This document shows positions 1-64,000 of a stretch of DNA of 64,000 bases, piece after piece. A program made the position numbers and the translations under genes. The stretch comes from Chloroflexota bacterium (GTDB taxonomy: Bacteria; Chloroflexota; UBA11872). The notes beneath the pieces were generated by a model, which worked only from the letters and a program-made list of their open reading frames with translations, was not told the DNA's origin and did no database searches. The stretch lies in NCBI GenBank assembly GCA_965220075.1, contig OZ244806.1, forward strand, positions 2,519,925-2,583,924, written 5' to 3'. Every line of letters starts with the position of its first letter. Position 1 is the first letter of the stretch.

Positions 1-1786
1 AGAAGGCATCGGCGCCAATTCTGAAGAACGCGCGGTCTTCCACGTTCCGGTTGATGGTGGCCGCCATGGACGCGCTGAAAGACCCGGCCGCAAAGGTCAC
101 GATCAGGAGAACCAGGAGAGCGGTGAACGGGCCTGGCCGGCGGCCGACCTGCCGCAAGCTGAGGAACAGCCCAACCCCATATACGCGCGACCCGGCCCAG
201 GCAAGGAACCGAACGATCCATGGGACGGCGCGCAGGAACAGCAACGACATAGCCAGGATGAAGGCGAAGGGAATGATGACCAGCAGGCTTCGCGTGAGGG
301 GCTGGGCATCCGGGCCTAAGGCTGGCAGCAAGTCCCAGGTTCGCAGGCTGACGAATCCGTAGATGGCGGCTCCCAGCAGCGCGAAGTCGAGGAAGTATCT
401 CTGGTGCAGCGGCTTACGCCGGATCCGCGTGATCTCGCCCCGGTGAGTCACGACGGACCGGCCGGCGGCCACTATCACGGGTCCCAGCATGGCAAGTATT
501 CCCAGCGCAACAGGCGCAGCGCCCAGCAGGTAGTGGCTTGCCGTCAGCTCGAATCGCAGGCCGGTCCGGTCGGTGAACTCCAGAAAGCCAAGGGTCTTAC
601 CCATCGCTTGTGCGAACGCCATGCCCAGGAATGGACCCACCGCCATCGCCAGCCCGCCCAGCAGCAAGCCCTCCACGGCATAGAGCGCGACGATCTGAAA
701 GGCGCCGGCGCCGCGGCTCTTCAGCATGGCGATTTCGCCGCTCTGCTCATCGACCACCATCCCCGCCGAGAGGGCCATGAATGCGAGGACCAGCGCCACC
801 ACCGGGGCGCTCAGGGCAAAGAGCGTTAGCTCTATGGCGGAGCGCTGCTGGTCGGCGGCGACGAGGATTCGGTCCAGCCGGGTATGCACGGTCGCGTTGG
901 GCAGGGTGGCCGCGGCCAGGGGATCGAGTCTGCGCAATCCGCCGATTACGCGCTGATAGTTCGCCGCGCGGATGGCGTCGGGATCGAAGCTCGAGAACCA
1001 GGCCGAGCTGCCATACAAGGAGGGCTTGAGCGCCAGCAGGCCGCTCAGGAGCGCTTCGCGGTCGACGAAAAGGGCGCCGCGCTCGAGGTGAGCGCTCTCC
1101 TCGAACCAGTAGATGGAGCTGGGATCACGCCGCTCGAAACGGCCCACCAGCTCCACGCCGAATGCGAAAGATTCGTCTTTGGCGGCGTCGTAATGGGTCA
1201 GCCTGATCCGATCCCCAACCAGCAGGCCGTGTTCGTCCAGAGCACGCGAGATCATCATTCCTTCGATAACAAGGGTGCTCTGGCCGGAGGGGTCTTGGGC
1301 GGTTGCGAGTTGCGCCGATGGCAGCCGGCCTTCCAGCAGCTCTATGTGCTCAGCCAGCCCGGTCATTGCCACCAGAGAGCCGAAGACGAGGGAGTGAAGC
1401 CGCAGCTCCTCGCCGGACGGCCCGAAACCCTCCACCTGGGCTATGCGGTCCGACTCCAGGTAGTGCACGCGCATCCGCTCGGTAAGTCCCGCCATGTCGG
1501 CTACCTGGCTCTCGAACACGCGGGCGGCACGCCGGTATTGCGCGAGATCGGTGTCGCCTTCTCGCGGCCATGCCTCGGTGTGGCGGATCACGACACTGGA
1601 AGCGAGCGGGCTGCTAGACCGCTCGATCTCGTGTCTGAGCAGGAAGTCGCTGAAGCCGCCGGCGTAGAGGGGAACCGCCGTAATGAGAGCGACGCTGACG
1701 ACCATGCCCAGCACTACCGTCAACATGGCGGGACCGCTGCGCAGCAGGCGCCGCAAGGCGAGTCCCGCCAGGCCGGGCCCGAGCAT
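1..1786 (-). CDS. ABC transporter permease, FtsX/MacB-like (DevC-type); C-terminus runs off the window start
   Basis: Manual minus-strand translation gives an uninterrupted ORF from ATG at 1786-1784 (5 nt after the HlyD stop) to position 1: MLGPGLAGLALRRLL... It has multiple hydrophobic helices and large extracytoplasmic loops typical of FtsX-domain permeases. It is missing from the ORF track because no stop lies in the window. The gene order HlyD then permease matches DevBCA/MacAB-type exporters. Confidence 0.8.
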   Translation of the reverse strand, partial: MLGPGLAGLALRRLLRSGPAMLTVVLGMVVSVALITAVPLYAGGFSDFLLRHEIERSSSPLASSVVIRHTEAWPREGDTDLAQYRRAARVFESQVADMAGLTERMRVHYLESDRIAQVEGFGPSGEELRLHSLVFGSLVAMTGLAEHIELLEGRLPSAQLATAQDPSGQSTLVIEGMMISRALDEHGLLVGDRIRLTHYDAAKDESFAFGVELVGRFERRDPSSIYWFEESAHLERGALFVDREALLSGLLALKPSLYGSSAWFSSFDPDAIRAANYQRVIGGLRRLDPLAAATLPNATVHTRLDRILVAADQQRSAIELTLFALSAPVVALVLAFMALSAGMVVDEQSGEIAMLKSRGAGAFQIVALYAVEGLLLGGLAMAVGPFLGMAFAQAMGKTLGFLEFTDRTGLRFELTASHYLLGAAPVALGILAMLGPVIVAAGRSVVTHRGEITRIRRKPLHQRYFLDFALLGAAIYGFVSLRTWDLLPALGPDAQPLTRSLLVIIPFAFILAMSLLFLRAVPWIVRFLAWAGSRVYGVGLFLSLRQVGRRPGPFTALLVLLIVTFAAGSFSASMAATINRNVEDRAFFRIGADAF

Positions 1787-1791
1787 CACGG

Positions 1792-3414
1792 TCAGTAGGA
1801 CTGGAAGATCACGGCGCCTTCCTGGAGCCCGTCGGTGATTTCGATTTCGTCATCGCTGCGGATGCCGGTGCGCACCCGGATGCTGCGCCGCCGGCCGTCG
1901 ACCAGCGCCTCCACGAAATCGCGGTAGTTGACGGTCCGCACCGCGGTCAGGGGCACCTTCAACACGTCCTGCTTGACCTCCAGGGTGATCTTCAACGCGG
2001 CGCGCATGCCGATCTCGACCCCGGCGTCAGCCCAATCCACCGCGACCGTGGCCTCGTTGACGCGCGTGGTCCCTCCCCCGGGCGCGGAGATTTCGTGGGG
2101 CAGAACGACCAGCCGCCCCTTGAACACCTGTCCTTCCAAGCCGCCGATTACGACCTCCACGTCCTGCCCCACGGCCAGCAGATCCTCCTGCGCGCGGGGG
2201 ACAGACGCTTCGACCAGCAGCACGCTGGGATCGGCCATCTCGAGAATCTTGTCGGCCGGCTTGACCTCCCAGCCAGGCACGCGGACCACGTAGGTGACCA
2301 CGCCGTCGAACGGGGCCATGAGCTGGTGGTCCAGAGTTGGCTTTTGAAGCGATGCGAGTCGCGCACGGGCGGTATTGGCAGCCTCGCGCAGCAGGGCGGC
2401 ATCGCGGGCGTTGCCGGAGAATGCGGCCTGCAAGTCGGCCAGAGCGGTCTTGGCGGCGTCTCGCTCGATCGTGGCCGCCTGCAAGGCGCGCCGAGCGTGC
2501 TGCAAACTCGCTTCGTCCGCTTTCTTGCCCAGCTCCTCCAGGGCGCTCTCCGCCAGCCGCAGCTCGGCCTGCGCCACGCTCAGCGAGGCGCGCGCCGCCT
2601 GCAAGTCCGGAGGGCCTTCGGGACGCTCGAGCAAGCCGAGCCGGTAGCGGGCTTGCGCCAATGCCAGATCCACCCGCGCGGCGCTTTCCTCGGCCGCCGC
2701 TAGCGCCCGCTTGCCGCCCGGCCCCTGGGCGGTCCGCAGCGCGTCACGCTCCTCCTGAGCGGCCGCCGCCTCGAGCTCCCGCGCAGCCGCCTGCGCCCGG
2801 GCGGCCGCGATCGCTTGGGGGAGCGTGGTCTCGATGCGTTGGGCCGAGGCGGAGCGATCCGCGATCCCAGCCTCAGCAACAACCACGGCGGCCCGCGCGC
2901 TCGCAAGCTCCGCCGGGGAGGCCCCCGCGAGGAGCGTGTCGAGTTCCACCGCGCGCGCGCTGACCCGGTTCGCGGCGAGCAGGAGCTCTCGCTCGGCCGC
3001 CGCCTGCTCGGCCGCAAGCGCGGCCTGCGCCGACTTCAGCCGGTCCTCGGCACTCTTCAGCTCGGCACGCGCGGCGGCGATCTGGGCTTCACGATCGCCC
3101 GTGTCCAGCTGCGCCACGACATCGCCGACCCTTACTGCGTCGCCGCGCTTCACGTCGACCGTCTTGAGCACTCCCGGAACATTGAAGGACAAAGCCGCTT
3201 GCACCTCGGCCACAACGCGGCCATCCAAACGGACCGCCTGCTCGATCGGGCCGCGCTCGACCTCGACGGTGGGGCGGTCCAGAAAGCTGGGCGGGGCGGC
3301 TATAAGCGCGGGGGAACCAGCGCTGCCTTCGGGGCCGGACTCGCAGGCCGCGACAACGACGCCCGCCAAGAGCAACAGCGCGGCGCTTCGCAAGGTTCTA
3401 TTCACCACGGGCAC
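1792..3414 (-). CDS. HlyD-family efflux/secretion periplasmic adaptor (membrane fusion protein), lipoprotein-type N-terminus
   Basis: 540 aa. N-terminus LLLAGVVVAAC has a lipobox-like signal. It has a long Ala/Glu/Arg-rich coiled coil and a beta-barrel C-terminus typical of HlyD/MFP proteins. It is tightly coupled to the downstream permease. Confidence 0.85.
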   Translation of the reverse strand: MPVVNRTLRSAALLLLAGVVVAACESGPEGSAGSPALIAAPPSFLDRPTVEVERGPIEQAVRLDGRVVAEVQAALSFNVPGVLKTVDVKRGDAVRVGDVVAQLDTGDREAQIAAARAELKSAEDRLKSAQAALAAEQAAAERELLLAANRVSARAVELDTLLAGASPAELASARAAVVVAEAGIADRSASAQRIETTLPQAIAAARAQAAARELEAAAAQEERDALRTAQGPGGKRALAAAEESAARVDLALAQARYRLGLLERPEGPPDLQAARASLSVAQAELRLAESALEELGKKADEASLQHARRALQAATIERDAAKTALADLQAAFSGNARDAALLREAANTARARLASLQKPTLDHQLMAPFDGVVTYVVRVPGWEVKPADKILEMADPSVLLVEASVPRAQEDLLAVGQDVEVVIGGLEGQVFKGRLVVLPHEISAPGGGTTRVNEATVAVDWADAGVEIGMRAALKITLEVKQDVLKVPLTAVRTVNYRDFVEALVDGRRRSIRVRTGIRSDDEIEITDGLQEGAVIFQSY

Positions 3415-3523
3415 CTGGGTCTAGGGCATGCCGGCAGACGCGTCGTGCGCGAGCCAGCGGGATTCTACTGAGTCGCCGGGGCCGCAACGGCGGCAACGGG
3501 ATCCAAACGGCTATCGGACCGGG

Positions 3524-3597
3524 TCGGGGCGGCGAGATTCGAACTCACGACCTCATCGTCCCAAACGATGCGCGCTACCAGACTGCGCCACGCCCCG
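3524..3597 (-). tRNA. tRNA-Pro (anticodon TGG)
   Basis: The reverse complement folds as a canonical cloverleaf: acceptor CGGGGCG/CGCCCCG, D-arm GCGC-AGTCTGGTA-GCGC, anticodon stem CATCG/CGATG with loop TTTGGGA (anticodon UGG), and T-arm GTGAG-TTCGAAT-CTCGC. Confidence 0.85.
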
Positions 3598-3737
3598 CGG
3601 TTGCCGACATCGTACGTCCGCACCAGCGGCACAGGCCAGCTTCCACGCGCCGCCGGGCGCGTGCGGCCGCTCGGCCGCACGGTGACCGGCTAGACTCGGC
3701 GCGCAGGTCAGTTGGGCCAGCGAGAGAGGCTGCAAGC

Positions 3738-5102
3738 ATGAACCGCAACGCGGCGCCAAGCACCGCGCTCCCCAGAACCGATGAATATCTGGCCCCCTCA
3801 TCCGAGACGGCGCGCCTCCACGCGCGCGCAAGCCGCGTGATGGTGGGAGGCACCTCGCGGATCCACTACTTCTTCGAGCCGTACCCCATCTATGCGCGGT
3901 CCGGAAAAGGCGCGTACGTGACCGACGTGGACGGAACCGAGCGGGTGGACTTCCTATTCAACATGACCACCCTCATCCACGGGCATGCGGACGCGGCGAT
4001 CAATCGAGCGCTGCGCGAACAACTGGACCAGGGCGCCTCCTTCTCCGAACCGGAAGAGTCGGAGGTCCGGCTGGCCGAGCTTATCGCCCAGCGGGTGGCG
4101 TCGGTGGAAAAGATTCGCTTCGCGAACTCCGGCACGGAGGCGGTGATGCTGGCGTTGAAGCTGGCGCGCGCGCACACCGGCCGAAGCCGCATAGCCAAAT
4201 TCGAGGGGTTCTACCACGGCTACTACGACCACGTGCAGGTGAGCTACGCCTCGCGGCCGGAAGTTTGGGGTCCGCCGGAGGCGCCCGCGAGCGTGGCCAG
4301 CTCCGGCGGTCTGGCGGAGTCGGTGGAGCGGGAAGTGGTGGTTTTGCCGTTCAACGACCGCGCAAGCGTCGAGCGCCTGTTCGAAGAGCACGGCCACACG
4401 CTGGCCGCGCTGGTGGTCGACCCGCTCTCGAATCGCGGCGGGTTTCCGAAGCCGGCGCCCGGGTTCTTCGATTTCCTGCGGCGGTTGACCCGGGCTCACG
4501 GAGTGGTGCTCGTCTTCGACGAAGTCATCAGCTTTCGACTCGGTTACCACGGCGCGCAGGGCCGCTACGGAGGCGCTCCGGACCTCACGGCATTCGGGAA
4601 GATCATTGGCGGCGGCCTGCCCGTGGGCGCGGTCGGCGGACGGAGCGAGATCATGGCGTTGCTCGATCCCACCGACGGTCCGCCGGAGATCGCCTCGGGC
4701 GGCACTTTCAGCGGAAACCCACTGAGCATGACCGCGGGTCTGGCCGCCATGCAGCGCATGACGCCCCCGCTGTACGAGCGCCTGGACGTACTGGGCGAGC
4801 GGCTGCGGCGCGAGTCCGACGCGGTCTTCAGCCGCGCGGGGATTGCGGCGCAACTGAGCGGAGACGGCTCGCTCTTCCGCATAGTCGCGGGCGATGCGCC
4901 GATCAGGCGCTACCGCGACCTTCGCGGCGATCCCGCGGCGGCCGCCTGGCTAGGCCGTCTGCACCGCGAGTTGCTGGCCAGCGGCATCATCGTCGCTAGG
5001 GAGGGCTTGGGCTGTCTGGCAACGGTTATGGGCGATGCCGAGGTCGACCGTTTTCTCGAAGGCCTGGAGACGGCCGTGCGGAGCGCCGGCAGTCCCGGCT
5101 AG
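3738..5102 (+). CDS. Class-III aminotransferase (glutamate-1-semialdehyde 2,1-aminomutase-like, PLP-dependent)
   Basis: 454 aa. Motifs match the GSA-aminomutase/omega-aminotransferase fold: HGHADAAINRALREQLDQG, VVLVFDEVISFRLGYHGAQ, and a GKIIGGGLPVGAVGG lysine-containing PLP loop. Confidence 0.9.
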   Translation: MNRNAAPSTALPRTDEYLAPSSETARLHARASRVMVGGTSRIHYFFEPYPIYARSGKGAYVTDVDGTERVDFLFNMTTLIHGHADAAINRALREQLDQGASFSEPEESEVRLAELIAQRVASVEKIRFANSGTEAVMLALKLARAHTGRSRIAKFEGFYHGYYDHVQVSYASRPEVWGPPEAPASVASSGGLAESVEREVVVLPFNDRASVERLFEEHGHTLAALVVDPLSNRGGFPKPAPGFFDFLRRLTRAHGVVLVFDEVISFRLGYHGAQGRYGGAPDLTAFGKIIGGGLPVGAVGGRSEIMALLDPTDGPPEIASGGTFSGNPLSMTAGLAAMQRMTPPLYERLDVLGERLRRESDAVFSRAGIAAQLSGDGSLFRIVAGDAPIRRYRDLRGDPAAAAWLGRLHRELLASGIIVAREGLGCLATVMGDAEVDRFLEGLETAVRSAGSPG

Positions 5103-5108
5103 CGGGAC

Positions 5109-5471
5109 CTACTCCCACTTCTCGAGGATGAACTCGCAGCCGAGGCCGTAGGCGCGCGACTCGTTCATCAGCAGGGCCAGGTCGGGAAACTCAATGATCC
5201 CCCAGCCGTCGTTCAAGGCGTCGAGAACCGTCTTGTAGGGCCATTCATCGGGATCCGTCGGACCTTCGTCGATCTCTCCCTGGCGGACTAGCGACATTCC
5301 GATCACGGGTGAATCGAGGTTCGTCTTCTGGGCCTGTAGGTATAGGAGGCTCTGGCGTCGGGACGAACCTTCATCGAGCGCAGCGAGAACGCCTTGCAAA
5401 CTGGTCTCCGCGAGGTTGCCCGCCCGGAGGTCCTCGATGCACTTCCGCACTTGCCGCCTGACGTTTTCCAT
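5109..5471 (-). CDS. hypothetical protein (120 aa)
   Basis: Clean ORF lying convergent with the aminotransferase. Codon usage is consistent with neighbours. No recognisable domain. Confidence 0.45.
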   Translation of the reverse strand: MENVRRQVRKCIEDLRAGNLAETSLQGVLAALDEGSSRRQSLLYLQAQKTNLDSPVIGMSLVRQGEIDEGPTDPDEWPYKTVLDALNDGWGIIEFPDLALLMNESRAYGLGCEFILEKWE

Positions 5472-5615
5472 AGTCTGGACGCCCCGCTACCCGCGCGTTT
5501 GCCAACTCGGCGCGCCGCCATTCTAGCGGTCGCGCTAGCATGCGGCGTTCGTGGCGGAAGTGAGCGCCAGCGGACGGCGCGCTAGCGCCCCCGGCGCCAG
5601 AAAAGGAACACCGAC

Positions 5616-6821
5616 GTGCTGAAATCGGCAACGTACGAGGCGGGTAGTCGGCAAGTAAGGATCGAGGTCGAGCGGATCGACACCTGGCGCGAAGACCAGG
5701 GGTCGGTGGTCAATTTCCCGGGAGTCGTGCAGCTCGACGGCGACCGGCTCTACATGACCTACCACCGCGCGCGCCACGGCGCCGCCGAGGGCGAGCCTCT
5801 GCTCTCGGTGCTGTCAGACGATGGCGGGGCCAGCTGGCGCGACGCCCCGCGGGATTTCCCGCTGATCGGCATCAACCCCGCTAATGGCAAGAGCTACGTG
5901 GATTTCGACTCGGGCGTCCTGGGCTATCTCAAAGACGGCACCATCTGCCGGATCGATCACGACACGGTGGAAGCGGCAGAGGGTTACAAGGGTCGGGAGT
6001 CGGGCTCCTTCCACGAGGTAAGCCAGATCAGCGACCCGACTTTCGTGTGGCGGCGCTGGGCGCGCAACGGGGAGCGGATCGAGAGCTGGAACATCAAGGT
6101 GCGAGGGTTGCCGTTCGAGAAGGCTTCGTACCAGTCCTACGCGTCACTGCTGGAGCTCGAAGGCGGCGACTTTCTAACCGCGCTGGAGTGGGTGGCGATT
6201 CTGCCGGAGGACGAGTGGACCGTGGACAGCCGCGGGCGCACGCGCAAGACGTGCATCAACGTGTTCATAGTGCGTTCGTCCGACCGCGGCAAGACCTGGG
6301 ACTTCGTGCAAGCGTTCGACTCGCAGGTGCTCAAGCCTGTATACGGGCCGGGCGACCGGCCGCTGGATGAAGGCTTCGACGAGGCCGATCTGGCGGAGCT
6401 GCCCAACGGCGACATCCTTTGCGTGATGCGCACGGGCTCCTACTCGCCGATGTTCCAGTCGCGTTCCAGTGACGGAGGGCGTACCTGGTCGACGCCCGAG
6501 AACACCGGCTGGCAAGGCGTGCGGCCGCAGCTGCAAGTTCTGCCCAGCGGCGTGCTGGCCTGCTCGGCCGGGCGCGGGGCCTACGGCCACCCGCAGATCA
6601 CGCACGTGATGCTGAGCCTGGACGGCACGGGCCGCCACTGGGAAACACCCTTCGCTTTTCACACCGGACCGGGATGCTCCTATACGACGGCCTGGCAACG
6701 CGATGACAGGTTGCACGTTGCTTTCTCGCACTCCGACTTCACGCGCGAGCTGGGAACCAACGAGCTGCCGATCCAGGCGATCAGGCGGGCCGTGCTAGAT
6801 ATCCAGGTGCTGTCCGGCTGA
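5616..6821 (+). CDS. BNR-repeat (sialidase/exo-alpha-sialidase-like) glycoside hydrolase family protein
   Basis: 401 aa with a GTG start. It has repeated S-x-D-x-G-x-T-W 'Asp-box' motifs (SDDGGASW, SSDRGKTWD, SSDGGRTWS) characteristic of the BNR/sialidase beta-propeller. Confidence 0.75.
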   Translation: MLKSATYEAGSRQVRIEVERIDTWREDQGSVVNFPGVVQLDGDRLYMTYHRARHGAAEGEPLLSVLSDDGGASWRDAPRDFPLIGINPANGKSYVDFDSGVLGYLKDGTICRIDHDTVEAAEGYKGRESGSFHEVSQISDPTFVWRRWARNGERIESWNIKVRGLPFEKASYQSYASLLELEGGDFLTALEWVAILPEDEWTVDSRGRTRKTCINVFIVRSSDRGKTWDFVQAFDSQVLKPVYGPGDRPLDEGFDEADLAELPNGDILCVMRTGSYSPMFQSRSSDGGRTWSTPENTGWQGVRPQLQVLPSGVLACSAGRGAYGHPQITHVMLSLDGTGRHWETPFAFHTGPGCSYTTAWQRDDRLHVAFSHSDFTRELGTNELPIQAIRRAVLDIQVLSG

Positions 6822-6841
6822 GCGGGCGGCGCGCACAACGG

Positions 6842-9103
6842 CTACGGTGCCAGGATCAGGCGGGCGTCCGGGGGGAGCTTGCCGGCGTCGCGATCCAGCC
6901 TGACGGCGTGGTAGACGCCCCCATTCCAGGCCGCCAGCTGGTCGAGGTAATGCGGGCTGCCGGGATGCCCTGACTGGCCGGCGGTGTCCATGGCCCAGAT
7001 TCCCGCCGGTCTATCGGACAGGTCGGTCACCATCCGGTAGGCGACGGGCGCCCCGGATGTCGCGGTCTCGTGCGGCTCGCTGGGGAGCTCCCCGGTCGCG
7101 TTCGGTCCGGTCTGGGGCGCCACGCCGCCGAGCAGCTCATCGAGGTCGCCGCGGCCGGATAGCGGGTGGCTCAGCCGCAGCGGGTGGAGGCGCGCCCAGG
7201 ACCATGACTCCATTTCAGCGCCCAGACGCTCTGTGAGCTCATCCAGAGCGCTCCCAAACGCCGCGCGCACGGCGGCAAGGCGGTCACGCCCCTGGAACCA
7301 TCCGGCCGGATCGCCCGCCAGCGTAGCCAGCGCCAGCCCCGCGATCGCGCTGGCCAGGAACGCATCCAACTCGGCACCCGCCGGCGTCGAAGCGTCCAGA
7401 CGCAGGCGGGCGGACACAACCGCACGCGTCCAGTGTGAAAAAAAGACGTCGAAGATCGCCGCGGCCGCGCTCCCCGGCTCGCGCCTGTAGTCCCATTGCC
7501 CTAGAAGCGCGGCCGCGCGCCGAACGCGTGGCTGCGTGCCGCCTCGCAGCGCGCCGAGCAGCGCAGGCACGCCGTCAGCGGCGCGTAGAAACAGCGTGTC
7601 GGCCTGCATGCGGCGGCAATCGTCGGCGCTGAGGGTGCGCCGCTCTTCGAGCATCTGCCGGATGCGCCGGGCGCGATAGCCGGTGGGCGAGGTGCAGCTG
7701 AGCGGATAGGGGTAGTCGGCGGGCGCCGGTGGGTTGTTGGCGGTGACTATCCATCCGCTGGAGGGATCGCTCAGCGCCGGGAGCCGGTCGAATGGAACCA
7801 CGCCGCGCCATTCGTCCAGCGGGTCCCAGCCGCGCCGCAAGCCGCGCTCGGCACGGCGACGGACGGGAAGGTGTCCGGTCACCTGGTAGCCGATGCGGCC
7901 GTCGACGTCGGCGAACAGAACATTCAGGGTCGGCGTGGCCCAATCACGCAGCGCCGCGCGGAACGTCTCGCAGGAGTCCGCGCGACCGCCGGCGAGCAGC
8001 GACGTCAACCAGCCGCAGGGTTGCGATCCGGTCCAACGCAACGACGCCGGACCCAGGCCGCGCGCCGCGGCCGGCAGCAGCTCGTCGACGATAGGGCCGT
8101 GACGGGATGACTGGATCTGCTTCCGAATGACGCCGCCGCCTTTGACCGCTATCTCCTCGACACGCTCGCCGGCGGGTTCCCAGTCGCCATCGAAGCCGAA
8201 GCTGCCGGGATGCCGCGGGTCGGTGCGCTCCTGATAGAGGTCGCGCTGCGAGCAATTGTTGTTGGTGATGCCCCAGGCCACGCGCGGATTGCATCCGATA
8301 AGCACGGCGGGCAGGCCGGCGTAGGCGATTCCCGCCAGATCGAACGAGCCGCCGCACAAGCGCACCTGATACCACCAGGAGAGCGCACCGACGGCGACAT
8401 GGGGATCGCTGGCCAGCAGTGGGGCGCGCGACGCGCTGCGCGCGGGCGCCACCACCCAGTTGTTGCTGCCCGGTCCGCAGTCGGGCCCGCCGGTGGGCGG
8501 ACCGGCCACGGCGGCGGGGAGAGGCCGGTAGGAGCCAGGCGGAAGGATGGTCTCGTCGCCCGCTTCAGCCGCCAGGAAGGCTTCGTACAACCGGCCTTCA
8601 CCCAGCGCGCGCCTGGCCAGCTCGGGGATGACGATGAGAGGCAAACGGCCGGACAGGTACCAGCGGAGCTCACCCATGACGGCCAGCCAGTCCAGGGATC
8701 GGAACGGCTGGGGCGTGTAGCCGAGCAGATCGAACTCGATAGGCAGCCGGTCGCGCGATTCCTCCAGCAGCGCGTTTGCTCCGTCGGTGAAGGCGTCGAG
8801 CAGGCGAGCGGTTTCGGCTGGAAGCGCTTCGAGCTCCGCGCGCGCTATCGCGGGCAAGCCGATCGTGCGCGCCAGCACGTCGGACTGCAACGCCTCCGGT
8901 CCCAGCGCTTCGGCGAGCCGGCCGAGGGCTCTGCGGCGCAGGTAGTCGAGTTGCCAGAGACGATCCTGGGCCATGGCGTAGCCGAAGCCCGTGAAAAGGT
9001 CGCGGTCGCCGGCGGCAAAGACGTGGGGGATGCCGAACGCGTCGCGCCGGATCTCGACCGCCGCGTCGACCGGCGCCCGGCCGCGGCCGTCGACGGACGG
9101 CAC
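6842..9103 (-). CDS. Penicillin acylase family protein (Ntn-hydrolase; penicillin amidase/AHL-acylase-like)
   Basis: 753 aa. Conserved N-terminal block PHVFAAGDRDLFTGFGYAMAQDRLWQLDYLRR. An internal GSNNWVV motif supplies the Ser N-terminal nucleophile of the beta subunit. No obvious signal peptide. Confidence 0.9.
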   Translation of the reverse strand: MPSVDGRGRAPVDAAVEIRRDAFGIPHVFAAGDRDLFTGFGYAMAQDRLWQLDYLRRRALGRLAEALGPEALQSDVLARTIGLPAIARAELEALPAETARLLDAFTDGANALLEESRDRLPIEFDLLGYTPQPFRSLDWLAVMGELRWYLSGRLPLIVIPELARRALGEGRLYEAFLAAEAGDETILPPGSYRPLPAAVAGPPTGGPDCGPGSNNWVVAPARSASRAPLLASDPHVAVGALSWWYQVRLCGGSFDLAGIAYAGLPAVLIGCNPRVAWGITNNNCSQRDLYQERTDPRHPGSFGFDGDWEPAGERVEEIAVKGGGVIRKQIQSSRHGPIVDELLPAAARGLGPASLRWTGSQPCGWLTSLLAGGRADSCETFRAALRDWATPTLNVLFADVDGRIGYQVTGHLPVRRRAERGLRRGWDPLDEWRGVVPFDRLPALSDPSSGWIVTANNPPAPADYPYPLSCTSPTGYRARRIRQMLEERRTLSADDCRRMQADTLFLRAADGVPALLGALRGGTQPRVRRAAALLGQWDYRREPGSAAAAIFDVFFSHWTRAVVSARLRLDASTPAGAELDAFLASAIAGLALATLAGDPAGWFQGRDRLAAVRAAFGSALDELTERLGAEMESWSWARLHPLRLSHPLSGRGDLDELLGGVAPQTGPNATGELPSEPHETATSGAPVAYRMVTDLSDRPAGIWAMDTAGQSGHPGSPHYLDQLAAWNGGVYHAVRLDRDAGKLPPDARLILAP

Positions 9104-9379
9104 ACGCCGCCGCGTTTCGACCTGCCACCAGCGCGCGAATTCGGGCTGGGTCAGACCCGCCGCGGCGCAGACGCCGTCGATGGGCTCACCGGCGCCCAGC
9201 CTGCCAAGAATCTGTGCGGCGGTTAGTTGAATGAGCTGAAGGAAGGCCGCGCACGTACGGGGCGCGCGGCGCGGCCAGCCTATGCGCCTTTGTTTTGGAG
9301 CGTCAACGGGAGCGCGCGGGGCGGATCGACGCGCCGCGGCAACGTCGCGGGCAGGGCGGCCTGAGGGACACGCCGCTGC

Positions 9380-10726
9380 TCAGGGCCGGCCGGTAAGCGC
9401 GCCCAGTGAGCGGTCTCTCGCTTCGGCCAGGGAGGCCAGGCGCGCGGCGTCCATCACACCCTCTTCGGTGACGATCTGGGCGCTCGCGCCCAGACGGAAG
9501 CGGTCGAAGCCGGGTTCCAGCTCCAGCCCGCACACGCTTCTCACAACCCGCTCGGTCGTGGCCGTGACCACGGTGCGGGCGCCAACGTGCTCGGCCGCGC
9601 GCAGGAGCAACGCGCTGGGCCAGCCATTGATCGCGCCGGCCGCGGGGTCCAGAGCGTCCGCGCCCAGCAGCAGCAAGTCCACGTCTTCCAATCCGCGATC
9701 GAGAAGCGCGTCGTCCATCACGGCGGCGTCCAGTCCCGCGTCCCTGAGCTCCCTCGCCATACGGCGGCCATGGGCGTCCGCCCCGGCGCCCGAGGCCGCC
9801 ACCAGCACTTGCGGCCGGGCGCCGCTCCGGGCCAGCGACCGAAGCGCGCGCAGCACCAGCGAGCTGTAGCTGCCGGTCGCGATGCGCGCCGCTCCCGCAA
9901 TGAGCGCCGCTGTCTGTCGCGCCGTGCAGTCCCGCGCCTGGCGCTGCGCGTCGATGAGCTCGGCCGCGGCGCGGCGCGCATCGCGAGGGGCGCCACCGGA
10001 AGCCGCCACCTGCTCCCACCAGCGGGCGGCCAGACCCCCGATGGACGCCATGCCGGGACGCGCGGCCGCCAGCGCGCGGGCAAGCCGGTCAAGCTGCGCG
10101 ACCGCCTCGTCGCCGACCGCAACAGCCAGGGCGGCGTCCCCGAGCAACGCGAGTCCCTCGGCGGCCAGCGTGCTAGCGCCCTGCGTCCGGTTGTTCCGAA
10201 TAGCCCGGATGCGTGCGCGTATTTCCGGCCGGTCCACTCGCCGCGGCGCCGCACGCGCCCAGGTCTCGCCAAGCCGGGGCACGGCGCGCAGCCGTTGCAG
10301 GTCGTCCGGGTCGACCCAGCGGAGCTCCGTGTGCTCCCAGTCGAGCCGCGGGTCGGCCGCGGGGTCCAGGCGGTAGCGCGACGGGTGCACCACGAAGCGG
10401 CCACGCTGGCCGCCGGCCACCAGAGCGGGTGCGGCCGCCTCGAACACGACTTGGGGCGGGGCGAGGCCCGTCTCTTCGCGAATCTCACGCAGGGCCTGGT
10501 CGATAGGCGCCGCGTTGCCGGCAAGGCTGCCGCTCACGGCAGCCCAGCGCCCCGGAAACGTAGCGACTCGGCGGCTGCGTTTGAGGACGAGCAGCCGGCC
10601 GGCGCGGTGCAGAAACGCCGTCACCACGTGCCGGTCGCGCGCGGAAGAAACGGGGTTGCGGATAGCGCTGCGAGTCACCGAAGCGTGCGTCCTCGGACCG
10701 GGGGGCCTGAGAATATTTTGGCCCAT
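9380..10726 (-). CDS. Fusion protein: N-terminal NUDIX hydrolase domain with C-terminal eIF-2B alpha/beta/delta-like (MtnA/ribose-1,5-bisphosphate isomerase family) domain
   Basis: Nudix box GSLAGNAAPIDQALREIREETGL (GX5EX7REUXEEXGU) lies at the N-terminus. The C-terminal ~260 aa (GASTLAAEGLALL...ARPQVLVAASGAG...LLLGADALDPAAGAINGWPSALLLRAAEHVGARTVV) match the IF-2B family fold. Start is taken at ATG 10726, since upstream in-frame residues overlap an AT-rich divergent promoter. The N-terminal boundary is uncertain. Confidence 0.8.
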   Translation of the reverse strand: MGQNILRPPGPRTHASVTRSAIRNPVSSARDRHVVTAFLHRAGRLLVLKRSRRVATFPGRWAAVSGSLAGNAAPIDQALREIREETGLAPPQVVFEAAAPALVAGGQRGRFVVHPSRYRLDPAADPRLDWEHTELRWVDPDDLQRLRAVPRLGETWARAAPRRVDRPEIRARIRAIRNNRTQGASTLAAEGLALLGDAALAVAVGDEAVAQLDRLARALAAARPGMASIGGLAARWWEQVAASGGAPRDARRAAAELIDAQRQARDCTARQTAALIAGAARIATGSYSSLVLRALRSLARSGARPQVLVAASGAGADAHGRRMARELRDAGLDAAVMDDALLDRGLEDVDLLLLGADALDPAAGAINGWPSALLLRAAEHVGARTVVTATTERVVRSVCGLELEPGFDRFRLGASAQIVTEEGVMDAARLASLAEARDRSLGALTGRP

Positions 10727-10836
10727 GCGCCGCCCGCGCGCGGGCGGCGCCCCGTTGAGTCCACTAGCGAATCTGTCATATTTTGAAGTTGGACGACCCC
10801 CCAAGCGATAACGCTAAGAGCACAGCCACGGCCGCA

Positions 10837-11790
10837 ATGAGCTCCCTGAAGGTCCGTTTGCAGGTTGTCAACCCGGCAATGCTGGGCTGGCGGACCGGGG
10901 AGCACTATCTCAGGCGCGGATTCCGCGTGATCCAGGCAAACCCCTGGCCCTATGCGCTGATCCTCACGCTGCTGGCGATTCCGGCCGGGGCGGCGGCGGC
11001 GATCACGGTGTCCGAGCTGCCCGATGGTCCCGGCAAGGTGGCCGCGGTGTTCTTGCTCAACACCATCTCGGCGACCTTCGCCCCTCCGATTGTGATGATG
11101 GCCGTATCGGCCGGGTTCCGTGGAGAGGTTCTGAGCCTTGCCGCCTCGATCGGCCGCGGGGCGGTGTGGATTCCGCGTTACATCTGGACCAATCTCCACA
11201 CGACGCCGATCTTCTGGGTGCCTGTGACTCTGCTTGAGACGCTAAGGCAGTGGCGCTCCGATAACGCGCCGTTGGAGGGTCTGGCGGAGATTGCGCTGTC
11301 GGCAGCCTTCGTGATCGTGATCGCGGCGGTGGCGCTCTACCTGCACATGCGCACGTTGCTGGCGCCCTTCTTCGCCGTACATGGAAAGCTGCCGGGCACG
11401 CTGGCGACCATCGAGTCGTGGCGCCTCAGCGGCCGGCGCCCCGCCGAGACCTTCGGCACGATGGTCGTGGCGTCGGCCCCGGCGGCCGTGCCCAGCGGCG
11501 CGCTGATTCTCGGGCTCTATTTCAGTCTGGCGGGCGTTCCCGAGGCGCAGGCGGTGCTGGGTGCGATGCTGCCGTCGCTCGTTTTGGTCTTCATCAAGCT
11601 GGTGCGGCCTTTTCTTATTCCGGCGACCTATCTGCTGTACAACGACCTCTGGAGTGAGGAAGTCGACCGCCGAGCCCGCGAGGGACATCCACCGATTCCG
11701 TTCCTGGCCAGGCCGCTGCTGGCCCTTTCCCGCTGGCTCCCTCGGCTGGCGGGCTGGCTGATCGGGCGCAGGGTCGACTCGACGCTTTAG
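10837..11790 (+). CDS. hypothetical polytopic integral membrane protein
   Basis: About 318 aa from ATG 10837. It has 6-8 predicted TM helices (ALILTLLAIPAGAAAAI, AFVIVIAAVALYL, LPSLVLVFIKLV...). It is divergent from the Nudix-fusion gene. No domain recognised. Confidence 0.6.
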   Translation: MSSLKVRLQVVNPAMLGWRTGEHYLRRGFRVIQANPWPYALILTLLAIPAGAAAAITVSELPDGPGKVAAVFLLNTISATFAPPIVMMAVSAGFRGEVLSLAASIGRGAVWIPRYIWTNLHTTPIFWVPVTLLETLRQWRSDNAPLEGLAEIALSAAFVIVIAAVALYLHMRTLLAPFFAVHGKLPGTLATIESWRLSGRRPAETFGTMVVASAPAAVPSGALILGLYFSLAGVPEAQAVLGAMLPSLVLVFIKLVRPFLIPATYLLYNDLWSEEVDRRAREGHPPIPFLARPLLALSRWLPRLAGWLIGRRVDSTL

Positions 11791-11853
11791 CCCCGACTGC
11801 TTCGCCCGACGGCGCCGTGTCACGGGCGGGGCCGCCTTCGAGCCGGAGCGGTA

Positions 11854-12678
11854 CTACGGCACGCTGCTGTACGGGAACTCGCCGGGCAGATAGCGCACCG
11901 GTACCTGCGGGAAGCGCTCGCCCAGGTGGCCGGACAGCACTTTCATACCGGGTTTCTCGGCGGTCGAGTGATGCACGACCAGCGCCGGCACGTCGAGATC
12001 GAATGCGAGCTGCACGCCGTAGAGCCGAAAGCCGTCGTCCGTGACGAGCGCCGCGTCGGCGCCCAGATCGAGCATCGGGGGCAGATTGACAATCGCGCCG
12101 GTGCCGACCGCCATACGCTCCACGCGTTTGTTGCGATCACCCCAGATCAGAACGGTCTCCTGCCCGTAGGGCCGCACGCGCTCGAGCACGCGCTGCGCCA
12201 GCTCCTCGACTGTCATCCCGTTAACGAGGCAGATCCTGTAGTAAGACCCGACCGGGCGCGGCTCGGTCTCGAACCCGAACATGGTGGCCCAGGTATCCGC
12301 GATGCCGATGTCGGGCAGGCGGTCGGAGACATCGTGGCAGCGGAGCAACGTGATGCCCTTTTCACGGAGAAACGCGCGCTTTTGCTCCGCCATTCGGTGC
12401 ACGATAGCGGTGTCAAAGTAACCCGGTCCCTGATAGAACGCCGGCTCGTGACAGATAAACAGGTTGAATCCCGCCTGAGCGGCCTCGTTGAGGACCTTGT
12501 TGGTAGCCATCCAGGCGACGGCGATGCCCGTGACCTCGGATTCGGGGTCGCCGAAGATGAAGCGATCGGGACCGGGCCAGGTGGGGTCAACCGGGTAGAC
12601 GCTGGGGGGCTCGCTGCCCACCTCGGAGAGCCATGCGCCGATTTCGATGAGGTGCTCCATCACGGCTCTTGCGCGCAT
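11854..12678 (-). CDS. Nif3-like dinuclear metal centre protein (YqfO/YbgI family; GTP cyclohydrolase 1 type 2 homolog)
   Basis: 274 aa. Conserved blocks FNLFICHEPAFY and C-terminal DAALVTDDGFRLYGVQLAFDLDVPALVVHHSTAE are typical of the Nif3 family. Confidence 0.8.
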   Translation of the reverse strand: MRARAVMEHLIEIGAWLSEVGSEPPSVYPVDPTWPGPDRFIFGDPESEVTGIAVAWMATNKVLNEAAQAGFNLFICHEPAFYQGPGYFDTAIVHRMAEQKRAFLREKGITLLRCHDVSDRLPDIGIADTWATMFGFETEPRPVGSYYRICLVNGMTVEELAQRVLERVRPYGQETVLIWGDRNKRVERMAVGTGAIVNLPPMLDLGADAALVTDDGFRLYGVQLAFDLDVPALVVHHSTAEKPGMKVLSGHLGERFPQVPVRYLPGEFPYSSVP

Positions 12679-12807
12679 CGACTGCCTTCCTTATCGCAAT
12701 TCACTAAGCGGCACGCCGGTCACCATAGCCCCAGGCATCCGCCAGCGGCCAGCCAATCCCCGCGCGGGTCGTTCAGAAGCGCGTAAAACAAGACCGGGCA
12801 CGCCAAC

Positions 12808-13509
12808 TCAAACCGGCGATTGGCGCTTCAGCGTCTCCAGCAGCTCGTGCGGTACGCCTGGCAGTCGGTCCCACGGGTAGTGCTCGACGACCTGGTCCGT
12901 GGTCGTGATAAACGCCAGATGCCAGCCAAGGGTCAGGAGGGTGCTCTCGTGCAGCCGCTGCAGACAGCTCATGCAGGCGTCTTCCACCACCACGGCCTGA
13001 TAGCGGCAATCAACGGCGCCGCGCACTGTGGACTCCAGGCAAAAGGAGGTGTCGGAACCGGCGAAGAAGGCGCTGCCGACGCCGCGCCGCCGCAGCACGG
13101 CGTCCAGGCCGGACGCGTTGAACGCGCCGGTGGCCCACTTGTAGACGACCGGCTCGCCCTCACGCGGCTCGAGAGGCGGGTACTGGTGCCGGTGCCAGTC
13201 CCACTGCACGAACACGACCGGGCGCTGCTTCGACCGGAAGAAGTCCACGAGGCGGATGGCGTTGGGCACCGTCTCTGCGTAGATGCGCTGGGCCAGCTCT
13301 TCCCCCAACGCCGGTGCGTAGCGCCCAAAGTCCTCGATATAGAGGTCGAACGCCTTCTTATCGAAGTCCACCAGGACCAGAGCGCTCTGCCGCGGGTCGA
13401 TTTCGACGGCCTTGCGGCGCTCGATGTGGGCGGCGACGTCCCAACTTCCTTGCGACACGGGCCGCGGCCAGGTGAGCGGCTTGTCCCATTGACTCTGCCA
13501 GGCTTGCAT
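12808..13509 (-). CDS. Isochorismatase-family cysteine hydrolase
   Basis: 233 aa. ALVLVDFDKKAF (beta1 with catalytic Asp) and AFFAGSDTSFCLESTVRGAVDCRYQAVVVEDAC (catalytic Cys) match the isochorismatase/CSHase fold. Confidence 0.8.
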   Translation of the reverse strand: MQAWQSQWDKPLTWPRPVSQGSWDVAAHIERRKAVEIDPRQSALVLVDFDKKAFDLYIEDFGRYAPALGEELAQRIYAETVPNAIRLVDFFRSKQRPVVFVQWDWHRHQYPPLEPREGEPVVYKWATGAFNASGLDAVLRRRGVGSAFFAGSDTSFCLESTVRGAVDCRYQAVVVEDACMSCLQRLHESTLLTLGWHLAFITTTDQVVEHYPWDRLPGVPHELLETLKRQSPV

Positions 13510-13702
13510 CGATATCGCTCCTTCCGCGGGTCGCGAGCGCCCGTAGGCAGCAGCTTACTTTGGGGGGCGCAGGCGTTTTCTCACGGCTGGCCCGTTCGCT
13601 CGCTTGCGCTGCGCGAATCGTGCCCGGCTACCCGCAACCACCGTACGCGGGGGCAACCTGAGCTTTGTCGGACCGCCCGCACCGCAGGCGAGACACACCG
13701 AT

Positions 13703-14614
13703 CTACCGCGCCGCGACGGCCGCGATTTGCTCGCGCTCCTGCTCCGATAGCTCGATCTCGGCGGCGGCCGCGTTCTCCTGGATTTCCTCGGGTTTGCGCG
13801 TGCCGGCCAGCGCGACGCTGACGATCGGGTTCGAGATGACCCAGGCCAACGCCAGCTGAGCGATGGTGATGCCCTTTGCGGCGGCGATCTTCTTCAACTC
13901 GTCCACCCTTTCGAGGTTGCGCAGAAAGTGCTCGCCCTCGAAGAGGGGCTGCTCGAACGCCACGCCTCGCTTGCGCCAGTCGTCCTCGCCGAAGGTGGTT
14001 TCGGGGGTCATCGTTCCGGTCAACAGCCCGTGCGCCATAGGGCCGAAGGCCATGACGCCCAGGCCGTGCTGCCGGCAGCAGGGAAACAGCTCAGCCTCCG
14101 GGCGGCGGTCGAACAAGTGGTAGCCGATCTGCTCGCAGATGATCGGGATGGTCTCCAGACACTCGACTATCTGCGCGGCGCCGAAGTTGCTCACACCGGC
14201 ATACCTGATCTTGCCCTGCCGCTGGAAGTCGGCCATGGCCTCCATGGGGTCGGAGCAGGGAACGCTCGGATCGGGCCAGTGGACCAGGTAGAGGTCGAGA
14301 TAGTCGGTCTGGAGCCGGCGCAAGCTGCCCTCGATGTCCTGCTCGAGGCTGGCACGTGAGCCGCCGCCCTTGCTGACCAGCACCACGCGGTCGCGCTTTC
14401 CCTTGAGCGCGCGGCCCAGCAGCTTCTCGCCTTCGCCCCCTCCATAGCCAGCCGCGGTATCGAAAAGGGTCACGCCCAGATCGATGGCGGCGTGCACCGC
14501 GCGGACGACTTCCTCGTCTTCGAACGGGCCGTACTGCCCGCGTCCCATCGGAAACCCGCCAAAGCCGATTACCGACGTGACCACGTCCGACTTGCCGAGA
14601 TTGCGGTAACGCAC
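13703..14614 (-). CDS. Aldo/keto reductase family oxidoreductase
   Basis: 303 aa. MRYRNLGKSDVVTSVIGFG...LFDTAAGYGGGEGEKLLGRAL...VVLVSKGG and IPGTRKPEEIQENAAA-like C-terminus are canonical AKR motifs. Confidence 0.9.
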   Translation of the reverse strand: MRYRNLGKSDVVTSVIGFGGFPMGRGQYGPFEDEEVVRAVHAAIDLGVTLFDTAAGYGGGEGEKLLGRALKGKRDRVVLVSKGGGSRASLEQDIEGSLRRLQTDYLDLYLVHWPDPSVPCSDPMEAMADFQRQGKIRYAGVSNFGAAQIVECLETIPIICEQIGYHLFDRRPEAELFPCCRQHGLGVMAFGPMAHGLLTGTMTPETTFGEDDWRKRGVAFEQPLFEGEHFLRNLERVDELKKIAAAKGITIAQLALAWVISNPIVSVALAGTRKPEEIQENAAAAEIELSEQEREQIAAVAAR

Positions 14615-14686
14615 CTTCGCACCTCCAACGCTGCAACCTCACCCACCATGCGCAGTATGTCCGGAGAGACGCCCGGTGGCCCGTCG

Positions 14687-14716
14687 GGTGGCCCGACCTT
14701 CAGGTCGGGCCACCGG
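14687..14716. repeat. REP-like palindromic element, copy 1 (GGTGGCCCGACC-TTCA-GGTCGGGCCACC)
   Basis: Perfect 12-bp inverted repeat around TTCA, in the AKR/higB intergenic space. Near-identical copies occur at 16922-16972 and 17788-17817. Confidence 0.8.
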
Positions 14717-14723
14717 GTGAATT

Positions 14724-14747
14724 GTAACCTGAGCGGTAACAGGTTAC
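14724..14747. promoter_or_regulatory. Palindrome GTAACCTG-N8-CAGGTTAC immediately upstream of higB start (candidate HigA operator)
   Basis: Perfect 8-bp inverted repeat that ends 10 nt before the higB ATG. TA operons are typically autoregulated through such palindromes. Confidence 0.4.
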
Positions 14748-14757
14748 ACTTGCGCGC

Positions 14758-15036
14758 ATGATCCTTGGTTTCCGTCACAGGGGGCTGCGACGGCTGTACG
14801 AGAAGGGGGACCGGCGGCGCATCCCGCCCGAGTATGTCGCGAAGGTTGAGCGCATCCTGGCTCGGCTCGATGTGGCGGCAGAGCCGCGGAATATGGACAT
14901 GCCGGGTTACAGACTGCATTCGTTGAGCGGTGATCTCGAGGGCTTCTGGTCGGTGAGCGTATCCGGTAACTGGCGGCTGATCTTCCGTTTTGACGCAGGT
15001 AACGTCCGCGACGTAGACCTGATCGACTATCACTAG
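14758..15036 (+). CDS. higB: Type II toxin HigB (RelE/ParE superfamily, 'plasmid maintenance system killer')
   Basis: 92 aa. RRLYEKGD...[13 protein letters not shown]...[32 protein letters not shown]...VDLIDYH matches the HigB family. It is followed 14 nt later by an XRE-type antitoxin. Confidence 0.85.
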
Positions 15037-15049
15037 AGGGGAGAAGAGG

Positions 15050-15343
15050 ATGTCCATGAAGAATCCACCTCATCCGGGGCTATCCGTTCGTCACGACTGC
15101 CTGGAGCCACTTGGCCTGAGCGTAACGGAGGCGGCACGAAGGCTGGGGGTGAGCCGCAAGCAGCTATCAGGGATCGTGAACGGTCATTCGGGAATCTCTC
15201 CAGAGATGGCGATCCGCCTCGACAAGGCGTTCGGAGGCGGCGCGACCACCTGGTACCAGATGCAGGCGGCATATGACCTGGCACAGGCGGCCAACAAGGC
15301 CGACAGCATCGATGTCGACCGCATTGAGCTTTCAGTAAGGTAA
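15050..15343 (+). CDS. higA: Antitoxin HigA (XRE-family HTH, addiction-module antidote)
   Basis: 97 aa. [40 protein letters not shown] is the HigA-type HTH. The toxin-first gene order is characteristic of higBA. Confidence 0.85.
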
Positions 15344-15588
15344 CCGCTTTGCACCAGGCGCAGTTGAGCAGTCGGCGGCCAGGGCGTTCATGTAGGCGGG
15401 CTTCGGTTATGCATCTAGGGAATCCATGCCGCTCGAGCGGCTGCCGCACCTCCCAGCCTTCCCAACCGGCTTGCTTGAGCCCGCCGAGCATGCGCGCCAG
15501 GTCCGGCGTGGGCCCGTATTCGAGAGTGTTGTAGGCGAGTCTTAGTGCCATTGCTGGTTTCCAGCGCTATCGCGGGGCATCTGACCTG

Positions 15589-16701
15589 CTACGCGTGGAG
15601 GATGAGCTGGGCGGTCACGTCGGTGAGGCGCCGGAGCTCGTCGTGCGGCATCCGTTCGGCGACGGAGTGCACGTCGTGGTAGCCGACCGCCAGAATCGCG
15701 GTCGCAATGCCCTTTTCGTTGAAGTTCTGGGCATCGCTTCCACCGTGCGTAGAGATGTGACGGGGCTCGAGGCCGGCGGCGGCAATGGCGGTGTCGGCGA
15801 GCCGTATAGCCGGGTGATCGTCGTCAAATCGGGTGACCTTGAACCGGCCCCTTTGCGTATAGTCGACGCGGCCGCCAAACGCGGCCGCGGCATCCTCGCA
15901 GGCCCGGCGCATGGCGGCCATCTGCCGTTCGAGGGCCTCCTGGTCCAGGCTTCGCGCCTGACCCACGAGCTTGACCTCCGGGGGCACGATGTTGGCCGCC
16001 TGGCCGCCTGACACGACGCCGACGTTGGCGACCGTCACGTCATCGACCCGGCCCAGCGGCATGTTGTCCACCGCGCGCGCTTGCATGGCAATGGCGTTGA
16101 TCCCGGTCTCCGGCGCGATGCCGGCGTGCGCGGCCTTCCCGTGGAAGATTGCTTCGAAGCCGTAGGAGGCGGCCTGGCGCGTGACGAGATCTCCAACGGG
16201 GCCGCCGGCATCCAGGACGAAGGCCACGCGCGCGTCGATATCGTTCGGATCAAAGGCGTCGGCGCCGAATTGCCCGACGTCCTCGCCCACCGTGAAGACC
16301 AGCTCGATCGGCCCGTGATCCACCCCCGCGTCATGGACGGCGAGGACAGCCTCGACGATGGCGGCCACGCCGGCCTTGTCGTCCGCCCCCAGCACGCTGG
16401 AGCCGTCGGAGTAGACGCCGTCCACCTTGACGACCGGCCGCATGCCGGGCGTGGGCTGCACCGTGTCCATGTGGGCATTGAGCATGATTGGCAGCGTCTG
16501 CTTGCCCTTGGCCGGCCACTTGCCGATGAGATTGCCAATCTCGTCGCGCGTAAAGACCACCCCGATGTCCTCCAGCAGCGGCTGAATGATCGCCACCACG
16601 CGGCCCTCGTTGCCCCAGTAGCTATCGACGCTGAGGATGTCGACGAAGGTCTTGAGCAACCGGTCGTGGTTGACGGCGACGGGGACGGCTGGGGTTGTCA
16701 T
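15589..16701 (-). CDS. M20-family metallopeptidase (peptidase T/tripeptidase-like)
   Basis: About 370 aa from ATG 16701. NAHMDTV, GADDKAGVAAIVEAV and HGKAAHAGIAPE...G are the metal-binding and catalytic motifs of the M20/ArgE/PepT family. Confidence 0.85.
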   Translation of the reverse strand: MTTPAVPVAVNHDRLLKTFVDILSVDSYWGNEGRVVAIIQPLLEDIGVVFTRDEIGNLIGKWPAKGKQTLPIMLNAHMDTVQPTPGMRPVVKVDGVYSDGSSVLGADDKAGVAAIVEAVLAVHDAGVDHGPIELVFTVGEDVGQFGADAFDPNDIDARVAFVLDAGGPVGDLVTRQAASYGFEAIFHGKAAHAGIAPETGINAIAMQARAVDNMPLGRVDDVTVANVGVVSGGQAANIVPPEVKLVGQARSLDQEALERQMAAMRRACEDAAAAFGGRVDYTQRGRFKVTRFDDDHPAIRLADTAIAAAGLEPRHISTHGGSDAQNFNEKGIATAILAVGYHDVHSVAERMPHDELRRLTDVTAQLILHA

Positions 16702-16921
16702 CGTGAAGATCGTCTCCAGGCGGCGGCGCACGATAGCGGGCCGCGCTGCTTGGCACCGGACAGGCTACAGCGTCCTTATCGTACGGTCGTCATCCGCAGC
16801 CACCGCAAACGCCGGTGCGAGACCGCTGGCGGGTTGTGCCGCCCCAACGTCCATCAGCCGCGCGGCGCTCGCGAGCCGCCGTGCGCTACGCGCTTCCCAC
16901 GGACAGCTTGCAATACGCGCG

Positions 16922-16972
16922 CGAACGCGGCCCGGTGCCCCGACCTTCAGGTCGGGATTGAGCCCGTGGTCG
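16922..16972. repeat. REP-like palindromic element, copy 2 (interrupted variant)
   Basis: CCCGACCTTCAGGTCGGG hairpin followed by GTGGTCGGGCCACCGG, lying between the M20 peptidase and doc. Confidence 0.7.
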
Positions 16973-17057
16973 GGCCACCGGACCTCAGGAAGTTTCGGCA
17001 GAGCGGACCTGTCCGGCGCATCGCTTTCCCTGCAAAGGAAACGGCGTTCGGTCAAGG

Positions 17058-17447
17058 CTACTTTGTAAACGGAAGAGATTTGACATTTTCCTCGAGCCAC
17101 TCGTGCAGCTCAGCGAATCGAAACGAACCGGTCGCAAACAGGCGCATGATGAAGGCGTGGGCCTCAGCGCCGTCGCAGTCGATGAAGCGGCCGTTCAGGC
17201 GCAGGAAGACGTCGGTGGCGGCGAAGGCCGCCCGCTTGTTGCCATCCACGAAGGGATGGTTCACGGCCAGGCTCTCCATGAGCGCGGCCGCTTCCTGAAT
17301 GAGTCCCTCGTAGTAGCCAAGCTGCGGGCGCATGAGGGCGGATTCCAGCGCGCCGGCGTCGCGCAGGCCCGCCGCGCCGCCGAACTCGCGGATCAGCTGG
17401 GCGTGCATGACCACAACCTCCTCGAGCGTAGGGAAGTCGTGAGTCAC
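17058..17447 (-). CDS. doc: Type II toxin Doc (Fic/Doc family, death-on-curing)
   Basis: 129 aa with the Fic/Doc motif HPFVDGNKRAAF. It overlaps the upstream antitoxin gene by 4 nt. Confidence 0.9.
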   Translation of the reverse strand: MTHDFPTLEEVVVMHAQLIREFGGAAGLRDAGALESALMRPQLGYYEGLIQEAAALMESLAVNHPFVDGNKRAAFAATDVFLRLNGRFIDCDGAEAHAFIMRLFATGSFRFAELHEWLEENVKSLPFTK

Positions 17448-17674
17448 TCAGCGAGCAACTCCATCAGGCGGCGGTTTACCTCGACGCTGGCCTGGTAGTG
17501 GGCCATCACCTCGGGGCGGACCCTCCCGCTCGCTTTGCCTTCGATGTACGCCCGCATGGCGTCTTCCAGCACCGCCTGGAAGTGACGGCCGTCCTCGCGG
17601 GCGATCTCGCGCATTGCCGTCAGCAACTCCGGGGCGGCCTGGCTGGAGAACTTCTCGCGCGACGCAACCATCAC
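17444..17674 (-). CDS. phd: Antitoxin for Doc (Phd/ribbon-helix-helix-type)
   Basis: 76 aa small acidic/basic protein immediately upstream of doc and translationally coupled to it. This is the canonical phd-doc arrangement. Confidence 0.75.
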   Translation of the reverse strand: MMVASREKFSSQAAPELLTAMREIAREDGRHFQAVLEDAMRAYIEGKASGRVRPEVMAHYQASVEVNRRLMELLAE

Positions 17675-17787
17675 TCAATCTCCTCAAAGGCGTCTTTGAG
17701 TGTGGAGCACTGCGGCGGCGTGGTCAAGAAACAGCTTGACGGAGATGGACAGCCGCGGGGTCAGGTCACCAGCCCCAGGTTTTGCCC

Positions 17788-17817
17788 GGTGGCCCGACCT
17801 TCAGGTTGGGCCACCGG
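17788..17817. repeat. REP-like palindromic element, copy 3
   Basis: GGTGGCCCGACCTTCAGGTTGGGCCACCGG, lying between phd and the sarcosine-oxidase-like gene. Confidence 0.8.
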
Positions 17818-17891
17818 GCGTTGCGGCGGCTTGGGCTGATCCGGGTTCACTGACGGCTCTTGGCTTATGCTGCGGCAGGTTCTTGCTGGAT

Positions 17892-19046
17892 GTGTTGATA
17901 GACGTGTACGACGTTGTGATCGTGGGCGCGGGCGTGATGGGCAGCGCTGCGGCTTACTGGCTCAGCCGGGCCGGCAAGCGCGTGGCCTTGCTCGATAAGT
18001 ACAGCCCCGCGCACGTGCGGGCGGCCTCGGCCGATGAATCCCGCATGGTGCGATATCAGTACCGCGGGCAGACGATGTACACCCAGATGGTTGCCGGCGC
18101 GGTGGAGCTCTGGAAAGAGTTCGACCGCCGGATGGGCACCAGCTTCTATCGGGAGCAGGGCGCCCTCGCCTTGCAGGCCCAGCCCGACTATGCGCCCTTT
18201 GTCGAAGGCTATGAGGGGCTGCGCCAGCTTGGCTATCAACCGCAGTGGCTGGACGCGGACGACCTGCGGCGCCGGTATCCCCAGTTTGCGAACGTGGATT
18301 CCGGCTACATCCTCGAAGATCTGGGCGGCTACGTCGCCGCGGGGCCGGTCACGCAAGCGCTCGCCGAAGCGGCCACGGAGCTGGGGGCCGACGCACAGGC
18401 GGGCGCCGAAGTGACGGGGTTGCGGGAGTCGGCCGGGCGCGTCGCGAGCGTCGTCACCAGGGACGGGCGCACTTTCGAAGCCGACGTATTCGTCATTGCG
18501 GCCGGGTCGTGGACCCCGAAGCTGCTGCCCGAGCTGCCGATCCGCGTGCAGCCCACCGCCGCGCGGCTGCACTACCTCACCCCCGCGGACCGCGCCGCCT
18601 ACTCGTTCCCTCGTCTGCCGCCGTTCTTCGTGATGGACACGCACTTCTACGGGTTCCCGGTGCACTGGCGCGGCTGCGTGAAGGTGGCCGACGACACGAT
18701 CGGCGCCTCGTTCGATCCCGACCACGAGCGCGAGCACGACGACCCGGCGGCGCTGGCCAAGCTGCGGGACTTCCTGCGGCGCCACATGCCGGAGCTCAGC
18801 CAGGCGGAGGTGGTCTACAGCAAGACCTGCACCTACGCGATGACCGCGGACACCGACTTTGTCATCGACTATCTGCCGAATCGAGGCAACGCGATCGTCG
18901 CGGCGGGATTCTCAGGGCATGGGTTCAAGTTCGGCATCCTGATCGGACAAATCCTGGCGGACCTGGCGATGCGCGGCACAACCCGCTGGGACCTAACGCG
19001 GTTTCGGCTTGACCGCTCTCCGGCGCAAGTGGACGGGCACTGGTAA
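17892..19046 (+). CDS. FAD-dependent oxidoreductase, monomeric sarcosine oxidase/N-methyltryptophan oxidase-like
   Basis: Dinucleotide-binding start (V/L)IDVYDVVIVGAGVMGSAAAYWLSRAG. Start is placed at GTG 17892 or TTG 17895 because the upstream in-frame sequence is the REP element. C-terminal YxxxxxxxGHGFK motif is present. Confidence 0.85.
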   Translation: MLIDVYDVVIVGAGVMGSAAAYWLSRAGKRVALLDKYSPAHVRAASADESRMVRYQYRGQTMYTQMVAGAVELWKEFDRRMGTSFYREQGALALQAQPDYAPFVEGYEGLRQLGYQPQWLDADDLRRRYPQFANVDSGYILEDLGGYVAAGPVTQALAEAATELGADAQAGAEVTGLRESAGRVASVVTRDGRTFEADVFVIAAGSWTPKLLPELPIRVQPTAARLHYLTPADRAAYSFPRLPPFFVMDTHFYGFPVHWRGCVKVADDTIGASFDPDHEREHDDPAALAKLRDFLRRHMPELSQAEVVYSKTCTYAMTADTDFVIDYLPNRGNAIVAAGFSGHGFKFGILIGQILADLAMRGTTRWDLTRFRLDRSPAQVDGHW

Positions 19047-19089
19047 CGCTCCGCCCGCCGGATGGAGACGCCGTGGTTGTGGCGGGCGG

Positions 19090-20112
19090 TCAGTCGTCGC
19101 GCCAGACCTCGCCGAACAGTCGCAGCCAATTCCCGCCCAGAATCTTGCGCACCGCGTCTTCGCCGTAGCCGCGGCGGAGCAGGCCCTCGGCCACGTTCAC
19201 GAACTCCAGCGGGTTGGCGAATCCGCGCAGGAGACGGAAGGGCTGAGGTACGTCACCCGACGAGAGGAATGGCTCGCGGCCATGCGAGGCCCCAATCCAG
19301 TCAAACCACTCACGGGTTCGGCCCATGCAGAAGTCGGTGCCAATGGCCACCTGGTTATCGCCGACCATGTCCACCAGGTAGTCAATCGCGTCCAGATAGT
19401 CATCCAGCGTCGAGTCGTAACCATGGGGATGGTGAGCGGGAAAAGCATTCGCCCCGACTACGCCGCCCCGGCTGGTGAGGGCGCGAATCGCCTCATCGGT
19501 CTTGTTGCGTGGATAGTCCGTTTGGGAACGCGCGTTGGCGTGGGTGAACGTTACCGGCTGCTCCGAGTGCTCGATCGTCTCCAGCACCGTGCGGTCCCCC
19601 ACGTGCGAGAGATCGATCAGGATGCCGAGCTTATTCATCTCGCGAATCGCGGCGAGACCGATGTGACTCAAGCCCTCGTCGGTGCGCTCCCAGCAACCGT
19701 TCCCGAAGAGGTTCCGCTCGTTGTAGGTGAGCTGGACTATGCGCACTCCCAGCGCGTGGAAGAGACGGAAGCGCCGGACGTCGTTCTCCACCGGGGTCGC
19801 GTTCTGCCAGCCCAGGATGATGCCCGTGCGTCCTTCCGCCTTGGCGGCGTGGATGTCGGCCACCCGATGCACCGGCCGGATGTAGGCGGAGTAGTCCTCG
19901 AACCAGCGCAGCCAGGTGGTGAGGTTGTCGAGAGTCTCCTGGAAGCCTTCCCAGATCGCCGAGGTGGCGTTGACGGCCGTCACGCCCCCGTCACGCAGAT
20001 CGCGGAAGATGCGCTCCTCGCCCCAGCTGCTGGTGTCGAGACCGTCGATCACCACGGCCGCGTCGAACAGACGGCGGGCCGCGGCGCTCGGCGCCAATTC
20101 CTCGCTCGTCAT
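19090..20112 (-). CDS. Membrane dipeptidase (peptidase family M19, renal dipeptidase-like)
   Basis: 340 aa. VIDGLDTSSW, HRVADIHAAKAEGRTGIILGWQN and IDLSHVGDRTVLETIE...GTDF are conserved M19 zinc-ligand blocks. Confidence 0.9.
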   Translation of the reverse strand: MTSEELAPSAAARRLFDAAVVIDGLDTSSWGEERIFRDLRDGGVTAVNATSAIWEGFQETLDNLTTWLRWFEDYSAYIRPVHRVADIHAAKAEGRTGIILGWQNATPVENDVRRFRLFHALGVRIVQLTYNERNLFGNGCWERTDEGLSHIGLAAIREMNKLGILIDLSHVGDRTVLETIEHSEQPVTFTHANARSQTDYPRNKTDEAIRALTSRGGVVGANAFPAHHPHGYDSTLDDYLDAIDYLVDMVGDNQVAIGTDFCMGRTREWFDWIGASHGREPFLSSGDVPQPFRLLRGFANPLEFVNVAEGLLRRGYGEDAVRKILGGNWLRLFGEVWRDD

Positions 20113-20499
20113 AGCCGTCTCCGCTGGGCACGGCCCGTCGCTTTACTCCGCGCGGGCGAGCATAACGGACGCCTGGCCGGTCAGCGCCGCGGCCCTCACG
20201 AAGAGCGAAGCGCCGCAGCGGTCTGAAGCAGCACGTATACCGGTGACCGGGATCGACCGGCGCCTCGTTGCAGTACCCATCCCCAACGCGTTGCACAAAC
20301 CGGCGGACTATACATAGGGATCCCTAGCAACGAGTCAGACCAGGCTAAGTCGGTGCGAAAACGGTACGTGGCTGCCACTGTAGCTGACTGTCGTGTACAA
20401 GCTACGCGGTATACGAAGGCTGAGTAGATCTTGCCAAAGGGTGCGCCGCGCCATCCCGTTGGACGCGACCAAAGTGCGAGCTTACCTACAGACCTAGCG

Positions 20500-20790
20500 A
20501 CAGCAACGGCACCTGGTCCGGCTCATACAGGCGAAACGTCGTCCGGACAATCTTGCATGCTAGAGCGCGGCAGACACGAGGTTCTACCTCGTCTTGAAGA
20601 CCAGTCCGAAGCGAGGTCGCCAGACCGCTTCAAGCGGATACGGTTGACCGTCCCCCGGCGGTGGTATTCGATTGGCCGGCCGCCGCGTTTGCGAAGGGCA
20701 AGAGCGGTTCCAGCAGTTTCCGTTCCCGGTCGCTCAGATCGCCGGGATACTCTTTGCCGCTCTTAAAACACCACTGCAAGCGTTGCGCAA
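20500..20790 (-). pseudogene. Degraded IS5-family (IS427/IS1031-type, DUF4096 N-terminus) transposase relic
   Basis: Minus-strand translation gives GDLSDRERKLLEPLLP then, after a frameshift, GRPIEYHRRGTVNRIRLKRSG. These match the conserved transposase N-terminus DLSDxEWxxIxPLLP...GRPRxxDRRVLNGIxWxLRTG. The region is lower-GC, has stops and frameshifts, and no intact ORF. Confidence 0.45.
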
Positions 20791-20878
20791 TTGTCCTCAC
20801 AATAGTAACCGCGGACGGTTTTCAAACACACTCTTAGGGCAGGCCGCCCTTGCACCTGCGTCAGCTAACGAAGTTCGG

Positions 20879-22336
20879 CTACTTGTCGCCCTCGGTCGTC
20901 TCGTCTTCCTTGCCGTCGGTGTCACTGTCGTGGACCGCAACGTCCGACACGACGCCGGGGAGGTTCTTGAGGGTGCTGATGATATCGACGCCCGTGAGCG
21001 ACTGCACCAGGGCCGGGAGTTGCGCGATGGTGGCCGATACGTCCTGCGTCACCTTGCTGGCGCCGGCGCCCGCCCCGTCGGCGCCGCCGTTGCTGATCAC
21101 CACGATGCTGTCGGTCTTGGCGAGGGGCTGCGCCACGGCGCTCGCGACATCGGGCAGCGATTCGAAGAGCTGCTGGATCATGGCCGCCTGGCCGTACTGC
21201 TTCCAGGCATCGGCCTTCTTGTTCATCGCCTGGGCCTCCGCGAGGCCTTGGGCTCTGGTAGCGTCCGCACCCGCCTCACCCCTCGCTCGGATGGCGTCAG
21301 CATCGGCTTGTCCACGGAGCCTGGTCGACTCGGCTTCCGCCTGGGCCTCGGCAATGACGCGTGCGCGCTCGCCCTCCGCCACCGTCTCGAGCTTGTATCG
21401 TTCCGCTTCGGCCTCGACGCGTGTGCCGCGGCGGTGCCCTTCCGCGCGCAATTCCAATTGGTCGCGCTCGGCCTCGGCGGGACGCCGGATCGTCGCGTCT
21501 AGCTCGCGCTCCCGCCGGGCGACCTCCTGTACCTGGACCTCAATCTGCTTTTGCCGCTCGACGACCTCGACTTGCGACTCTTCCGACCGGATTCGCTGGC
21601 GGGTTATTGCCTCTTGAAGGGAGTAGGCCAGCTCGGCCTCGGCGCGCCGGGCGTTGACCTGCTGATCGTACGCGGCTTTTTGCGTCTGGAAGTCGCGTTC
21701 GGACTCGGCGATAGCGGTGTCGGCGGCGAACCGTGCCGCCTGCTGCTCCTGATCGGCCTGGGCTTGCTTAATGCCGGCGTCGCGTTCGGCCTGGGCCTCA
21801 CCGATGGCCGCGTCCCGCTTGACCTCCGAGGTCCGTCGTACGCCGAGGGCCTCCAGATAGCCCTGCTCATCCTGGATGTCGCGAATCGAGAAGCTGACGA
21901 TTTCCAACCCCATGTTGGTCATATCGGTTGCCGCCACGTCACGCACCTGCTCGGCAAAGGCCACGCGGTCCCGGTATATATCCTCGACGGTCATCGTGCC
22001 TAGAATGGCCCGTTGCTGACCCTCAAGGGTTTGTAGGGCAACCTCCGCGATCTCCGTCACGCTCTTACCCAAGAACTGCTCTGCCGCGGTGCGTATCGCG
22101 TCCTCGCTGCGTCCGACTTTGACCTGCGCGATGCCGTCGACTGAGACCGAGACGCCCTCCTTGGTGTAGACCCTGGCCGTGTTGACCGGAAGGGTCATTA
22201 CTTCCAGGGAGATCATCTGTGCTTTCTGCAATATCGGCAGCACGAACATCCGCCCGCCGACCTTCAGCTTGGGCCTAGTGCTTCCACCCGACACGATCAG
22301 CGCATGGTTCGGTCCTACTGTATGAAAGCCCGCCAT
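20879..22336 (-). CDS. Flotillin/SPFH (band 7) family protein
   Basis: 485 aa. N-terminal SPFH domain followed by an extended Ala/Glu-rich coiled coil (EAQAERDAGIKQAQADQEQQAARF...). Encoded immediately downstream of nfeD. Confidence 0.9.
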   Translation of the reverse strand: MAGFHTVGPNHALIVSGGSTRPKLKVGGRMFVLPILQKAQMISLEVMTLPVNTARVYTKEGVSVSVDGIAQVKVGRSEDAIRTAAEQFLGKSVTEIAEVALQTLEGQQRAILGTMTVEDIYRDRVAFAEQVRDVAATDMTNMGLEIVSFSIRDIQDEQGYLEALGVRRTSEVKRDAAIGEAQAERDAGIKQAQADQEQQAARFAADTAIAESERDFQTQKAAYDQQVNARRAEAELAYSLQEAITRQRIRSEESQVEVVERQKQIEVQVQEVARRERELDATIRRPAEAERDQLELRAEGHRRGTRVEAEAERYKLETVAEGERARVIAEAQAEAESTRLRGQADADAIRARGEAGADATRAQGLAEAQAMNKKADAWKQYGQAAMIQQLFESLPDVASAVAQPLAKTDSIVVISNGGADGAGAGASKVTQDVSATIAQLPALVQSLTGVDIISTLKNLPGVVSDVAVHDSDTDGKEDETTEGDK

Positions 22337-22369
22337 GTGTTCCCCCAGATGAGCTGCTACGGATCCGTG

Positions 22370-23731
22370 TTATGCATCGCTCGAGGCTCCCGGTCCATCG
22401 TACAGCTTTTCGACTTTGAGAACCCGTCCATACACCCCGACGACTCGCACCTCATCGCCTTCCTGGATCGAGACCCCGGGATCGGTTGACGCCGACCACT
22501 CCCTGTCCGACACCTTGACCCTGCCTGCCGGATCGAGGTCGGTCAGGGCCATGCCCGATGCTCCTTCCAGCTGCATCTCCTCCGCGGTTTGAAATCCGGT
22601 CGAGACCCCTCCGCCATGGATAGCCAGGCGGATGAACAGCACCCACGCCGCGGTCATGAGTCCGGACGTCACCGCAATCATGATCGGGCTCACCATGATG
22701 TTCAGCTCCGGGAGATCCGATGGGCTGAAGAAGTTGCCGAACAGGAAGATCGACCCGAGGACGAAAGAGACAATTCCGCCCGCACCGAAGAGGCTGAATC
22801 CCGGCGCCGTCGTCTCCGCATAGAACAGTCCCATGGCAAGGGCAAGAAGCACCAGGCCAACCCAGTTGCCCGGCAGATTGAAGAATCCGACGAAGGCCAG
22901 GATGAGCGAGATAACGCCGACGACCCCTGGGCCGATCATGCCGGGAACGGACCACTCCGCCCAGAGAGCCAACCCCCCCAGCAGGAACAGCACCAGGGCC
23001 AGGTTGGGATTCGCGAGGATCCCCAGCAGGTGTTCCAGCAGCGTGCGGCCAAGCTGGTCCACTCGTGCCCCGGCGGACTCGACCACCACCGGCCCGGCCG
23101 CGGTCTCGGCGGTGCGGCCGTGGAGTTGCTCCAGCATGGTGTCCATATCGGGAGCGATGAGGTCGATGATTCCGACGTCCAGGGCCTCCTGCTCCGAGAA
23201 GGCCTTGGCTTTCGACACGGTTTCCTCCAGGGCATCGCCGTTGCGATCCCGGATCTCGGCAATGCTGCGGATGAAGGCCCGGGTGTCCTCGTCCACCTTG
23301 CGCGCGAGTGTCTCGGGAAGGTCGACGCCGCCGGGGCCGACCGCCGCGGCCGCGCCGATGTTGGTGCCCGGCGCCATCACCGCGAAATTCGCCGCGGCTG
23401 CAACAAAGGTGCCCGCCGAAGCCGCTCTGGCGCCTGAAGGCGAGACGTACACCGCGACGGGGACGTGCGCTTCCAGGAGCCGCTCGACGATTTCGCGGGT
23501 CGAGTCCACGAGGCCGCCCGGCGTGTCCAAGCGGATGACGGCCAGCGATGCGCCGTCGCCGCGAGCCTTGTCGAGTCCCCGCGCAACGTGAGCGGAGGAC
23601 AGCGGCTCGATGGCTCCGTCGACCTCGATGACGAGCACGGTCGGCCCATCTGCCCGTGCCGGGTCGGTGGACTGCCACGCCAGAAGCACGGAGGCAGCAA
23701 CAACTGCCGCGACGGCAACCAGGCGACGCAT
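22370..23731 (-). CDS. NfeD-family membrane-bound ClpP-class serine protease
   Basis: 453 aa. Signal peptide, ClpP-like domain (VIEVDGAIEPLSSAHVARGL...SAGTFVAAAANFAVMAPGTNIGAA), multi-TM region and C-terminal OB-fold. This is the canonical NfeD-flotillin operon partner. Confidence 0.9.
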   Translation of the reverse strand: MRRLVAVAAVVAASVLLAWQSTDPARADGPTVLVIEVDGAIEPLSSAHVARGLDKARGDGASLAVIRLDTPGGLVDSTREIVERLLEAHVPVAVYVSPSGARAASAGTFVAAAANFAVMAPGTNIGAAAAVGPGGVDLPETLARKVDEDTRAFIRSIAEIRDRNGDALEETVSKAKAFSEQEALDVGIIDLIAPDMDTMLEQLHGRTAETAAGPVVVESAGARVDQLGRTLLEHLLGILANPNLALVLFLLGGLALWAEWSVPGMIGPGVVGVISLILAFVGFFNLPGNWVGLVLLALAMGLFYAETTAPGFSLFGAGGIVSFVLGSIFLFGNFFSPSDLPELNIMVSPIMIAVTSGLMTAAWVLFIRLAIHGGGVSTGFQTAEEMQLEGASGMALTDLDPAGRVKVSDREWSASTDPGVSIQEGDEVRVVGVYGRVLKVEKLYDGPGASSDA

Positions 23732-24018
23732 GACCGCCCTCCAAGCGGGAGGACCCAGGCGTCTTATCGCCTGGAAATGCCAGCGTCCATATTAGTGGAG
23801 ACGCGGCCGCTCCGGTCAACGAGCCTTCCAGCGGCCCGCGACGACGGGCGCGAAGGCGCCCTCCGCAACGTCACGCTTCGCATCCAGGGCATGGCCGGGC
23901 GTGCGTCCGGGTCGGCCCATGGCTAGCGGGTACAGCCGGGTGACCCGCGCTCACGTTGACACTCGGAAAGCCCCCTCTCTACAGTCGAGGCGCTTGCGAA
24001 TCGCGCGCGTGGCACGCC

Positions 24019-25023
24019 ATGTCTGAGGAGACCGCCGGCCATCGGATTCTGATCACGGACATCGCCTGGCCGAGCACGGCGCCGGAGCGCGAGGTGCTGG
24101 CCGAGCTCGACGCGGAGGTCGTCGAATCCGACAGCCCCGACGAGGACCGCCTGGTCGAGCTGGCGCAGGACGTGACCGGCATCCTGGCGTGCTTTGCCAA
24201 GGTCACCGAGCCGGTGATCGCGGCCTCGCCCCGCCTGCGGGTGGTCGGACGCACCGGCGTGGGCACGGACAACATCGACGTGGACGCCTGCACGCGGCGC
24301 GGCATTCCCGTGACCTACGTGCCCGACTACGCCATCGAGGAAGTGGCCGACCACGCGATGGCGCTGCTGATGGCGTTTTCCCGCAAAATCGTGGCGCGGG
24401 ACCGGCTCACCAAGGCCGGTCGCTGGGAGACCAAGCCCGCGCGCCCCATCCACCGGCTGCGCGGACGCACGCTGGGGATCTTGGGCTATGGCCGCATCGG
24501 CCACGCGCTGGCGCTGCGCGCGATTCCGCATGGGTTCAAGATCCTGGTGTTCGACCCGTACATCACGGCCGACCGCGTGGCGGACATCGGGGCCGAGCTG
24601 GTGAGCAAGGAGCGGTTGCTGGCCGAATCGGACGCGATCTCGGTGCACGCCCCGCTCACACCCGAGACGCACCACGTCATCGGCGAAGCCGAGCTGCGCG
24701 CGATGAAGCCGGAGGCCTGTCTGATAAACACCGCGCGCGGACCGCTGGTGGACGAATACGCGCTGGCGCGGGCGCTGTCCGAAGGCTGGATCGCGGGCGC
24801 CGGCATCGACGTGCTGGAAGCCGAGCCGCCGCCGGAGGGCCACCCGCTCCTCGCGGAGCCGAACGCCATCGTCACGCCGCACGCCGCCTTCATGTCCGAG
24901 GAGTCGGTGCTCGAGCTCGAGCGCCGCGCCGCATTGGCCGTCGTCCGCGTCCTCCAAGGCCGCATGCCGGAGTTCATCTGGAACCGCGAAGTGCTGGACC
25001 AGGTGAGCCTGGCGAAGGACTAG
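24019..25023 (+). CDS. D-isomer-specific 2-hydroxyacid dehydrogenase (PGDH/GyaR-like), NAD-binding
   Basis: From ATG 24019. GILGYGRIGHALALRA (GxGxxG), catalytic RGP...NTARG...D...E...H arrangement and VTPHAAF motif. Confidence 0.9.
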   Translation: MSEETAGHRILITDIAWPSTAPEREVLAELDAEVVESDSPDEDRLVELAQDVTGILACFAKVTEPVIAASPRLRVVGRTGVGTDNIDVDACTRRGIPVTYVPDYAIEEVADHAMALLMAFSRKIVARDRLTKAGRWETKPARPIHRLRGRTLGILGYGRIGHALALRAIPHGFKILVFDPYITADRVADIGAELVSKERLLAESDAISVHAPLTPETHHVIGEAELRAMKPEACLINTARGPLVDEYALARALSEGWIAGAGIDVLEAEPPPEGHPLLAEPNAIVTPHAAFMSEESVLELERRAALAVVRVLQGRMPEFIWNREVLDQVSLAKD

Positions 25024-25184
25024 CGGCGCTATCGGGCCGACGGCGGGATAAACCGCAGCGGCGTCGGGGCGCAGCGCCAGCCCCTCGGCAGGTGGCTCAT
25101 CGAGAACATGCCACGCGGGGCTGAGCTCGAAATACCCGACCGCCGTTCAAACCGTACGATCCCGTTCAGCGACGCACACGACGA

Positions 25185-25421
25185 GTGAGCCGCTATCTCC
25201 TCCATGCCAACGGAGTCTCGGAGACAATCCGCGGCGCTCCGCACCCCGGTGTCGTCACGTTCCTTGCCGAGCACGAGGATCTTTGGCTGTCGTCGATCGT
25301 GATCGATGAGCTGGAATACGGCGTGCGGCTCTACCGAGGACTCGGCGTCTTCATGCTGCCTGCTCTAGAGAGCAGGGCGGCTGGGATTCAGCTGGTTCGG
25401 TCGAGGTCTTGCTCAGGTTGA
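25185..25421 (+). pseudogene. VapC (PIN-domain toxin) N-terminal relic
   Basis: LLHANGVSETIRGAPHPGVVTFLAEHEDLWLSSIVIDELEYGVRLYRGLG aligns with the VapC/FitB block LLDTNVVSELxRxxPxPxVxxWL....LxLSxITxxELxYGV. The catalytic Asp is replaced (HAN for DTN) and the C-terminal half is missing. Confidence 0.5.
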
Positions 25422-25486
25422 GCGATTCGTCAATCGGACTCTCAAGAGATGTATGACTATGCTCAATTGCAGTTCTGAACCTGCCA

Positions 25487-27163
25487 TTATACTGGCTTAT
25501 TACCGCCATATTCTCGCAGGTTAGTGAAAGGCTCTACCACAGGATGAGGCCTAGGAGGCAGCATTACAATAACCCTTTGTCGTGCTCGGGAAAGTGCCAC
25601 GTTTAGCAACCGGGACGTCTTCATGAAGGGCTCTCGCTCAGATCCGAAGTAGTCATCGGTCCGGAACACATGAATGACGGTGTCAGCCTCGCGCCCCTTT
25701 GTTTGGTGGTAGTTCATCAACTTCACCGTACCGCGCTCGGAGTAGTCCAAATCGATGAGGGCCTCGACGCGGCTGCGCTCGACGATCTCACACAACTGCC
25801 GCACGGCTTCCTCTGATACGGGAATTTCCCGAAGCGGCCGCAAGAGGCGCCTGAAGTGGTTAGCAGCTCTATGCCACGGACGATTGCCAGCCCTGATGCC
25901 GAGACCCTCCCATGACTCTATGGCGACCTCTGCCAATTCCCCCATCGTGCCATCTACAGCTGCAGCAAGGGCACCCTCGAGCTGCTGTAGCGATTCCTTC
26001 AAGAGACCTGGAAGACTAACCCTGCCTGCGAGCGCCCTAGCCATCTCGGGGACTCTGCGCTGCCTCGTGGCTGCGGTCAGAAACAGCCCAAGCGATTCGC
26101 GGAACTCTTCACTAGTCGTTATCCCAAGTGCAAACGCACATTGTGCTGCCATCGATGCCATCGCCTCTGCGTGAGCCTCTGGTATACCCACGAGAACGCA
26201 GTCGATACCCGCAGCATCTAGTTGCTCGGCCAACTCGGCTACCGCAGCATTGGAGTGGGCGAAGATACCGACATCACGGGAATGTTGTCTCCGCGCGTCC
26301 CTGATAATCTCACCAAGTAGGCCCGAATGGTCGTCAGGGCTCACATCGAAATGGATGACGAGGCGGCCACTAGTCAAAGCTTCAACGACCGCCTCATGGT
26401 TAAACAGGCGCTGGCGTATGGCCTCGGCAACAGCTGGAATTGCTCCTGATGGGTCGCGATGAGATCGCGGGGAGAGCTCAATCTCCTTGTCCACCCACTC
26501 CCGCAATTGGCGGAATCTCTCTGGCGAAACGCCCTCGATGAATGTATAGATCATTTGGTTTTCGTCACCCAGCAGGAGCAGCCTGCGCGACGTGATCGTC
26601 TGAAGAAGCTGCCACTGCTCTGCGCTTGTATCCTGGGCCTCGTCACAGATCACTAGACCCCAGCGGGTCGCAAGGAGCCGCCTTACACGCTCGCTACCAT
26701 TGACAATCGCCATCGCACCAGGAATTAAGTCAGCGTATCGGAGCTTGGTACGGTCCTGACCCAGCAGCTTGCTGCGCGCCTCCGACTGAAGTGAGGGCAG
26801 AGCCAGCCCGTAGCCCGCGTACCTTCCATACCCTTTCAACACCCGATAGGCGAGTCCATGGAATGTGAGAACTTCAACGCGATCCGCACAACCCACGAGT
26901 ACTCCCGGCGAGCGGCTCATGATCTGGGTTACCGCCGAGCGCGAAAATGTCAGGAACAGGACTCTCGGGGACGGATTGTCTTCTGAGGTCTCAAGAAAAG
27001 CGCGCGCAGCCCACAGCGCCGTCGTAGTCTTACCAGTTCCCGGTCCGCCCAGAACAAGCGTTCTGTCATTCGAGTGGAGGATCGCATTCACGACCTCGCG
27101 CTGCCTACAGTCAAGGTCATCAATTCGCATAGTCGTCCTAGCCGGATTAAGTACCGGCTGCAA
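25487..27163 (-). CDS. gajB: UvrD/Rep-like superfamily-1 helicase (GajB-like)
   Basis: 558 aa. Walker A LVLGGPGTGKTTT, motif II VICDEAQD, C-terminal VALSRARQRVIV. Overlaps the upstream OLD-like gene by 17 nt (operon). The region is lower GC than flanks. Confidence 0.8.
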   Translation of the reverse strand: MQPVLNPARTTMRIDDLDCRQREVVNAILHSNDRTLVLGGPGTGKTTTALWAARAFLETSEDNPSPRVLFLTFSRSAVTQIMSRSPGVLVGCADRVEVLTFHGLAYRVLKGYGRYAGYGLALPSLQSEARSKLLGQDRTKLRYADLIPGAMAIVNGSERVRRLLATRWGLVICDEAQDTSAEQWQLLQTITSRRLLLLGDENQMIYTFIEGVSPERFRQLREWVDKEIELSPRSHRDPSGAIPAVAEAIRQRLFNHEAVVEALTSGRLVIHFDVSPDDHSGLLGEIIRDARRQHSRDVGIFAHSNAAVAELAEQLDAAGIDCVLVGIPEAHAEAMASMAAQCAFALGITTSEEFRESLGLFLTAATRQRRVPEMARALAGRVSLPGLLKESLQQLEGALAAAVDGTMGELAEVAIESWEGLGIRAGNRPWHRAANHFRRLLRPLREIPVSEEAVRQLCEIVERSRVEALIDLDYSERGTVKLMNYHQTKGREADTVIHVFRTDDYFGSEREPFMKTSRLLNVALSRARQRVIVMLPPRPHPVVEPFTNLREYGGNKPV

Positions 27164-28880
27164 CCGCGACCGCGTCCTCTAGCAGCTGGACCGCCACGGC
27201 AGGAAGATTGTCTGACGGCAGTGAGTCAATGAACGGTCCATGCAATGAGTTGCTCTTTATGAAACGAATCGCCGTTTCAGTGATCTCCGATCTGGTGAGT
27301 ACGTCGAGGTTCCGAGGCTCAGCTAAGCCTGCGGCCGCTGCAACGTCCTTGAGCGCCTGAATTAGTATTCCTTCGGGCACGCCATTCACAATGGCCGCCT
27401 CAATGGCGAAGTCGTCTGGAAGCCGAACAACCGCATCTGCTGAATTGCCGTGGGTTTGCAAGTACTGCTGCACCTCTCGACGAGTGTCACCGTCGACCAC
27501 CGCGACTGCACGTAGACCAATGTCTCGGGCCGCATCCGCCAGCTTCAAGACGGCGGCATAGCCACCGGAGCCTCCCGATCCCGCGTTGACAATCGAGACT
27601 CCCCGTGTCGCGGGAAGCGCCAAGCCCTGCTCCGCAGACATCCGCAACGCGAGGTTGTGCAGTGCGGCAAAATCATTAGGTCCTTCCACAATGACTACTG
27701 AACGGTAGCTGAGAGCTGGAAGCAGATTGCGATGCCAGTGCTTGGCTGCGACATTCTCAGCCTTGGTCGTTGGCCGCCTGCCTTGGCGGACAAATCGCTC
27801 TCCATTCCCGTCTCTCCCTAGCCTGACGACCTCCTGGGGGTCGAATACCTCCGCGACAGCTGACACCCTAGTGGTCACCCACGCCTGTCCCGCCAACCTT
27901 CGGATGACGGCTGTCATGTGTGCAGATGATGCAGCATCTAGCCCGTCGCCGAGATCGTCGACGGCTAGGACTGGACCGGCGCCTGACGAGAGGGCCAGTG
28001 CCTCAGCTATGCGAAATAGCGAGGCGGCAGTTGACCCGCGCCGCCACGCCGGAAGGCTGCCTGCACCGTCACCAAGGTCAAGGGACGGACCAAGCGAGCG
28101 GAGAAGCCCACTTGGCGATCCATCTTCAGGCGCAAACTGGAAGAGTTGCGATACGTCTGTTGTCGAGAGTCCGAGTAGGTCCCTGAGCGGGGTGACTACA
28201 TCTTCAAGGGCCTCATTGATTTGGTCTGAACCGGTGAACTGCCCAGCGGCCTGAACGACTGCCTGCACGTACTGGGCAATCGCCGTCGCAAAGTCGTCGC
28301 CTCCAGCCCTGTCGATCACGCGCCGGAATGCGCCGCGAGGCCCAAGGTCGAGGATCCGTCCTTCACTCCAGCGCAGACGATTGAATCCCAACCTCTCAAC
28401 ATCCCGGCGTCTGATGTGGAGGAACGAATCGGAGGTTGGATCAGATTCCTTTGGATAGAAGATCCACTCTTCGCACCGCTCCTCCTCAAGAATCCACCTG
28501 GCCCAGTACTCCAGCCGCAGAACCCATTCAAATCGATCTTGGTCGACTTCTTCTATGTCCTCGATTTCTGGAAGGAGGCGGCCCTCACACCTGTCCCACA
28601 GTTCCAAATGGTCGAGGAAGTCCTGTTCCAGCTGCTCGCCAAGTCCACCGAGGGTGACCCCGATCCGAATGGGCCGGGTCGTGATTCTGTTATGGAAGTC
28701 AATTTCAGTGGTAGTCCCGGTGGCCCTGGCGTCGGAATCAAGTACGCGTGCCAGCGCTTCAATAAGGTCAGTCCTCTCCGCACCCGGTTCGCCCATGACC
28801 ACAACGTGACCTCTGGGCGCGACCCGGAAGTCGGAGAAGCCTCGAAATCGCCTTATGTGGAGTTCTTTAACATGCATCAA
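27147..28880 (-). CDS. gajA: OLD-family ABC-type ATPase with C-terminal TOPRIM nuclease domain (GajA-like; P-loop degenerate)
   Basis: 577 aa. N-terminus IRRFRGFSDFRVAPRGHVVVMGEPGAERTDLIEAL has the layout of OLD/GajA ATPases, but the Walker A reads GEPGAERT instead of GxxxxGK[ST]. The C-terminus has TOPRIM glutamate and DxD motifs (VVIVEGPNDFAALHNL, AVAVVDGDTRRE). Confidence 0.8.
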   Translation of the reverse strand: MMHVKELHIRRFRGFSDFRVAPRGHVVVMGEPGAERTDLIEALARVLDSDARATGTTTEIDFHNRITTRPIRIGVTLGGLGEQLEQDFLDHLELWDRCEGRLLPEIEDIEEVDQDRFEWVLRLEYWARWILEEERCEEWIFYPKESDPTSDSFLHIRRRDVERLGFNRLRWSEGRILDLGPRGAFRRVIDRAGGDDFATAIAQYVQAVVQAAGQFTGSDQINEALEDVVTPLRDLLGLSTTDVSQLFQFAPEDGSPSGLLRSLGPSLDLGDGAGSLPAWRRGSTAASLFRIAEALALSSGAGPVLAVDDLGDGLDAASSAHMTAVIRRLAGQAWVTTRVSAVAEVFDPQEVVRLGRDGNGERFVRQGRRPTTKAENVAAKHWHRNLLPALSYRSVVIVEGPNDFAALHNLALRMSAEQGLALPATRGVSIVNAGSGGSGGYAAVLKLADAARDIGLRAVAVVDGDTRREVQQYLQTHGNSADAVVRLPDDFAIEAAIVNGVPEGILIQALKDVAAAAGLAEPRNLDVLTRSEITETAIRFIKSNSLHGPFIDSLPSDNLPAVAVQLLEDAVAVAAGT

Positions 28881-29224
28881 TGGGCATTGGCAGCTTCGTG
28901 GTCTGAGAGATTGCTAACTTGAGGCTGCGCCTCATGAGCCTATCTTGAGAACGAAGTGCAAGCAACCCGCTGGCCAGATGCGAAGCTGGCCTCGTCGTCG
29001 CAGAAGGCGGCCCCTATGCGACGCGTGACAGATTGCCCTAGCGGTCCCGGACCAGCAGGACTTCGCTGAGGCCCCGGGCGATGCCGAGTCGGTCGCCGCT
29101 CGACACATTTCCCAGTTGGGCTGTGTCTTGGCCACCAGGGGCACGGGCGGCGAAGCAAATCATAGGGCAACCACGAGAGTCGCCGTTACGGGTGCGTCAG
29201 GGCAGGGGCTGAACCGCAGCGGCG

Positions 29225-29563
29225 CTAGACACAGCCGGTGGCGACGGCGAGGGCGCGGCAGACCTGGCGCATCTTGGTTGGGCTGAGGGTGCCGACGTAG
29301 CGGTGCAGCCGGCGTTGCTCGACGGTTTGCACGTGGTCGAGGTTGACGGCGGAGTCGTGCCGCAGGCCCTCGTCCGCGCCGACGACGACCTCGCTCGGCA
29401 GGCCGCGGATAGTGGACGTGATCGGCGCAACCATCGCTGTGGGCAGCAGCGGCAACACTTCCTGGCGCGTGAGGACGACGACCGGGCGCCGCTTGTCGGG
29501 CCGCTCGAAGCCGTAGTGCCAGATCGCGCCGCGGCGCGGCCCGGCGTCTAGTCCTCGGGCCAT
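29225..29563 (-). CDS. mazF: Type II toxin, PemK/MazF-family endoribonuclease
   Basis: 112 aa. GAIWHYGFERPDKRRPVVVLTRQEV...VAPITSTIRGLPSEVVV...SAVNLDHVQTVEQRRL matches MazF/PemK. Overlaps the upstream antitoxin gene by 16 nt. Confidence 0.85.
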   Translation of the reverse strand: MARGLDAGPRRGAIWHYGFERPDKRRPVVVLTRQEVLPLLPTAMVAPITSTIRGLPSEVVVGADEGLRHDSAVNLDHVQTVEQRRLHRYVGTLSPTKMRQVCRALAVATGCV

Positions 29564-29781
29564 ACACCTGCCTCAGCCCATCCCTCGAACTCGGCGTCAA
29601 GCCCGCCGGACGGGCGATAGCCCGCGCGGTAACGGAGGGCGATGCCCTCGGCGTCCTTGCGGGCCAGGTAGGCGGCCGCCGCCTCACGCAGGACGGCCGA
29701 GCGGTCCCGCTCCCGCACCGCCGGATGCGCGTCGAGCCGCGCGAGCAGCGCCTCGTCGAATGTCACCTGTATGGGCTTCAT
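29548..29781 (-). CDS. Ribbon-helix-helix antitoxin (MazE/CopG-like) paired with the MazF-like toxin
   Basis: 77 aa from ATG 29781. MKPIQVTFDEALLARLDAH... is an RHH N-terminus. The longer ORF in the track is rejected because it extends through an AT-rich promoter. Confidence 0.75.
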   Translation of the reverse strand: MKPIQVTFDEALLARLDAHPAVRERDRSAVLREAAAAYLARKDAEGIALRYRAGYRPSGGLDAEFEGWAEAGVWPED

Positions 29782-29787
29782 AGCTAT

Positions 29788-29811
29788 AAGAATACTATAT
29801 ATCTTATACAC
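29788..29811. promoter_or_regulatory. AT-rich palindrome TATAAGA-N10-TCTTATA just upstream of the antitoxin start (candidate TA operator/promoter)
   Basis: Inverted repeat within the only strongly AT-rich 30 bp of the region, 7 nt upstream of the antitoxin ATG. Confidence 0.35.
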
Positions 29812-29974
29812 ATCACCGCCCAGTAGCTGCGCATCGGCACTTGCCGCCCCTGCAGACATTCCGAACGCAAGTGAGGAATCTAGAGCGGCCGCGGCACGTT
29901 CCCTGCTCCTTAGATTCCTCGCGTTGCTCGGAATGACGAGATGGGCGATCCGAGCGTACGGTGGACGCTCCCAG

Positions 29975-30012
29975 GCTGCACGCAGCCTGGGCCACCGGAC
30001 CTGGCTTTTATT
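29975..30012 (+). terminator. REP-type hairpin (CCCAGGCTGCACGCAGCCTGGG) followed by T-tract CTTTTATTTTT; intrinsic-terminator-like
   Basis: Perfect 10-bp stem with a 2-nt loop, followed by a U-rich run on the plus strand. Shares the ...GGGCCACCGG tail with the REP family. Related hairpins lie at 50247-50275 and 50411-50440. Confidence 0.4.
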
Positions 30013-30104
30013 TTTGAGTCGAAACAAACGCCCGAACACATATAAAAACTCCCGCCCCAAAGGACTGGACCTCTGTTGGGCGCACCCACTGTGCGCTGCT
30101 CGTT

Positions 30105-30283
30105 TGCCTGTCATTCCGGCCTTGCGCCGGAATCCAGGCCCGGGCCGCCGGGCACAGTCTGTGTAGGGGCGCCCCTCGTGGGCACCCTGGGGTACCGGCA
30201 GCGAATCCGGGGACAGGGCAACCACAAGGGTTGCCCCTACGCGAATCCCACCTCTGGGGCTACCACGAGGGTTACCCCCCATT
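30105..30283. repeat. Structured repeat/MITE-like segment abutting the IS481 left end (hairpin CATTCCGGC-CTTGC-GCCGGAATG, then CCAGGCCC core)
   Basis: Shares the hairpin plus GGAATCCAGGCCC core with repeats at 33083-33180 and 47281-47381. Additional internal inverted motifs CCCCTCGTGGG / CCACGAGGG. Confidence 0.45.
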
Positions 30284-31536
30284 TGTGAATTGTCCAGACC
30301 GGGGACATGGTGAACACATCTAGGCGGACTCGCGCAGGTCGAGAGAGCCCAGGTGGTCGGTCATGAAGATGGCGTCCCAGCAGCCGTCGGTGGGCCTGGG
30401 CCGAAACGCGACCGGCTGGCCGCGCAACGCCTTGGGCAGGCGCAGTTGGCGGCCTTGGAAGGAGACCCAGCCGCCCTGCTGGACCTTGCGCACTTGGTCG
30501 GCGGGCTGGTAGGGCAGCGGCGGCAGGTGCGCCGGGTAGGGCCTGGGGCTGATCTGGTAGCGGCTGGCCGGTACGGCCAGACCCAGGCTCTCGTGCGGGC
30601 GCACGTGGTTGTACTGGTGCCGCCAGGCAGCAAAGGCAGCCTGCCAGGCGGCCAGATCGGGCTGTGGCGGCTGGCCCGCCAGTTCGCGCTTGAGGGTGCC
30701 GTGGAAGCGCTCGTCCTTGCCCAGCGTCTGCGGGTGGTAGGGCCGGCTGTGGCTGACCGCCACGCCCAGGCGCCGCAGCCAGACGGTCAGCGGGGTGTAG
30801 GGATGGGCCGGATGGTTGCCCCAGGGACTGCCGTTGTCGACCAGCCGGCGGTCGGGCAGCCCGTAGCGCTGGAAGGTGGCGATCAGGTGGGCGCGCACCG
30901 TGGCGGTGCGCTGATTGGGGCAGGCCACCAGCCCGAGCGCGTAGCGCGAATGGTCATCGAGGATGGTGAGGGGATGGCAGCGGCCGGGGCCGCAGGGCCA
31001 GCCGGCTTTGAAGTCCATCTGCCAGAGGGCGTTGGGGTAGGGCTGCTCGAACCGCTGGTAGGCGCGCGCCTGGCCCGCCCCCTGGGCGGGGTCCAGGGCC
31101 CCATGGCGACGCAGGATGGCGCTGATGGTGGAGACCGCCGGCAGCGGCTGGAGGCCCTGCCGGGCCAGCAAAACGCGCAGCTTGCGCGCGCCCCAGGCGG
31201 GATGCTGCGCACGCAAGGCCAGCACCGCCTGCTCCATCGCAGGGGCCGTCTGCCCCGGACTGTGGTGCGGTCGCCGCGCGCGCTCCGCCAGCCCCGCCGG
31301 GCCTTCCGCCGCATAGCGCTGCAACCACTTGTAGGCCGTGGCGGGCGCAATCCCGAAGCGCCGGCAGAGCGCCCGCCGGTTCGCCCCAGGCTGTCTCGCC
31401 AGCGCCACAAACTCGGCCCGTTGCTCCCTCATCGACCGGTCCTCAAACGGCACGTCATCAGGCCCCCGTCCTCTGCGAATGTGTTCACTATGTCCCCGAA
31501 CATGTGTTCATGATGTCCCCGGTCTGCACAGAATCA
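30284..31536 (-). mobile_element. IS481-family insertion sequence (about 1.25 kb) with terminal inverted repeats
   Basis: IR-L 30284-30319 TGTGAATTGTCCAGACCGGGGACATGGTGAACACAT. IR-R 31502-31536 reverse complement TGATTCTGTGCAGACCGGGGACATCATGAACACAT (23/25 identical in the core). Encloses a single DDE integrase-core transposase. Confidence 0.8.
30320..31453 (-). CDS. IS481-family transposase (rve/integrase core domain, DDE)
   Basis: 377 aa. N-terminal HTH (GIAPATAYKWLQRY) and integrase core with HSRPYHPQTLGKDERFHGTLKRE (the third-carboxylate region typical of IS481/IS3-type rve domains). Confidence 0.9.
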   Translation of the reverse strand: MPFEDRSMREQRAEFVALARQPGANRRALCRRFGIAPATAYKWLQRYAAEGPAGLAERARRPHHSPGQTAPAMEQAVLALRAQHPAWGARKLRVLLARQGLQPLPAVSTISAILRRHGALDPAQGAGQARAYQRFEQPYPNALWQMDFKAGWPCGPGRCHPLTILDDHSRYALGLVACPNQRTATVRAHLIATFQRYGLPDRRLVDNGSPWGNHPAHPYTPLTVWLRRLGVAVSHSRPYHPQTLGKDERFHGTLKRELAGQPPQPDLAAWQAAFAAWRHQYNHVRPHESLGLAVPASRYQISPRPYPAHLPPLPYQPADQVRKVQQGGWVSFQGRQLRLPKALRGQPVAFRPRPTDGCWDAIFMTDHLGSLDLRESA

Positions 31537-31626
31537 GGGCGGGGTTGAACAGGTGGGACGTCAGCCGTCGGAGTCTGTATGAGATACTCGCTCAATGGCG
31601 CCCCATAGGTTCTCATAGACATTTGT

Positions 31627-32091
31627 ATGGATAACAACTTCCAAAGGAAAGGCTCAATCTCAAACGCTCATATTGGGCATGACTTTGAAGATCATGCACA
31701 GGAACACCTTCGCAGTTGCGGCATCTCACTTAGAAAGAACTATTCTGTTAAAATTGGAGTTTCTAAAGGCAACGATAAAGAACGCCATTTTGATCTCGGA
31801 TCAGATATCCCGCCAGTACTATTCGAGTGTAAATCTCACACATGGACAGAAAGCGGAAATACTCCAAGCGCTAAGATTACTGTTTGGAATGGGGCCATGT
31901 ATTTCTTCCATATTGCGCCGCCTGAATATCGCAAAATCCTGTTCGTGCTAAGGGATTATTCCGCTAAAAAGAGGGGAACTCTCGCGCAATACTACGTCAG
32001 AAACTATATCCATCTGATACCTGATGATATCGAGATTTGGGAGTTTGACGTCGCCAGAGGCGTAGAGATCCTGCGTGATACGCTGACCTGA
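31627..32091 (+). CDS. hypothetical small protein with PD-(D/E)xK nuclease-like motif, AT-rich (foreign)
   Basis: 154 aa in a roughly 42% GC segment directly after the IS. FDLGSD...VLFECKSH gives a D...E-x-K signature. No other recognisable domain. Confidence 0.5.
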   Translation: MDNNFQRKGSISNAHIGHDFEDHAQEHLRSCGISLRKNYSVKIGVSKGNDKERHFDLGSDIPPVLFECKSHTWTESGNTPSAKITVWNGAMYFFHIAPPEYRKILFVLRDYSAKKRGTLAQYYVRNYIHLIPDDIEIWEFDVARGVEILRDTLT

Positions 32092-32121
32092 TGGACATCT
32101 CTCCCCACGGACCGCTCGCCT

Positions 32122-32892
32122 ATGCCGCTGACTGAGGCCCAGATCGCCCGCTTCCGCGTGGACGGCTTCCTGGTGGTGGAGGACGTCGTCCCGCCGGACC
32201 GGATGGCGGAGATGCACCGGCGCATCTCCGCCATCACCTCCGCCGCCGGCATGGAGGATGCGGAGCGCATGGGCATGCAGATTGAGCCGGATGCCGCCGG
32301 CGCTGCCGCGTTGCCGCGGAAGCTGAACGAGCTGGCGCCGCATGACGCCGTTTTCCGCCGGCACGCCGAGATGCCGGAGTTGCTGGACATGGTGCGCCAG
32401 CTCACTGGCGGACCGCTGCGTCTATATGCCGATCAGGCGTTTCTCAAGCCCCCGCGGCAAGGCAGCGCCAAACCCCCGCATCAGGACAACGCCCACTTCG
32501 GCGTGGACCCGCCAGACTGGGGCGTGACCGCGTGGTGCGCCCTGGACGATGCCACGGTGGCCAACGGCTGCATGCAGTACATCTCCGGGTCGCACCGGTT
32601 GGGCAACGTGCCGCACGAGTGGATGGAGGGGACGACCCATCTCGTACCGCACGGCGTCGAGTTGGCCGCGCCCGTCCACGCGCCGGTGCGCGCGGGTGGC
32701 GTGATCTTCCACCACCTGCTCACGCTGCACATGTCGGCGCCCAACACCAGTGGCGACTGGCGGCGGGCGTATGCCTGCCACTACATCCGCACCGACGCTC
32801 GGCACGCGGACGAGGAGCCGATCAAGGCGAAGCTCGGAAAGGAGCACCCGCTGGGTGGCGGGGCAGAACCATCACCCCATCCCTTGACCTAA
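32122..32892 (+). CDS. Phytanoyl-CoA dioxygenase (PhyH) family Fe(II)/2-oxoglutarate-dependent oxygenase
   Basis: 256 aa. FRVDGFLVVEDV..., HQDNAHF (HxD iron ligands), GCMQYISGSHR, and the second His in IFHHLLTLHMSAPN. Confidence 0.9.
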   Translation: MPLTEAQIARFRVDGFLVVEDVVPPDRMAEMHRRISAITSAAGMEDAERMGMQIEPDAAGAAALPRKLNELAPHDAVFRRHAEMPELLDMVRQLTGGPLRLYADQAFLKPPRQGSAKPPHQDNAHFGVDPPDWGVTAWCALDDATVANGCMQYISGSHRLGNVPHEWMEGTTHLVPHGVELAAPVHAPVRAGGVIFHHLLTLHMSAPNTSGDWRRAYACHYIRTDARHADEEPIKAKLGKEHPLGGGAEPSPHPLT

Positions 32893-32943
32893 CCGAGACT
32901 TTCGCGTATCCCCGCGCCATTCCCGCGAAGCATGTCCCGCGCA

Positions 32944-33180
32944 AGGAGACCTTTGCATAACTGGTCGACACCCCACTCGCAAGCCTCGGATCACCTGTCC
33001 ACCATGTCTCCGGTCTGGACACAAGGGAGAGGGGATAAGGCCCGCTCTCCCGCCTCCGCTGGAGAGGTTACGCAAAGGTCTCCGCAAGCGGGGAGCCGGA
33101 ATCCAGGCCCCACCCAACCTGGAACTGGGTGAGGTTCTCCCCACACATCCTGGGCCTCGCCGGGTTAGGCAAACGTCTCC
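32944..33180. mobile_element. Tandem MITE-like elements carrying the 16-bp terminal repeat GGAGACCTTTGCRTAA shared with the IS5-family IS at 60442-61632
   Basis: L-type end GGAGACCTTTGCATAA at 32944-32959. R-type ends TTACGCAAAGGTCTCC at 33068-33083 and TTAGGCAAACGTCTCC at 33165-33180. The internal core GGAATCCAGGCCCCACCCAACCTGGAAC...ACATCCTGGGCCT...CCGGGTTAGGCAAAC is conserved with the 47261-47381 copy. Confidence 0.6.
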
Positions 33181-34057
33181 AACGGGGAGACCGAGACGGC
33201 CGGTTCGCGAACCGCCCCCTCGGGGGAGATGAGGGCGGGACGCCTTGGTAGATGGCGAAGCCGAAGTTCTCCTGGAGGAGTTCCAGCTTGTGCCCGTCCC
33301 AACGCCATAGGTGTTCGCAGCTGGAGCCGGCTCGGGTACCCCACAAGTCACCGACAACATGCACGCGGAAGTCTTGCGGGTTCATCGCGGGATACGCCTG
33401 CTGCGCTGCTCCCAGGGACGTGCGCGGCCAACCTTCAATGCCCCCGGGGTCATCACCGCTGTCATCGTCGTCTGCTTCCAGCTCATCCTCATCAAAATCG
33501 TCGTCGCCCGTATCCGGCTGAGGCCCATCCTGGATGGGATGGGCGAAATAGCTCCAGCGGTGCACGCAGAACTCTGCGTAGTCGAAGCGGGCGTGATCCG
33601 GTTCGCCCCGGATCACGTCTAGGTGCGTTGTCCCATCAACTATCTGATCTAGCAGCTCCTGATCGAGATTCTCAAGCTCGGTATGCCACCGCTGTGGGCG
33701 CGAGGCCTCTTGTTGGAGCATAAGCTGATTGAACTCCGCGAACTCGCTTTGCAGCAGACAAATGACGGGGTTCGGCGGGTCAGCGGGCAGAAGCTCCCGC
33801 GCAGCGACGAGGCCGGGCCAGTTGGTGGAGAACATGATCGTGGGGATGTCCTCAGCACCGCCGAAGATGCGGCGCTGGCCCTGAATCCGATTCAGGCCGG
33901 CCTCGTCGTTCCAGCCCCAGTGGTAGAAGTCGCTGCCGATGATGCGGCGCTGCTGGTCATCCTCGGCCGAGAGAGAGGACCGGTCTGGAATCGGGTCGCG
34001 CTGACGTGCACGTACGGCAAAGGTCCTCAGCTCCGCGATCCAGGTGCGCCTATCCAT
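33068..34057 (-). CDS. hypothetical acidic protein (329 aa); C-terminus and stop codon supplied by the MITE
   Basis: Long ORF with an Asp/Glu-rich linker (DTGDDDFDEDELEADDDDSGDD). The last ~40 codons and the TAA stop lie inside the repeat, suggesting the native 3' end was replaced by the insertion. Confidence 0.5.
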   Translation of the reverse strand: MDRRTWIAELRTFAVRARQRDPIPDRSSLSAEDDQQRRIIGSDFYHWGWNDEAGLNRIQGQRRIFGGAEDIPTIMFSTNWPGLVAARELLPADPPNPVICLLQSEFAEFNQLMLQQEASRPQRWHTELENLDQELLDQIVDGTTHLDVIRGEPDHARFDYAEFCVHRWSYFAHPIQDGPQPDTGDDDFDEDELEADDDDSGDDPGGIEGWPRTSLGAAQQAYPAMNPQDFRVHVVGDLWGTRAGSSCEHLWRWDGHKLELLQENFGFAIYQGVPPSSPPRGRFANRPSRSPRWRRLPNPARPRMCGENLTQFQVGWGLDSGSPLAETFA

Positions 34058-34327
34058 GGGTATATCCCCACGCTACACGAGTACCGGTCGGGCCGACGCC
34101 GCGAACGGTGCGATACCGAGCATAGATACCCAGGGTTGTCGACGCCGACCTCCGTGCTCGATCACCGCGTGGGAGGCGGGGGCGTTGACGGGCGAGCGCC
34201 GGTATCCGATGCCTGGGAGCCGTTCAGAAACGCCCTCGACCCCAAGAGGCGGCTCGCATAACCAGGGCGGAGACGCCGCCCTGACGCCATTGCCATGGGT
34301 CGGAGCCTTAGGGAGCTTCCGACGTGT

Positions 34328-35497
34328 CTAGCCGGGATAGTCCCCCAGGGCGTCCGCGGCGGCCTCGATGTCCGACGCGTCGTTGAAGGCGTGGAAGCAA
34401 AAGCGCACGGCCGTGTAGCCGTCCGCGGCCCGGCACAGAATGCGGTGGGCCTTGAGGCAGTGGGCGGCCAGCGGGGTCCCGGAGACGCCCTCCAAGCCGA
34501 CTGTGAAGATTCCGGAACGCACGGCGCCTTGCTCGGGCGTGTTGATGCGGGCGCCGGGAACGTCGCTGAAGACGCGGCGGGCATCGGCCGCGAGCGCCGC
34601 GCTGCGCTGCTGGATGGCTTCCAGGCCCAAGTCGTTCAGCAGTCGAATCGAGGCGCGCCAGGCGGCGTAGAGCGCGTAGGGACGAGCGCCAAACTCGTAG
34701 CGCTCGGCGGTCGGGTGCAGACGGAAACGGCCCGGCGGGAAAGCGGAATCGGCCGCCGCGCCGACGCCGCTGCCCCAGGGATGCAGGCGTGCCTGGGCAT
34801 CGCGCCGGACGTACATGGCGCCCACGCCGTACGGCCCCATGCTCCACTTGTAGGCAGGGAAGGCCATGACGTCACAACCAAGCTGGCGCACGTCAGCGGG
34901 GCAGGCGCCGAAGGATTGCGCGGCATCCACCACGGTGACAACGCCGCGTTCGCGGGCCAGCGCGGAGACCCCGTCGACCGGCAGCACGATCCCGCGCTCC
35001 GTGGTGACGTGGCTCAGACAGATCGCGCGCGTGTTGGCCGTCATTGCTGCCTCAAGGTCGCGCAGGAAGGCGTGGTCGTCGCCGTCGGCTTCGATCGCGA
35101 CCAGCTCCAGACCGAGGCAATCCCGTAGCGTGAGCCAGGGGAGATAGCCGCTGGGGTGCTCCTCAGCGGTGAGAATGACGCGGTCGCCGCGTTGCAACTG
35201 AAGCGCAGCGGCCACGAACGAGATGGCCTCCGAGACGGCGCGGATCAGCGCGATCTCGTCCGGCTCCGCGCCGAGCAGCGCGGCGATCTCGCTGCGCAGG
35301 GCGCGCAGTTCGGCGTTGTAGACGTCAACCAGATCGGGGTTCGTGGTCGTCATGACCGCTTCGCGGTCGTAGAAGGCTTGCTGCAGGTCGAGCGTGGCTT
35401 GCGGGGTCGGCGCAACGCCGCCGGAGTTCAGGCAGCGGTAGTGGCGCAGGGCCGGGATCCCCTCGCGCAGTTCGGTGAAGGTGTTGGTGTCAACCAT
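34328..35497 (-). CDS. Class-V aminotransferase-fold PLP enzyme (cysteine desulfurase/isopenicillin-N-epimerase-like)
   Basis: From ATG 35497. VDAAQSFGACPADVRQLGCDVMAFPAYKWSMGPYGVGAMYVR contains the PLP-lysine region of the SufS/NifS/CsdA family. Confidence 0.85.
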   Translation of the reverse strand: MVDTNTFTELREGIPALRHYRCLNSGGVAPTPQATLDLQQAFYDREAVMTTTNPDLVDVYNAELRALRSEIAALLGAEPDEIALIRAVSEAISFVAAALQLQRGDRVILTAEEHPSGYLPWLTLRDCLGLELVAIEADGDDHAFLRDLEAAMTANTRAICLSHVTTERGIVLPVDGVSALARERGVVTVVDAAQSFGACPADVRQLGCDVMAFPAYKWSMGPYGVGAMYVRRDAQARLHPWGSGVGAAADSAFPPGRFRLHPTAERYEFGARPYALYAAWRASIRLLNDLGLEAIQQRSAALAADARRVFSDVPGARINTPEQGAVRSGIFTVGLEGVSGTPLAAHCLKAHRILCRAADGYTAVRFCFHAFNDASDIEAAADALGDYPG

Positions 35498-35912
35498 GGG
35501 TCGGGGGTACGTCAATCCAGCGGCGTGTGCCGGCCGCTTCAAGGGCGGCATCGATGACCTGCTGTATGCGGAGTCCGTCCATCAGGATAGGCGGTGCTTC
35601 GCGGTTCTCCCGAATGCAGTCCACAAACCCAAGCCTTATGCGCTCGCCGAAGTACGCAGGGGTGCGGGCGCGATCGGCGTCGTCCAGTGGCAGTCCCGGG
35701 TCGACAAATTCAGCAAAGCGCCCCAGCCGGTGGATCATGGCCCGCAGCACGCCGTCGGTCAAAATGCCGGCGCCACGCTCCCGATTCGGGCCGGCGATGG
35801 CTGCTACGCCGGCGTTGGGCACCGTATGGAGTCCTTGCGCGCTGTTGCAGGGCATTCGGCGAGCGCATGGCCGCAGATGGCGGCGGTCTAGACCTGAAAT
35901 CGTGTGCCGGAA

Positions 35913-35957
35913 CCCACACCCGGAATTGAACCGGGGACCTCGTTCTTACCAAGGACT
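35913..35957 (-). repeat. 45-nt direct repeat of the 3' half of tRNA-Thr(GGT), anticodon loop to acceptor end (putative attR of an integrated island)
   Basis: CCCACACCCGGAATTGAACCGGGGACCTCGTTCTTACCAAGGAC versus the genuine tRNA at 56526-56601 CCCACACCCGGAATTGAACCGGAGACCTCGTTCTTACCAAGAAC (about 43/45), in the same orientation. No 5' half is present, so this is not a functional tRNA. Confidence 0.7.
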
Positions 35958-35959
35958 TC

Positions 35960-36026
35960 GCTGCCAGCGCTGTGGCATGTACCAGGGGACCGCGAGCGAA
36001 ACGCAGCAAATTATGGTGTGGTGCGT
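35960..36026. repeat. 67-bp repeat R3 adjacent to the tRNA-half repeat; second copy at 53674-53741
   Basis: GCTGCCAGCGCTGTGGCATGTACCAGGGGACCGCGAGCGAAACGCAGCAAATTATGGTGTGGTGCGTT versus GCTCCCAGCGCTGTGGCATGTACCAGGAGACCCCGAGCGAAACGCATCAAATTATGGTGTGGTGCGTT (about 62/67). Contains the CAAAnnTATGGTGT motif that also occurs twice just 3' of the genuine tRNA-Thr. Confidence 0.7.
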
Positions 36027-36262
36027 TCCTACCCGGCTCGCCATGCCGGCCCGCCGTACAAACGAAAGATCCGCGCGCTCCCCGACCTGAACGTGAAAGA
36101 TCAAGATAGGGTAAGAAACGTCCCTGGACCAAAGCCGCGGCAGCGCTCCGCTGTCTCATACTCCTGGACATGCCCGGTGCGACTTCGCCGGGCGAAGGCC
36201 GTCATAAGAGGAGTGGAGCAGACCGTCCACCAAATCCTACCTCATGTTGGCTGGACGCGCTC

Positions 36263-37666
36263 TTACGTCCGAAGTTCCAACCGCGGCTGAAGCAGACGTT
36301 CGGGTACATCGTTCTCGCGCATGAACTCCACCAGAAGCCGATGTATCTCCCGTGCTTGGTCCAAGTGATTCTCGATCACATTGTCAAGTTGTTGGGGATC
36401 GGATGTCAGATTGTAGAGCTGAGACACTCCTGGGTCAGGGCTGTATAGCAGGCTCCAATGTCCCGCAGTGACGGTTGTCACCGGAGGGTCTTTGAGATCG
36501 CGGAGGAAGTTGTCTACTGATTGGACCGCGTCGCCCGGATTAGCGAATGGGATGCTGCTGACCACGTAGTCGCGTCCTGATCGTGTGGCGTCGCCCAGGG
36601 CAGGCGCCAGTGAGCGGCCCTGAACGAAGTCCGGGATGGCCACACCCAGCAGGTCGAGCACTGTAGGCATCACATCGATTGCGGAACTCAAGCCGCTGTG
36701 TACCCCGGGAGACACCCCAGGGGCACGGATCAGAAGCGGCAAATGAACCAACTCCTCGAAGAGCGGAGAGTAGCTCCACTGCGAACCCATTTCGTCATAT
36801 GGCCGGAGCGTTCCATCCGGGTACTTGTCTGAGCTCATCTTGCCGAAGAGGCCCCCATGCTCTCCGAAGTAGAAGCCGTGGTCTGAGGTGAAAATGACAG
36901 CCGTCTTGTCCGCAATCCCCATATTCTCTACAGACCTCAGAAGATGGCCCACCCAGGTGTCCACCATCGTGATCTCACCGCAGTAAGCGGCGTGCCCTTT
37001 ACGCATCTGCGCCTCTGTGTAGCCTGGCATATCATGCCAGTTGCCGTAGAGCGGGAGTACGAGCTCGCCATCGTACTCAGGCATGTAGATCTCTGTGTAG
37101 TATGATGGAGCATCCCAGGGCTCGTGGGGATCCCATGTATCCACATATAGAAAGAAATCCTCTTTGTAGTGGCGCTCCAGCCACTGCATGGCAGTCATAA
37201 ATGTCTTCGGCGCATTCCTGTCCGATTCATAGTGCCATCTATCCCTGATATCCAATGCCTCATTGTGATAGCCGGGCTCCGGGATCAACGACCATAGGGT
37301 GTCCTGTCCGGTGTTCATGAAGAATGTCTGGAAGCCTCGGTCGTAGTTCATTCCATCCCTGAGGTAGTATGGCGTGTCCACTGAAGCCGACGTGTGAAAG
37401 CCATGTTTGGCTAGTATCTCCGCAAGAGTGGTCACGCCCGCGGGAAGTGGCTCCCAACCCATGAAGGACATCGTCCATCGCCCTGTGTGATGGTCCGCCC
37501 GTGAGGGCATGGTCGGGAATCCGGCGGAGTAGTGAGCGTCGAACCTGACCGACGCGGCTGCCAACGCATCCAGGGAGGGTGTGCGTATGTAGGAATTACC
37601 ATATGCGCCAACGTGATCCTTGCGAAAGCTGTCGGAAACTATCCAAATGACATTCATACCAGTCAC
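36263..37666 (-). CDS. Sulfatase-like hydrolase/transferase of the alkaline-phosphatase superfamily (Thr at the formylglycine position)
   Basis: 467 aa. NVIWIVSDSFRKDHVGAYG and GFPTMPSRADHHTGR align to the sulfatase blocks IVADDLGYGDLGCYG and SPVCSPSRAALLTGR, but with T-M-P-S-R in place of C/S-x-P-x-R. C-terminal FTSDHGFYFGEHG metal-site block is present. No signal peptide or TM. Confidence 0.8.
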   Translation of the reverse strand: MTGMNVIWIVSDSFRKDHVGAYGNSYIRTPSLDALAAASVRFDAHYSAGFPTMPSRADHHTGRWTMSFMGWEPLPAGVTTLAEILAKHGFHTSASVDTPYYLRDGMNYDRGFQTFFMNTGQDTLWSLIPEPGYHNEALDIRDRWHYESDRNAPKTFMTAMQWLERHYKEDFFLYVDTWDPHEPWDAPSYYTEIYMPEYDGELVLPLYGNWHDMPGYTEAQMRKGHAAYCGEITMVDTWVGHLLRSVENMGIADKTAVIFTSDHGFYFGEHGGLFGKMSSDKYPDGTLRPYDEMGSQWSYSPLFEELVHLPLLIRAPGVSPGVHSGLSSAIDVMPTVLDLLGVAIPDFVQGRSLAPALGDATRSGRDYVVSSIPFANPGDAVQSVDNFLRDLKDPPVTTVTAGHWSLLYSPDPGVSQLYNLTSDPQQLDNVIENHLDQAREIHRLLVEFMRENDVPERLLQPRLELRT

Positions 37667-37674
37667 TTTCGTAG

Positions 37675-37980
37675 TTAGTTCGTTTCGGTAAGTGTATCAC
37701 CGAGCAGGCTACGGATTGACTTCCGCCAGGCGAAGGCCGTCATTGGGGGGATCGGACCGTCCACTACTTCGTCCTGTACGTTCCCCACTGTGACGGCTTC
37801 GCTACCGCCCATGCCCTGTGCCCAGTCGGAAAACGGCGAGAAGAGATTGTCGCTGAGTAGGAGGCCTTCGACTCGTGTCAGACGGGCAAGGTCGGGAGAC
37901 ATTTCCGGGTACCCCGACCAGCCGCCATCCAGGAAGACGACATCGTAGGGCTCGCGGAGCGTCGGCAGGACGTCGATCGC
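37675..37980 (-). pseudogene. Class I SAM-dependent O-methyltransferase (caffeoyl-CoA OMT family 3) C-terminal fragment
   Basis: AIDVLPTLREPYDVVFLDGGWSGYPE...VEGLLLSDNLFSPF matches the C-terminal half of family-3 OMTs (FDxxFIDADKxxY...GGLIxxDNVLW). An in-frame TAG sits at 37981-37983, and the N-terminal SAM-binding half is unreadable in any frame. Confidence 0.5.
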
Positions 37981-37982
37981 CT

Positions 37983-38030
37983 GGTGGGCCTAGTGAGACT
38001 GAATGGCGAACTTCCCGCTGGGAGATCCAG
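37983..38030. repeat. 46-bp repeat R4 (GGTGGGCCTAGTGAGACTGAATGGCGAACTTCCCGCTGGGAGATCC); second copy 40376-40425
   Basis: About 40/46 identity between the two copies, both inside the putative island and in the same orientation. Confidence 0.6.
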
Positions 38031-38166
38031 CTGCCAAAGGTCGGCTTGGTGGATGCCGAGGTGATGCGGGTGCCATTCGTCAACCCGACCAGGGAGCGTC
38101 CCCAGACAGAATTGTGAAGCCGCTCGACCTCTGGACGTCCACCACGCCGGGCGCCCCTACGCTAGG

Positions 38167-39717
38167 TTAACTGCCTTTGATGAAGTCGGCTGCACGTTCC
38201 GCCATGGCGATTACCGTTAGGTTGAGATTAGCCCGGACAGTATCAGGCATGATCGAGGCGTCGACGACGCGCAGTCCGTCGATGCCGTAGACCCTTCCGT
38301 ACTGGTCCACCACGGCCAACGGATCATTTGAAGGACCCATTTTGCAAGTGCTCGATACGTGGTGTGCGGTGATCACCGCCCGCTTCATCCAAGAATCCAG
38401 GGCATCATCGTCGGACAGGACGTCGTCCGGTGGTGCGAGCCGCTCCTCGACTATCTGATCGAAGGCCTCATGCTTAAACAGGTCGGCGCACACCCTGACA
38501 CATTCACGTAGCCGCGACCGATCGATGGGATCGTCCAGCAGGTTGAAGTCGAGATAGGGAGGTTGCCTGGGGTCGCCGGATTGGAGGCGCAGCTCGCCCC
38601 GGCTGAAGGCCAGGTACAGGCACAAACTTACGCCTATGCCTATCGGGTTCCTATGATCCAACCCCCTCATGGGCTTCGCCGCCGAATAGTTGCCCATGTA
38701 GATGACCAAATCGTTCTTGAAGGACGAACCCGAGGCCGTAAACCGCAGGGTGACGGTGCCAGTCGCGACCTGGTCGGTGTTTAGTGGGAACCCTTCACGC
38801 GTACGCCAGGCCATTGGCACATCCGGGTGATCGCGAAGATTGCGCCCGACACCAGGGAGATCCTGTACGACGGGTATGTCCAACTGCCGCAATTGGTCCC
38901 CAGGCCCAATACCCGACAGAGCCAGGATTTGCGGCGTACCTATGGCACCAGCACAGAGGATTATCTCCTCGCCATAGACGGAAAACTCCTCATGACCGCT
39001 GATGACCCGCAGTCCTACCGCTCGACGGCCTTCGAAGATGATCCCGACGACAAGGCAATGGGGTCTGATGGTCAAACCCCTTCGATCGCGCGCTGGGTCG
39101 AGGTAGCCCATTGCCGCACTCACACGCACGCGGCCGGTGACGTTGAAGGCAAGGGGCCCTACGCCCGTGGAGTCAAGTTGATTGTGGTCCGGACAATCGG
39201 GGAACCCGGCGTCTCGACATGCCCGGTAGAAGGCGCGTTGTTGGGGGCCCCATTCGTCGGGCTGATACCTGCGGCAGCTTATGGGGCCATCCGAACCGTG
39301 GAATTCATCTGCGAAATCCTGGTCCGCTTCCAACTTTCGCAGGTAGGGGAGTATCTTCTCGAACTGCCATTCGGAGTTCCCCCACTCCGCCCATCGGTCG
39401 AAGTCCTCCGGCATTCCACGAAGAAACTGAGCGTCGTTGATAGCGCTAGAGCCGCCCGTGACCTTTCCGCGAGGGACATCTATCCAAGCCTGGTCCGTGG
39501 CTCTGGCGCGAAAATTCCAAATGTGTCCGCTATCCCAGATTGCTTTCCCGGTCCCGTAGGCGTACTTCACCGAATCGGGCATCTGCTCCAACGCGGGATA
39601 GTCCCCTCCGGCCTCAAGAAGCAGCACCGACCGGTGACGGTCTTCCGATAGACGGGCCGCCAAGACCGAACCTGCCGATCCCGCTCCGACGACAATGTGG
39701 TCGTATTTCTTAGTCAT
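38167..39717 (-). CDS. GMC-family FAD oxidoreductase (choline dehydrogenase-like)
   Basis: From ATG 39717. YDHIVVGAGSAGSVLAARLSED...VLLLEAGG N-terminal FAD fold, GMC signature GGSSAINDAQF, and C-terminal HH active-site region (ITAHHVSSTCKMG). Confidence 0.9.
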   Translation of the reverse strand: MTKKYDHIVVGAGSAGSVLAARLSEDRHRSVLLLEAGGDYPALEQMPDSVKYAYGTGKAIWDSGHIWNFRARATDQAWIDVPRGKVTGGSSAINDAQFLRGMPEDFDRWAEWGNSEWQFEKILPYLRKLEADQDFADEFHGSDGPISCRRYQPDEWGPQQRAFYRACRDAGFPDCPDHNQLDSTGVGPLAFNVTGRVRVSAAMGYLDPARDRRGLTIRPHCLVVGIIFEGRRAVGLRVISGHEEFSVYGEEIILCAGAIGTPQILALSGIGPGDQLRQLDIPVVQDLPGVGRNLRDHPDVPMAWRTREGFPLNTDQVATGTVTLRFTASGSSFKNDLVIYMGNYSAAKPMRGLDHRNPIGIGVSLCLYLAFSRGELRLQSGDPRQPPYLDFNLLDDPIDRSRLRECVRVCADLFKHEAFDQIVEERLAPPDDVLSDDDALDSWMKRAVITAHHVSSTCKMGPSNDPLAVVDQYGRVYGIDGLRVVDASIMPDTVRANLNLTVIAMAERAADFIKGS

Positions 39718-40453
39718 GCTGCTTCGCTGTCGCGATAGAGCATCCCTAACGGTCGGGTGGTCCTCAATAGAGGCCAGTATCACAATAGCTCACAGGTCGC
39801 ATTGACTCAGGGTGTGTCTTCCTCATGAAGCTTGGCCCCGCTCTGCACCGCGAGCCCTGCGGTAGCCGTAGAGTACCCCGCTGGCGACGCAGGAGGCGTT
39901 TCGCTGAGTCCTCTCGCATGCCCAGCATGACTCCTCAGCGAATCCTATGACGGAGGGTGCACGCCCCCGACTCGTCGGGCGTTCCAGGTTCATTCAGCAC
40001 TAAGACGGGCTCTAGGACCGAGAGCACCAAGCCTGCGTGATAGAGAGGATGAGCACGCGCGAGCGCACGTTCCGACTGCACCGAGATACGGATCAGGAGA
40101 TACCGAAACATGCCGTTCACCACGGCTGCCGGCGGCAGTCACGACGTGATCGACCGAACGTGCAGTTGTGGAACGCTCTACCGTCCCGCTCCGACCAATT
40201 CCGCCTCGCGCCGCAGATCCAGGGTCGGAGCCCACTCGAATAGTCACGCGGTTGCGGCCGAGGCTTCCGGCTGCGTCCCTTAGGCGTAACCATCCCCCGG
40301 ACCATGAACTCCGCCCAAAGAGGCAGTGGCCGCGGCGGCCAAGGAGTTGTGAATGCGGAACGCATCGGCTGAAACATGGTGGGCCTAATGGGACTGAATT
40401 GCGAACTTTTCGCTGGGAGGTCCTCATATAGGAGTCGGTCAGACTATTTTGGC

Positions 40454-42190
40454 TTAGGGCGTGAGAACGTCCCCTGGAAGGTTCTCCCGGAGATTCCCCC
40501 ACCACCCGCGGTCCACTCCGTAATGCACCACGTATCCCCCGTCCTCATGCTCCCCGATGCGTCCGGCCACTTGGACCCCTCCGCCCACGGAAACCTGCTC
40601 GAAGACCTCCGCCGGTCCATGGACCCTCACCCACTGCACGTATTCCCCCCGGTCCACCTCCACCACCAGCTCGCCGACGTCGTGCGACACCACCTCTCCG
40701 GCAACGCTCACGCACGCATCCAGGAACGCGTCAAGCGCCACGCCCAGCAGCCCGGGTGGCGGGATTCCCGGAGAGTCCGCCGGACACGGGTCGACGGCCG
40801 GTGAAGCCAGGTTGATGCCGACCAGGACCGCCAAGACCAGCGCCCCTATCCCCAGCAGCCGGACCACCCACATGAAGCAACCACTCCACTCCCGTCCGCC
40901 CTTCGGCTCTTCTACCCAGCCCGGAGGCCGGTACTTCCGATAGTCCTGCGGCGAACTCGGGGGATCTGCCGCTGTTTCCCCTCGCGCCTCCGTCGCAGGC
41001 GTGACGCCCTCAGTTTGTGGTCTCTCATACGCCGTTCCGACACCGCCTTCGCTCTTCGCCGTTCCTTCAGCCTGCTCGGTGTTCCACAGCCCCAATTCGG
41101 TCTGTTCCGACTCTTTCAGCCAGGAAGCCGCGTCCGCCGCCTTATCAGACCGGCCGCTCAGGTACCACTCTACCGAGTGCATAAAGCCGTGATAGGCCGC
41201 GTCCAGGTCGGGACCCCGAAGGGAGGATGCCTGGCCGGAGCCGAACCACAGCGGAGCCGAGACCGAGACGTCCAGCCATGGCTGGGCCACATTCAGCCCT
41301 ACGGCATAGGCCAACATGGAATCGGGTTGGTCCCGGGGGGAAGGCGAGTCGGATCCGGCAAGGGACTTTTTCCAGCCAAGCCACTGACCTTTTTCGTGTG
41401 CACCCCTCTGCGTCGGCGGCACCATACCCGTCTGCACCGACGGCGCAAACAGCATGTACATGAAGCCTATGAACGCGCCGACCAGGGCGTTCGCCCACCA
41501 TTGGGACAGCCATAGAGCCAGCCAGAGCCCGCTGCCGACGCCCATAAGAGCCCCGGCCAACATTCCCCATTCGACTGCATCCCCGAGGTTTTCCCTCCTT
41601 ACACGCACCGGGTTGTCATCGAAAAGGCCCTGGTGTTGCAGGAACTCTCCCAACTTGTCGCCGATGGCATCCTCGTGCTTCTTCAACCGGTCATGCAGCG
41701 CCTCGACCGTTGTGGGGCCCGGCGGCAGGCTGTTGCAGATGAGCCGCTCCCAGTCATATACGACGGGACCCTTCTGAGACAGCCGGTATAGGAAGCCGGT
41801 TCCTGTTCTGACGCACTCCAACTGGAGCGTGCCGCGCTGGCACATCTCGATGACGGAGGCCAACAGCGTTTTGCTCAATATAAAATGGCCTTCCAGCGCC
41901 GATACCGCTGCCGCCGGCAGTGAACCGGACTGCGGGGTTGCCGGGTACGATGAGCGCCAATGCGCCTCGGTCCCCTGCGGGGGCCGGTACTTGGGCCACA
42001 GCCACAGCACAAGAAAGAGCAGCAGCCCGACGCCGACGCCTATTGTCCGGAAGCCCCAGGCCGTGAGCTGCGTCCAATCCATTTCCCGGTAATCGGGGAA
42101 GCCACTCTCGGCGATGGCCCCGCCAGGGTCCAGCGCGAACAACAGACCAATGACGACAAGGGCCGCCAGCGTTGCCAAGACACTATCCAT
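40454..42190 (-). CDS. hypothetical membrane protein (DUF2207-like topology: N-terminal TM, large soluble domain, C-terminal TM cluster)
   Basis: 578 aa. N-terminal helix ALVVIGLLFALD, central helices around residues 200-250, and a Pro/Gly-rich C-terminal region. Family assignment is tentative. Confidence 0.65.
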   Translation of the reverse strand: MDSVLATLAALVVIGLLFALDPGGAIAESGFPDYREMDWTQLTAWGFRTIGVGVGLLLFLVLWLWPKYRPPQGTEAHWRSSYPATPQSGSLPAAAVSALEGHFILSKTLLASVIEMCQRGTLQLECVRTGTGFLYRLSQKGPVVYDWERLICNSLPPGPTTVEALHDRLKKHEDAIGDKLGEFLQHQGLFDDNPVRVRRENLGDAVEWGMLAGALMGVGSGLWLALWLSQWWANALVGAFIGFMYMLFAPSVQTGMVPPTQRGAHEKGQWLGWKKSLAGSDSPSPRDQPDSMLAYAVGLNVAQPWLDVSVSAPLWFGSGQASSLRGPDLDAAYHGFMHSVEWYLSGRSDKAADAASWLKESEQTELGLWNTEQAEGTAKSEGGVGTAYERPQTEGVTPATEARGETAADPPSSPQDYRKYRPPGWVEEPKGGREWSGCFMWVVRLLGIGALVLAVLVGINLASPAVDPCPADSPGIPPPGLLGVALDAFLDACVSVAGEVVSHDVGELVVEVDRGEYVQWVRVHGPAEVFEQVSVGGGVQVAGRIGEHEDGGYVVHYGVDRGWWGNLRENLPGDVLTP

Positions 42191-42538
42191 AGGTCCCCTT
42201 CCTTCCCACCTCTCGCAGGTCTCCTTGCGCCACGCCCGGCTTGCACCACCTGCGCTCGACAGTGCAGGGAATCTCGCTTCTCTACGCAGCCAACTAGAAC
42301 CCTGCCGCTGTCTCCAACAGTACTGTCGCCAGAAGTCTCTCTAGGGAAAGAGCAAGATCGCCATGCTTGACTGAACCGCAGCACGAAGGATCTCGATTAC
42401 GTCTAGTTTGGCGGCAGGCACCTCCGATAGGCCTACGGCGACCTCGGCAGAACTGCCGTAGGCTCACGTCGCGCCTCCGTCTTGGAGGTGGTCGTTCGAT
42501 GAGAGGGAGACACGGTCCGCAGGTAACGATGCTGGCGT

Positions 42539-42585
42539 TGGTGGGCCGGGTGCGACTCGAACCCACGACCTTCGGACAGAGAGTC
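42539..42585 (-). other. tRNA 3'-end-like fragment (T-arm GTGGG-TTCGAGT-CGCAC, acceptor CCGGCCC, ACCA) without a matching 5' half
   Basis: Reverse complement GGTCGTGGGTTCGAGTCGCACCCGGCCCACCA. No complementary GGGCCGG acceptor strand lies within 120 nt. It sits at the truncation point of the GH116 fragment. Possibly an old att remnant of a different tRNA. Confidence 0.35.
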
Positions 42586-42608
42586 CAGCCTGACGAGGGT
42601 TCGCCAGC

Positions 42609-43694
42609 TTACTCCAGCCGCCGCCAAGGCTCGCCACTCCTGTAATCCGCTGTGCCGAGTGCCACCCCGAGGCGGCCAGCGCGACGGAAGGCAGGCCAAA
42701 ATGTTGGCAGGACGTTGGCAGGCCGCAGGCGGTGCAAAGCGCAGCATCCGGTGGGATGTAGACCGTCTGTCGGCCCCAACGGGGCGAAGGAAGGAACGGT
42801 GTGTCGCTCGGCTATGCGCGTCGGCCTGCGAGTGGCGGGTGCTGTCTCGCCTGGTGTGCCGGCGGCGAGGGAGGCCGTGGGTGAATCGGCGTCGCCGGTC
42901 GGGCGGTCGTCGAGCTCGCCGTCGGCGCTGAAGTCGTCCCAGAAGTCGAGCAGCGCGTCGCCCCAGGGGATGTCGTGCCAGGCGGTGCGAGCGGTGACGG
43001 TCTGGTCGCCCCACTGCTCGGCATCGGTGGCAACGCCGTCTGAACGCATGTCCAAGCCGCGGAGGCCGTTTCCCACGCGCCAGCGGTTGACGTTGCGCTT
43101 TGGCTCGCCGTACTTCCCGTCGGTGCCGATGAAGTTGGCCAGGGCGACGCAGATCGAGACCCGGACAGGAACGTCCGACAGGTTGGCGGCAACCCAACGC
43201 AGGACGGCGATGGGGAGGCCGCTGTCGTCGGCGCGGCCGGGAATGAGCGGGTTGAAGGCTTCGAGCCGGAGGTCGACGGGCAGGTCCGGGTCGCGCAGAC
43301 AAACCTGGGCCAGCGGATAGGCGGCGTGGAAAGAGGCGCTGGCGAAGCGCGGCAGGCCATGGTGCGGCGCGGGCGAGCCGACCGTACCCTCGAAGTCCAC
43401 CGGGTCGAGATCGCCTTCGAGCAGCCGGGTGACGGGTGGTTTGCCCTGGGCCTGGACGCGGGCGGCGAAGAAGGCGCGGGGCTCGGTCATGTTGCGCGTG
43501 ATGGGCACGGTGGGGACAAAGCCCTTGGCGGGGCGGTTGACGATCTCCCAGTCGCGGAGATTGCCGCGCCCACCCAGCGAGACGGTGCCGGTGCCGATGC
43601 CGCCCAGGGGCATGGCCACGCGCCGCAGCCGCTCGCCGCGGTAGGTGCGCAGGACAGGCCAGGAGGCGTTCAGATCCGGACCGTCGCTGGGCAT
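42609..43694 (-). pseudogene. Glycoside hydrolase family 116 (GBA2-type beta-glucosidase) N-terminal beta-sandwich domain only; catalytic domain absent
   Basis: From ATG 43694. MPLGGIGTGTVSLGGRGNLRDWEIVNRP... matches the GH116 N-terminal domain. The ORF ends after about 360 aa with no (alpha/alpha)6 catalytic domain, and its 3' end runs into the tRNA-like fragment. Confidence 0.5.
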
Positions 43695-43867
43695 AGAGGA
43701 ATCGTGGCTCACGTGCGCGGCCGCGTCAGCATCTGCTTGGGAACGAGAGGCATGATTCACACTAGTGACTGACCGGAGTTGACGGGTCTGGGCTTGATGA
43801 GGCAGGCATGCTGCCACACGTGGGAAAAGCCGCCCGGGCCTTGATGACAGTGAAGGGGGAGCCCGGA

Positions 43868-44380
43868 ATGCCCAAGCCAACCAAGCGGCTCAAGCTGCCG
43901 CATCCAGACCTCACAGATCTGTTGGCAGTCCTCAAGGCCACCGTATCTGGTGAGCGTACGTGCGACGTGACCGGGGCTCAGGTCCGCTATTTCCTCTGTG
44001 ATCCGTGGCCCGAGGACGCGGACCTCGCCATGTACGACGAGGACGGAAACATCTATCTCCCGGAGAGCTTCGCGAAGGCCGACCCAGGTTTCGCCTACCT
44101 GGTTGTGCTGCATGAACACGTCGAGATCACACACAAGCTGGCGGGGCGATCCCACGCCTATGCACATCACCGGGCGCTCCTGGCCGAGCTGCTAGCGGCC
44201 AAAGAGATGTTCAGCGGGCCTGGTGAGTTGCAGCAGTTCCTTAGTAAGAGGATCGCGGGATACCCCGACTGGAAGGTGCCCGACAAGGGTGATGTCGAAG
44301 AGCGGCTCTACCGCTTGCTCCGGGCCCCGAGGCCTTTGAGGGGTCAAATCCTTGAGGTGATGAAGCAAGCGAGGCTTTAG
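43868..44380 (+). CDS. hypothetical protein with HEITH (HExxH) motif; possible small zinc-metallopeptidase-like protein
   Basis: About 170 aa from ATG 43868. Contains LVVLHEHVEITHKLAGRSHAYAHH. No other recognisable homology. Confidence 0.45.
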   Translation: MPKPTKRLKLPHPDLTDLLAVLKATVSGERTCDVTGAQVRYFLCDPWPEDADLAMYDEDGNIYLPESFAKADPGFAYLVVLHEHVEITHKLAGRSHAYAHHRALLAELLAAKEMFSGPGELQQFLSKRIAGYPDWKVPDKGDVEERLYRLLRAPRPLRGQILEVMKQARL

Positions 44381-44603
44381 AGCGGGCGCGAGTGCCGTGG
44401 GCGGCGAAGAGAGTGCAGCGCGGGCCAGGCAGGGTGCATATCCTGGCCGTCGTTGAGCACGGACGGATCGTGCCTCACGCGCGTGGACGGCACCACGGTA
44501 CGTGGTGGATGCGCGCGAGAGACTCCAATTCAGCGCACTCACAGTTTCGACAGCCGATACTGGGAATGGCCTCTGGACGAAAGGGCTGCCGGGGGAATGG
44601 CGA

Positions 44604-45182
44604 ATGCTGGATCGAGATCAAGTGGCTGACACAGCGCCGGACGGTGTGCACCTCGCGCTGCTGCGCGCCATCAACGTGGGCGGCACGAAGAAGCTGCTGA
44701 TGGCGGAACTGCGGGCGATGTTTGAGGCTGCGGGATGCGCGGACGTGCGGACGTATATCCAGAGCGGGAACGTCGTGTTCCGGGCGGAGCGGACGCTGGC
44801 GGTACGCATTCCGGCGCTTATCCAAGCGGCAATCGCCGCAAGCAAGGGGTTCCAGGTTCCCGTGGTCACGCGGACGGCAGAGGAGTTGAACGCCGTCGTG
44901 CGGGGAAATCCGTTCCTGGCAGCCGGCGCGGACCCGGCCAGACTCCATGTGGGGTTCCTGTCCGACGCGCCCAGCGCGGCGCGGATCGCCGAGCTGGACC
45001 CGGACCGCTCGCCGCCGAACGCGTTCGAGGTGCGGGGACGCGAGGTCTACCTGCACTTTCCCGATGGCGTGGCGCGGTCCAAGCTCACGGTCGACTACTT
45101 CGACCGCGTGTTGGCAACGACGGTCACCATTCGCAACTGGCGGACGGTCGGCAGGCTGCTCGACATGGCCGGCGGCGTCTGA
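44604..45182 (+). CDS. DUF1697 domain protein
   Basis: From ATG 44604. HLALLRAINVGGTKKLLMAELRAMFEAAG...VRTYIQSGNVVF is the hallmark DUF1697 N-terminal block. Confidence 0.8.
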   Translation: MLDRDQVADTAPDGVHLALLRAINVGGTKKLLMAELRAMFEAAGCADVRTYIQSGNVVFRAERTLAVRIPALIQAAIAASKGFQVPVVTRTAEELNAVVRGNPFLAAGADPARLHVGFLSDAPSAARIAELDPDRSPPNAFEVRGREVYLHFPDGVARSKLTVDYFDRVLATTVTIRNWRTVGRLLDMAGGV

Positions 45183-45434
45183 GCTGAGGGAACGCCGGTG
45201 CGCGGGCGGCCGGCCACGGCAGCTGGATTCAGGCTCAAGGCCGGAATGACGAAGGGGGCGGCCAATCGGCGGCATGCCGAAATGGCGCGGCTTGAAGGGT
45301 CCAGGGACCGATGCGAGGGCCCAGGAGTTGTGCGCAGGCAGAGCGGCGCATAAAGTGCGGCGACCTCCATGGCGCCGGAGTTGGTCGCGGGGCTGAAATG
45401 TCCGCCGCCGCCCCTTCATCTAGATGAGGTGCGT

Positions 45435-47201
45435 ATGACGGACCGCATTGCCGACCGCGGGCTGGTCAACGAGCCGTTCTACGTCACCGACTTGAGCGCC
45501 GTGGAACCGGCGGACGCCGTCGGCGCAGTGCCGGCGTTTCACCGCTGGCGGGCGATGGGGTACACCGCCGGCGACATGAGTGGCCAGATGCTGCTGGCGG
45601 GTCCCGAGACGGCGGCGCCGGACGTCACCCTGGACCTGAATGCAAGCGGCTGGCACGCGGTCTCGCTGGGCCTGATGCCGCCGCCGGGCTATGAGGGCGC
45701 CCCGTTGAAGGTGCTGGCACGGCTGAGCGGCGACACGACGCCGACGATGCTGACCGCGCAAGCGGGGCATCCCGACCGCGGGCACGACTTACAGATCGTG
45801 GACCTCTATTGGCGCTCGGCCGACCTGACGGGCCAGCAGCTGGTGCTGGGGCAGCCGCAGTGGCAGACGGCGCCGGTCGATGCCGTGGGCGCCTGGCGGT
45901 CGGAGATCGTGCGGATTGCTTATGTCAAGCTGGTGCCGCTCACCGACGCGGAGGCGGCCGAGGCACAGGCCGAGCGCCAGCACGGCGATACGCGGCGGCT
46001 GTTCGCCCATCAGGACGCGCACGGGCCGCACTATCTGTGGCGGTTGACGGACGCGGAGGGCATTCGGCGCGAGATCGAGCCCTATCGCCACACCGACTTC
46101 GCCCGCATGTATTGGGAAGCCGGCGAAGGCGACATCAGCTACTACTTCAGCAAGATCGCGCGCTGGTGCACGTTCGACGAGGCCGAAGACTTTGCGCGCG
46201 TGGGCGACCGGCTGCACGCGGAAAGCTGGCGGGCGTTCCGGGACCTGGGCGTTGACCCGCTCGATATCGCCATCGAGCACTGCCACGACGCCGGGCTGGA
46301 ACTACATGCGTCGTACCGCGTGGCCGGCTTCTGGTACCCGCCGCCGATCGACCACTTCAATCTGGGGGACACGTTCGCCGCGGCGCATCCGGAATGGCGC
46401 GGGCGGGATCGCAACGGCCAGACGACGCCGCGCATTGCCTATTCCTATCCCGAGGTGCGGGCCTACGTGGTGTCGCTGCTGCGCGAGATGGCCGAGCGCC
46501 CCATCGACGGCGTGTGCCTGTTGTATAACCGGCGCATGCCGCTGGTGGAGTACGAGCCGCCGGTGGTGGCGGCCTTCCAGGAGGAATACGGCCTCGACCC
46601 GCACGCGCTGCCGGCGGACGACGAGCGCTGGCTGCGGTTCCGGGCGCGCGAGCTGACCCAGTTCATGCGCGAGGTGCGGCAGGCAATGGACGAGGCAGGC
46701 ACGGCGCGCGGCAGGCGCCTTGGAGTTTCAGCCGTGGTGATGAACAGCGAGCAGGAGAACCTCCAAAACGCCATGGACCTGGGAGCGTGGGTCGAGGAGG
46801 GTATCGTCGACACCCTGATTCCCTACACCTCGGCGCCGGGCGGCGACTCGCACGCCGTGTCGTGGGAGAACCCGGCGGATCTGGCGTATTTCGTGGAGCT
46901 GGTGCGCGGGACGGACTGCGTGCTGGCGCCCGGGATGATGCCGCGCCACCGCCCGCCCGAGGACGTGCGCCGCCAGGCGGCGGGCATCTACGGCGCGGGC
47001 GCCGAGCACCTGTTCTTCTGGGACGCGGCGGGCGGCTCCGGGCGGGCGAACTTCGGCGCGATGTGGAATGCGCTGCGGCGGTTGGGGCACCGCGAGGAGA
47101 TCGAGGCCTGGCGCGCGGCGGGCGAGCCCTCCCTGGAACCCACCGCGCACGACGTGGACGTGCTGGACGATTGGGATCTCTCGTATACGACGCCGGGCTG
47201 A
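45435..47201 (+). CDS. GHL10-like (glycoside hydrolase-like family 10/DUF187-type TIM barrel) protein, paralog A
   Basis: About 589 aa. AAHPEWRGRD, YSYPEVRAYVVSLLREMAERPIDGVCLLYNRRMP and WLRFRARELTQFMREVRQAM resemble the GHL10 blocks (hPeW, PeVr...DGixlDyxR, WxxxRxxxitxfv). Roughly 55-60% identical to the next gene. Confidence 0.75.
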   Translation: MTDRIADRGLVNEPFYVTDLSAVEPADAVGAVPAFHRWRAMGYTAGDMSGQMLLAGPETAAPDVTLDLNASGWHAVSLGLMPPPGYEGAPLKVLARLSGDTTPTMLTAQAGHPDRGHDLQIVDLYWRSADLTGQQLVLGQPQWQTAPVDAVGAWRSEIVRIAYVKLVPLTDAEAAEAQAERQHGDTRRLFAHQDAHGPHYLWRLTDAEGIRREIEPYRHTDFARMYWEAGEGDISYYFSKIARWCTFDEAEDFARVGDRLHAESWRAFRDLGVDPLDIAIEHCHDAGLELHASYRVAGFWYPPPIDHFNLGDTFAAAHPEWRGRDRNGQTTPRIAYSYPEVRAYVVSLLREMAERPIDGVCLLYNRRMPLVEYEPPVVAAFQEEYGLDPHALPADDERWLRFRARELTQFMREVRQAMDEAGTARGRRLGVSAVVMNSEQENLQNAMDLGAWVEEGIVDTLIPYTSAPGGDSHAVSWENPADLAYFVELVRGTDCVLAPGMMPRHRPPEDVRRQAAGIYGAGAEHLFFWDAAGGSGRANFGAMWNALRRLGHREEIEAWRAAGEPSLEPTAHDVDVLDDWDLSYTTPG

Positions 47202-47260
47202 TGGCAGGGGCGGGCGCTGTGCCGTTGGGATTCACCCTCACCCCAACCCTCTCCCATCAA

Positions 47261-47381
47261 GAGACCTTTGCGTAACCCCTCGTCATTCCCGCGCACGCGG
47301 GAATCTAGGCCCACCCAACCTGGAACCGCGCATGGTTCCGCCCGGACATCCTTGGCCTGACCGGGTTATGCAAACATCTCT
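47261..47381. mobile_element. MITE-like element (121 bp) with IS5-type terminal inverted repeats, between the two GHL10 paralogs
   Basis: Left TIR GAGACCTTTGCGTAA (47261-47275), right TIR TTATGCAAACATCTCT (47366-47381). Internal hairpin CATTCCCGCG-CAC-GCGGGAATC and the core AGGCCCACCCAACCTGGAAC shared with 33083-33180. Confidence 0.6.
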
Positions 47382-47479
47382 TCGAGGGAGAGGGGGCCGG
47401 ACTCTCACCGGAAAAGGGAGTCGGGGTCGGACCCTAACCTTCTGCTGGACGCGGATTTGAGCGATAGGAGGCGGTGGGC

Positions 47480-49285
47480 ATGACTGAAACGGCAACCGCG
47501 AGCGATCTCTTTGCCGACATGTGGCTGAGCAGCGCGCCGCAATACCGCACGGACCTGGACCGCTGCGAGCCGGCCGCGGCGCTGAGCGCCACGCCCAAGC
47601 GGCGGCACTGGCGGACCATGTCGTTCGAGACGGACGACGTCGCGGGAACCATGATCGCGGCGGGTCCCGAAACCGCCGCGCCGCCGGTGCGCTATCCGCT
47701 GCGCGCCAGCGGCTGGCACGCGGTGTCGGTGGGCGTCGTGCCGAGCTTCAAGTGCACCGACGACACCGCCACGCTGGCGGTCCCCGTCAAGCTCAGCGGC
47801 GACGACACCTATTCGGTGCTCACGCTAAACCTGCCGTCGCTGCAAACCCGGCTGCTGCCGGACTGGCGCGGGCCGGTGGTGGTGGAGATGTTCTGGAAGA
47901 TCGCGGATCTCACGGACATGGACCTCGACATCCTCCAGCTGGTCCGACGCGTTGCGCCGGGCGATCACTTTGGATCGTTGAGCGGCCCGGCGGCGCGCGT
48001 GGCCTACGTCAAGCTGGTGCCGCTGACCGACGATGAGGTCGCGGTCTGGCAGGCGGACCAGGCCCGGAAAGACACGGGCCGCCTGTTTGCGCACAACGAC
48101 TCACACGGGCCGCACTATCTGTTCCGGCTCAACACCCCAGAAGAGGTGCGGCGCGAGATCGAGCCCTACCGCGACACGGATGTCTCGCGCATTTACTGGG
48201 AGGCGGGCGGGGGCGACCGGACGCGGTATTTCAGCCGCATCGCCCGCGCGGAGATCATGGAAGGGCAGGAGGACTTCGGGCGGCGCGGCGACCGCATGCA
48301 CGCCGAAAGCTGGCGGGGCTTCCAACGGCAGGGCGTTGACCCGTTCGACGTGGCGCTGGCGCACACCCACGCGCTGGGCATGGAGTTTCACGCGTGCTAT
48401 CGCGTGGCGGGATTCAAGTATCCGCCGCCGCTGGACGGCGCGAGCCTGGGCGAGGTTTTCTTCGACCGGCATCCCGAATGCCGCGGCGTGGACCGGGCGG
48501 GCAACCGCACGCCGCGCATGGCCTACAGCTATCCCGCGGTGCGGGAGTTCGTGATCGCGGTGTTGCGGGAGATCGCGGAGCGACCCGTGGACGGCGTGTG
48601 TCTGCTGTTCAACCGGCGCATGCCGCTGGTGGAGTACGAACCGCCGGTGGTGGAGGGGTTCCAACAGGAATACGGGCTGGACCCGCGGGAGCTGGCGGCG
48701 GACGATCCCCGCTGGCTGGCCCACCGCGCGCGCACGCTCACCGGCTTCATGCGCGAGTTGCGCGCGGCGCTGGACGACCTGAGACCGGCGGGCACGAAGC
48801 GCCTTGACGTCGGCGCGGTGGTGGCGGCCACCGAGCAGGAGAACCTGCAAGACGGCATCGACCTGCGGGCGTGGGTGAGCGAGGGACTGATTGACACGCT
48901 GATTCCTTATAGCTCGGAGCCGGTCTACGACAGCCACGAGCCAGCCTGGACTGACCCGTCGCAGTTGGCCTTTTTCGTCGAGCTGGTGCGCGGGACCGAG
49001 TGCGTGCTGGCGCCCAACCTGATGCCGCGGCACCAGTCGCCGGAGGACTTCCGCCGCCGGGCGTCAACCGTCTACGGGGCCGGCGCGGGCCACATGTTCT
49101 TCTGGGACGCGGCGGGCGGCTCGGGCCGGGCCAACTTCCAACCCATGTGGAGCGGACTGCGGCGCCTGGGCCACCAGGACGAGATCAGCGCCTGGCAAGC
49201 CGCCGGCGAGCCCCCGCTGCCGCACACGATCAAGCCCCTGCGGCTGTGGGACGGGTGGGATTTCGCCTACGAGACGCCGGGGTAG
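47480..49285 (+). CDS. GHL10-like TIM-barrel protein, paralog B
   Basis: About 601 aa from ATG 47480. Colinear with paralog A over the full length (PETAAP...ASGWHAVS(L/V)G...VAYVKLVPLTD...HAESWR(A/G)F...YSYPAVREFVIAVLREIAERPVDGVCLLFNRRMPLVEYEPPVV...). Confidence 0.75.
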   Translation: MTETATASDLFADMWLSSAPQYRTDLDRCEPAAALSATPKRRHWRTMSFETDDVAGTMIAAGPETAAPPVRYPLRASGWHAVSVGVVPSFKCTDDTATLAVPVKLSGDDTYSVLTLNLPSLQTRLLPDWRGPVVVEMFWKIADLTDMDLDILQLVRRVAPGDHFGSLSGPAARVAYVKLVPLTDDEVAVWQADQARKDTGRLFAHNDSHGPHYLFRLNTPEEVRREIEPYRDTDVSRIYWEAGGGDRTRYFSRIARAEIMEGQEDFGRRGDRMHAESWRGFQRQGVDPFDVALAHTHALGMEFHACYRVAGFKYPPPLDGASLGEVFFDRHPECRGVDRAGNRTPRMAYSYPAVREFVIAVLREIAERPVDGVCLLFNRRMPLVEYEPPVVEGFQQEYGLDPRELAADDPRWLAHRARTLTGFMRELRAALDDLRPAGTKRLDVGAVVAATEQENLQDGIDLRAWVSEGLIDTLIPYSSEPVYDSHEPAWTDPSQLAFFVELVRGTECVLAPNLMPRHQSPEDFRRRASTVYGAGAGHMFFWDAAGGSGRANFQPMWSGLRRLGHQDEISAWQAAGEPPLPHTIKPLRLWDGWDFAYETPG

Positions 49286-49387
49286 GGACTAGCAACGGGC
49301 ACTCGTCCAACTAGATGACGCCGCCCCTTGCAGCGGCACCATTGCATTTGATCGCCGTTCGACGACCAAGGGAACTGTTCTGAATCT

Positions 49388-50134
49388 CTAAGGAGCCAGT
49401 TCTTCGAGTCTAATCCATGCACCCGGATAGCGACCCCTTAGCTCATAGAACATTTCTACGGTCCCATTGAAGAGACCTTCTTCAAGTTTGTGGTAAGCAA
49501 GCCAATTGTTTTCGTCATGAAGGTCGAATTCACCATATATCTTTTCCAAAGGCCGAAGCTGAAACAGCTCGTGCGTGAGGAACTTATTTCTGTATGTAAC
49601 AAATATCGACTCGAAATTGGTGGCCCCGAGCGACGTGTCCAATATCTCGTCAATTGGTTTGATGAGGCTCGACAGACCATGCTTCGCAAGGATTGGCCGC
49701 ACGTTAACATCTGATGGATACTTAGTGGAAGCGACAAAATAGTTGAAGCATATAGATCTCAATGCGTTCAGATAGAAGGATTGCTCTGGGCTGGCGTTTC
49801 CATTTGATTCAGTTGCGATCAATAGACCGGTATATCCATGTACAAAGCCAAACATGGAATGAAGCATAATCCCAAGTTCCACTCTGTCATTCTCTGACAT
49901 ATCGGAGGGCAGAAACTGCCGGCTCCATCGAGCGTCCAAGTTAAACCATTGATGATCTGGTATTGGCTCAGGAGGCCCGACGGTAAGGTCTTCATTGATC
50001 TCTGCTAGCAATCCGGACTTGCACTTGAGACATTTGTATACAAGGCTTAAACCAAATCGGCCGCGGCTCTCAAAGCTACAATCGGTATCGTTTATACGAC
50101 CAACATTGTCGCACTTTTTGCAAGTGATATTCAT
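49388..50134 (-). CDS. hypothetical protein with N-terminal CxxC...CxxC zinc-ribbon, AT-rich (about 42% GC; foreign)
   Basis: About 248 aa from ATG 50134. MNITCKKCDNVGR...YKCLKCKSG zinc ribbon followed by an uncharacterised domain. The upstream in-frame extension in the track runs into GC-rich REP hairpins and is rejected. Confidence 0.6.
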   Translation of the reverse strand: MNITCKKCDNVGRINDTDCSFESRGRFGLSLVYKCLKCKSGLLAEINEDLTVGPPEPIPDHQWFNLDARWSRQFLPSDMSENDRVELGIMLHSMFGFVHGYTGLLIATESNGNASPEQSFYLNALRSICFNYFVASTKYPSDVNVRPILAKHGLSSLIKPIDEILDTSLGATNFESIFVTYRNKFLTHELFQLRPLEKIYGEFDLHDENNWLAYHKLEEGLFNGTVEMFYELRGRYPGAWIRLEELAP

Positions 50135-50246
50135 CGCCAATCTTGAGGATCCATGTCCTTCCTCTGCCAAGCACAGATTACCCTCCCTTTGAGATTGTAA
50201 GGGAGTGCACATTCGCCAGTCACGTTGTTCACCATTCAGGTGCGTG

Positions 50247-50275
50247 GCCGGTGGCCCAGGCTGCGTGCAGCCTGG
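50247..50275. repeat. REP-type hairpin GGCCCAGGCTGC-GTG-CAGCCTGGG; sister hairpin CCCACGCTGC-GTG-CAGCGTGGGCCACCG at 50411-50440
   Basis: Two near-identical 10-bp-stem hairpins 165 bp apart, related to the hairpin at 29975-30000 and sharing the GGTGGCCC/GGGCCACC flanks of the REP family. Confidence 0.6.
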
Positions 50276-50548
50276 GAAGAACAGTGTGGCTCCTTCGCTC
50301 GATACCGGCATGGACAGTCCCGATCCTACTCAGGGAGGACTGGTTCAACGCTTGGGTTGTCGGGTAGCCCGGTCGCGGCGACAGCCCCGCCTCACAGTCC
50401 CTGTCTTGAGGGAATCCCACGCTGCGTGCAGCGTGGGCCACCGAGCCATACACTGCACGAGTGCCTAATACTGTTAGGAATGCTCTGAAAAAGCCCGGTG
50501 GTTGCGGCAGGGCCTATGCTCACGAGCGACGGATAGCCGCTGAGGGCC

Positions 50549-50887
50549 ATGATGCCGCCGCAACGCTCATTTGCCGACGTGGAGTATGACGGACAGCCGC
50601 GCCAGACGCGGCGGGAGCGCTTTCTGCAGCGCATGGACGCGCTGATGCCGTGGGCGCGGCTCGAAGCGCGCATCCGGCCGGTCTACCCCACCGGCGAGCG
50701 CGGGTGGCTCCCCTACCCGCTGGCCCTGCTGCTGCGGCTTCACGGCGTGCAGGTGTTCTACAACCTCAGCGACCCGGCGATGGAAGACGCGCTCTATGAC
50801 AGCGCGGCGGTGCAGCGGTTCGTGGAGCTGACCGCGCGGGGGCCGCGGCCCGATGAGACGACGAGGCGCCGGTGTTCGGCGGGCTGA
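50549..50887 (+). pseudogene. IS5-family transposase N-terminal (DUF772) fragment
   Basis: SFADVEYDGQPRQTRRERFLQRMDALMPWARLEARIRPVYP...GWLPYPLALLLRLHGVQVFYNLSDPAMEDALYD matches the IS5 transposase N-terminal domain. No DDE domain follows. Confidence 0.6.
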
Positions 50888-51100
50888 GCGGCGACCGGCT
50901 CGCGCGGAGAATCAAGGCGGTGGCCCAGGCCGCCGGCCTGGGCGCGCACTTCAGCGGGCATAGCGGGCGCGTCGGCATGGCGCGCCGCATGGTGTCGCGG
51001 GGAGCGCCGCTCCCCGTGGTCGTGCGCCAGGGCCGATGGCAGCCTGCCACGGGCGCGGCGATGGTTCAGCGCTACACGCGCGCCAGGCTTCTCCCGCAGG
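50872..51100 (+). pseudogene. Tyrosine recombinase (phage integrase) C-terminal catalytic fragment
   Basis: HFSGHSGRVGMARRMVSRGAPLPVVVRQGRWQPATGAAMVQRYTRA carries the HxxR...Y catalytic-tail signature of tyrosine integrases. The N-terminal two-thirds are missing. Confidence 0.55.
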
Positions 51101-51148
51101 GCGCTGGAGCGCGTCCTCGTCTCGAACGGGGTTGCCTACCGGCACGTC

Positions 51149-51364
51149 GTGGAGTTGGGCAACGCGAGCCGGCATGACCCGGAGGACGCGCCGCTGAGGC
51201 TCGTCGACGAGCCGCGCGGCCTGTCGATCCTCCAGGCCGAGTTCGCGACCGGCCGCGTGGTGGCGATCATGTGCGCGTGCAGGGCCGGGGCGTCCTGCCA
51301 CCGCTCCCATATTTCGGCGCAGATGGTGTCACGGCTGACGGACCTGCAGGTGCTTCACCTCTAG
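51149..51364 (+). pseudogene. DUF488-family protein C-terminal fragment
   Basis: VVAIMCACRAGASCHRSHISAQMVSRL resembles the conserved C-x-E...CHR motif of DUF488. Too short to be intact. Confidence 0.4.
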
Positions 51365-51929
51365 GCCCCACCATTGCGGCCACGGGCTCCGTCCTGCCGC
51401 ACCACGGGCTTTTCGGCCCCCCCCGCCCCACCAAATTTCCCCAAACGTCGTCGAACCGGCCCTCTCACGCGCGTCTTTCGCGGCCTCAGCGCGGGAGCGA
51501 GCTGTGGGTCTTGGTGACGACCGCGAAGGGCCGCGGCGCCGGCGGGGCGGCGCGGGGAACGCGCGGCGCACCTGCTCGTCGAAGGCCGCCCAGGCGCGGG
51601 AGCCGGCACGCCACGCAGCGCTCGACGTCCTGGGCGGCTGGGGGAAGGCGCTCGCCGCACGTGGCGCACGCCCGCGGACAGCGCCGGCAAAAGCGGTGCG
51701 GCAGTCGCAGCACGCGCCCGCAGATCTCACAGGCCATTCGCATACGAGATTCTGCCGCGCCGCTCGGGCCGGCACGTCCCCAGATTCGCAGCCTGCGCGC
51801 ACTTCGCCGCCGAATGCGTCAATGAAACGATTTGTCGCCCAACCGCGGCGCTCGCGTGAAAAACCCTACCGTTGGCGCCTGCAGGGTGTGCATTAGAATG
51901 CCCGATAGGCGTGGCGCACTAGTGGGCAC

Positions 51930-52340
51930 ATGCAACGGTCAACGATTCGACGCGTCGGACGACTGCTGGTTCTTCCGCTCTGGCTCCCGTTGGCGATTCT
52001 GGTGGTCACAGCCATCCGCTTCGCCACCCTGTCGCCGGTTGAGGAAGCGAGTGGCATGCCGAACGCGGCCGCGATGATTGCGCTTATGGTCCTCTTTGCC
52101 TGGATCGCCGCGATCCCGCTGACCCTGGCGGTGGCCTTTCTGCATCGGCGCATCCGCGTGGTGGCCTACGTGTGCGGTGCCGTGCTGGTGCCGCTGACGG
52201 TCTACGGCGCAGTGATTGGCGGGCTGTTCGGACCGGTGGGCGTCGTGCTCTACCCGCTCGTCCTCTCGCTCCCGGCCTGGACCGCTCTGGGCATCACGAC
52301 CTTCATTCAGCGCAACCGCCTCCGACATGCGCCTGGCTGA
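51930..52340 (+). CDS. hypothetical small membrane protein (4 predicted TM helices)
   Basis: 136 aa, strongly hydrophobic with regularly spaced helices. Plausible real CDS within the otherwise fragmentary region. Confidence 0.5.
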   Translation: MQRSTIRRVGRLLVLPLWLPLAILVVTAIRFATLSPVEEASGMPNAAAMIALMVLFAWIAAIPLTLAVAFLHRRIRVVAYVCGAVLVPLTVYGAVIGGLFGPVGVVLYPLVLSLPAWTALGITTFIQRNRLRHAPG

Positions 52341-52385
52341 GAGCGCCTAGCTGCCCTAGCCGGAGACGTGTGAGCTGCGGCTGAC

Positions 52386-52680
52386 CGATGCTTGCGCCGC
52401 ATCCCGCCGCAGCGTCTCCACCTCGCCGGCCTCCAGCTCCCTCGCTGCCCCGGCCGCCAAGTCGCCCAGCGTCACGGGCCGAGGCGCACGCGCCGCAAGT
52501 GCGTGACCCGCATTCCCACGGCCTCGAACATTCGCCGCACCTGCCGCTTGCGGCCCTCGGTGAGCACCAACTGCCAGTCGTTGTTCCCGCGCCGGTCGCC
52601 GGTCGCCGATATCGATGCCGTCGGTGAGCCGTCGGACCAGATCACCCTAGAGGTGGCCTGGTTTATGACCGATCACTTGG
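52386..52680 (-). pseudogene. RsuA/RluB-type pseudouridine synthase C-terminal fragment with in-frame stop
   Basis: Minus-strand translation LVLTEGRKRQVRRMFEAVGMRVTHLRRVRLGPVTLGDLAAGAARELEAGEV matches the EGRNRQVRRMFEAxG...LxRVRxG C-terminus. It is preceded by a TAG within the conserved LDxDTEGL region, and no N-terminal domain is present. Confidence 0.5.
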
Positions 52681-53234
52681 TCTAGATCGAGAGCGATCGC
52701 AACATACAGGAGTTTGAGTTTGGCAACAGAGCGGCGAGAGTCGTGATTTCATAGCTGAAACAGAGGTAAATCACCCCCCTACAGGACGTGAACAGTGAAC
52801 ACTTTTTGAAAGGCCGCAGTCCGGTCTGAAAGGCTGAAACGCGGTGGATGGTGGGGGCCACGACAAGGCGGAAAAGCGGCGGGTGGGTTGGAAAACAGGG
52901 CGCAGAAGGTGATGGATGTGCCGGTGCATGACGTGGCGGTTTTGTGGCTGTCAGAGGCATCTCCGGCCCTCTGAAGGGCATTGACGCACTGCTCGTCGAG
53001 GTCGTGGGGTGGTGACACGTCAGCACGTGACTGTGCCTGGGGATCGGTCGCTCAGGGTCTCGAAGCCGGGCTCCCAGGGCCTCCAGCCCGGCGACGGCGG
53101 CTTTCAGCCTGTCTGCCAGTTCCCTCGTCCTCCCGCACGCGGCCCGCTCCTTCCGACACGCCTCCTCCAGCTCCTCGTATGCGTCCCTGCCGGCGGCTGC
53201 GGCGTCCCTGGCCTCGTCCCGTTCCCGCTCCCGC

Positions 53235-53360
53235 TTCTAAGTATTCCTGACGAATATCCCTCACCAACTCGGGATGGGTGAGCATCGGACCGCCCGACCA
53301 CGTGGAGGGGCTTGCCAGCCCACGCCTCTCGAACTCCGAGCCCATACCCCCGTCCATCAA
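53235..53360 (-). pseudogene. Homocysteine S-methyltransferase/MetH Hcy-binding domain N-terminal fragment (about 42 aa)
   Basis: MMDGGMGSEFERRGLASPSTWSGGPMLTHPELVRDIRQEYLEAGA matches the ILDGGMGTELERRG...WSA..L..PExVxxIHxxYxxAGAD N-terminus. The downstream sequence is low-complexity. Confidence 0.35.
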
Positions 53361-53673
53361 GATCGTCTCCCCCGCTGCTGGGAGTCTGTCCGAGAAACAA
53401 TGTTCTAAACCATATGCGTCATTAGTGGAGTGTAAAGATGCTAATTACTCCACGACAAAGTCCAGATTGCTATAAGCAGGTTATTGCGTGGCGTTTTTCG
53501 TCTCCAGGAACGAATCCTCGGACAGGCTCCTAGCAGGTTTGAACAAGTTTCCTTTTGCTCCCACGTCCATACAGGTGCAGTTCCCTCAAGGCTGCCGACA
53601 TCGCATCTTCTCCCAACAGCTCCCACAGACTAAACAGGAAGTGCTCGCCCAAACTATAGTTACCAACTATTTT

Positions 53674-53741
53674 GCTCCCAGCGCTGTGGCATGTACCAGG
53701 AGACCCCGAGCGAAACGCATCAAATTATGGTGTGGTGCGTT
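53674..53741. repeat. Second copy of 67-bp repeat R3 (see 35960-36026)
   Basis: About 62/67 identity to copy 1, in the same orientation. Not accompanied by a tRNA-half. Confidence 0.7.
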
Positions 53742-54033
53742 TTCCTGGGCCTCGACTTCGAGCGTCATCCGCGCCAGGATTGCGCCATGCTCACTGGCAT
53801 GCGAGCTCTCTCGATTCCCGCGGATCGTCTTGTGATTGCCGCCGAAGTGCGGAACCCAGAGGCCGCCCCCATAGCACTCGCCGAAGCGTGTTCGCCGTCT
53901 TAGTTCCGGAACAATCGGCTTCGGAAGTCACGCGCGATTTCGTCAGTTCCGGCAACAGCCAGGATTCACTCAATCCTGGCATGTCCTCTTCGTTCCGCGA
54001 GTTGCCGCCATTGCCGCTGCGGCTTCCGAACTA

Positions 54034-54804
54034 CTAACAGCCGAAGCCCAGGGTGAAGATGCAGAGCATGCCCTCTATGAACTTGTCGATGTTGCCCAAG
54101 GCGTTCAAGCCAAGTTCGGCCAGGGTCAACAGCGCTTCGGCTGTGATCGCCCCGGCCTCGAGCAGCTTGAGCAGGTCAGCGTTGCCGGATCGCTGGGCGA
54201 GCTCCGCGATCCCGGGGCCGTTGGGATCGGCGCCGGCGTCCAGCAGCAGCTGTACGACCGCGATGTCGCCGCGATCGACGGCTAGGGCCAGGACCGATAG
54301 GCCTTCCTCCGCCAGGGTGTTGGGATCGGCGCCGGCGTCCAGCAGCATTTTCAGAATCTCGGCTTCGCCCTCTATCACGGCCCAGACCACGACCGCGAGG
54401 CCGGCTCCGTCCTTGGCATTAGGGTCAGCGCCGGCGTCCAGCAGCATTTTCAGAATCTCGGCTTCGCCACCGCGGACAGCCAAGGACGCAACAGGGTCGC
54501 CGTCCGACGTGAGGGCGTCGGGATTGGCGCCGGCATCCAAGAGCAGTGGCACGATTTCCGAGTCGCCAAGCTCAACGGCGACCGGCAAGGCCGAACGGCC
54601 GTCTTCGTCCCGGTATTTGGGGTCGGCGCCGGCCCAGATCGCGAGCTCGACAAGCGTCGTCCGGCGTTCGGAAACGTGGTCCAGCAGCAGCGCATCGTCG
54701 CTGAGGATCAGCCGTGCCAGGAAAAACAGAAGCACGGGCCCAGCGAGCACGAGAGCCACGGCGGCGTAGAGGACGAACCGAAGTCGGGCTGTCACGGAGT
54801 CCAT
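54034..54804 (-). CDS. Ankyrin-repeat protein with N-terminal transmembrane anchor
   Basis: 256 aa. N-terminal TM helix LYAAVALVLAGPVLLFFLARLIL, then about 6 ankyrin repeats (LLDAGADPN... repeated; GDPV/GLAVVVWAV...). Confidence 0.85.
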   Translation of the reverse strand: MDSVTARLRFVLYAAVALVLAGPVLLFFLARLILSDDALLLDHVSERRTTLVELAIWAGADPKYRDEDGRSALPVAVELGDSEIVPLLLDAGANPDALTSDGDPVASLAVRGGEAEILKMLLDAGADPNAKDGAGLAVVVWAVIEGEAEILKMLLDAGADPNTLAEEGLSVLALAVDRGDIAVVQLLLDAGADPNGPGIAELAQRSGNADLLKLLEAGAITAEALLTLAELGLNALGNIDKFIEGMLCIFTLGFGC

Positions 54805-55105
54805 CTCGCCAATGTGCGCTGGCCGAGGCTGGCAGGATTTCGGAGCCGTACCGGACGGTGCGCCCTCAGTCTCTGGGACGGTGACCCAAGGGTTGAACTG
54901 ACGCGGGACGAATCCGTTTCAATGGGCGGATCTGGAACGCCGTTCCCGGTCATCGCGTCTGCGATCTCGATCGATTTAGGTAGTGGGTGAGATGGTCCCG
55001 CCTCGACAGAGGCACGCCCCCCGTTCAGAAGCAATCGGCGACACCCTCACGTTGGCCCGGTTTCCGTCCGGGCCAACGTGGGGGTTGGAATGCCGTCGTC
55101 GTGCG

Positions 55106-56170
55106 CTAAGTCACATCGTCGAACGCCCAGGCGAACACCCCACGCACGTCCTCGCGGTGATCGCCGCGGCAGCCGGCCTCCGCCTGATCGCCGAAGACTG
55201 CCTGATAGATGCCGACGTTGTTGTCGTTACCGAGGTGGTTCTCCACGATGTCGTTGAGGTCGACGCAGGTCGTGGGCCAGCCCAGGACCGGCCCCGCGGC
55301 CAGCGCCTCGCGGATAATCCGTACGATTTCCGAACCTTCCCCCTCCCAGAACAAGGCATAGCCCAGAGGAAGCCGGCCGCCAGAGTTGTTGAGGGTCACA
55401 TCGACCCCGGCGTCGACGAGGATGCGCACGATTTCCGTGTGGCCTCGAAAGATGGCTTCGAACAAGAGCGGATCGCCGTTGCTTTCCTTGGCGTTCACGT
55501 CCGCCCCGGCGTCCACCAGGATCCGCACGACGTTCGTGTGGCCTCGCCAGATCGCGGAATGAATCACTGGGTCGCCATCGGCGTCCCTGGCGTCCACGTT
55601 GGCGCCGGCGTCAATCAGGATCTGCACGACATCCGCGTGGTCCCGCCAGATCGCCGAATGAATCACCGGGTCGCCGTCGGAGTCCGTGGCGTTCACATTG
55701 GCGCCGGCTCCTGCCAGGATCCGCACGATCTCGACGTGGTTGCGCCAGACCGCCTCGCGAATGAGGGGATCGTTGTCCGAGGTCCGCACATTGGCGTTCA
55801 GACCGCCGGCCACAAGGGTGCGCACCTGCTCGGTCTGGCCCCGCCAGACGGCTGAGTAAAGGGCGTCATCCACCAGCGGCAGGGACGGCGCTGCGACAGC
55901 GGGTGGGGGAGCGGGTGGCGCGAGATCGAACGCCCAGGCAAACACCCCGCGCACGTCCTCGCGGTGGTCGACCTGGCAGCCGGCCTCGGCCTGGTCGCCA
56001 AAAACCCGCTGGTAGATGCCCACGTTGTTCTCCCGGCCCAGGTGCTGTTCCACGACGTCGTTTAGGTCGACACAGGTGGTGGGCCACTGGGCGAACACCG
56101 GTGTCGCGAGCGCCGCAGCAGCGGCCACCGCAACCACCACCGCAATGAGAGTCGGTCGTACCCGTGTCAT
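55106..56170 (-). CDS. Secreted ankyrin-repeat protein with duplicated Cys-containing N- and C-terminal domains
   Basis: From ATG 56170. Signal peptide MTRVRPTLIAVVVAVAAAAALATPVFA. The roughly 55-aa module WPTTCVDLNDVVEQHLGRENNVGIYQRVFGDQAEAGCQVDHREDVRGVFAWAFD is repeated almost verbatim at the C-terminus, flanking about 5 ankyrin repeats (ILAGAGANVNATDSDGDPVIHSAIWRDH...). Confidence 0.85.
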   Translation of the reverse strand: MTRVRPTLIAVVVAVAAAAALATPVFAQWPTTCVDLNDVVEQHLGRENNVGIYQRVFGDQAEAGCQVDHREDVRGVFAWAFDLAPPAPPPAVAAPSLPLVDDALYSAVWRGQTEQVRTLVAGGLNANVRTSDNDPLIREAVWRNHVEIVRILAGAGANVNATDSDGDPVIHSAIWRDHADVVQILIDAGANVDARDADGDPVIHSAIWRGHTNVVRILVDAGADVNAKESNGDPLLFEAIFRGHTEIVRILVDAGVDVTLNNSGGRLPLGYALFWEGEGSEIVRIIREALAAGPVLGWPTTCVDLNDIVENHLGNDNNVGIYQAVFGDQAEAGCRGDHREDVRGVFAWAFDDVT

Positions 56171-56525
56171 AGGCCATTTTCCCTTGTACTCGAACTGTCC
56201 GAAGTCTCTGGCTGATCGGCCTACCCTGTCAATGAGTGCATGGCAATCGCAGTCTGCCCACAGCTCGATACCCGTGTAGCCCGCCATCAGCCGGCAACGC
56301 CGCCTGCCTATTGAGCAAGTTGGTCAGCGGGAAGCGGCCGGCAGTTGCCCGGGCACGGTGCCGGCCCCGGCGTCGAGGCGATCACGACAAGGTGGGGGGC
56401 TTGGACTCCGCGGCCGGCGCCAACCACGAACCAAGGCAAAAGTATGGTGTCTTGAAGAACTGTGGCAGGGCGCGTCTGGCAACATCCAAACAACTATGGT
56501 GTCTTCCAAACCTGTAAACCCGCGT

Positions 56526-56601
56526 TGGAGCCCACACCCGGAATTGAACCGGAGACCTCGTTCTTACCAAGAACGCGCTCTACCGACTGAGCTATGTGGG
56601 C
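56526..56601 (-). tRNA. tRNA-Thr (anticodon GGT), CCA encoded
   Basis: The reverse complement folds canonically: acceptor GCCCACA/TGTGGGC, D-arm GCTC-AGTCGGTA-GAGC, anticodon stem CGTTC/GAACG with loop TTGGTAA, T-arm TCCGG-TTCAATT-CCGGG, CCA. Two CAAAnnTATGGTGTCTT motifs lie within 85 nt of its 3' end. Confidence 0.9.
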
Positions 56602-56692
56602 GCGTGCCGAGGCGCGGGGTCGCGAGCCGATACCCGCGTCATGGGCATCGTACCCGGCCGCGCGGCACGGCGACGCGCGCGAGCGCGGCCGA

Positions 56693-57157
56693 TCAGCCTG
56701 TGACGGCCGTAAGAACCTCGCTGGCGTGATCATCAGGGCGCACGTTGGGCCAGATACTCGCGATCGCGCCGTCCTCATCGATCAGGAACGTGGCCCGCTG
56801 GATGCCCATGCTGGTCTTCCCCGCAAGCTGCTTCTGCACCCACACGCCGTAGTCCCGCACCACCGACTTCTCGGTGTCGGCTAGGAGCGGGAAGTTCAGG
56901 TCGTACTTGGCAGTGAACTTCTGGTGCGAGGCTACGCTGTCGGCGCTGACGCCGTAAACGAGCGCCCCGGCGTCGGTGAGAGCCGCCAGGTTGTCGCGAA
57001 AGCTACAGGCCTCCTTGGTGCAGCCGGGGGTATCGTCGCGCGGATAGAAGTAGAGGACGACTTTCTTTCCGCGCAGGTCACGCAGCCTGACGGTCTGGCC
57101 GTCGGTGTCCTGCAGCTCGAACTCGGGCGCCGGGTCGCCGGCATTCAGGGTGTTCAC
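56693..57157 (-). CDS. bcp: Peroxiredoxin Bcp (thiol peroxidase, AhpC/TSA family)
   Basis: 154 aa from GTG 57157, with a GGAGAG RBS 6 nt upstream. PAPEFELQDTDGQTVRLRDLRGKKVVLYFYPRDDTPGCTKEACSFRD contains the peroxidatic Cys in the T-P-G-C-T context. Confidence 0.85.
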   Translation of the reverse strand: MNTLNAGDPAPEFELQDTDGQTVRLRDLRGKKVVLYFYPRDDTPGCTKEACSFRDNLAALTDAGALVYGVSADSVASHQKFTAKYDLNFPLLADTEKSVVRDYGVWVQKQLAGKTSMGIQRATFLIDEDGAIASIWPNVRPDDHASEVLTAVTG

Positions 57158-57251
57158 GGTCGGTCTCTCCAAAAAGGCGGGCGGCCCTATTGTGCCCCAT
57201 GCGACGACCCGGGTGGCCAGGCGCGAGGCCGATGGTGCGCACGCCCCGCTC

Positions 57252-57671
57252 TCAGGCGCCGCCTTGCGCCTGGTTGACTTGCGCAAGCTCCTTGTCGATG
57301 AGTGCGGCGATATCGTCGGGCGGGCTGTAGATGGCAAAGCAGACGAGGCGCTCCGTGCCCGTGTTGCGGAACTGATGGGGCAGGTTGGCCGGACCGTAGA
57401 ACATGTCGCCCGCTTTGATGGGCAGGACCTGATCGCCCACCGCGACCTCGCCCACGCCCTCCACTACGTAGGTCACTTCCTGGGATTGCGCGTGCACGTG
57501 GTGTGAGCCCGACTGACCGGGATCGAATATGCCGACGTGGGCGGTCATCTGCCCCGTCTGCAGCAGCGTCTTGATGGTGCGTTGGAAGCCGGGCGTCTCG
57601 ATCCGCTCCCCGGCTACGTCGTCAACGGCCAAGACGCGCGGCTCGGACGCATTGGAGTGCTGGACTGCCAT
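57252..57671 (-). CDS. Cupin-domain protein
   Basis: 139 aa from ATG 57671, with a GAGGAG RBS. Cupin motifs GSHHVHAQSQEVTYVVEGVG and PANLPHQFRNTG. Confidence 0.7.
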   Translation of the reverse strand: MAVQHSNASEPRVLAVDDVAGERIETPGFQRTIKTLLQTGQMTAHVGIFDPGQSGSHHVHAQSQEVTYVVEGVGEVAVGDQVLPIKAGDMFYGPANLPHQFRNTGTERLVCFAIYSPPDDIAALIDKELAQVNQAQGGA

Positions 57672-57830
57672 GGAGTCGCTCCTCTGTTGTTCATCGGTAG
57701 GCTCAGTCAGGGCGCAAACCGCCGGGACAAACACCCATCGTGATGACAAGCGGACACGGATGCAAGGCGGCCGGTGAGAGGTGCGGCGGCTGCGCCGCCG
57801 CGGCCCACTCCGCGTGTGGCCAGCCACACG

Positions 57831-57907
57831 TGGAGCCCAAGGTGGGGCTCGAACCCACAACCTGCGGTTTACAAAACCGCCGCTCTGCCGATTGAGCTAC
57901 CTGGGCC
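57831..57907 (-). tRNA. tRNA-Thr (anticodon TGT), CCA encoded
   Basis: The reverse complement gives acceptor GGCCCAG/CTGGGCT, D-arm GCTC-AATCGGCA-GAGC, anticodon stem GCGGT/ACCGC with loop TTTGTAA, T-arm GTGGG-TTCGAGC-CCCAC, CCA. Confidence 0.8.
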
Positions 57908-57979
57908 TGAATCTGTTACGCAGTCAGCATATGATCGACTTGCCCTCATCTGCGCAAGTTTTGCGCAAGTCCTTCCTGC

Positions 57980-59101
57980 TCATCGAGTCAACACCGCTTC
58001 GAGGGCGCGCGCAGCTTCGTGCTTCGCATCCATCGCTATGTGTCCGTAAGTGTCCTTCGTGACCTGGATGCTCGCGTGCCCAAGCAACTCGCTGACGATG
58101 GCCAGTGGCACGCCAGCGCTGAGCATTAGGCTGGCACAGCAGTGACGAAGGTCGTGCCAGCGCATGCGTGCCACGCCAGCTTGCTCAAGCGCCCTGTGAA
58201 AGCGTCGGAGGACGTTACGTGGATCCTGCTCGGTACCGGTGGCTGACGGAAACACTAGGTCGCGGTCGTCCCATTCGGGTCCAGCAAGAAGTCGTTGCCC
58301 AATCTGGCGGCCACGGTGTCCGCGCAGCGCACGAACGAGATCGGGTGCCAGCGGCACAACTCGATCACTCGTGCGTGTCTTGGTCGGCACCACCAGAATC
58401 CCTACATTCGGCATTCGTGTCACCGATCGCGTTATGCGAGCGGTTTGACCATCCAGATCGACATCGGACCAGCGTAAGCCCAGCAGCTCACCCTGACGAA
58501 CACCTGTGAAAGCGGCGAACCTAACCTCGTACTCAACCGGCGTCCCTTCCACCGCTCGCAGGACAGCAAGCACACGCTCAATGCTCGGTACCTCAACCAC
58601 GCGCCGTGGCACGGTTGGAGGGATAACAGCGCGTGCCACGTTGCCTGCGACCATCTTCAGACGAACCGCATCTTCGAGTGCCTTGTGCAGCACTCGATGG
58701 ACGTGAACGATCGTACGCGGATGTAGACCGCCACTCTTGCCGTCACGCCTACCCGACACCGCTGCCCGCGCGTACAAGTCTTGAATTTCCATCGGATGTA
58801 GGCGGCCCATCTTCCGGTCGCCAATGTGTGGAATTATGTGAAGTTCCGCCAGTTGTCCGTACCGCCTCACCGTTCTTGCCGACGCATGCGTTCCATGTTG
58901 CGCCAACCAGTGGTGCAGATACTCGGCAACCGTGAGGTTCTGAGCGTCGAAGAGGATTCCTCCCTCAAGTTCGCGTCGACGCTTGTCAGCGCGCGCCAGC
59001 GCCTCGCGTTTCGTCGCTGCCGATCTGGCCACTGTACGCTTCAGAACTTGACTGTAGACACGGCATTGCCAACGTCTGCCGCGCTTCTCAAAACTAGCCA
59101 T
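57980..59101 (-). CDS. Site-specific tyrosine integrase (phage-integrase family)
   Basis: About 373 aa from ATG 59101, with a GGAGG RBS. N-terminal SAM-like/core-binding domain and C-terminal catalytic domain with R...HDLRHCCASLMLSAGVPLAIVSELLGHASIQVTKDTYGH (R-H-R-Y tetrad region). Confidence 0.9.
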   Translation of the reverse strand: MASFEKRGRRWQCRVYSQVLKRTVARSAATKREALARADKRRRELEGGILFDAQNLTVAEYLHHWLAQHGTHASARTVRRYGQLAELHIIPHIGDRKMGRLHPMEIQDLYARAAVSGRRDGKSGGLHPRTIVHVHRVLHKALEDAVRLKMVAGNVARAVIPPTVPRRVVEVPSIERVLAVLRAVEGTPVEYEVRFAAFTGVRQGELLGLRWSDVDLDGQTARITRSVTRMPNVGILVVPTKTRTSDRVVPLAPDLVRALRGHRGRQIGQRLLAGPEWDDRDLVFPSATGTEQDPRNVLRRFHRALEQAGVARMRWHDLRHCCASLMLSAGVPLAIVSELLGHASIQVTKDTYGHIAMDAKHEAARALEAVLTR

Positions 59102-59111
59102 TGATTTCCTC

Positions 59112-59300
59112 CTACATACCAGCGCGCTCCCGGATAAATCGGAGCAGCGCCTCACGTGGAATGCGGTAGTCGCGCCCCCCTAACTTGAAGCTGGGGAGTT
59201 CGCCGCTGCGAATCATTTCGTAAATCGTCTTGCGCCGACACCGAAGAAGTTCGGCGCACTCGGTCGGTGTGAACACGACCTGATTGATGTCGACGGTCAC
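59112..59300 (-). CDS. Excisionase-family DNA-binding protein (HTH, MerR-like Xis)
   Basis: 62 aa. FTPTECAELLRCRRKTIYEMIRSGELPSFKLGGRDYRIPREAL matches the excisionase DNA-binding domain. Lies immediately upstream of int. Confidence 0.75.
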   Translation of the reverse strand: MTVDINQVVFTPTECAELLRCRRKTIYEMIRSGELPSFKLGGRDYRIPREALLRFIRERAGM

Positions 59301-59743
59301 GCCGCCAACCTGTCAGACTCCGACACATGGGGCCGCCCTGATCCGCCGTTTCGTGGAAGGCCGGGGTTGCTACCGTTCACCATTCGCACCCACACTATCG
59401 TTCGCCCAGTCCTGGCCGGATTTCTGCGAAGTCACAGCGCCCTGCCTACCGTTAACTCGACGGCGGCCCCCAATGACGCGCGAGCGACGCCGGCCGAGCA
59501 CAGGTGCAGAAGCAGACGCGACCGCCTGATTGGGCGTTGCGGATTTGACAGCCGGTCCATCCGCAAACGTGCCGGTAGACGCACGGGCTGATGAGATGCT
59601 GCAATCAACGCCTCGCATGGGCGAGTCTAGGCTGGCGACGACCGATCTGGGAATACAGGTTTCTGGAATCCCAATCGGATCCCTTGCACGCCGAGGGTCC
59701 CACCGGCGGGCAGCCGCAACTCACGAACGCCACACGGCCCGGA

Positions 59744-60259
59744 TCATCGCCGCCGCAGGGTGTTGAGCACGGGAGCCAGCATGGGAACCAGCGATGCCGG
59801 CGTCGGGCATTCGATGAATCGGTTGCCGAAATGGTTGCGCATGTCCGTCCGGTTCTCCCCCTCGAGCCCCAGCCCCAGCCCCAGCACTTCGGTCCGGGCC
59901 TCGGCCGCATGACGGTTCAGCCGCACGACCGTGTATGGATCCTCGTGCCGCCCATCGTGGATGACCACCAGCACCTTCACAGGCTCCGGCCGGGCCCTCA
60001 TCTGCTTCAGCATCCGCGTATAGGACGGCCCCACGCGGCTCCCGGTTTCGGCCTGCAGCCCCGCCGGTCGCTCCAAGGCCGGCTCCGACGCGTCGTCCAT
60101 GCCGAGCAGCGGGTCCGCGCCCTCGAACGCGACCACCGCGTGCCAGATACCCAGCTGCGCACAGGCCAAGTGCAGCGTGGCCGCCGCCACGCGGGCGGCC
60201 ACCATACGCACGATCTCTATCGAGCCCGAGCAGTCCAGCAGGACACCGATCGCCCCCCT
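59744..60259 (-). pseudogene. von Willebrand factor A (vWA) domain protein relic lacking a start codon
   Basis: The reading frame opens directly onto the MIDAS motif (AIGVLLDCSGSIEIV...), with a TGA two codons upstream and no ATG/GTG/TTG. The remaining about 170 aa follow the vWA pattern (VKVLVVIHDGRHED...). Confidence 0.5.
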
Positions 60260-60441
60260 TCAGCATCCGGCTCAAGCTCGTGCTGGACCACGAAGGGGGT
60301 GGCGTCCTGACTGCGGATCACGGCGCGCCTACTCAGACGGCCATGGCGGTTGCTTCACTCGAGCGTGTGCATCAACGGTGGCAGGTCGAGCGGCTCGGCG
60401 TTACGCATAAGGGGGCTAGGCGGCGCCAGGTGTCCCACGCT

Positions 60442-61632
60442 GGAGACCTTTGAATAATTGGGGATGGAGCGCGTGGGGAGGGGCATCGGCAACGCCTGGA
60501 GGCCGGCGCGGCGTCCGGTCGGGCGGGCCGGCACGAGATCCCGTGCCGCGGGACCCCGCGCGCGGCGCACTGGTCCCGCGGTCAGCCCGTGGCCCAGGCC
60601 AGGGTGTCCGCTTTGCGCAGGTTGTAGGCCATGAGCTTGAACCACAGCTCCACGGTGTTGCGCCCCAGCCCGCGGTAGCGCACCCGCTGGTAGCCATAGC
60701 TGCGCTTGAGGGTGCCGAAGACCTTCTCCACCAGCGCCCGGCGGGGCGCGATGAGGGCGTTACGCCGCTGCTGCCAGACGGGGAGCGCCCGTTGGTGTTT
60801 GTGGGAGCGGTGCATGATCCGGTCGTTGATCCCCTGGGCCTGCAGCCACCGGCGCCGGCGCGTGGACTCGTAGGCCCGATCGCCGTACACCGCCCGCTCG
60901 TCCCCGCTCACCAAGGCGTCGGCCACCTCGCTCTCGGAGACGTTGGCGGGGGTCAACGCCGCCCGCCGCACCACGCCCGTGTCCGCATCCACCCCAGATG
61001 CACCTTGTAGCCAAAGTGGGAGCGGCCGCCCCGCCCCCGTTGGGTCCACGCCGCCTCTGGATCGGTGGCACTCGGCGCCCCGCGCCCCGCCGCCAGCGGC
61101 GGGCGCCGCACCTGCGCCGCCACCAGGGTGGCGTCCAGCAGCGTGCCCTGCTTCAGCACCAGGCCCTGCGTGTCCAGTTGCGCCGCCAGCTCCGTAAACA
61201 ACGGCGCGCTGAGCCCGTCGACCTCCAACGCCTGGCGAAAGCGGCTGATGGTGGAGTGGTCCGGCGTGGCGTCCTGCAGGCCCAGCCCCACAAAGCGCCG
61301 GAAGGAGAGCCGGTCGCCCAGCGCCTCTTCCAGCTGGGGGTCCGAGAGGCTGTACCACTGCTGGAGCAGCAGCACCTTGACCATCAGCAGCGGCGGATAG
61401 CTGGGCCGCCCGCGCGGGGCGGCGTGCACGCCCGCCACGACCTGCCCGAGCCGCTCCCAGTCCACCGCGTCGTCGATCCGCTCCAGCCGCTGGTTCTGGC
61501 CCAGCGTCTCCGACACCACCGCTTCCGCCAGCGACGGCCGGCCCATGTCCCGGTGCATACGACTTCTCCCCCATCATCCGCCTGGCGACGCCCAATACTC
61601 CGCTCCGCCCCCGGATTTACGCAAAGGTCTCC
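60442..61632 (-). mobile_element. IS5-family insertion sequence (about 1.19 kb) with 16-bp TIRs GGAGACCTTTGMRTAA and a frameshifted transposase
   Basis: TIRs at 60442-60457 (GGAGACCTTTGAATAA) and 61617-61632 (TTACGCAAAGGTCTCC). The transposase N-terminal (DUF4096/DUF772) part is ORF 60953-61558, and the DDE part (GDRAYES...) is in another frame at 60582-about 61000. This is either a programmed frameshift, as in the IS427/IS1031 groups, or inactivation. Confidence 0.7.
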
Positions 61633-61784
61633 AAGAGCGGGACCTGGCAGATCGAATTGCAGACCTTGATGCTGAGCTCGAGCGTCTGAATGCTGAATGA
61701 GATCAGCATGAGACGGAACTGGCCGCAGAAGGAGAGAGAGCCGATAAGGGGATCCGACGAGCTATCTGGGCCGATGGCGATGAG

Positions 61785-62153
61785 TTGATCGCTGCGGTCG
61801 GGAAGGTGCTTGCTGACCTCGGATTCGCGGTGCGCGACATGGACGCAGAGTTAACGGAAGGCGAGCCGAAGCGTGAAGACCTGCGGCTGGCGCTTAAGGA
61901 CGAGCCTGGGTGGCAAGCGATGGTTGAAGTAAAGGGCTACAGCAGCGGCACAAAGACAAACGACAATCGCCAAATCCGTGAGCACCGCGAACGCTACATC
62001 CTAGAGGAGGGCCGACTGCCTGACCTGACGGTGTGGCTCGCCAACCCATATCGGCGGATGGACCCTTCCACAAGGCCTGCTCCCGACCAAAATGTGAAAG
62101 ACGCCGCCGTGGCTGTCGACGCTGTCCATGTGCTTGCGACAGATCTCTACTAG
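61785..62153 (+). CDS. hypothetical protein (TTG start; weak PD-(D/E)xK-like D...EVK motif)
   Basis: 122 aa. VRDMDAE...AMVEVKGY. No ATG or GTG is available in frame after the upstream stop at 61698-61700. Confidence 0.4.
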   Translation: MIAAVGKVLADLGFAVRDMDAELTEGEPKREDLRLALKDEPGWQAMVEVKGYSSGTKTNDNRQIREHRERYILEEGRLPDLTVWLANPYRRMDPSTRPAPDQNVKDAAVAVDAVHVLATDLY

Positions 62154-62584
62154 CAGTGGGCGCTGGTCGCAGCGGGAAGCCTTGACGCAGGAGCTGTTGG
62201 CCGGAGCTTGGTGAATGCCGATCCCGGCCTGTGGACTCCGCCGGTCTCAGGTTCCGGCACCTAGCTCGATTCGTTGCAACTGACTCACGGGGAATTAGTG
62301 GCCTGGAGCGCTCGGAGCTACGAGCTTCTCGCTGGGCATTCCAAATGCAGAGGGGTGGCGGCACGTAGCGAGTGCTGCTGCCTTGGACATTCGCAACTCA
62401 ACCGCGCCGAATAAGGGAGATTGGTGGCTCAGTTTCCTCGAATCGACACCGTGACCTTCTAGGAGTTATCCGATCTACGGAGGTCAACTCCGAGAGCGAG
62501 ACACATGACCTGTTTCAGCCATTGCCATCGTGGCACCGTTGATCAGAGTCCATTCCGTGATCGAAATAGACTCCTGGTGTCGAA

Positions 62585-63610
62585 TTACCGCGGAGCTCTA
62601 ACTCGGTGCGATATGGACTGACCCACGCCTCTAAGGGACAGCGCAAGACCACCGTCGAAACGCAGCCAGGCCTGGTCAGGCGAAAATACATCGTCTGGTA
62701 TATAGCAAAACACCGGAATTCCCACTTCTTCTTTTTTCTGCCAGATGGACGTGTCTTTAGTCAGTTCCCGGTATAGATGCAGAGCGGTCTGGATGACTAT
62801 TGCATGGCTGTACCGCACGCCACACATCGTTAGGTGGCTCAGAATGTGAATCTCGCGATCCTTCACGACTCTGAGTCTGGCTCTGTCCTTGTCTCCCTCC
62901 GGGAGCATCAGCCGCTGCACAGGTGGGGAGTGAGCCGCTTCGGTGTTGACCGTTACCCTTATGACATCCTTCAGAGTGACCCCCCGGTTGTCGAAAAGCA
63001 CCAGCTGCTGTCCGAGCCAGCGGTCACAGTCGAACCCCTGATCGGACTCGGACTCGAACAACCCCTCCGGCTTTAACGTCCACGGCGTTTCCGGCGTTGC
63101 TTTGTTGAGCCAATCCGTCATCCCGGATAACGGCCACTCGATGACGAAACTAAGCGGCTGTGGGCCCATGGGAAGAACATGCGTAGCCTCCGGCTCCCTG
63201 GTCTGCTCATCCAGTTTCGACAACTCCATGTAGCCGCCTCTTACGTCCACTGGAGCAAGGGTCAGGGTCCTCCGGTTGCTTGGGACCTTCCGGATCCTGC
63301 TGAAGCCCAGTTTCGCCATCTGACAAGAGTCGCCGTCCAGCAAGCGCGGGCTCCGGTCGTCGCCGAGCACCAACTTCCTCAGAAAAATGGAGCAATGCCT
63401 TGCCAGAGATGCGACTGTATCGCTGAGCTGATCGGGTGGCTGGCTTCCGCATCCGTCGATTACCAGTTGGAGGTCAACCATTGCTTCTCGAATTCTCTCT
63501 GCCTTGTCTCGGTTTCCTACGGTCACCGGGCTCCCTGTTGTTTTGACAAACTGTACTGGTTGCTGTGAATCTGCCTTTTCTCCAACGTCGGCCATGGCTA
63601 GCTCCTCCAT
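62585..63610 (-). CDS. hypothetical protein (341 aa), lower-GC cargo gene
   Basis: Long clean ORF at about 55% GC in a 67% GC background. No recognisable domain. Confidence 0.5.
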   Translation of the reverse strand: MEELAMADVGEKADSQQPVQFVKTTGSPVTVGNRDKAERIREAMVDLQLVIDGCGSQPPDQLSDTVASLARHCSIFLRKLVLGDDRSPRLLDGDSCQMAKLGFSRIRKVPSNRRTLTLAPVDVRGGYMELSKLDEQTREPEATHVLPMGPQPLSFVIEWPLSGMTDWLNKATPETPWTLKPEGLFESESDQGFDCDRWLGQQLVLFDNRGVTLKDVIRVTVNTEAAHSPPVQRLMLPEGDKDRARLRVVKDREIHILSHLTMCGVRYSHAIVIQTALHLYRELTKDTSIWQKKEEVGIPVFCYIPDDVFSPDQAWLRFDGGLALSLRGVGQSISHRVRAPR

Positions 63611-63786
63611 CCGCCAATCCGAGAGTGAACAGATATCGTTCTCATTGGTGAGGCCTCCTCCGTGTGGCCATCATTGTCGCCGCTGCGCTGCATTCTCCAT
63701 ACGGGGCTTAGGACATGGATTCGCTCAGGAGAAAAGTGAGCGCGCCGACAGGAAGTCATCAGAAAAGTAAACGCTGTCGGGACTGG

Positions 63787-63862
63787 TGGACCGAATTGGA
63801 CTCGAACCCACGACCTCCGCAATGCGAGTGCGGCGCTCTTGCGCCTGAGCGTCGGCCCGTCG
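63787..63862 (-). tRNA. tRNA-like gene, probable tRNA-Ala (anticodon CGC) with non-canonical T-stem; CCA encoded
   Basis: Reverse complement GGGCCGA-C-GCTC-AGGCGCAA-GAGC-G-CCGCA-CTCGCAT-TGCGG-AGGTC-GTGGG-TTCGAGT-CCAAT-TCGGTCC-A-CCA. The acceptor and anticodon stems pair well. The T-stem 3' strand CCAAT pairs poorly with GTGGG, and only one nucleotide separates the acceptor and D stems. Could be a degenerate or fragmentary tRNA. Confidence 0.4.
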
Positions 63863-64000
63863 GCGGTAGTTTAGGCCGCGTCCGGCACGTGCACCTGCGT
63901 CCGCCAGCGATCGCGCTCGGAGACAACGTGACTCTCGGTGAGCGAGAGGCATTATCTACCGACGGCTCACTCTTCGGTACGCCACCATCCCGCCGACTAC

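Follow-up and report, generated by a model that had tools for sequence, protein, structure and literature searches.

Proteins of the IF-2B superfamily that lack the catalytic cysteine, among them the PH0440-type 'aIF2B', HVO_1934 and HVO_2706, have awaited an explanation ever since archaeal genomes were first sequenced; annotations name them variously as translation factors, MTR-1-P isomerases or Nudix proteins, and their knockouts show no phenotype. HVO_1934 of Haloferax, one of the proteins for which this is the case, is annotated as a fusion of a Nudix and an IF-2B domain. Among the enzymes with this fold is ribose-1,5-bisphosphate (R15P) isomerase (TK0185 / PH0208; PDB 3a11, 5yfj), and the C135S mutant of PH0208 is inactive but still binds its substrate (PMC5789824). 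The pocket of the IF-2B fold in eIF2B alpha, a subunit of a eukaryotic decameric GEF with Ala/Gly at the Cys position, is non-catalytic; it has lost the Cys and the 1-phosphate ligands and keeps those for the 5-phosphate and the sugar (PMC5789824; PDB 7kmf/7kma), and pockets of this type have been proposed to accept a sugar 5-phosphate (PMC5789824). For the Nudix partner, the relevant systems are NadM-Nudix and COG1058-PncC (CinA), where a pyrophosphatase for NAD by-products is physically joined, by fusion, to NAD-recycling enzymes (PMC3680494).

Here we analyse a gene on the reverse strand of a 64-kb stretch of Chloroflexota DNA, referred to as the window. Its product has the arrangement of HVO_1934, with an N-terminal Nudix and a C-terminal IF-2B domain and a similar length (43 kDa for HVO_1934); residues 16-418 align with the proteins of two Haloferax loci (L059, L070) at about 31% identity, and HVO_1934 also has Ser at the catalytic-Cys position (TLSRS). 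However, HVO_1934 is archaeal and of the canonical NKxG[ST]/ESRP type, while the nearest relatives of the window protein are bacterial and the protein itself is of a derived NGxP[ST] type, with about 25 aa deleted after K393 and a degenerate ESRP motif (ASGA). With R15P isomerase the window protein shares the fold, the GA turn, the RP motif (R65) and the equivalents of S137, D204 and N214; it differs in having Ser for Cys, in the replacement of R22, Q166 and K215, and in the fused Nudix domain. The best single-sequence PDB match of the window protein is PH0440 itself (PDB 1vb5; E 2.4e-8), in which the Cys is likewise replaced by Ser (THSFS) and, as in the NK-type members of the family, Glu takes the Q166 position; PH0440 differs from the window protein in keeping the NK motif and in standing alone, with about 276 aa and without a Nudix partner in the structure that was solved. 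The eIF2B alpha subunit has no Nudix domain either, and serves here as a working analogy for an IF-2B domain that only binds.

The reading frame 9380..10804 (-) is a single ORF that contains no stop codon or frameshift and is open up to a TTG at 10804. The ATG at 10726, adopted in the preliminary description, gives a product of 448 aa, and an alternative GTG start at 10678 gives the 432-aa form found in public gene calls; in this form the protein is identical to one public sequence (P0153) and 99% identical to another (P0001). The GC3 of 0.83 and the GC content by codon position are those of a real gene in the host genome. The ORF is intact and kept in at least five related genomes, and strain variants carry about 3% substitutions in each of the two domains, at equal density. 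Both the NUDIX and the IF-2B Pfam models score above their gathering cut-offs, and an AlphaFold2 model of the whole chain, built with 73 homologues, has a mean pLDDT of 93.1 and a pTM of 0.80. The proposal that both domains reside on a single polypeptide is thus borne out, and the interruption that might have separated them into two genes is absent. The coordinates are collected in Table 1.

Table 1. Position of the fusion gene, its domains and key motifs in the window.
Feature	Position	Strand	Remark
Nudix-IF-2B fusion CDS	9380..10726	-	stop codon 9380-9382
Nudix domain, residues 34-153 from ATG	10268..10627	-	Pfam PF00293
Nudix box GSLAGNAAPIDQALREIREETGL	10463-10531	-	REx2EExGL core intact
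IF-2B-fold domain, residues 168-430	9437..10225	-	N-terminal helical + Rossmann-like subdomains
Ser286 codon, motif TGSYS	9869..9871	-	position of catalytic Cys133/135 of ribose-1,5-bisphosphate isomerase
Asp357 codon, GAD motif	9656..9658	-	= catalytic Asp202/204, retained
NGWPS motif	9614..9628	-	replaces NKxG[TS] sugar + 1-phosphate ligand motif
Divergent intergenic region, fusion gene vs upstream + strand membrane-protein gene	10727..10836	.	short

A word-indexed homology search returned two relatives only, and an exhaustive search was used in its place. This gave 41 matches below 1e-30, with dozens of cluster representatives of 400-450 aa that align end to end with E-values from 5e-57 downwards. 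Scanning of the GTDB species genomes with a 12-sequence alignment (A2), a 73-sequence alignment (A1) being too diverse, identified 448 relatives in at least ten phyla or classes, ranging over Chloroflexota, Planctomycetota, Deltaproteobacteria, Bathyarchaeia and Halobacteria. The family is marked by the Nudix signature VVTxF...RS..V.TY.G.W..VSG...E..EE.GL...HPF...DWE...W...TVP.L and, behind it, an IF-2B domain whose Cys position is occupied by Ser; the window protein conforms to this pattern, with homology over its full length. The fusion had been called unusual; given this recurrence and the existing annotation of HVO_1934, the Nudix-IF-2B architecture is not novel, and the window protein belongs to a widespread and biochemically uncharacterised family.

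In many genomes the Nudix and IF-2B modules are encoded by separate neighbouring genes, which overlap through ATGA stop/start junctions in five of the loci (L038, L046, L055, L061, L069). We considered whether the split genes might be frameshift artefacts and reject this, as the ATGA overlaps lie at the junctions in several independent metagenome-assembled genomes. The occurrence of fusions and ATGA-overlapping split pairs in many phyla suggests that Nudix and IF-2B form a functional unit; by the evidence of gene organisation, the two modules are functionally coupled. This pattern of fusion and fission links one large Cys-less branch of the IF-2B proteins to a specific Nudix subfamily.

The Nudix domain scores 42.1 bits with PF00293, against a cut-off of 21.1. 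It had been credited with a complete Nudix box, and the REx2EExGL core is indeed present (G66...R80-E81-I-R-E84-E85-T-G87-L88) with its catalytic glutamates E81, E84 and E85, which are invariant in 76 relatives; however, the canonical first Glu (G+6) is replaced by Ala, at a position that varies across the family. The family-conserved E69 is also Ala in the window protein. In the model this domain has a pLDDT of 92 and a compact fold like that of MutT, NudI, RppH and the Ap4A hydrolases. Foldseek gave 536 PDB matches for it at E<=0.001, the best 50 of which are all Nudix enzymes; the nearest structures are NudI, RenU, BdRppH and M. mazei MutT 3grn (TMt 0.82). The best sequence and structure matches comprise NudI, RenU, RppH, MutT and Ap4A hydrolases, and ADPRase is not among them. 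Since the catalytic REx2EE helix is intact, the Nudix module most likely still cleaves a nucleoside-diphosphate-X compound; as its resemblance is to NudI, MutT, RppH and Ap4A hydrolases and not to the classical ADPRases, an NAD-derived substrate is a candidate only. Dunn et al. in 1999 reportedly marked the ADP-ribose pyrophosphatase subfamily by a Pro about 15 residues past the Nudix box; a Pro is found at +12 in the window protein (P100) and at +13 in the family (P101, 53 of 76).

The assignment of the C-terminal region to IF-2B stands. PF01008 matches residues 181-367 with 51.2 bits against a cut-off of 22.4, although the alignment covers only profile positions 2-193 of 280. In Foldseek the IF-2B part matches R15P isomerase, PH0440 and eIF2B subunits with a probability of 1.00 and TMt of 0.75-0.78, including 3a9c, 5yfs and 1vb5. 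The modelled C-terminal part superposes on R15P isomerase 5yfs with an rmsd of 2.9 A over about 305 columns and also on PH0440 1vb5, which indicates that the IF-2B fold is complete in the predicted structure despite the partial Pfam alignment. Searched against the PDB, the family profile gives E-values of about 1e-64, TK0185 and PH0208 included, and its best sequence matches, 3vm6 and 5yfs, are structures of C->S mutants.

Consideration of the pocket residues gives insight into what this fold might do in the family. Ser occupies the position of the catalytic Cys (Tk C133 / Ph C135) in 63 of 66 NK-type and 22 of 23 NG-type members, or about 96% of the family. In MtnA the catalytic Cys lies in the motif T-H-C-N-x-G, and here, too, Ser holds the Cys position. 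Of the four C1-phosphate ligands the window protein has lost three: R22 is replaced by Gln (Q182), Q166 by His (H319) and K215, which also contacts the sugar in R15P isomerase, by Gly (G368); the fourth, Arg65, is kept as R223. At the Q166 position Glu is found in all 66 NK-type members and Tyr, His or Phe in 22 of the 23 NG-type members, while K215 is Gly in 23/23 and the NGxP motif is present in 22-23/23 of the latter. The family keeps S137, D204, N214 and K240, and in the window protein most of the ribose and 5-phosphate ligands are retained, as Ser288, Asp357, Asn367, the G-A backbone turn and Arg393, which stands for Lys240. The window protein matches the signature of its derived subclade, in which NGxP[ST] takes the place of NKxG[TS], at S286, S288, D357, N367, G368 and P370, and departs from the subclade consensus at D179N, E311A, D362A, G363A, P384R, K393R and P411R, in addition to the substitution of E69 described above. 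These departures suggest that the protein may have undergone functional drift.

The window gene is monocistronic, and like its closest fused relatives (L001, L002, L004) it stands alone among unrelated genes; its neighbours encode a penicillin amidase, a BNR protein, an aminotransferase, a membrane protein, a NIF3 protein, an isochorismatase, an aldo-keto reductase and an M20 peptidase. We examined the isochorismatase as a possible nicotinamidase PncA and rejected it, its best NCBIfam matches being RutB- and biuret-hydrolase-like and far below cut-off. Queries for PncC and NadD had no match in the window. Neither an Rfam element nor a consensus promoter was detected in the intergenic region upstream of the gene, nor a consensus promoter or terminator in 9000-11000, and over the whole window only four tRNAs reach the Rfam gathering score, none of them near the fusion gene. 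In other members of the NGxP[ST] subclade, the pair is joined to genes of pyridine-nucleotide metabolism. Operons with the order PncC-NadD-Nudix-IF2B (L038, L061), NadD-Nudix-IF2B (L046, L055) and PncC-Nudix-IF2B (L051) are found together with an IF2B::PncC fusion (L062), PncC::Nudix fusions (L052, L079, P0052) and NadD::Nudix::IF2B fusions (P0099, P0183); the adenylyltransferase is NadD-like, with a score below cut-off, and the Nudix subfamily of the window protein is also found fused to DUF523. This NAD context is seen in about 10 of 80 loci, and only in split or differently fused relatives from Dehalococcoidia/Chloroflexota. The 80 loci have no single conserved neighbourhood; the largest cluster of neighbours occurs in 10 of them and contexts are specific to lineages.

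Taken together, these data lead us to favour, tentatively, a Nudix pyrophosphatase with a non-isomerase, ribose-5-phosphate-binding IF-2B partner, acting in pyridine-nucleotide recycling; the mechanism given here is our inference. The Nudix module would cleave NAD(H), ADP-ribose or a related dinucleotide. The IF-2B module would oligomerise and bind the ribose-5-phosphate moiety, so as to hold, sense or receive the Nudix substrate or product, and would itself have no catalytic activity. The change of Cys to Ser, the loss of the C1-phosphate ligands and the retention of most ribose and 5-phosphate ligands make it likely that the IF-2B module is a binding domain. The most likely pathway, NAD / ADP-ribose recycling, is suggested by the fusion and co-transcription of the subclade's pair with the NMN deamidase PncC and the NadD-like adenylyltransferase. 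In this respect the relatives of the window protein resemble the NadM-Nudix and COG1058-PncC systems: fusions or operons link them to PncC and to a protein like the nicotinate/nicotinamide-nucleotide adenylyltransferases. They differ in that this adenylyltransferase scores below the NadD cut-off, the Nudix domain is of another type than the classical ADPRases, and nothing in those systems corresponds to the IF-2B partner. The candidate ligands that result are NAD(H), ADP-ribose, NMN, NaMN and R5P.

It is possible, but in our judgement unlikely, that the IF-2B module is an enzyme of a new kind, one that needs no cysteine and chemically alters the Nudix product (R5P, NMN or another NMP) through the retained Asp together with the Glu of NK-type or the Tyr/His of NG-type members. 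The residues that replace the original active site are strictly conserved within each type, which speaks for selection on the pocket and against decay, and the conserved residue that takes the place of Q166 might have a new catalytic role; the fusion partners PncC, NadD-like protein and DUF523 all act on NMP-type products. However, we know of no precedent for Cys-independent catalysis in the IF-2B superfamily, and in the window protein the Q166 position is His and several residues conserved in its subclade are missing. The pocket of eIF2B alpha, moreover, can be a pure sugar-phosphate sensor (PDB 7kmf title; PMC5789824). A wider form of this idea, on which we place similarly low weight, is that the pair constitutes a two-step salvage device for NAD or nucleotide recycling, where the IF-2B module is either a cysteine-independent enzyme or an obligatory subunit that captures the Nudix product (NMN, R5P or another NMP). 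If true, this would provide the first biochemical function for the Ser-type IF-2B proteins, the PH0440-type 'aIF2B' included, and a metabolic stage intermediate between the sugar-phosphate isomerases and the ligand-sensing regulatory subunits of eIF2B.

We consider it improbable that the window copy is a drifting gene or a relic, in which the Nudix domain performs house-cleaning and the IF-2B domain is a ligand-free structural or oligomerisation appendage. The changes at conserved ligand positions of the family and subclade (ESRP to ASGA, K393R, D362A/G363A, D179N and, in the Nudix domain, E69A) are consistent with this, as are the monocistronic setting among unrelated neighbours and the dispensability of the Haloferax homologue; the intact ORF in related genomes, the even spread of substitutions over the two domains, the very confident whole-chain model and the preserved subclade signature argue against it. 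The window gene is an isolated and somewhat divergent member, and its locus adds little beyond this membership.

The model that follows from the preliminary description, that the Nudix domain yields a C1-phosphorylated pentose (for example R15P from PRPP or from ADP-ribose-1''-phosphate) which the IF-2B domain isomerises to a ketose in the manner of R15P isomerase or MtnA, in a channelled salvage step, now appears very unlikely. The C-terminal domain does have the full fold of R15P isomerase, TK0185 and PH0208 fit the family profile as closely as any other protein does, the catalytic Asp is retained along with the RP and GA motifs, and the fusion and fission pattern shows the modules working together. 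However, the family-wide Ser reproduces the inactive C135S mutant, and of the 1-phosphate ligands R22 and Q166 are replaced, and K215 as well in the window's subclade. The claim of an MtnA/R15P-type isomerase domain also fails against the NCBIfam models: the window protein scores 26 bits with TIGR00511 (R15P isomerase), for which the cut-off is 314, and the best family relatives reach 68-146 bits, while the MtnA models TIGR00512 and TIGR00524 (cut-offs 279 and 186 bits) give no window match at E<=1 and score relatives at 57-122 bits. The PH0440-type aIF-2B model NF006210 yields only 42.3 bits for the window protein, against a cut-off of 339. A search for such fusions and their gene neighbourhoods had been suggested as a check of the model; the fusions and split pairs proved recurrent, and a crude regular-expression search for motifs of the RuBisCO large subunit, AMP/thymidine phosphorylase, PrsA and RpiA found none in 1,191 ORFs within 10 kb of the 80 related loci. 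Haloarchaea, in addition, have a genuine R15P isomerase besides these proteins, encoded in operons together with R1P kinase and nucleoside phosphorylase. What survives of the proposed channelling is that some hand-over of product is plausible, given the fusions, the ATGA pairs and the PncC, NadD-like and DUF523 partners; the isomerase step is not supported.

A role as a translation-initiation-factor-2B-like regulator, which follows the historical aIF2B annotation, the homology to eIF2B alpha/beta/delta and PH0440, and the eIF-2B subunit names given to family members in some databases, is barely conceivable and for bacteria effectively refuted, because most members and the nearest relatives of the window protein are bacterial (Chloroflexota, Moorellales MAGs), bacteria to our knowledge lack e/aIF2, the HVO_1934 deletion and the HVO_1934/HVO_2706 double deletion have no phenotype, and the HVO_1934 protein has only one or two aIF interactions.

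These results correct a tempting mis-annotation, in that the family should not be counted as R15P or MTR-1-P isomerases in reconstructions of RuBisCO-linked metabolism or methionine salvage; this is relevant to Chloroflexota, Planctomycetota, Bathyarchaeia and haloarchaea. In lineages other than those with the NAD context, members of the family are accompanied by ThiI and DUF523 (L074, L056) or, in Bathyarchaeia, by an amidohydrolase and a HAD protein.

The Nudix and IF-2B domains lie on a single polypeptide, as the preliminary description held: the reading frame is undivided by any stop or frameshift, and both domains score above their Pfam cut-offs. The ATG is the start used in that description, and residues are numbered from it throughout; public gene calls in near-identical genomes chose the GTG (P0001, 99% identical to the window protein, and P0153, identical). 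The start is ambiguous: alignments of the family set in some 15 residues after the GTG, which has a GAGGA 11 nt upstream, and no clear Shine-Dalgarno sequence precedes the ATG. The codon-position GC of the gene (0.79/0.60/0.83) is consistent with genes of the host genome (65-70% GC). An AlphaFold2 model from 73 homologues has a pLDDT of 93.1 and a pTM of 0.80. The C-terminal 280 residues of this predicted structure superpose on ribose-1,5-bisphosphate (R15P) isomerase 5yfs (rmsd 2.9 Å, 305 columns, TMt 0.75) and on the archaeal 'aIF-2B' protein PH0440 (1vb5, TMt 0.77), which together with the Pfam match confirms the IF-2B-like character of this region. Judged by its residues, with REx2EE intact and the downstream E131 invariant, the Nudix module is catalytically equipped; in sequence and structure it is nearest to NudI, RenU, BdRppH, MutT and Ap4A hydrolases, and not to classical ADP-ribose pyrophosphatases.

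Features of the window and of related loci (L-handles, own coordinates)
Feature	Location	Details
Nudix-IF-2B gene	9380-10804 (-)	one ORF, 0 internal stops
Candidate starts	10678-10804 (-)	TTG 10804; ATG 10726, 448 aa; GTG 10678, 432 aa
NUDIX domain (Pfam)	residues 34-153	42.1 bits, cut-off 21.1
Nudix box GSLAGNAAPIDQALREIREETGL	10463-10531 (-)	
IF-2B domain (Pfam)	residues 181-367	51.2 bits, cut-off 22.4
Antisense ORF	9587-10786 (+)	399 aa, high GC3, wholly within the gene; rejected as high-GC shadow
ORF	14758-15036 (+)	92 aa
Flotillin/SPFH protein, then NfeD membrane protease-like partner	20879-23731 (-)	classical SPFH-NfeD pair
IS481-family transposase	30320-31453 (-)	rve, HTH_32, LZ_Tnp_IS481
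Two tandem paralogues	45369-47201, 47474-49285 (+)	~605 aa, each with GHL10 (glycosyl-hydrolase-like 10) domain
Nudix gene, IF2B::PncC gene	L062:3731-5598	3731-4153; 4150-5598, 482 aa; ATGA-coupled
ThiI, DUF523::Nudix, IF-2B-like gene	L074:8271-11366	ThiI directly upstream of the fusion
ThiI, Nudix/IF-2B pair	L056:8347-11187	ThiI divergent from split pair
Extended fusion gene	L014:9653-11341	~560 aa
HigB-like toxin/HTH antitoxin	L081:5332-5923	between aldo-keto reductase and M20 peptidase

A family profile built from 73 members and compared with PDB entries matches PH0440 and the R15P isomerases TK0185 and PH0208 with nearly the same E-values (2e-64 to 1e-63). Its best matches, 3vm6 and 5yfs, are structures of Cys-to-Ser mutants, and this aligns the invariant serine of the family with the catalytic Cys133/135. 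The PH0208 ligand residues (PMC5789824) were mapped onto 66 members with an NKxG[TS] motif (NK-type), 23 members of a derived NGxP[ST] subclade (NG-type) and the window protein; the G-A backbone turn is kept in all three. The module has lost the isomerase cysteine and the 1-phosphate site and has retained the greater part of the site for the ribose and its 5-phosphate. In the derived subclade (window, P0003-P0007, L001, L002, L004, L007, L062 and split Dehalococcoidia/Methanolliviera proteins), NGxP[ST] replaces NKxG[TS], about 25 residues are deleted after K393, and the ESRP motif is degenerate. As NGxP[ST] is itself strictly conserved, the pocket was remodelled, not abandoned.

Residues of the IF-2B pocket aligned to PH0208
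PH0208	Role	NK-type	NG-type	Window
Cys135	catalytic	Ser 63/66	Ser 22/23	S286
Asp204	catalytic	kept	kept	D357
Arg22	1-P ligand	His/Ser	His/Ser	Q182
Arg65	1-P ligand	kept	kept	R223
Gln166	1-P ligand	Glu 66/66	Tyr/His/Phe	H319
Lys215	1-P + sugar ligand	kept	Gly 23/23	G368
Ser137	5-P ligand	kept	kept	S288
Asn214	sugar ligand	kept	kept	N367
Lys240	5-P ligand	kept	kept	R393

Against the NCBIfam equivalogs the window protein scores 26 bits for R15P isomerase (cut-off 314) and 42 bits for the PH0440 type (cut-off 339), none of the MtnA models is listed for it, and better-conserved relatives are likewise far below all equivalog cut-offs. These scores and residue changes place the family in the IF-2B superfamily, outside all its characterised families; judged from sequence, the module is not the R15P or MTR-1-P isomerase that had been proposed. 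Instead, the pocket looks like a site for ribose 5-phosphate without the C1 phosphate, as likewise proposed for eIF2B alpha by the authors of the PH0208 study, in which the C135S variant loses catalysis and still binds substrate (PMC5789824).

The fusion, first described as unusual, proved to be recurrent. When 1.84 billion cluster representatives were scanned exhaustively with HMMER, 2,200 matched (41 below 1e-30), with dozens of 400-450-aa proteins aligning across both domains, and a scan of GTDB with one genome per species gave 448 relatives. The best 80 of these 448 span Bacteria (Chloroflexota/Dehalococcoidia, Moorellales, Brocadiia, Pirellulaceae, Poribacteria, Syntrophobacterales, Myxococcota, Nitrospiraceae) and Archaea (Bathyarchaeia, Hecatella, Methanolliviera, Halobacteria). 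Database names include 'NUDIX domain-containing protein', 'translation initiation factor 2B subunit/8-oxo-dGTP...' and 'Methylthioribose-1-phosphate isomerase'. The nearest non-strain relative, P0002 (311 aa, 55% identical), aligns up to the SYSS motif and is unrelated thereafter; the gene call probably reflects a frameshift or a contig end and not a natural truncation. Deltaproteobacterial members of about 560 aa (L014, L026, L053) have some 120 extra N-terminal residues, rich in Cys (CxxC pairs), ahead of the Nudix domain; an AMP-binding ligase-like gene and a radical-SAM gene come next.

The fusion itself is not new, its architecture having been catalogued before and knocked out in Haloferax, and would not surprise a specialist. 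HVO_1934 is the orthologue of the Haloferax loci among the relatives; its deletion, alone or with HVO_2706, gave no phenotype in 12 conditions, and the protein makes few contacts with initiation factors (PMC3828320, PMC8576121). In the literature searched we found no biochemical characterisation of the family, nor any mention of the family-wide cysteine loss, the fused/split pattern, the NGxP[ST] subclade or the association with PncC and NadD-like genes described here. The window gene is a variant of a known, uncharacterised family, which offers a concrete way into the long-open question of the role of non-isomerase IF-2B proteins.

In at least 15 of the best 80 of 448 loci, the Nudix (~135 aa) and IF-2B (~290 aa) modules are separate adjoining genes. 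The Nudix stop and IF-2B start overlap as ATGA in five (L038, L046, L055, L061, L069), which rules out assembly frameshifts as the source, and only a few bases separate the genes in the other split loci; these junctions reflect translational coupling. The occurrence of the same two subfamilies both fused and split is the classical Rosetta-stone argument for joint function, and the modules form a functional unit whose genetic coupling is obligatory.

No neighbour is universal across these 80 loci, and no pentose or nucleotide pathway gene lies beside the fusion gene in the window or in its nearest fused relatives. The window neighbours are a penicillin amidase, a BNR protein, a class-III aminotransferase, a membrane protein, NIF3, an isochorismatase-family protein (rejected as PncA, being not PncA-like), an aldo-keto reductase and an M20 peptidase. 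Elsewhere in the NGxP[ST] subclade a theme recurs, in which operons join the pair to genes for PncC (NMN deamidase) and a NadD-like nucleotide adenylyltransferase: PncC-NadD-like-Nudix-IF2B (L038, L061), NadD-like-Nudix-IF2B (L046, L055) and PncC-Nudix-IF2B (L051). Fusions comprise PncC::Nudix (L052, L079, P0052), NadD-like::Nudix::IF2B (P0099, P0183) and, in a Chloroflexi genome (L062), an IF-2B-like domain with a C-terminal PncC (CinA-C, NMN deamidase-like) domain, a third kind tying the system to NAD recycling. The PncC domain scores 149 bits (NCBIfam cut-off 68.9); the adenylyltransferase partner is below cut-off in nicotinate/nicotinamide-nucleotide adenylyltransferase models. Pyrophosphatases of NAD by-products are often fused to NAD-recycling enzymes, as in NadM-Nudix and COG1058-PncC (PMC3680494). 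This precedent and the operons and fusions in the subclade, drawn from about 10 of the best 80 of 448 loci, point to pyridine-nucleotide recycling. Two loci hint at a separate, thionucleotide-salvage context, with ThiI (tRNA 4-thiouridine synthase) beside the pair and, in L074, DUF523 (2-thiouracil desulfurase) fused to Nudix. PncC, NadD-like and DUF523 partners share action on nucleoside-monophosphate-type molecules (base-ribose-5-phosphate), which is what a Nudix enzyme would release. Six Bathyarchaeia loci (L008, L012, L019, L024, L028, L032; ~8400-13000 in each) keep a block in which the fusion has Amidohydro_1 directly upstream and a function-unknown 127-aa protein downstream, along with a divergent membrane transporter and, a few kb on, a HAD hydrolase (phosphatase); this is either lineage synteny or an operon.

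We tentatively favour, at a little under even odds, a composite enzyme in which the Nudix module would cleave a dinucleotide derived from NAD, for example NAD(H), ADP-ribose or a related compound, and the IF-2B module would bind the ribose-5-phosphate moiety of substrate or product in order to capture it, sense it or hand it over. The IF-2B module would probably also oligomerise the enzyme, a general trait of IF-2B domains. A new, Cys-independent activity in the IF-2B module, which keeps the catalytic aspartate, is unlikely. A drifting relic in the window genome is less probable again. The window copy deviates from the subclade consensus (D179N, E311A, D362A/G363A, P384R, K393R, P411R; E69A in the Nudix domain). 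Variants from four related genomes show equal substitution density in both domains (~3% each, a small sample), so that one-sided decay is not apparent. The channelling of a Nudix product into an R15P/MTR-1-P isomerase, as originally suggested, is made very doubtful by the altered pocket. In bacteria a role as a translation factor is excluded, and its chance overall is negligible.

Near the IS481 transposase, GC falls from the usual 0.65-0.70 to 0.59 at 26-28 kb and to 0.58-0.60 at 36-40 kb; this may be acquired DNA. The toxin/antitoxin site of L081, a 99%-identical sister genome, corresponds to ~14700-15600 of the window, where the 92-aa ORF lies.

Follow-up and report, generated by a model that had tools for sequence, protein, structure and literature searches.

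Repeats and toxin-antitoxin modules at the locus

The toxin-antitoxin modules higBA and phd-doc lie close together in the 64-kb window (i.e. the whole stretch of DNA analysed here), in the company of genes for an aldo-keto reductase and an M20 peptidase and of a DAO gene. HigB, HigA (HTH_3) and Doc (Fic) are confirmed by Pfam, which gives no match for the Phd-like protein. The sequence-only reading had placed three related palindromes around these modules, and three copies of such a repeat, here termed REP1, are indeed present (Table 1), confined to a single 3.1-kb stretch with none in the other 61 kb. Its statement that they fill every intergenic gap fails at the 245-nt higA-M20 gap (15344-15588), which has no REP copy. 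A short ORF at 15427-15551, considered as a sugar-isomerase remnant, was rejected as such, having neither a Pfam match nor similarity to the AP_endonuc_2 genes of relatives.

Table 1. Coordinates of the repeats in the window and of RAYT-bearing units in related genomes.
Feature	Location	Strand	Sequence or form	Context
REP1-tail partial duplicate	14673-14684	+	CCGGTGGCCCGT; 12 nt, tandem	directly precedes copy 1
REP1 copy 1	14685-14716		solo 32-nt palindrome, CGGGTGGCCCGACC-TTCA-GGTCGGGCCACCGG	42 nt upstream of higB start, between divergent aldo-keto reductase (-) and higB (+) genes
Separate palindrome, not of the repeat family	14723-14748	+	TGTAACCTG-N8-CAGGTTACA	10 nt before higB
REP1 copy 2	16932-16981	-	CCGGTGG-CCCGACC, then ACGGGCTCAAT-CCCGACC-TGAA-GGTCGGG-GCACCGG	77 nt downstream of doc, ~200 nt upstream of M20 peptidase gene
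REP1 copy 3	17786-17817		solo palindrome, single stem mismatch (GGTTGGG)	112 nt upstream of phd start, 81 nt upstream of DAO gene start
REP2 copy	29970-29998	-	CCGGTGG-CCCAGGCTGC-GT-GCAGCCTGGG	189 nt upstream of RHH-mazF module
REP2 pair, left	50248-50276	+	inverted, tail outward	139 nt enclosed by the pair
REP2 pair, right	50416-50444	-	inverted, tail outward	
RAYT unit, L051	3712-4012			90.7% identical to the second L051 unit
RAYT unit, L051	4903-5203			
RAYT unit, L044	7525-7861			
RAYT unit, L046	9567-9900			
RAYT unit, L049	from 694		left end only	contig ends

The basic REP1 unit of 25 nt consists of CCGGTGG as its 5' tail and a hairpin in which a 7-bp stem (CCCGACC/GGTCGGG) closes a TTCA loop. 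In copy 1 the tail, 7-bp stem, TTCA loop, stem and complementary tail follow one another in that order, with a 28-nt core free of mismatches; copy 2 is not a simple palindrome, and consists of a hairpin, 11 further nucleotides (ATTGAGCCCGT) and a second right arm. Fold z-scores range from -3.7 to -6.8 across the three copies (for copies 1 and 3, folded as single-stranded DNA, -4.7 and -6.8, respectively), with weaker values (-1.8 to -2.7) for REP2 and for bare 7-bp-stem units; the hairpins are short palindromes of stable fold, with stems of 7-16 bp. When the oriented 25-mer was sought with up to 3 mismatches, 5 matches were found in the window as against 0 in 100 shuffles, and the 10-mer GGGCCACCGG occurs 9 times where 0.59 matches are expected. 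An Rfam search returned tRNAs only and no match to the repeats.

The second hairpin family that the sequence-only reading had described, again with a tail, is also borne out: REP2 is present in three copies with a loop of 2-4 nt, one of them within a mosaic of hairpin repeats and two forming an inverted pair whose architecture is that of the REP1 units. The right-hand member of this pair has a compensated stem change (G>C / C>G) and the tail TCGGTGG; no recognisable coding remnant lies between the two, and tblastn with RAYT proteins gave nothing here. Both in the window and in relatives REP1 and REP2 follow one design, with CCGGTGG directly 5' of a GC-rich hairpin, and this motif abuts the stem in 20 hairpins (from the window and nine loci) that are built on two different stems. 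Judged by its tail, REP2 is a sister family of REP1 with a different stem. All six window copies, three from each family, occupy gaps between Pfam-supported genes. The peptide RWPDLKVGPP, already taken for a product of spurious ORFs, is indeed a translation running across window repeats, as is RWPDLQVGPP, which accounts for the three repeats that gene callers had translated. A pipeline-called ORF of 273 aa runs across repeats in one related genome, L044.

A transposase gene bounded by the same hairpin

A RAYT gene, which the sequence-only reading had proposed to look for, is absent from the 64-kb window as searched by tblastn, and from 20 kb and 17 kb of sister-strain sequence, but was found in relatives, i.e. 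metagenomic genomes whose loci were retrieved through toxin-antitoxin or RAYT proteins. There, an element of 300-560 bp with the RAYT gene inside has the REP1 unit CCGGTGG-CCCGACC-TTCA-GGTCGGG at both ends, in inverted orientation. The termini of the RAYT-bearing units are perfect inverted REP1 repeats of 27 nt, the flanks are unrelated to one another, and neither direct repeats (by eye) nor tnpB were seen with the units. This arrangement, a RAYT gene between inverted REP1 units, is present in the relatives only (L051, L044, L046 and L054), and corresponds to the layout of a REPtron, with two inverted units, their tails outward, bounding an HUH/Y1 transposase gene.

Every RAYT copy recovered is defective, being truncated, frameshifted or interrupted by a stop. 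Truncated versions occur in L044, L046, L049 and L051, the two copies in L051 having an internal deletion in common. The fullest copy lies on a contig at 1x read coverage, such that its defects could be sequencing errors. An 83-aa fragment used as a lone protein query gave no matches; these came only with an alignment of three corrected fragments. The fragment matches NCBIfam model NF047646 with E = 2e-11, as against 3.2e-5 for the IS200 model. The L054 sequence, a reconstruction bridging one stop and at least one frameshift, scores 116.7 bits on NF047646 (cutoff 80) over profile positions 2-145 of 146, compared with 36 bits on the IS200 model. Among solved structures its best match is E. coli TnpA-REP (4ER8), with the HUH and Tyr motifs of which its PDHVH and RYIDWNPV segments align. 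By analogy with that enzyme and with IS200/IS605 transposases, the hairpin together with its 5' tail would be recognised by the RAYT in single-stranded form and would be the site of cleavage and rejoining.

Since the same oriented repeat bounds a RAYT gene in related genomes, the REP/BIME-type reading first offered from the letters alone gains support. We consider it probable (roughly 0.8) that the palindromes are lineage-specific REP-type repeats, and that the RAYT gene bounded by the same hairpin survives, in damaged form, in related genomes. This documents a REP/RAYT family with a CCGGTGG tail in an uncultured high-GC lineage, the tail motif being new and the kind of selfish repeat known; the names attached to the nearest named homologues give a weak hint of Chloroflexota.

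The relatives hold REP copies with unrelated flanks. Beyond them, 185,579 species-representative genomes contain no exact copy of the palindrome; in this collection the source species is absent or masked, and the scan gave two unrelated single hairpins. A relaxed pattern returned 38 matches from JGI metagenomes, none with a TTCA or TGAA loop; these were mostly unrelated singletons, with a few flanks recurring across samples, and the relaxation to RR/YY mostly caught hairpins with GGCC stems. Viral contigs scanned for the palindrome gave no match. Given its absence from the representative genomes and JGI metagenomes, the REP1 family is therefore narrow, and possibly low-copy.

A probable decay series from RAYT element to bare palindrome

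A 36-nt stretch of copy 2 (16939-16974) is identical to L051 3970-4005, a junction that takes in codons of the HUH motif (PDH), GLN and the hairpin at the right end of a RAYT unit. On the strength of this identity, copy 2 is a collapsed remnant (51 bp) of the RAYT element, produced by deletion. A single alignment displays a deletion series of about 560 bp, 337 bp, 301 bp, 51 bp and the 32-nt palindrome, consistent with an element that decays through deletions between its repeated arms, presumably by slippage or recombination between them. The 32-nt palindrome would be the end point, with one hairpin serving both termini, and all three REP1 copies in the window may represent end states of the series. 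Nevertheless, because copy 2 is the only window copy to carry internal element sequence, the solo palindromes could instead be primary REPs and not collapsed elements. The series from RAYT element to bare palindrome bears on how REPs arise from, or relate to, transposases.

Strain differences at the repeats

Two strains that are 97-99% identical (L005 and L050) keep copy 1 and also the 12-nt tail duplicate preceding it, and lack copy 3; in both, window positions 17757-17818 give way to ~220 nt in which a small ORF has its 5' part. At the copy 2 site three strains have three different alleles. Among the fetched loci no match was obtained for either the 50 nt to the right of copy 2 or the 29 nt to the left of copy 3. 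In L044 the same higBA cassette lies in a different genome context, the homology beginning at window position 14687, i.e. 2 nt inside copy 1. In L056 the 8-nt sequence CCGGCGGC, which occurs both within the tail of REP1 and among the codons of higB, delimits a deletion that joins a repeat cluster upstream to the higB body and so truncates the toxin gene; an insertion of family-3 repeats into higB had been considered and was rejected in favour of this deletion. The interval between the DAO and M20 genes holds other genes in one relative, and a more distant relative (87% identity) has neither REP1 nor REP2 in 19 kb.

As these alignments indicate, the repeats are breakpoints at which strains of 97-99% identity differ around their toxin-antitoxin genes, including the one toxin-gene truncation. 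The suggestion that the repeats mark insertion hotspots consequently holds in a broad sense, in that indel junctions between strains and contexts fall on them. The repeats occupy variable spaces that also hold toxin-antitoxin cassettes, and the deletions, gains and reshuffled cassettes that distinguish close strains have their breakpoints there. Inside the window the link between repeats and modules is real and is not obligatory: of the five gaps with a REP1 or REP2 copy, four border one of the three toxin-antitoxin modules (rough hypergeometric p about 1.5e-4). Outside it, co-occurrence is biased, because the relatives' loci were retrieved through toxin-antitoxin or RAYT proteins.

Alternative roles for the palindromes

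Since copies 1 and 3 lie to the promoter side of the higBA and phd-doc modules, a functional role within the toxin-antitoxin cassettes can be envisaged for the palindromes, either as operators bound by the antitoxins or as insulator or terminator hairpins that shield the promoters from read-through. The hairpins are stable, REP1 accompanies higBA in a second genomic context, and in L045 and L047 it lies ~50 nt upstream of a PhdYeFM-ParE pair. However, the repeat adjoins three unrelated toxin-antitoxin families as well as both ends of a transposase gene, uncompensated mismatches accumulate in its stems, and it has no T-tract; moreover, phd-doc is present without copy 3 at this locus in L005 and L050, and without any REP in L055. 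In addition, higBA has its own palindrome (14723-14748), nearly invariant across seven loci, whereas the adjacent REP1 varies at ~7 of 32 positions. This separate conserved palindrome before higB is a likely HigA operator, and its presence means that the REP is not the operator. We do not think that the REP palindromes are part of toxin-antitoxin regulation, and regard a cassette-part role as improbable.

The copies might instead be ordinary GC-rich hairpins resembling intrinsic terminators, alike through local duplication and not members of a mobile family. Single hairpins similar to the repeat (GGTGGCCCGGCC...GGCCGGGCCACC) are indeed found in numerous unrelated metagenome contigs of high GC content, and copy 2 lies downstream of doc. 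Against this, a terminator scan picked up no repeat copy; the hairpins have no T-run; no terminator would be expected at copies 1 and 3, which lie between divergent genes; and identical units of 25-27 nt recur with unrelated flanks in several genomes, where they bound a RAYT gene. We hold this explanation to be very improbable. A terminator or mRNA-stabiliser role, as allowed by the sequence-only reading, is unlikely for copies 1 and 3, given that the genes on either side of each are transcribed divergently.

Least probable of all is that the repeats are attC-like recombination sites of an integron capturing toxin-antitoxin cassettes, for although higBA and phd-doc are classic superintegron cassettes, phd-doc is bracketed by repeats and the DAO-M20 interval differs in gene content in a relative, the palindrome contains no GTTRRRY / RYYYAAC core sites, the cassettes are oppositely oriented, no repeat lies to the right of higBA, no integron integrase is nearby (the sole tyrosine-recombinase match being a sub-threshold fragment at 50872-51177, 33 kb away), and the enzyme found in association is a Y1 HUH transposase.

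Comparison with known systems

The preferred reading, REP-type repeats with a RAYT, agrees with the REP/BIME-RAYT systems (E. coli TnpA-REP, Pseudomonas REPIN-RAYT and the GTAG repeats of Stenotrophomonas) in the GC-rich extragenic hairpin with a conserved tail 5' of the stem, in the use of one tail on several stem variants, in the transposase gene between two inverted repeats, and in a protein whose match to the RAYT model exceeds that to the IS200 model and which can be aligned with 4ER8. As in BIMEs, the repeats also form mosaics with other families, at window 29850-30290. In contrast to the classical families, the tail is CCGGTGG (7 nt) in place of GTAG, it stands on both sides of the solo form, which is a perfect palindrome of 32 nt, and copy number appears low. 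Furthermore, the RAYT unit is multi-copy and decaying, and in this more IS-like or MITE-like, whereas the usual RAYT is single-copy and vertically inherited (PMC5581495).

Resemblance to IS200/IS605 elements and to PATEs/MITEs lies in a Y1 HUH transposase gene between subterminal hairpins, in the lack of a flanking direct repeat (by eye) and in internally deleted derivatives that are themselves multi-copy. Whereas IS200/IS605 elements differ between their left and right ends, the RAYT unit has genuine inverted repeats as its termini, with the same sequence at either end when read inward; the far lower score on the IS200 model and the lack of tnpB set the unit further apart.

The RAYT element and its REP-bounded derivatives may also actively shuttle or remodel toxin-antitoxin cassettes, with the RAYT mobilising REP-bounded segments such as REP1-higBA in trans; we view this as unlikely, and were it true, the strong association of REP with toxin-antitoxin genes would reflect a cargo-carrying, IS-like RAYT system and not co-residence in junk-tolerant spacers. 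A precedent for REPs and toxin-antitoxin modules sharing variable-spacer hotspots is the E. coli folA-apaH spacer, which, according to a passage in PMC3184786 (citing Mine et al. 2009), holds the ccdO157 toxin-antitoxin module in some strains and REP in others. Unlike that case, REP and toxin-antitoxin module coexist side by side at the present locus, and REP1 moves with the higBA cassette into a second genomic context.

Anatomy and distribution of the repeats

The sequence-only reading had reported REP-like palindromes beside the toxin-antitoxin genes and a second hairpin family elsewhere, and both are present, each in three copies (REP1 and REP2; see table); it was accurate apart from one overstatement, that copies occupy every intergenic gap, since no copy lies in the 245 nt that separate higA from the M20 peptidase gene. 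Read from the tail, the two families follow a common plan, CCGGTGG and then directly a hairpin that starts with CCC and ends with GGG. The REP1 stem is CCCGACC/GGTCGGG with a TTCA loop, and in solo palindromes the tail is present on each side; the REP2 stem is CCCAGGCTGC/GCAGCCTGGG, with a compensated stem change in one copy. Within the window the oriented REP1 25-mer, CCGGTGGCCCGACCTTCAGGTCGGG, gave five matches at ≤3 mismatches versus none in 100 shuffles, and GGGCCACCGG was observed 9 times versus 0.59 expected, whilst a search of the window and nine related loci located CCGGTGG with an adjoining hairpin at 20 sites. All copies fold as single-stranded DNA hairpins, with z of -3.7 to -6.8 for REP1 in the window (three copies); REP2 and bare units with a 7-bp stem give weaker values (-1.8 to -2.7). 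The REP1 family is narrow, and its exact palindrome was not found in species-representative genomes, JGI metagenomes or viral contigs; low-copy repeat families have been reported for some RAYT groups (PMC5581495).

Coordinates of repeats and associated features (window positions unless a related contig is named)
Feature	Position	Description
REP1 copy 1	14685-14716	CGGGTGGCCCGACC-TTCA-GGTCGGGCCACCGG, preceded by 12-nt partial duplicate of left end
REP1 copy 2	16932-16981	composite: 7-bp-stem hairpin, 11 extra bases, second right arm with tail
REP1 copy 3	17786-17817	palindrome of copy 1 with single stem mismatch
REP2 copies	29970-29998, 50248-50276, 50416-50444	
Palindrome before higB	14723-14748	TGTAACCTG-N8-CAGGTTACA, 10 nt upstream of higB start
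Small ORF upstream of phd	17671-17756; L005 9481-9738; L050 4756-4971	~86 nt of 3' end left in window
Segment missing from L005	23824-31531	
UvrD-type helicase	25487-27163	
OLD-like TOPRIM protein	27147-28880	
RHH-mazF	29225-29781	
Third hairpin family	29858-29879, 29914-29934, 30113-30133, 47285-47304; L056 5567-6213	GTCATTCC-stem-GGAATCYAG
GTAG-tagged hairpins	30163-30187, 30209-30240	classical REP type
IS481-type transposase	30320-31453	
IS5-like DUF772 fragment	50549-50887	
Tyrosine-recombinase C-terminal fragment	50872-51177	
173-aa RAYT-like gene	L044 6848-7369	between inverted GTAGGGGCGGTTCGCGAACCGCCCC repeats

A cognate transposase in relatives

Neither the window nor the searched stretch of sister strain L005 encodes a Y1 transposase; the REP-associated tyrosine transposase (RAYT) gene whose look-up had been proposed is found in relatives, in cognate though defective form, supporting the reading of the palindromes as REP repeats of a REP/RAYT system. 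In L044, a 2.71-Mb circular contig, an 83-aa ORF lies between two REP1 hairpins and matches Pfam Y1_Tnp (26.6 bits); its match to NF047646, the RAYT model of NCBIfam (E = 2e-11, covering positions 3-68 of the 146 in the profile), is better than that to the IS200 model. The unit recurs between unrelated flanks in L046, in frameshifted form, and in L049, with 12 nt deleted. A profile built from these three RAYT fragments retrieved the protein P0143, encoded on L051, a contig with two 301-bp units (90.7% identical to each other) that each have perfect 27-nt inverted REP1 termini and carry an identical internal deletion directly after the HUH codons; no direct repeats flanking them were seen by eye. 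A nearly full-length RAYT gene, followed by REP1, is found on L054. Its one stop and at least one frameshift may be sequencing errors, because read coverage of this contig is 1x; once repaired, it scores 116.7 bits against the whole NF047646 profile (cutoff 80), and the protein aligns through both its HUH and its Tyr motif with E. coli TnpA-REP (4ER8, E = 6.8e-9).

Aligned in register (alignment A5), the element forms comprise ~560 bp (L054), 337 bp (L044 and L046), 301 bp (L051 units A and B), 51 bp (window copy 2) and 32 nt (solo palindromes). Copy 2 has 36 nt identical to L051 3970-4005, a stretch with the right-end hairpin as well as codons for GLN and for PDH, which belongs to the HUH motif; copy 2 is therefore an element that has lost its interior, likely by recombination between GCCCGACC in the left arm and its direct repeat in the HUH codons. 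We infer that the solo palindromes would be the last stage of this deletion series; alternatively, they could be the primary REPs.

Variation between strains and contexts

The sister genomes L005 (3.25-Mb contig, ~97-98% identical to the window) and L050 (2.70-Mb circular contig, ~99%), retrieved through exact-protein look-ups, have the same gene order as the window and keep REP1 copy 1. The copy 2 site has three alleles in the three strains, with flanks that differ too: the 51-nt composite in the window, a plain 32-nt hairpin in L005, and CCCGACCTTC-G-GAAGGTCGGG with an extra GTCGGG in L050. Copy 3 is missing from both sisters, which have instead ~220 nt that take in the 5' portion of a small ORF lying upstream of phd; copy 3 was therefore gained in the window strain alone, coupled to a deletion, and the event that created it truncated the ORF there. 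The ORF in the sisters gives a weak EcoEI_R_C match (E = 2.8e-4) and may belong to the phd-doc locus as its third component.

The higBA module also occurs in another genomic context, L044, where HigB is 97% identical to that of the window and the site lies between a luciferase-like and a restriction-modification gene; DNA homology starts at 14687, 2 nt inside REP1 copy 1, and ends 34 nt beyond the higA stop. The related loci L045-L047 show this pattern as well, and the repeat that precedes REP1 there is a different one. L056 has a truncated higB, the result of a deletion between the copy of CCGGCGGC in the REP1 tail and another within the gene's coding sequence. The interest of these repeats lies in a clear decay series and in their being breakpoints between strains beside toxin-antitoxin genes. 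Several contigs also break at or beside REP1 (L002 ends at window 14691; L048 and L049 begin 29-41 nt upstream of higB); these are short-read or low-coverage contigs, and assemblers usually break at repeated or palindromic sequence.

Relation to toxin-antitoxin modules and neighbouring genes

Pfam confirmed the genes around REP1 as encoding an aldo-keto reductase, HigB, HigA, an M20 peptidase, Doc and a DAO oxidoreductase; no Pfam match was obtained for the Phd-like protein (76 aa). Three type II modules were recognised in the window (higBA, phd-doc and RHH-mazF), and four of the five gaps with REP1 or REP2 flank one (rough hypergeometric p ~1.5e-4 over 60 gaps, for events that are not independent). 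The link is not obligatory: L005 and L050 have phd-doc at the same locus but lack copy 3, an 81% identical phd-doc in L055 has no such repeat, and the REP2 pair at 50248-50444 sits among insertion-sequence and integrase debris, the repeat neighbourhoods of related loci being biased since these were reached via toxin-antitoxin or RAYT proteins. In a relative 87% identical, neither REP1 nor REP2 occurs in 19 kb, and the DAO-M20 interval is filled by other genes. On the simplest view, repeats and toxin-antitoxin modules are two kinds of selfish DNA that gather in the same variable spacers, where the repeats, once present, would supply breakpoints. Such sharing has a precedent in E. coli, whose folA-apaH spacer contains either ccdO157 or a REP (PMC3184786).

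Other roles for the repeats fared less well. REP1 as the HigA operator was rejected, since the separate palindrome before higB is far better conserved, being nearly invariant in seven loci (two genomic contexts) across which the adjacent REP1 varies at ~7/32 positions, uncompensated mismatches and flipped loops included; that palindrome is probably the HigA operator. A terminator function, suggested by the sequence-only reading, is unlikely: there is no T-run at any REP1 or REP2 copy, the terminator scan picks up none of them, and copies 1 and 3 are poorly sited because their flanking genes are divergently transcribed. An attC reading was likewise rejected as unlikely.

Other repeats and mobile DNA

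The window segment missing from L005, where an IS takes its place, encodes the OLD-like TOPRIM protein and adjoining UvrD-type helicase, a Gabija-like pair, together with MazF, its RHH antitoxin and the IS481-type transposase. A third hairpin family has five copies in L056, arranged as two inverted groups on either side of a small gene for a GIY-YIG nuclease, which suggests that this family is tied to the GIY-YIG protein, not to RAYT. The GTAG-tagged hairpins and the 173-aa gene in L044 (NF047646 68.5 bits, below cutoff) form a further REP/RAYT pair of this lineage, distinct from the first. Window 49388-51177, a low-GC (~55%) 307-aa ORF with no Pfam match followed by the DUF772 and recombinase fragments, appears to be debris of mobile elements surrounding the REP2 pair. 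Four different hairpin-repeat families lie within 440 nt (29850-30290) between RHH-mazF and the IS481 transposase, a mosaic resembling a BIME-type cluster.

Follow-up and report, generated by a model that had tools for sequence, protein, structure and literature searches.

The locus that lies between a D-2-hydroxyacid dehydrogenase gene and a PhyH-family dioxygenase gene in the chromosome of an uncultured Chloroflexota bacterium is most probably a strain-variable defence slot overlaid by unrelated small mobile elements, and not the outcome of a single-island acquisition. Comparison with three related Chloroflexota assemblies (L003, L004, and L176) resolves the locus into independent layers, and all of its elements except a nuclease-like ORF of 154 aa (ORF154) are of ordinary, known kinds. 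Because the comparison comprises four loci, including that of the window (the whole analyzed stretch of 64 kb), all from metagenome assemblies of an uncultured lineage, support for the hotspot comes from few genomes, and for each event we infer the direction of gain or loss. The features are as follows, in window positions:

23956..25023, plus strand, D-2-hydroxyacid dehydrogenase (Pfam 2-Hacid_dh_C 6e-60)
25185..25421, plus strand, VapC/FitB-type PIN toxin relic, 78-aa ORF (PDB FitB 2h1c E=0.02, residues 5-50)
25242..29223, strain-specific lower-GC Gabija segment, 3,982 bp (blastn breakpoints)
25487..27130, minus strand, gajB, UvrD-like SF1 helicase, 547 aa (PADLOC GajB 6e-52; Pfam UvrD-helicase 7e-27)
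27147..28880, minus strand, gajA, class-2 OLD-type ABC-ATPase/TOPRIM nuclease, 577 aa (PADLOC GajA 2.4e-30)
29165..29189, plus strand, degenerate single REP unit upstream of gajA (repeat D1)
29225..29563, minus strand, MazF/PemK-family toxin (Pfam PemK_toxin 2.6e-19)
29548..29781, minus strand, RHH (CopG-type) antitoxin (Pfam RHH_1 4.2e-7; 86% to L003)
29785..29808, AT-rich inverted repeat TATAAGA-N10-TCTTATA (read from the sequence)
29880..30148, conserved non-coding segment (blastn, common to L003 and L176)
30163..30281, REP cluster, inverted doublet plus degenerate unit (pattern search)
30287..30290, target-site duplication GAAT, left copy (empty site in L176)
30291..31530, minus strand, complete IS481-family insertion sequence, 1,240 bp (NCBIfam transpos_IS481 279 bits, cutoff 224)
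30320-31453, minus strand, IS481 transposase gene (NCBIfam IS481 4.5e-83)
31531..31534, target-site duplication GAAT, right copy (empty site in L176)
31627..32091, plus strand, ORF154, solitary PD-(D/E)xK-fold protein of an unnamed family, 154 aa (fold, invariant residues)
32122..32892, plus strand, PhyH-family dioxygenase of host-like composition (Pfam PhyH 2.8e-39)
32996..33021, minus strand, solo IS481-type terminal repeat (blastn 92% over 26 nt)

A sequence-only reading had picked out these elements, all of which exist at or near where it had placed them, and its assignments of the VapC relic, the Gabija-like pair, the MazF/RHH pair, the complete IS481 and the nuclease-like ORF hold. The drop in GC that it had described is real but does not form one block, as low GC is confined to two patches, 25242-29223 (0.587) and ~31531-32100 (0.44-0.54), while MazEF (0.71-0.72), IS481 (0.71) and PhyH (0.69) are host-like or higher. 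The same division is seen in GC3, which is 0.61 for gajA/gajB and 0.45 for ORF154, and 0.85-0.90 for the dehydrogenase, mazF, rhh, transposase and phyH genes.

Elements between the MazF/RHH pair and PhyH

The IS481 element shows nothing unusual for its family, having a single DDE transposase, TGT...ACA ends, imperfect terminal inverted repeats (TIRs) of ~29-39 bp (26/29 matches over 29 nt, 82% over 39 nt) and a short target-site duplication (TSD). It had been described earlier as a complete element with imperfect TIRs, which is correct, but its true ends are 30291-31530 and not 30284-31536. In L176 the element is missing with exact junctions (...catttgtGAATcagggc...), and this empty site together with the 4-bp GAAT duplication indicates a recent insertion. 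Neither the window nor any of the retrieved loci yielded a second full IS481 copy. The solo terminal repeat, which is inverted and agrees with the IS left end at 24/26 positions, is also present in L176 at 10866 and is a remnant of an older IS481 copy.

What had been taken for a MITE has no TIR/TSD structure, and is hence better called a REPIN-like REP doublet. Its two 25-nt units (30163-30187, minus, and 30216-30240, plus) form a hairpin (-22.4 kcal/mol, z=-2.0) and are followed by a third, degenerate unit at 30257-30281; none of 20 shuffles gave any match to the pattern. With the unit upstream of gajA (5 mismatches to the 25-mer consensus) counted, the window holds a single doublet and two lone, degenerate units. 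The doublet recurs at unrelated loci in L004 and L177, and L004 has such doublets on either side of a Y1_Tnp-like ORF that itself holds a REP unit. Like REP/REPIN sequences (PMC3116915, PMC3337134), these are GC-rich palindromes that pair up in inverted orientation, fold into a long hairpin as doublets and are dispersed, but the window carries only the one doublet besides its degenerate units, and the Y1_Tnp match in L004 is marginal (23.7 bits, cutoff 23). The doublet would be non-autonomous and depend for its mobility on a Y1/RAYT transposase acting in trans. The neighboring conserved segment, at whose end (30148) synteny with L003 stops, contains a 30-nt palindromic repeat with further copies at 50248-50277 and 50415-50443.

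The AT-rich ORF with a D...ECK motif, suspected from the outset to be nuclease-like, is ORF154 (GC 0.44), to which a PD-(D/E)xK nuclease fold is assigned with confidence, with the motif D56...E67-C68-K69. It is also found in L176 with identical junctions, and it predates the IS481 insertion. Its family comprises 883 clusters at 50% identity, and no Pfam, NCBIfam, PADLOC or PDB sequence match was obtained for it; likewise, the 130 flanking ORFs drawn from as many as 85 homologue loci include no conserved neighbor, and the commonest Pfam family turned up just three times. Compared with XisH, the CdiA-CT and Tox-REase toxins and type II restriction endonucleases, ORF154 shows no relation in sequence, neither to XisH nor to a PDB chain or a Pfam, NCBIfam or PADLOC model, and it is a stand-alone gene of ~150 aa with no XisI, immunity or methyltransferase partner. 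ORF154 would be an older foreign gene whose product is predicted to be a stand-alone, metal-dependent PD-(D/E)xK nuclease. It is possible, though less likely, that it is instead an XisH-like DNA-binding or recombination-directing factor, or a decaying remnant without current function, as its best structural match is XisH, the excision-controlling factor of the fdxN element (PDB 2okf), no partner immunity or methylase gene is present that would make a free nuclease tolerable, and residue 66 of the window copy is F, against V in the family consensus. In L176 the invariant lysine is mutated (K69N), hence the gene may be decaying. However, E21, D56, E67 and K69 are invariant across a set of 28 diverse homologues that are 52-63% identical to the window protein, which argues for selection on catalysis; the size of the family and the lack of an XisI-like partner or a Pfam XisH match also speak for the predicted nuclease.

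Borders and alternative contents of the slot

The near-identical strain L176 (96-99%) shares 19054-23824 (96.2%), 29232-30290 (92.7%) and 31531-42901 (98.9%) with the window, and its slot (L176 4790-8351) is occupied by an IS5-type element, a Phd antitoxin and a reverse transcriptase, Drt4 (1.3e-165), which is a DRT4 defence reverse transcriptase. Window positions 20837-25241 and 29224-29860 are common to the more distant relatives L003 (~89% nt) and L004 (~82%) by blastn/tblastn, whereas 25242-29223 is not. In its place L003 holds 222 bp with a decayed vapC only, and L004 ~1.2 kb with REP repeats and the Y1-transposase-like ORF. The Gabija pair is missing from both, which retain the neighboring dehydrogenase (95% and 93%, respectively, by tblastn), and no recognized defence system is found at the locus in these two of the four states. 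Strain-specific cargo behavior is thus limited to the Gabija segment. The right edge of the slot coincides with the mazF stop codon in all three comparisons (breakpoints 29206-29232), while the left breakpoint varies from 23824 (L176) to 25241 (L003). The dehydrogenase had been considered a conserved flank, but it has no match in L176, the closest strain, and therefore falls inside the variable segment in that comparison.

The MazF/RHH pair is resident and limits the slot on the right as a fixed border, being present in 3/3 relatives (mazF ~90% to L003 and L004 by tblastn). The tight overlap that had been noted between the two genes amounts to 16 nt and is identical in the L176 gene calls. As in MazEF/PemIK systems, the gene for a small DNA-binding antitoxin is followed and overlapped by that for a PemK-fold toxin, with a palindrome adjoining the antitoxin start codon; the antitoxin, however, is a CopG-type RHH protein and not an AbrB-type MazE. 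The toxin reaches 17 bits with the NCBIfam MazF equivalog (cutoff 120), and is hence a MazF-superfamily member and not an E. coli-type MazF. The palindrome, which precedes the start codon of the antitoxin gene by 3 nt, had been read as an operator; the repeat itself exists, but it is short and only partly conserved in L003 and L004 (L003 has TGATATA-TGG-TATATCA instead) and has no match to the sigma-70 promoter consensus, and it can be put forward as a candidate autoregulatory operator or promoter. The RHH antitoxin would repress its own promoter there and neutralize the MazF RNase.

On the left, the VapC fragment is a real relic, truncated as described from the sequence. Homology is limited to the N-terminal ~50 residues of FitB/VapC (NCBIfam VapC E=0.15); the N-terminal third remains, the C-terminal half is gone, and the first catalytic Asp is replaced by His (LLDTN to LLHAN). 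Homology between the window and L003 ends at 25241, within this ORF, and the L003 remnant differs in that it has kept both N- and C-terminus and has an in-frame internal deletion.

The Gabija pair and its probable arrival

The OLD+UvrD cassette, as it had been called, matches the PADLOC GajA and GajB models, and resembles Gabija of Bacillus cereus VD045 in being a two-gene operon in which an ABC-ATPase/TOPRIM gene is followed by an SF1 helicase gene. The TOPRIM Glu399 and the DGD motif (463-465) of GajA are conserved in an alignment of 93 homologues, although the OLD-like TOPRIM Pfam score of 22.3 bits is just under the curated cutoff of 23.2, and motif I (GGPGTGKTT) and motif II (DEAQD) of GajB are intact. 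GajB, whose start is likely ATG 27130 rather than TTG 27163 by homologue alignment, is 73% identical, without gaps, to GajB of a relative (L093). In contrast to the canonical and highly conserved ATP site reported by Antine et al., Walker A of the window GajA reads GEPGAERT, and Arg replaces the Walker A Lys in 93/93 close homologues (GEPxAGR[ST] vs GxxxxGK[ST]); the Walker B region in this clade is DDLGD. The window copy differs further in carrying G35E at a P-loop Gly that is kept in 92/93 homologues, and in a CAA to TAA nonsense codon that deletes the last seven residues (QSGLVQL in L093), including both of the deleted positions that pass a 95% conservation filter (Gly, 91/93; Gln, 89/93). 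In close relatives gajA and gajB overlap by 4 nt, and the nonsense codon has broken this translational overlap in the window. Given G35E and the C-terminal loss, GajA may not be fully functional. By analogy with B. cereus (PMC10781630, PMC10568477), GajA tetramers would assemble with GajB helicases into a complex in which the TOPRIM nuclease cuts phage DNA and nucleotide levels gate this activity via the ATPase-like domain, and the window pair would accordingly serve in phage defence.

The gajA-gajB pair is kept in homologous loci adjoining a gene for the type I restriction subunit HsdR, and DNA homology to that cassette is restricted to window 25509-28903. That Gabija is instead ancestral here, lost from the relatives by independent deletions and kept in the window as the old state, is improbable. 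Deletions and replacements do occur here, as the L003 vapC and the loss of the dehydrogenase in L176 attest, but three independent losses would be required, the GC3 of gajAB is not adapted to that of the host (0.61 vs ~0.9), the nearest GajA homologue is just 77% identical and in a different context, and L003 keeps the vapC C-terminus that the window lost, so that no simple deletion links the states.

The insertion of 25185-32091 as one unit between the dehydrogenase and PhyH, which the sequence-only reading had favored, is very improbable. The relatives do differ at the locus instead of sharing its content at uniform composition, which does not contradict that reading, and the clustering of defence, toxin-antitoxin and mobile genes within 7 kb, with a mean GC below that of the flanks, is consistent with it. 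However, L176 has MazEF, the REP cluster, ORF154 and PhyH contiguously without Gabija or IS481, MazEF, with its host-like GC3, occurs in all three relatives, the REP repeats too match the host in composition, the IS481 insertion is separately datable as very recent, and the two patches of low-GC DNA are separate, that of ORF154 being older than IS481. Hardly any weight attaches to the idea that the low-GC segments are artefacts, created when assembly or binning joined foreign contigs to a Chloroflexota MAG, for although all sources are metagenome assemblies and composition shifts abruptly at 25242 and ~31540, ORF154 has the same junctions in L176 from a separate ENA sample accession, the left Gabija junction lies inside a vapC frame that runs on for ~30 further FitB-homologous codons, and there is a recorded GajA, identical across 95% of the query, from a contig of 3.1 Mb (P0121).

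A probable chromosomal defence slot

The strain-variable slot differs from the chromosomal defence hotspots described between core genes (PMC10250203, PMC10121019), such as the Pseudomonas aeruginosa cDHS and the E. coli defence-island integration sites, in that it is known from four metagenome-derived genomes of an uncultured lineage, its left breakpoint is inconsistent, no integrase or mobile-element vehicle was recognized at it, and its right flank is a toxin-antitoxin pair instead of a housekeeping gene. It resembles them in its fixed flanks, NfeD/flotillin and MazF, and in a cargo that differs between close genomes (Gabija, DRT4 or none). The flotillin/NfeD block would be the left limit of the slot, its right limit being the stop codon of the resident MazF/RHH pair, and its ancestral content was probably the 2-hydroxyacid dehydrogenase and a VapBC pair. 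In the window genome, a foreign, lower-GC gajA-gajB operon would have taken the place of the C-terminal part of vapC, while the MazEF-PhyH interval, in which L176 also places PhyH downstream of MazEF and ORF154, would have come to hold the REP doublet, the older foreign ORF154 and the very recent IS481 insertion.

Gene content and the variable slot

The gene map of 25-33 kb, reconstructed on the basis of listed ORFs and profile matches, contains every item named in a sequence-only reading of the same DNA, which had assembled them into one defence and mobile island at 25185-32091.

Gene map of the 25-33 kb region (window positions; best match in brackets)
23956-25023: D-2-hydroxyacid dehydrogenase (Pfam, 6e-60)
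25185-25421: VapC-like 78-aa ORF (FitB/VapC N-terminus, over residues 5-50)
minus strand, start probably ATG 27130: GajB, UvrD-like helicase (PADLOC GajB, 6e-52)
27147-28880, minus strand: GajA, OLD-type ATPase/TOPRIM protein (PADLOC GajA, 2.4e-30)
next toward PhyH: PemK/MazF toxin (Pfam PemK_toxin, 2.6e-19; 69.9 bits, cutoff 23.1)
overlapping the toxin gene: ribbon-helix-helix (RHH) antitoxin (Pfam RHH_1, 4e-7; 30.1 bits, cutoff 20.5)
30291-31530: IS481 element, 1,240 bp (NCBIfam transpos_IS481, 279 bits, cutoff 224)
31627-32091, plus strand: ORF154, 154 aa (no library match)
32122-32892: PhyH dioxygenase (Pfam)

The locus was compared with two close Chloroflexota MAGs, L003 and L004, drawn from a scan of species-representative genomes for the dehydrogenase (95 and 93% amino acid identity, respectively), and with the closest strain, L176, which was recovered by a PhyH search on a contig under a different ENA sample accession. 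L003 aligns with the window at about 89% over 20846-25241 and 29224-29860, and the 3,982 bp that bear Gabija in the window have a counterpart of just 222 bp in L003. This 222-bp stretch codes for the C-terminal part of VapC, fused in frame with the VapC N-terminus. Since L003 keeps the vapC C-terminus, a single ancestral vapC has been ruined in different ways in L003 and in the window, and hence neither state is a simple deletion of the other. At the same place, L004 has about 1.2 kb of REP palindromes around a Y1-transposase-like ORF. L176 is 96.2, 92.7, and 98.9% identical to the window over 19054-23824, 29232-30290, and 31531-42901, respectively; its NfeD-MazF interval is without dehydrogenase, vapC, and Gabija and instead holds an IS5-type element, a Phd antitoxin gene and a 501-aa reverse transcriptase matching PADLOC Drt4 (1.3e-165). 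Within this interval (L176:6237-8127), the Phd/YefM antitoxin gene has no called toxin and is followed by the DRT4-type reverse transcriptase.

In every comparison the right edge lies at or near the mazF stop codon, inside the same ~25 bp (29206-29232). Constant flanks enclose differing defence cargo among the four genomes compared, namely Gabija in the window and DRT4 in L176, and no recognised defence system was found in the fillings of L003 and L004. Four related genomes with four fillings and a fixed right edge are what a variable defence slot is expected to show, and the locus is best read as such a slot, not as a single island, a proposal that is contradicted by these fillings and by the layered architecture. 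Variable defence slots, or hotspots, have been described for Pseudomonas and Escherichia coli (PMC10250203, PMC10121019). In the more distant L005-L008, synteny around the dehydrogenase is gone, so that the comparison is not extendable to them.

The layers are the defence slot, the resident MazF/RHH pair, REP doublets, an older PD-(D/E)xK orphan (ORF154) and a fresh IS481 element. The slot, occupied by Gabija here and by DRT4 in the sister strain, sits inside a decayed vapBC locus, and the MazF/RHH pair forms its right border. The 25185-25421 ORF aligns with FitB (PDB 2h1c, E = 0.02) over residues 5-50 only and has no PIN match in Pfam; LLDTN has become LLHAN, with the first Asp now His, and the C-terminal half is missing. 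It falls short of a complete PIN fold of ~130 aa with conserved acidic catalytic residues and is thus a VapC relic rather than a functional family member. Upstream, a frame at 25024-25188 that is conserved in L003 and reads ...NRTIPFSDAHDE up to its TGA overlaps the vapC GTG start (GTGA), and it may be a C-terminal remnant of the VapB antitoxin.

The drop in GC on which the island had partly been based is real, but it does not form one block. The two Gabija genes have a GC3 of 0.61 each and ORF154 has one of 0.45, compared with 0.90 in the dehydrogenase, mazF, and the IS481 transposase, 0.85 in the antitoxin and 0.87 in PhyH. The foreign-looking composition comes as two patches, 25242-29223 and ~31531-32100, with host-like DNA between them. 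An Rfam search of 24900-33200 gave no match at E <= 1. Outside the locus studied, further lower-GC stretches (0.54-0.60) lie at 36000-40000 and 62000-64000, the former being ~99% identical in L176, where the gene calls include sulfatase- and GMC-oxidoreductase-type genes. Downstream of PhyH, a 329-aa ORF on the minus strand (33068-34057) has an acidic D/E-rich stretch and a GC3 of 0.75, below that of its neighbours; it has no Pfam, NCBIfam, or PADLOC match and a weak one to PHROG 17530 (E = 0.0025), and in L176 just a 196-aa gene is called as its counterpart.

The Gabija pair and its Walker A motif

Both proteins can be assigned to Gabija. GajA matches the PADLOC GajA models (PDLC04168 spans residues 1-514), and its Pfam OLD-like_TOPRIM score of 22.3 bits lies just below the cutoff of 23.2; GajB carries GGPGTGKTT and DEAQD and aligns without gaps to a homologous GajB at 73% identity, with the motifs intact. 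The pairing is kept in L092-L095, and in other assemblies homologous gajA and gajB genes overlap by 4 nt and adjoin the gene for a type I restriction subunit (HsdR). DNA homology to this HsdR-side cassette covers just 25509-28903, i.e., gajA and gajB, and the nearest GajA apart from the source record is 77% identical.

In an alignment of GajA with 93 full-length homologues, the TOPRIM glutamate, E399, shows no variation, and DGD at 463-465 is conserved. The Walker A region of the window protein reads GEPGAERT and departs from canonical GxxxxGK[ST]; the lysine position is arginine in 93/93 homologues, with the form GEPxAGR[ST], and the Walker B region of the clade is DDLGD. Glu35 of the window protein is glycine in 92 of the 93. 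The arginine is a clade-level deviation and Glu35 one private substitution; this Gabija nuclease has a P-loop (residues 30-37) that is non-canonical throughout its clade.

A CAA->TAA change in the window gajA shortens the protein by its seven C-terminal residues (QSGLVQL in the relative L093) and also breaks the ATGA overlap with gajB; the C-terminal truncation leaves the function of this allele uncertain. A general erosion of the gene is ruled out by a count at the 112 columns that are >=95% conserved, where the window protein has 4 deviations and the homologues range from 0 to 10. As 4 lies within this range, the only conspicuous changes are G35E and the loss of the C-terminus.

The Walker A lysine is present in ABC ATPases, GajA of Bacillus cereus included. 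The ATP site of GajA has been described as canonical and conserved (PMC10781630), whereas the clade of the window protein has arginine in place of the Walker A lysine. By analogy with characterised Gabija, GajA and GajB of the window would be expected to form a GajA4:GajB4 complex, whose TOPRIM nuclease would cut phage DNA and be inhibited by nucleotides.

The toxin-antitoxin border, repeats, and insertion sequences

The pair at the right border, previously taken as MazEF-type, does consist of a PemK/MazF-fold toxin and an upstream antitoxin gene with an overlap of 16 nt, but the antitoxin is not of the MazE type (AbrB/SpoVT), its sole Pfam match being RHH_1 (CopG). The pair is thus a hybrid, in which the toxin comes from the MazF superfamily and the antitoxin is an RHH protein. 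It is resident: both proteins are about 90% identical in L003 and L004, and the pair is present in L176. An AT-rich inverted repeat, TATAAGA-N10-TCTTATA (29785-29808, 7+7 nt), stops 3 nt short of the antitoxin start codon and is only partly conserved in L003 and L004; L003 has another palindrome in its stead. The search for a sigma-70 consensus gave no match. Autoregulation via this candidate operator is a reasonable inference. In L004, the RHH antitoxin (12595-12826) aligns in three different frames and appears to be either a frameshift pseudogene or the product of a long-read assembly indel.

The region 30163-30281 had been described as a MITE. In it, a GC-rich palindrome of 25 nt (consensus GGGCAACCACAAGGGTTGCCCCTAC) occurs three times in tandem. 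Copies one and two (30163-30240) are inverted relative to each other and together form a single long hairpin (-22.4 kcal/mol, z = -2.0); the pattern had 0 matches in 20 shuffles of the window. The MITE reading was rejected, as there is no target-site duplication (TSD) and there are no terminal inverted repeats (TIRs) related to IS481 or IS5 ends. The doublet recurs at unrelated positions in L004 and in a further locus, L177, and identical single units lie on both sides of the Y1_Tnp-like ORF of L004 and even inside it, although the Y1_Tnp match of this ORF is marginal (5.6e-5; 23.7 bits, cutoff 23). Inverted palindromes, hairpin, dispersal, and association with a RAYT-like gene fit REP/REPIN elements, which are mobilised by RAYT transposases (PMC3116915, PMC3337134), and not a MITE of the TIR/TSD type. 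In the RAYT-like ORF itself (L004:11450-12046), a perfect 25-nt unit lies within the coding sequence (...GATTRVAPT...). A second palindromic repeat of 30 nt (gcacgcagcctgggccaccggacctggctt) occurs at 29969-29998 and, ~20 kb away, at 50248-50277 and 50415-50443 (100 and 86% identity); it adjoins REP doublets in L004 and is probably another REP-like family.

The claim of a complete IS481 element held up. L176 aligns to 30290 and restarts at 31531 with a 4-nt overlap, thereby presenting the empty site (...catttgtGAATcagggc...), from which the element is delimited to 30291-31530. In addition to its DDE transposase, it has TGT...ACA ends, TIRs that match at 26/29 positions and a 4-bp GAAT TSD, and its insertion postdates the divergence of the window strain and L176. 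A solo 26-nt terminal repeat at 32996-33021, just downstream of PhyH, matches the IS end at 30291 at 24/26 positions in inverted orientation and is found in L176 too, although that strain is without the complete IS; it marks an older, decayed IS481-type copy. Together, the complete element and the solo repeat bracket ORF154 and PhyH. Elsewhere in the window, an IS5/DDE_Tnp_1-type element (60442-61632) is 93.5% identical to the copy in the L176 slot, and 50505-50864 is a partial IS copy that matches an IS in L003 (14137-14496, reverse); an inversion was considered for this match and rejected, as it is simply one more copy of an IS5-type element. Insertion sequences appear to be abundant in the lineage, and rearrangement extensive.

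The ORF154 family and the meaning of the locus

ORF154 has 523 homologues at E <= 1e-3 in a database clustered at 90%, the best 120 of which are 53-67% identical to it and include, as named sources, Desulfohalobiaceae, Syntrophales, and Proteobacteria MAGs. A profile search puts the family at >=883 clusters at 50% identity. All names among the matches listed, and the RefSeq annotation that was checked, read "hypothetical protein." The AlphaFold model is confident (pLDDT 85.9, pTM 0.80) and has the REase-like core fold, and the invariant residues E21, D56, E67, C68, and K69 match the E...D...ExK catalytic pattern, so that the nuclease-like motif proposed from the sequence is borne out as that of the PD-(D/E)xK superfamily. 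A BFVD fold search gave just generic PD-(D/E)xK similarities, and nothing significant was found in the PDB (by single sequence and profile), PHROGs, PADLOC, or NCBIfam. Membership in XisH was rejected, there being no Pfam match at E <= 0.01 and no PDB sequence by profile at E <= 10.

The 130 ORFs flanking homologues (up to 85 loci) fall into 98 Pfam families, each seen at most three times, and among them there is no recurrent neighbour that could be an XisI-like partner and no conserved antitoxin, methylase, or XisI. Occasional neighbours are HigB, Eco57I-type methylases, GmrSD/AbiE, Fic, and DUF433, and the family recurs in variable regions adjoining toxin-antitoxin, restriction, or defence genes. 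In L083 and L084 (5001-5926), the homologue has a ~26-aa C-terminal extension and shares 4 nt with the Fic gene that follows it, and in L085-L087 a DUF433 gene overlaps the homologue, at the start in L085 and L086; both are TA-like pairings restricted to particular lineages, the gene being solitary elsewhere. Its GC lies about 7.5-13 points under that of the flanks in 7/7 loci measured. Homologues were found in 3 of 72,556 plasmid records and in none of 50,697 phage records. A short direct repeat (CTCCCCAA) flanking the homologues in two loci, L001 and L002, had raised the reading of a mobile cassette, which was rejected because the upstream regions of ~80 inspected homologue loci are unrelated and because the repeat is confined to one subclade, with homology running past the motif.

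ORF154 lies at identical junctions in L176 and is therefore older than the IS481 insertion. The two alleles have 11 nucleotide differences, 5 of them nonsynonymous as read from the alignment, and that of L176 carries K69N at the invariant lysine; the gene may be decaying in the window lineage. Our best guess is a putative stand-alone metal-dependent nuclease. That the ~150-aa proteins constitute an undescribed, widespread stand-alone PD-(D/E)xK nuclease family that possibly acts as a single-gene defence or toxin module is a rather improbable reading; such a protein might be, for example, a nuclease that depends on modification or damage and can dispense with a cognate methylase or immunity protein.

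All components of the locus belong to known kinds, and a specialist might be surprised only by the GajA clade with arginine in Walker A and by the ORF154 family, which has no name. The former bears on nucleotide sensing by the ATPase-like domain, and the latter represents a large set of solitary PD-(D/E)xK proteins missed by current defence and domain libraries. To our knowledge, the hotspot picture has to date been drawn mostly from Proteobacteria, and the slot extends this picture without changing it. It provides a clean natural case of defence-system turnover at one chromosomal slot in uncultured Chloroflexota, with Gabija in one strain and DRT4 in a strain 96-99% identical to it. Its breakpoints are placed to the base pair, the IS481 insertion is dated, and a toxin-antitoxin pair serves as the border that stays fixed.
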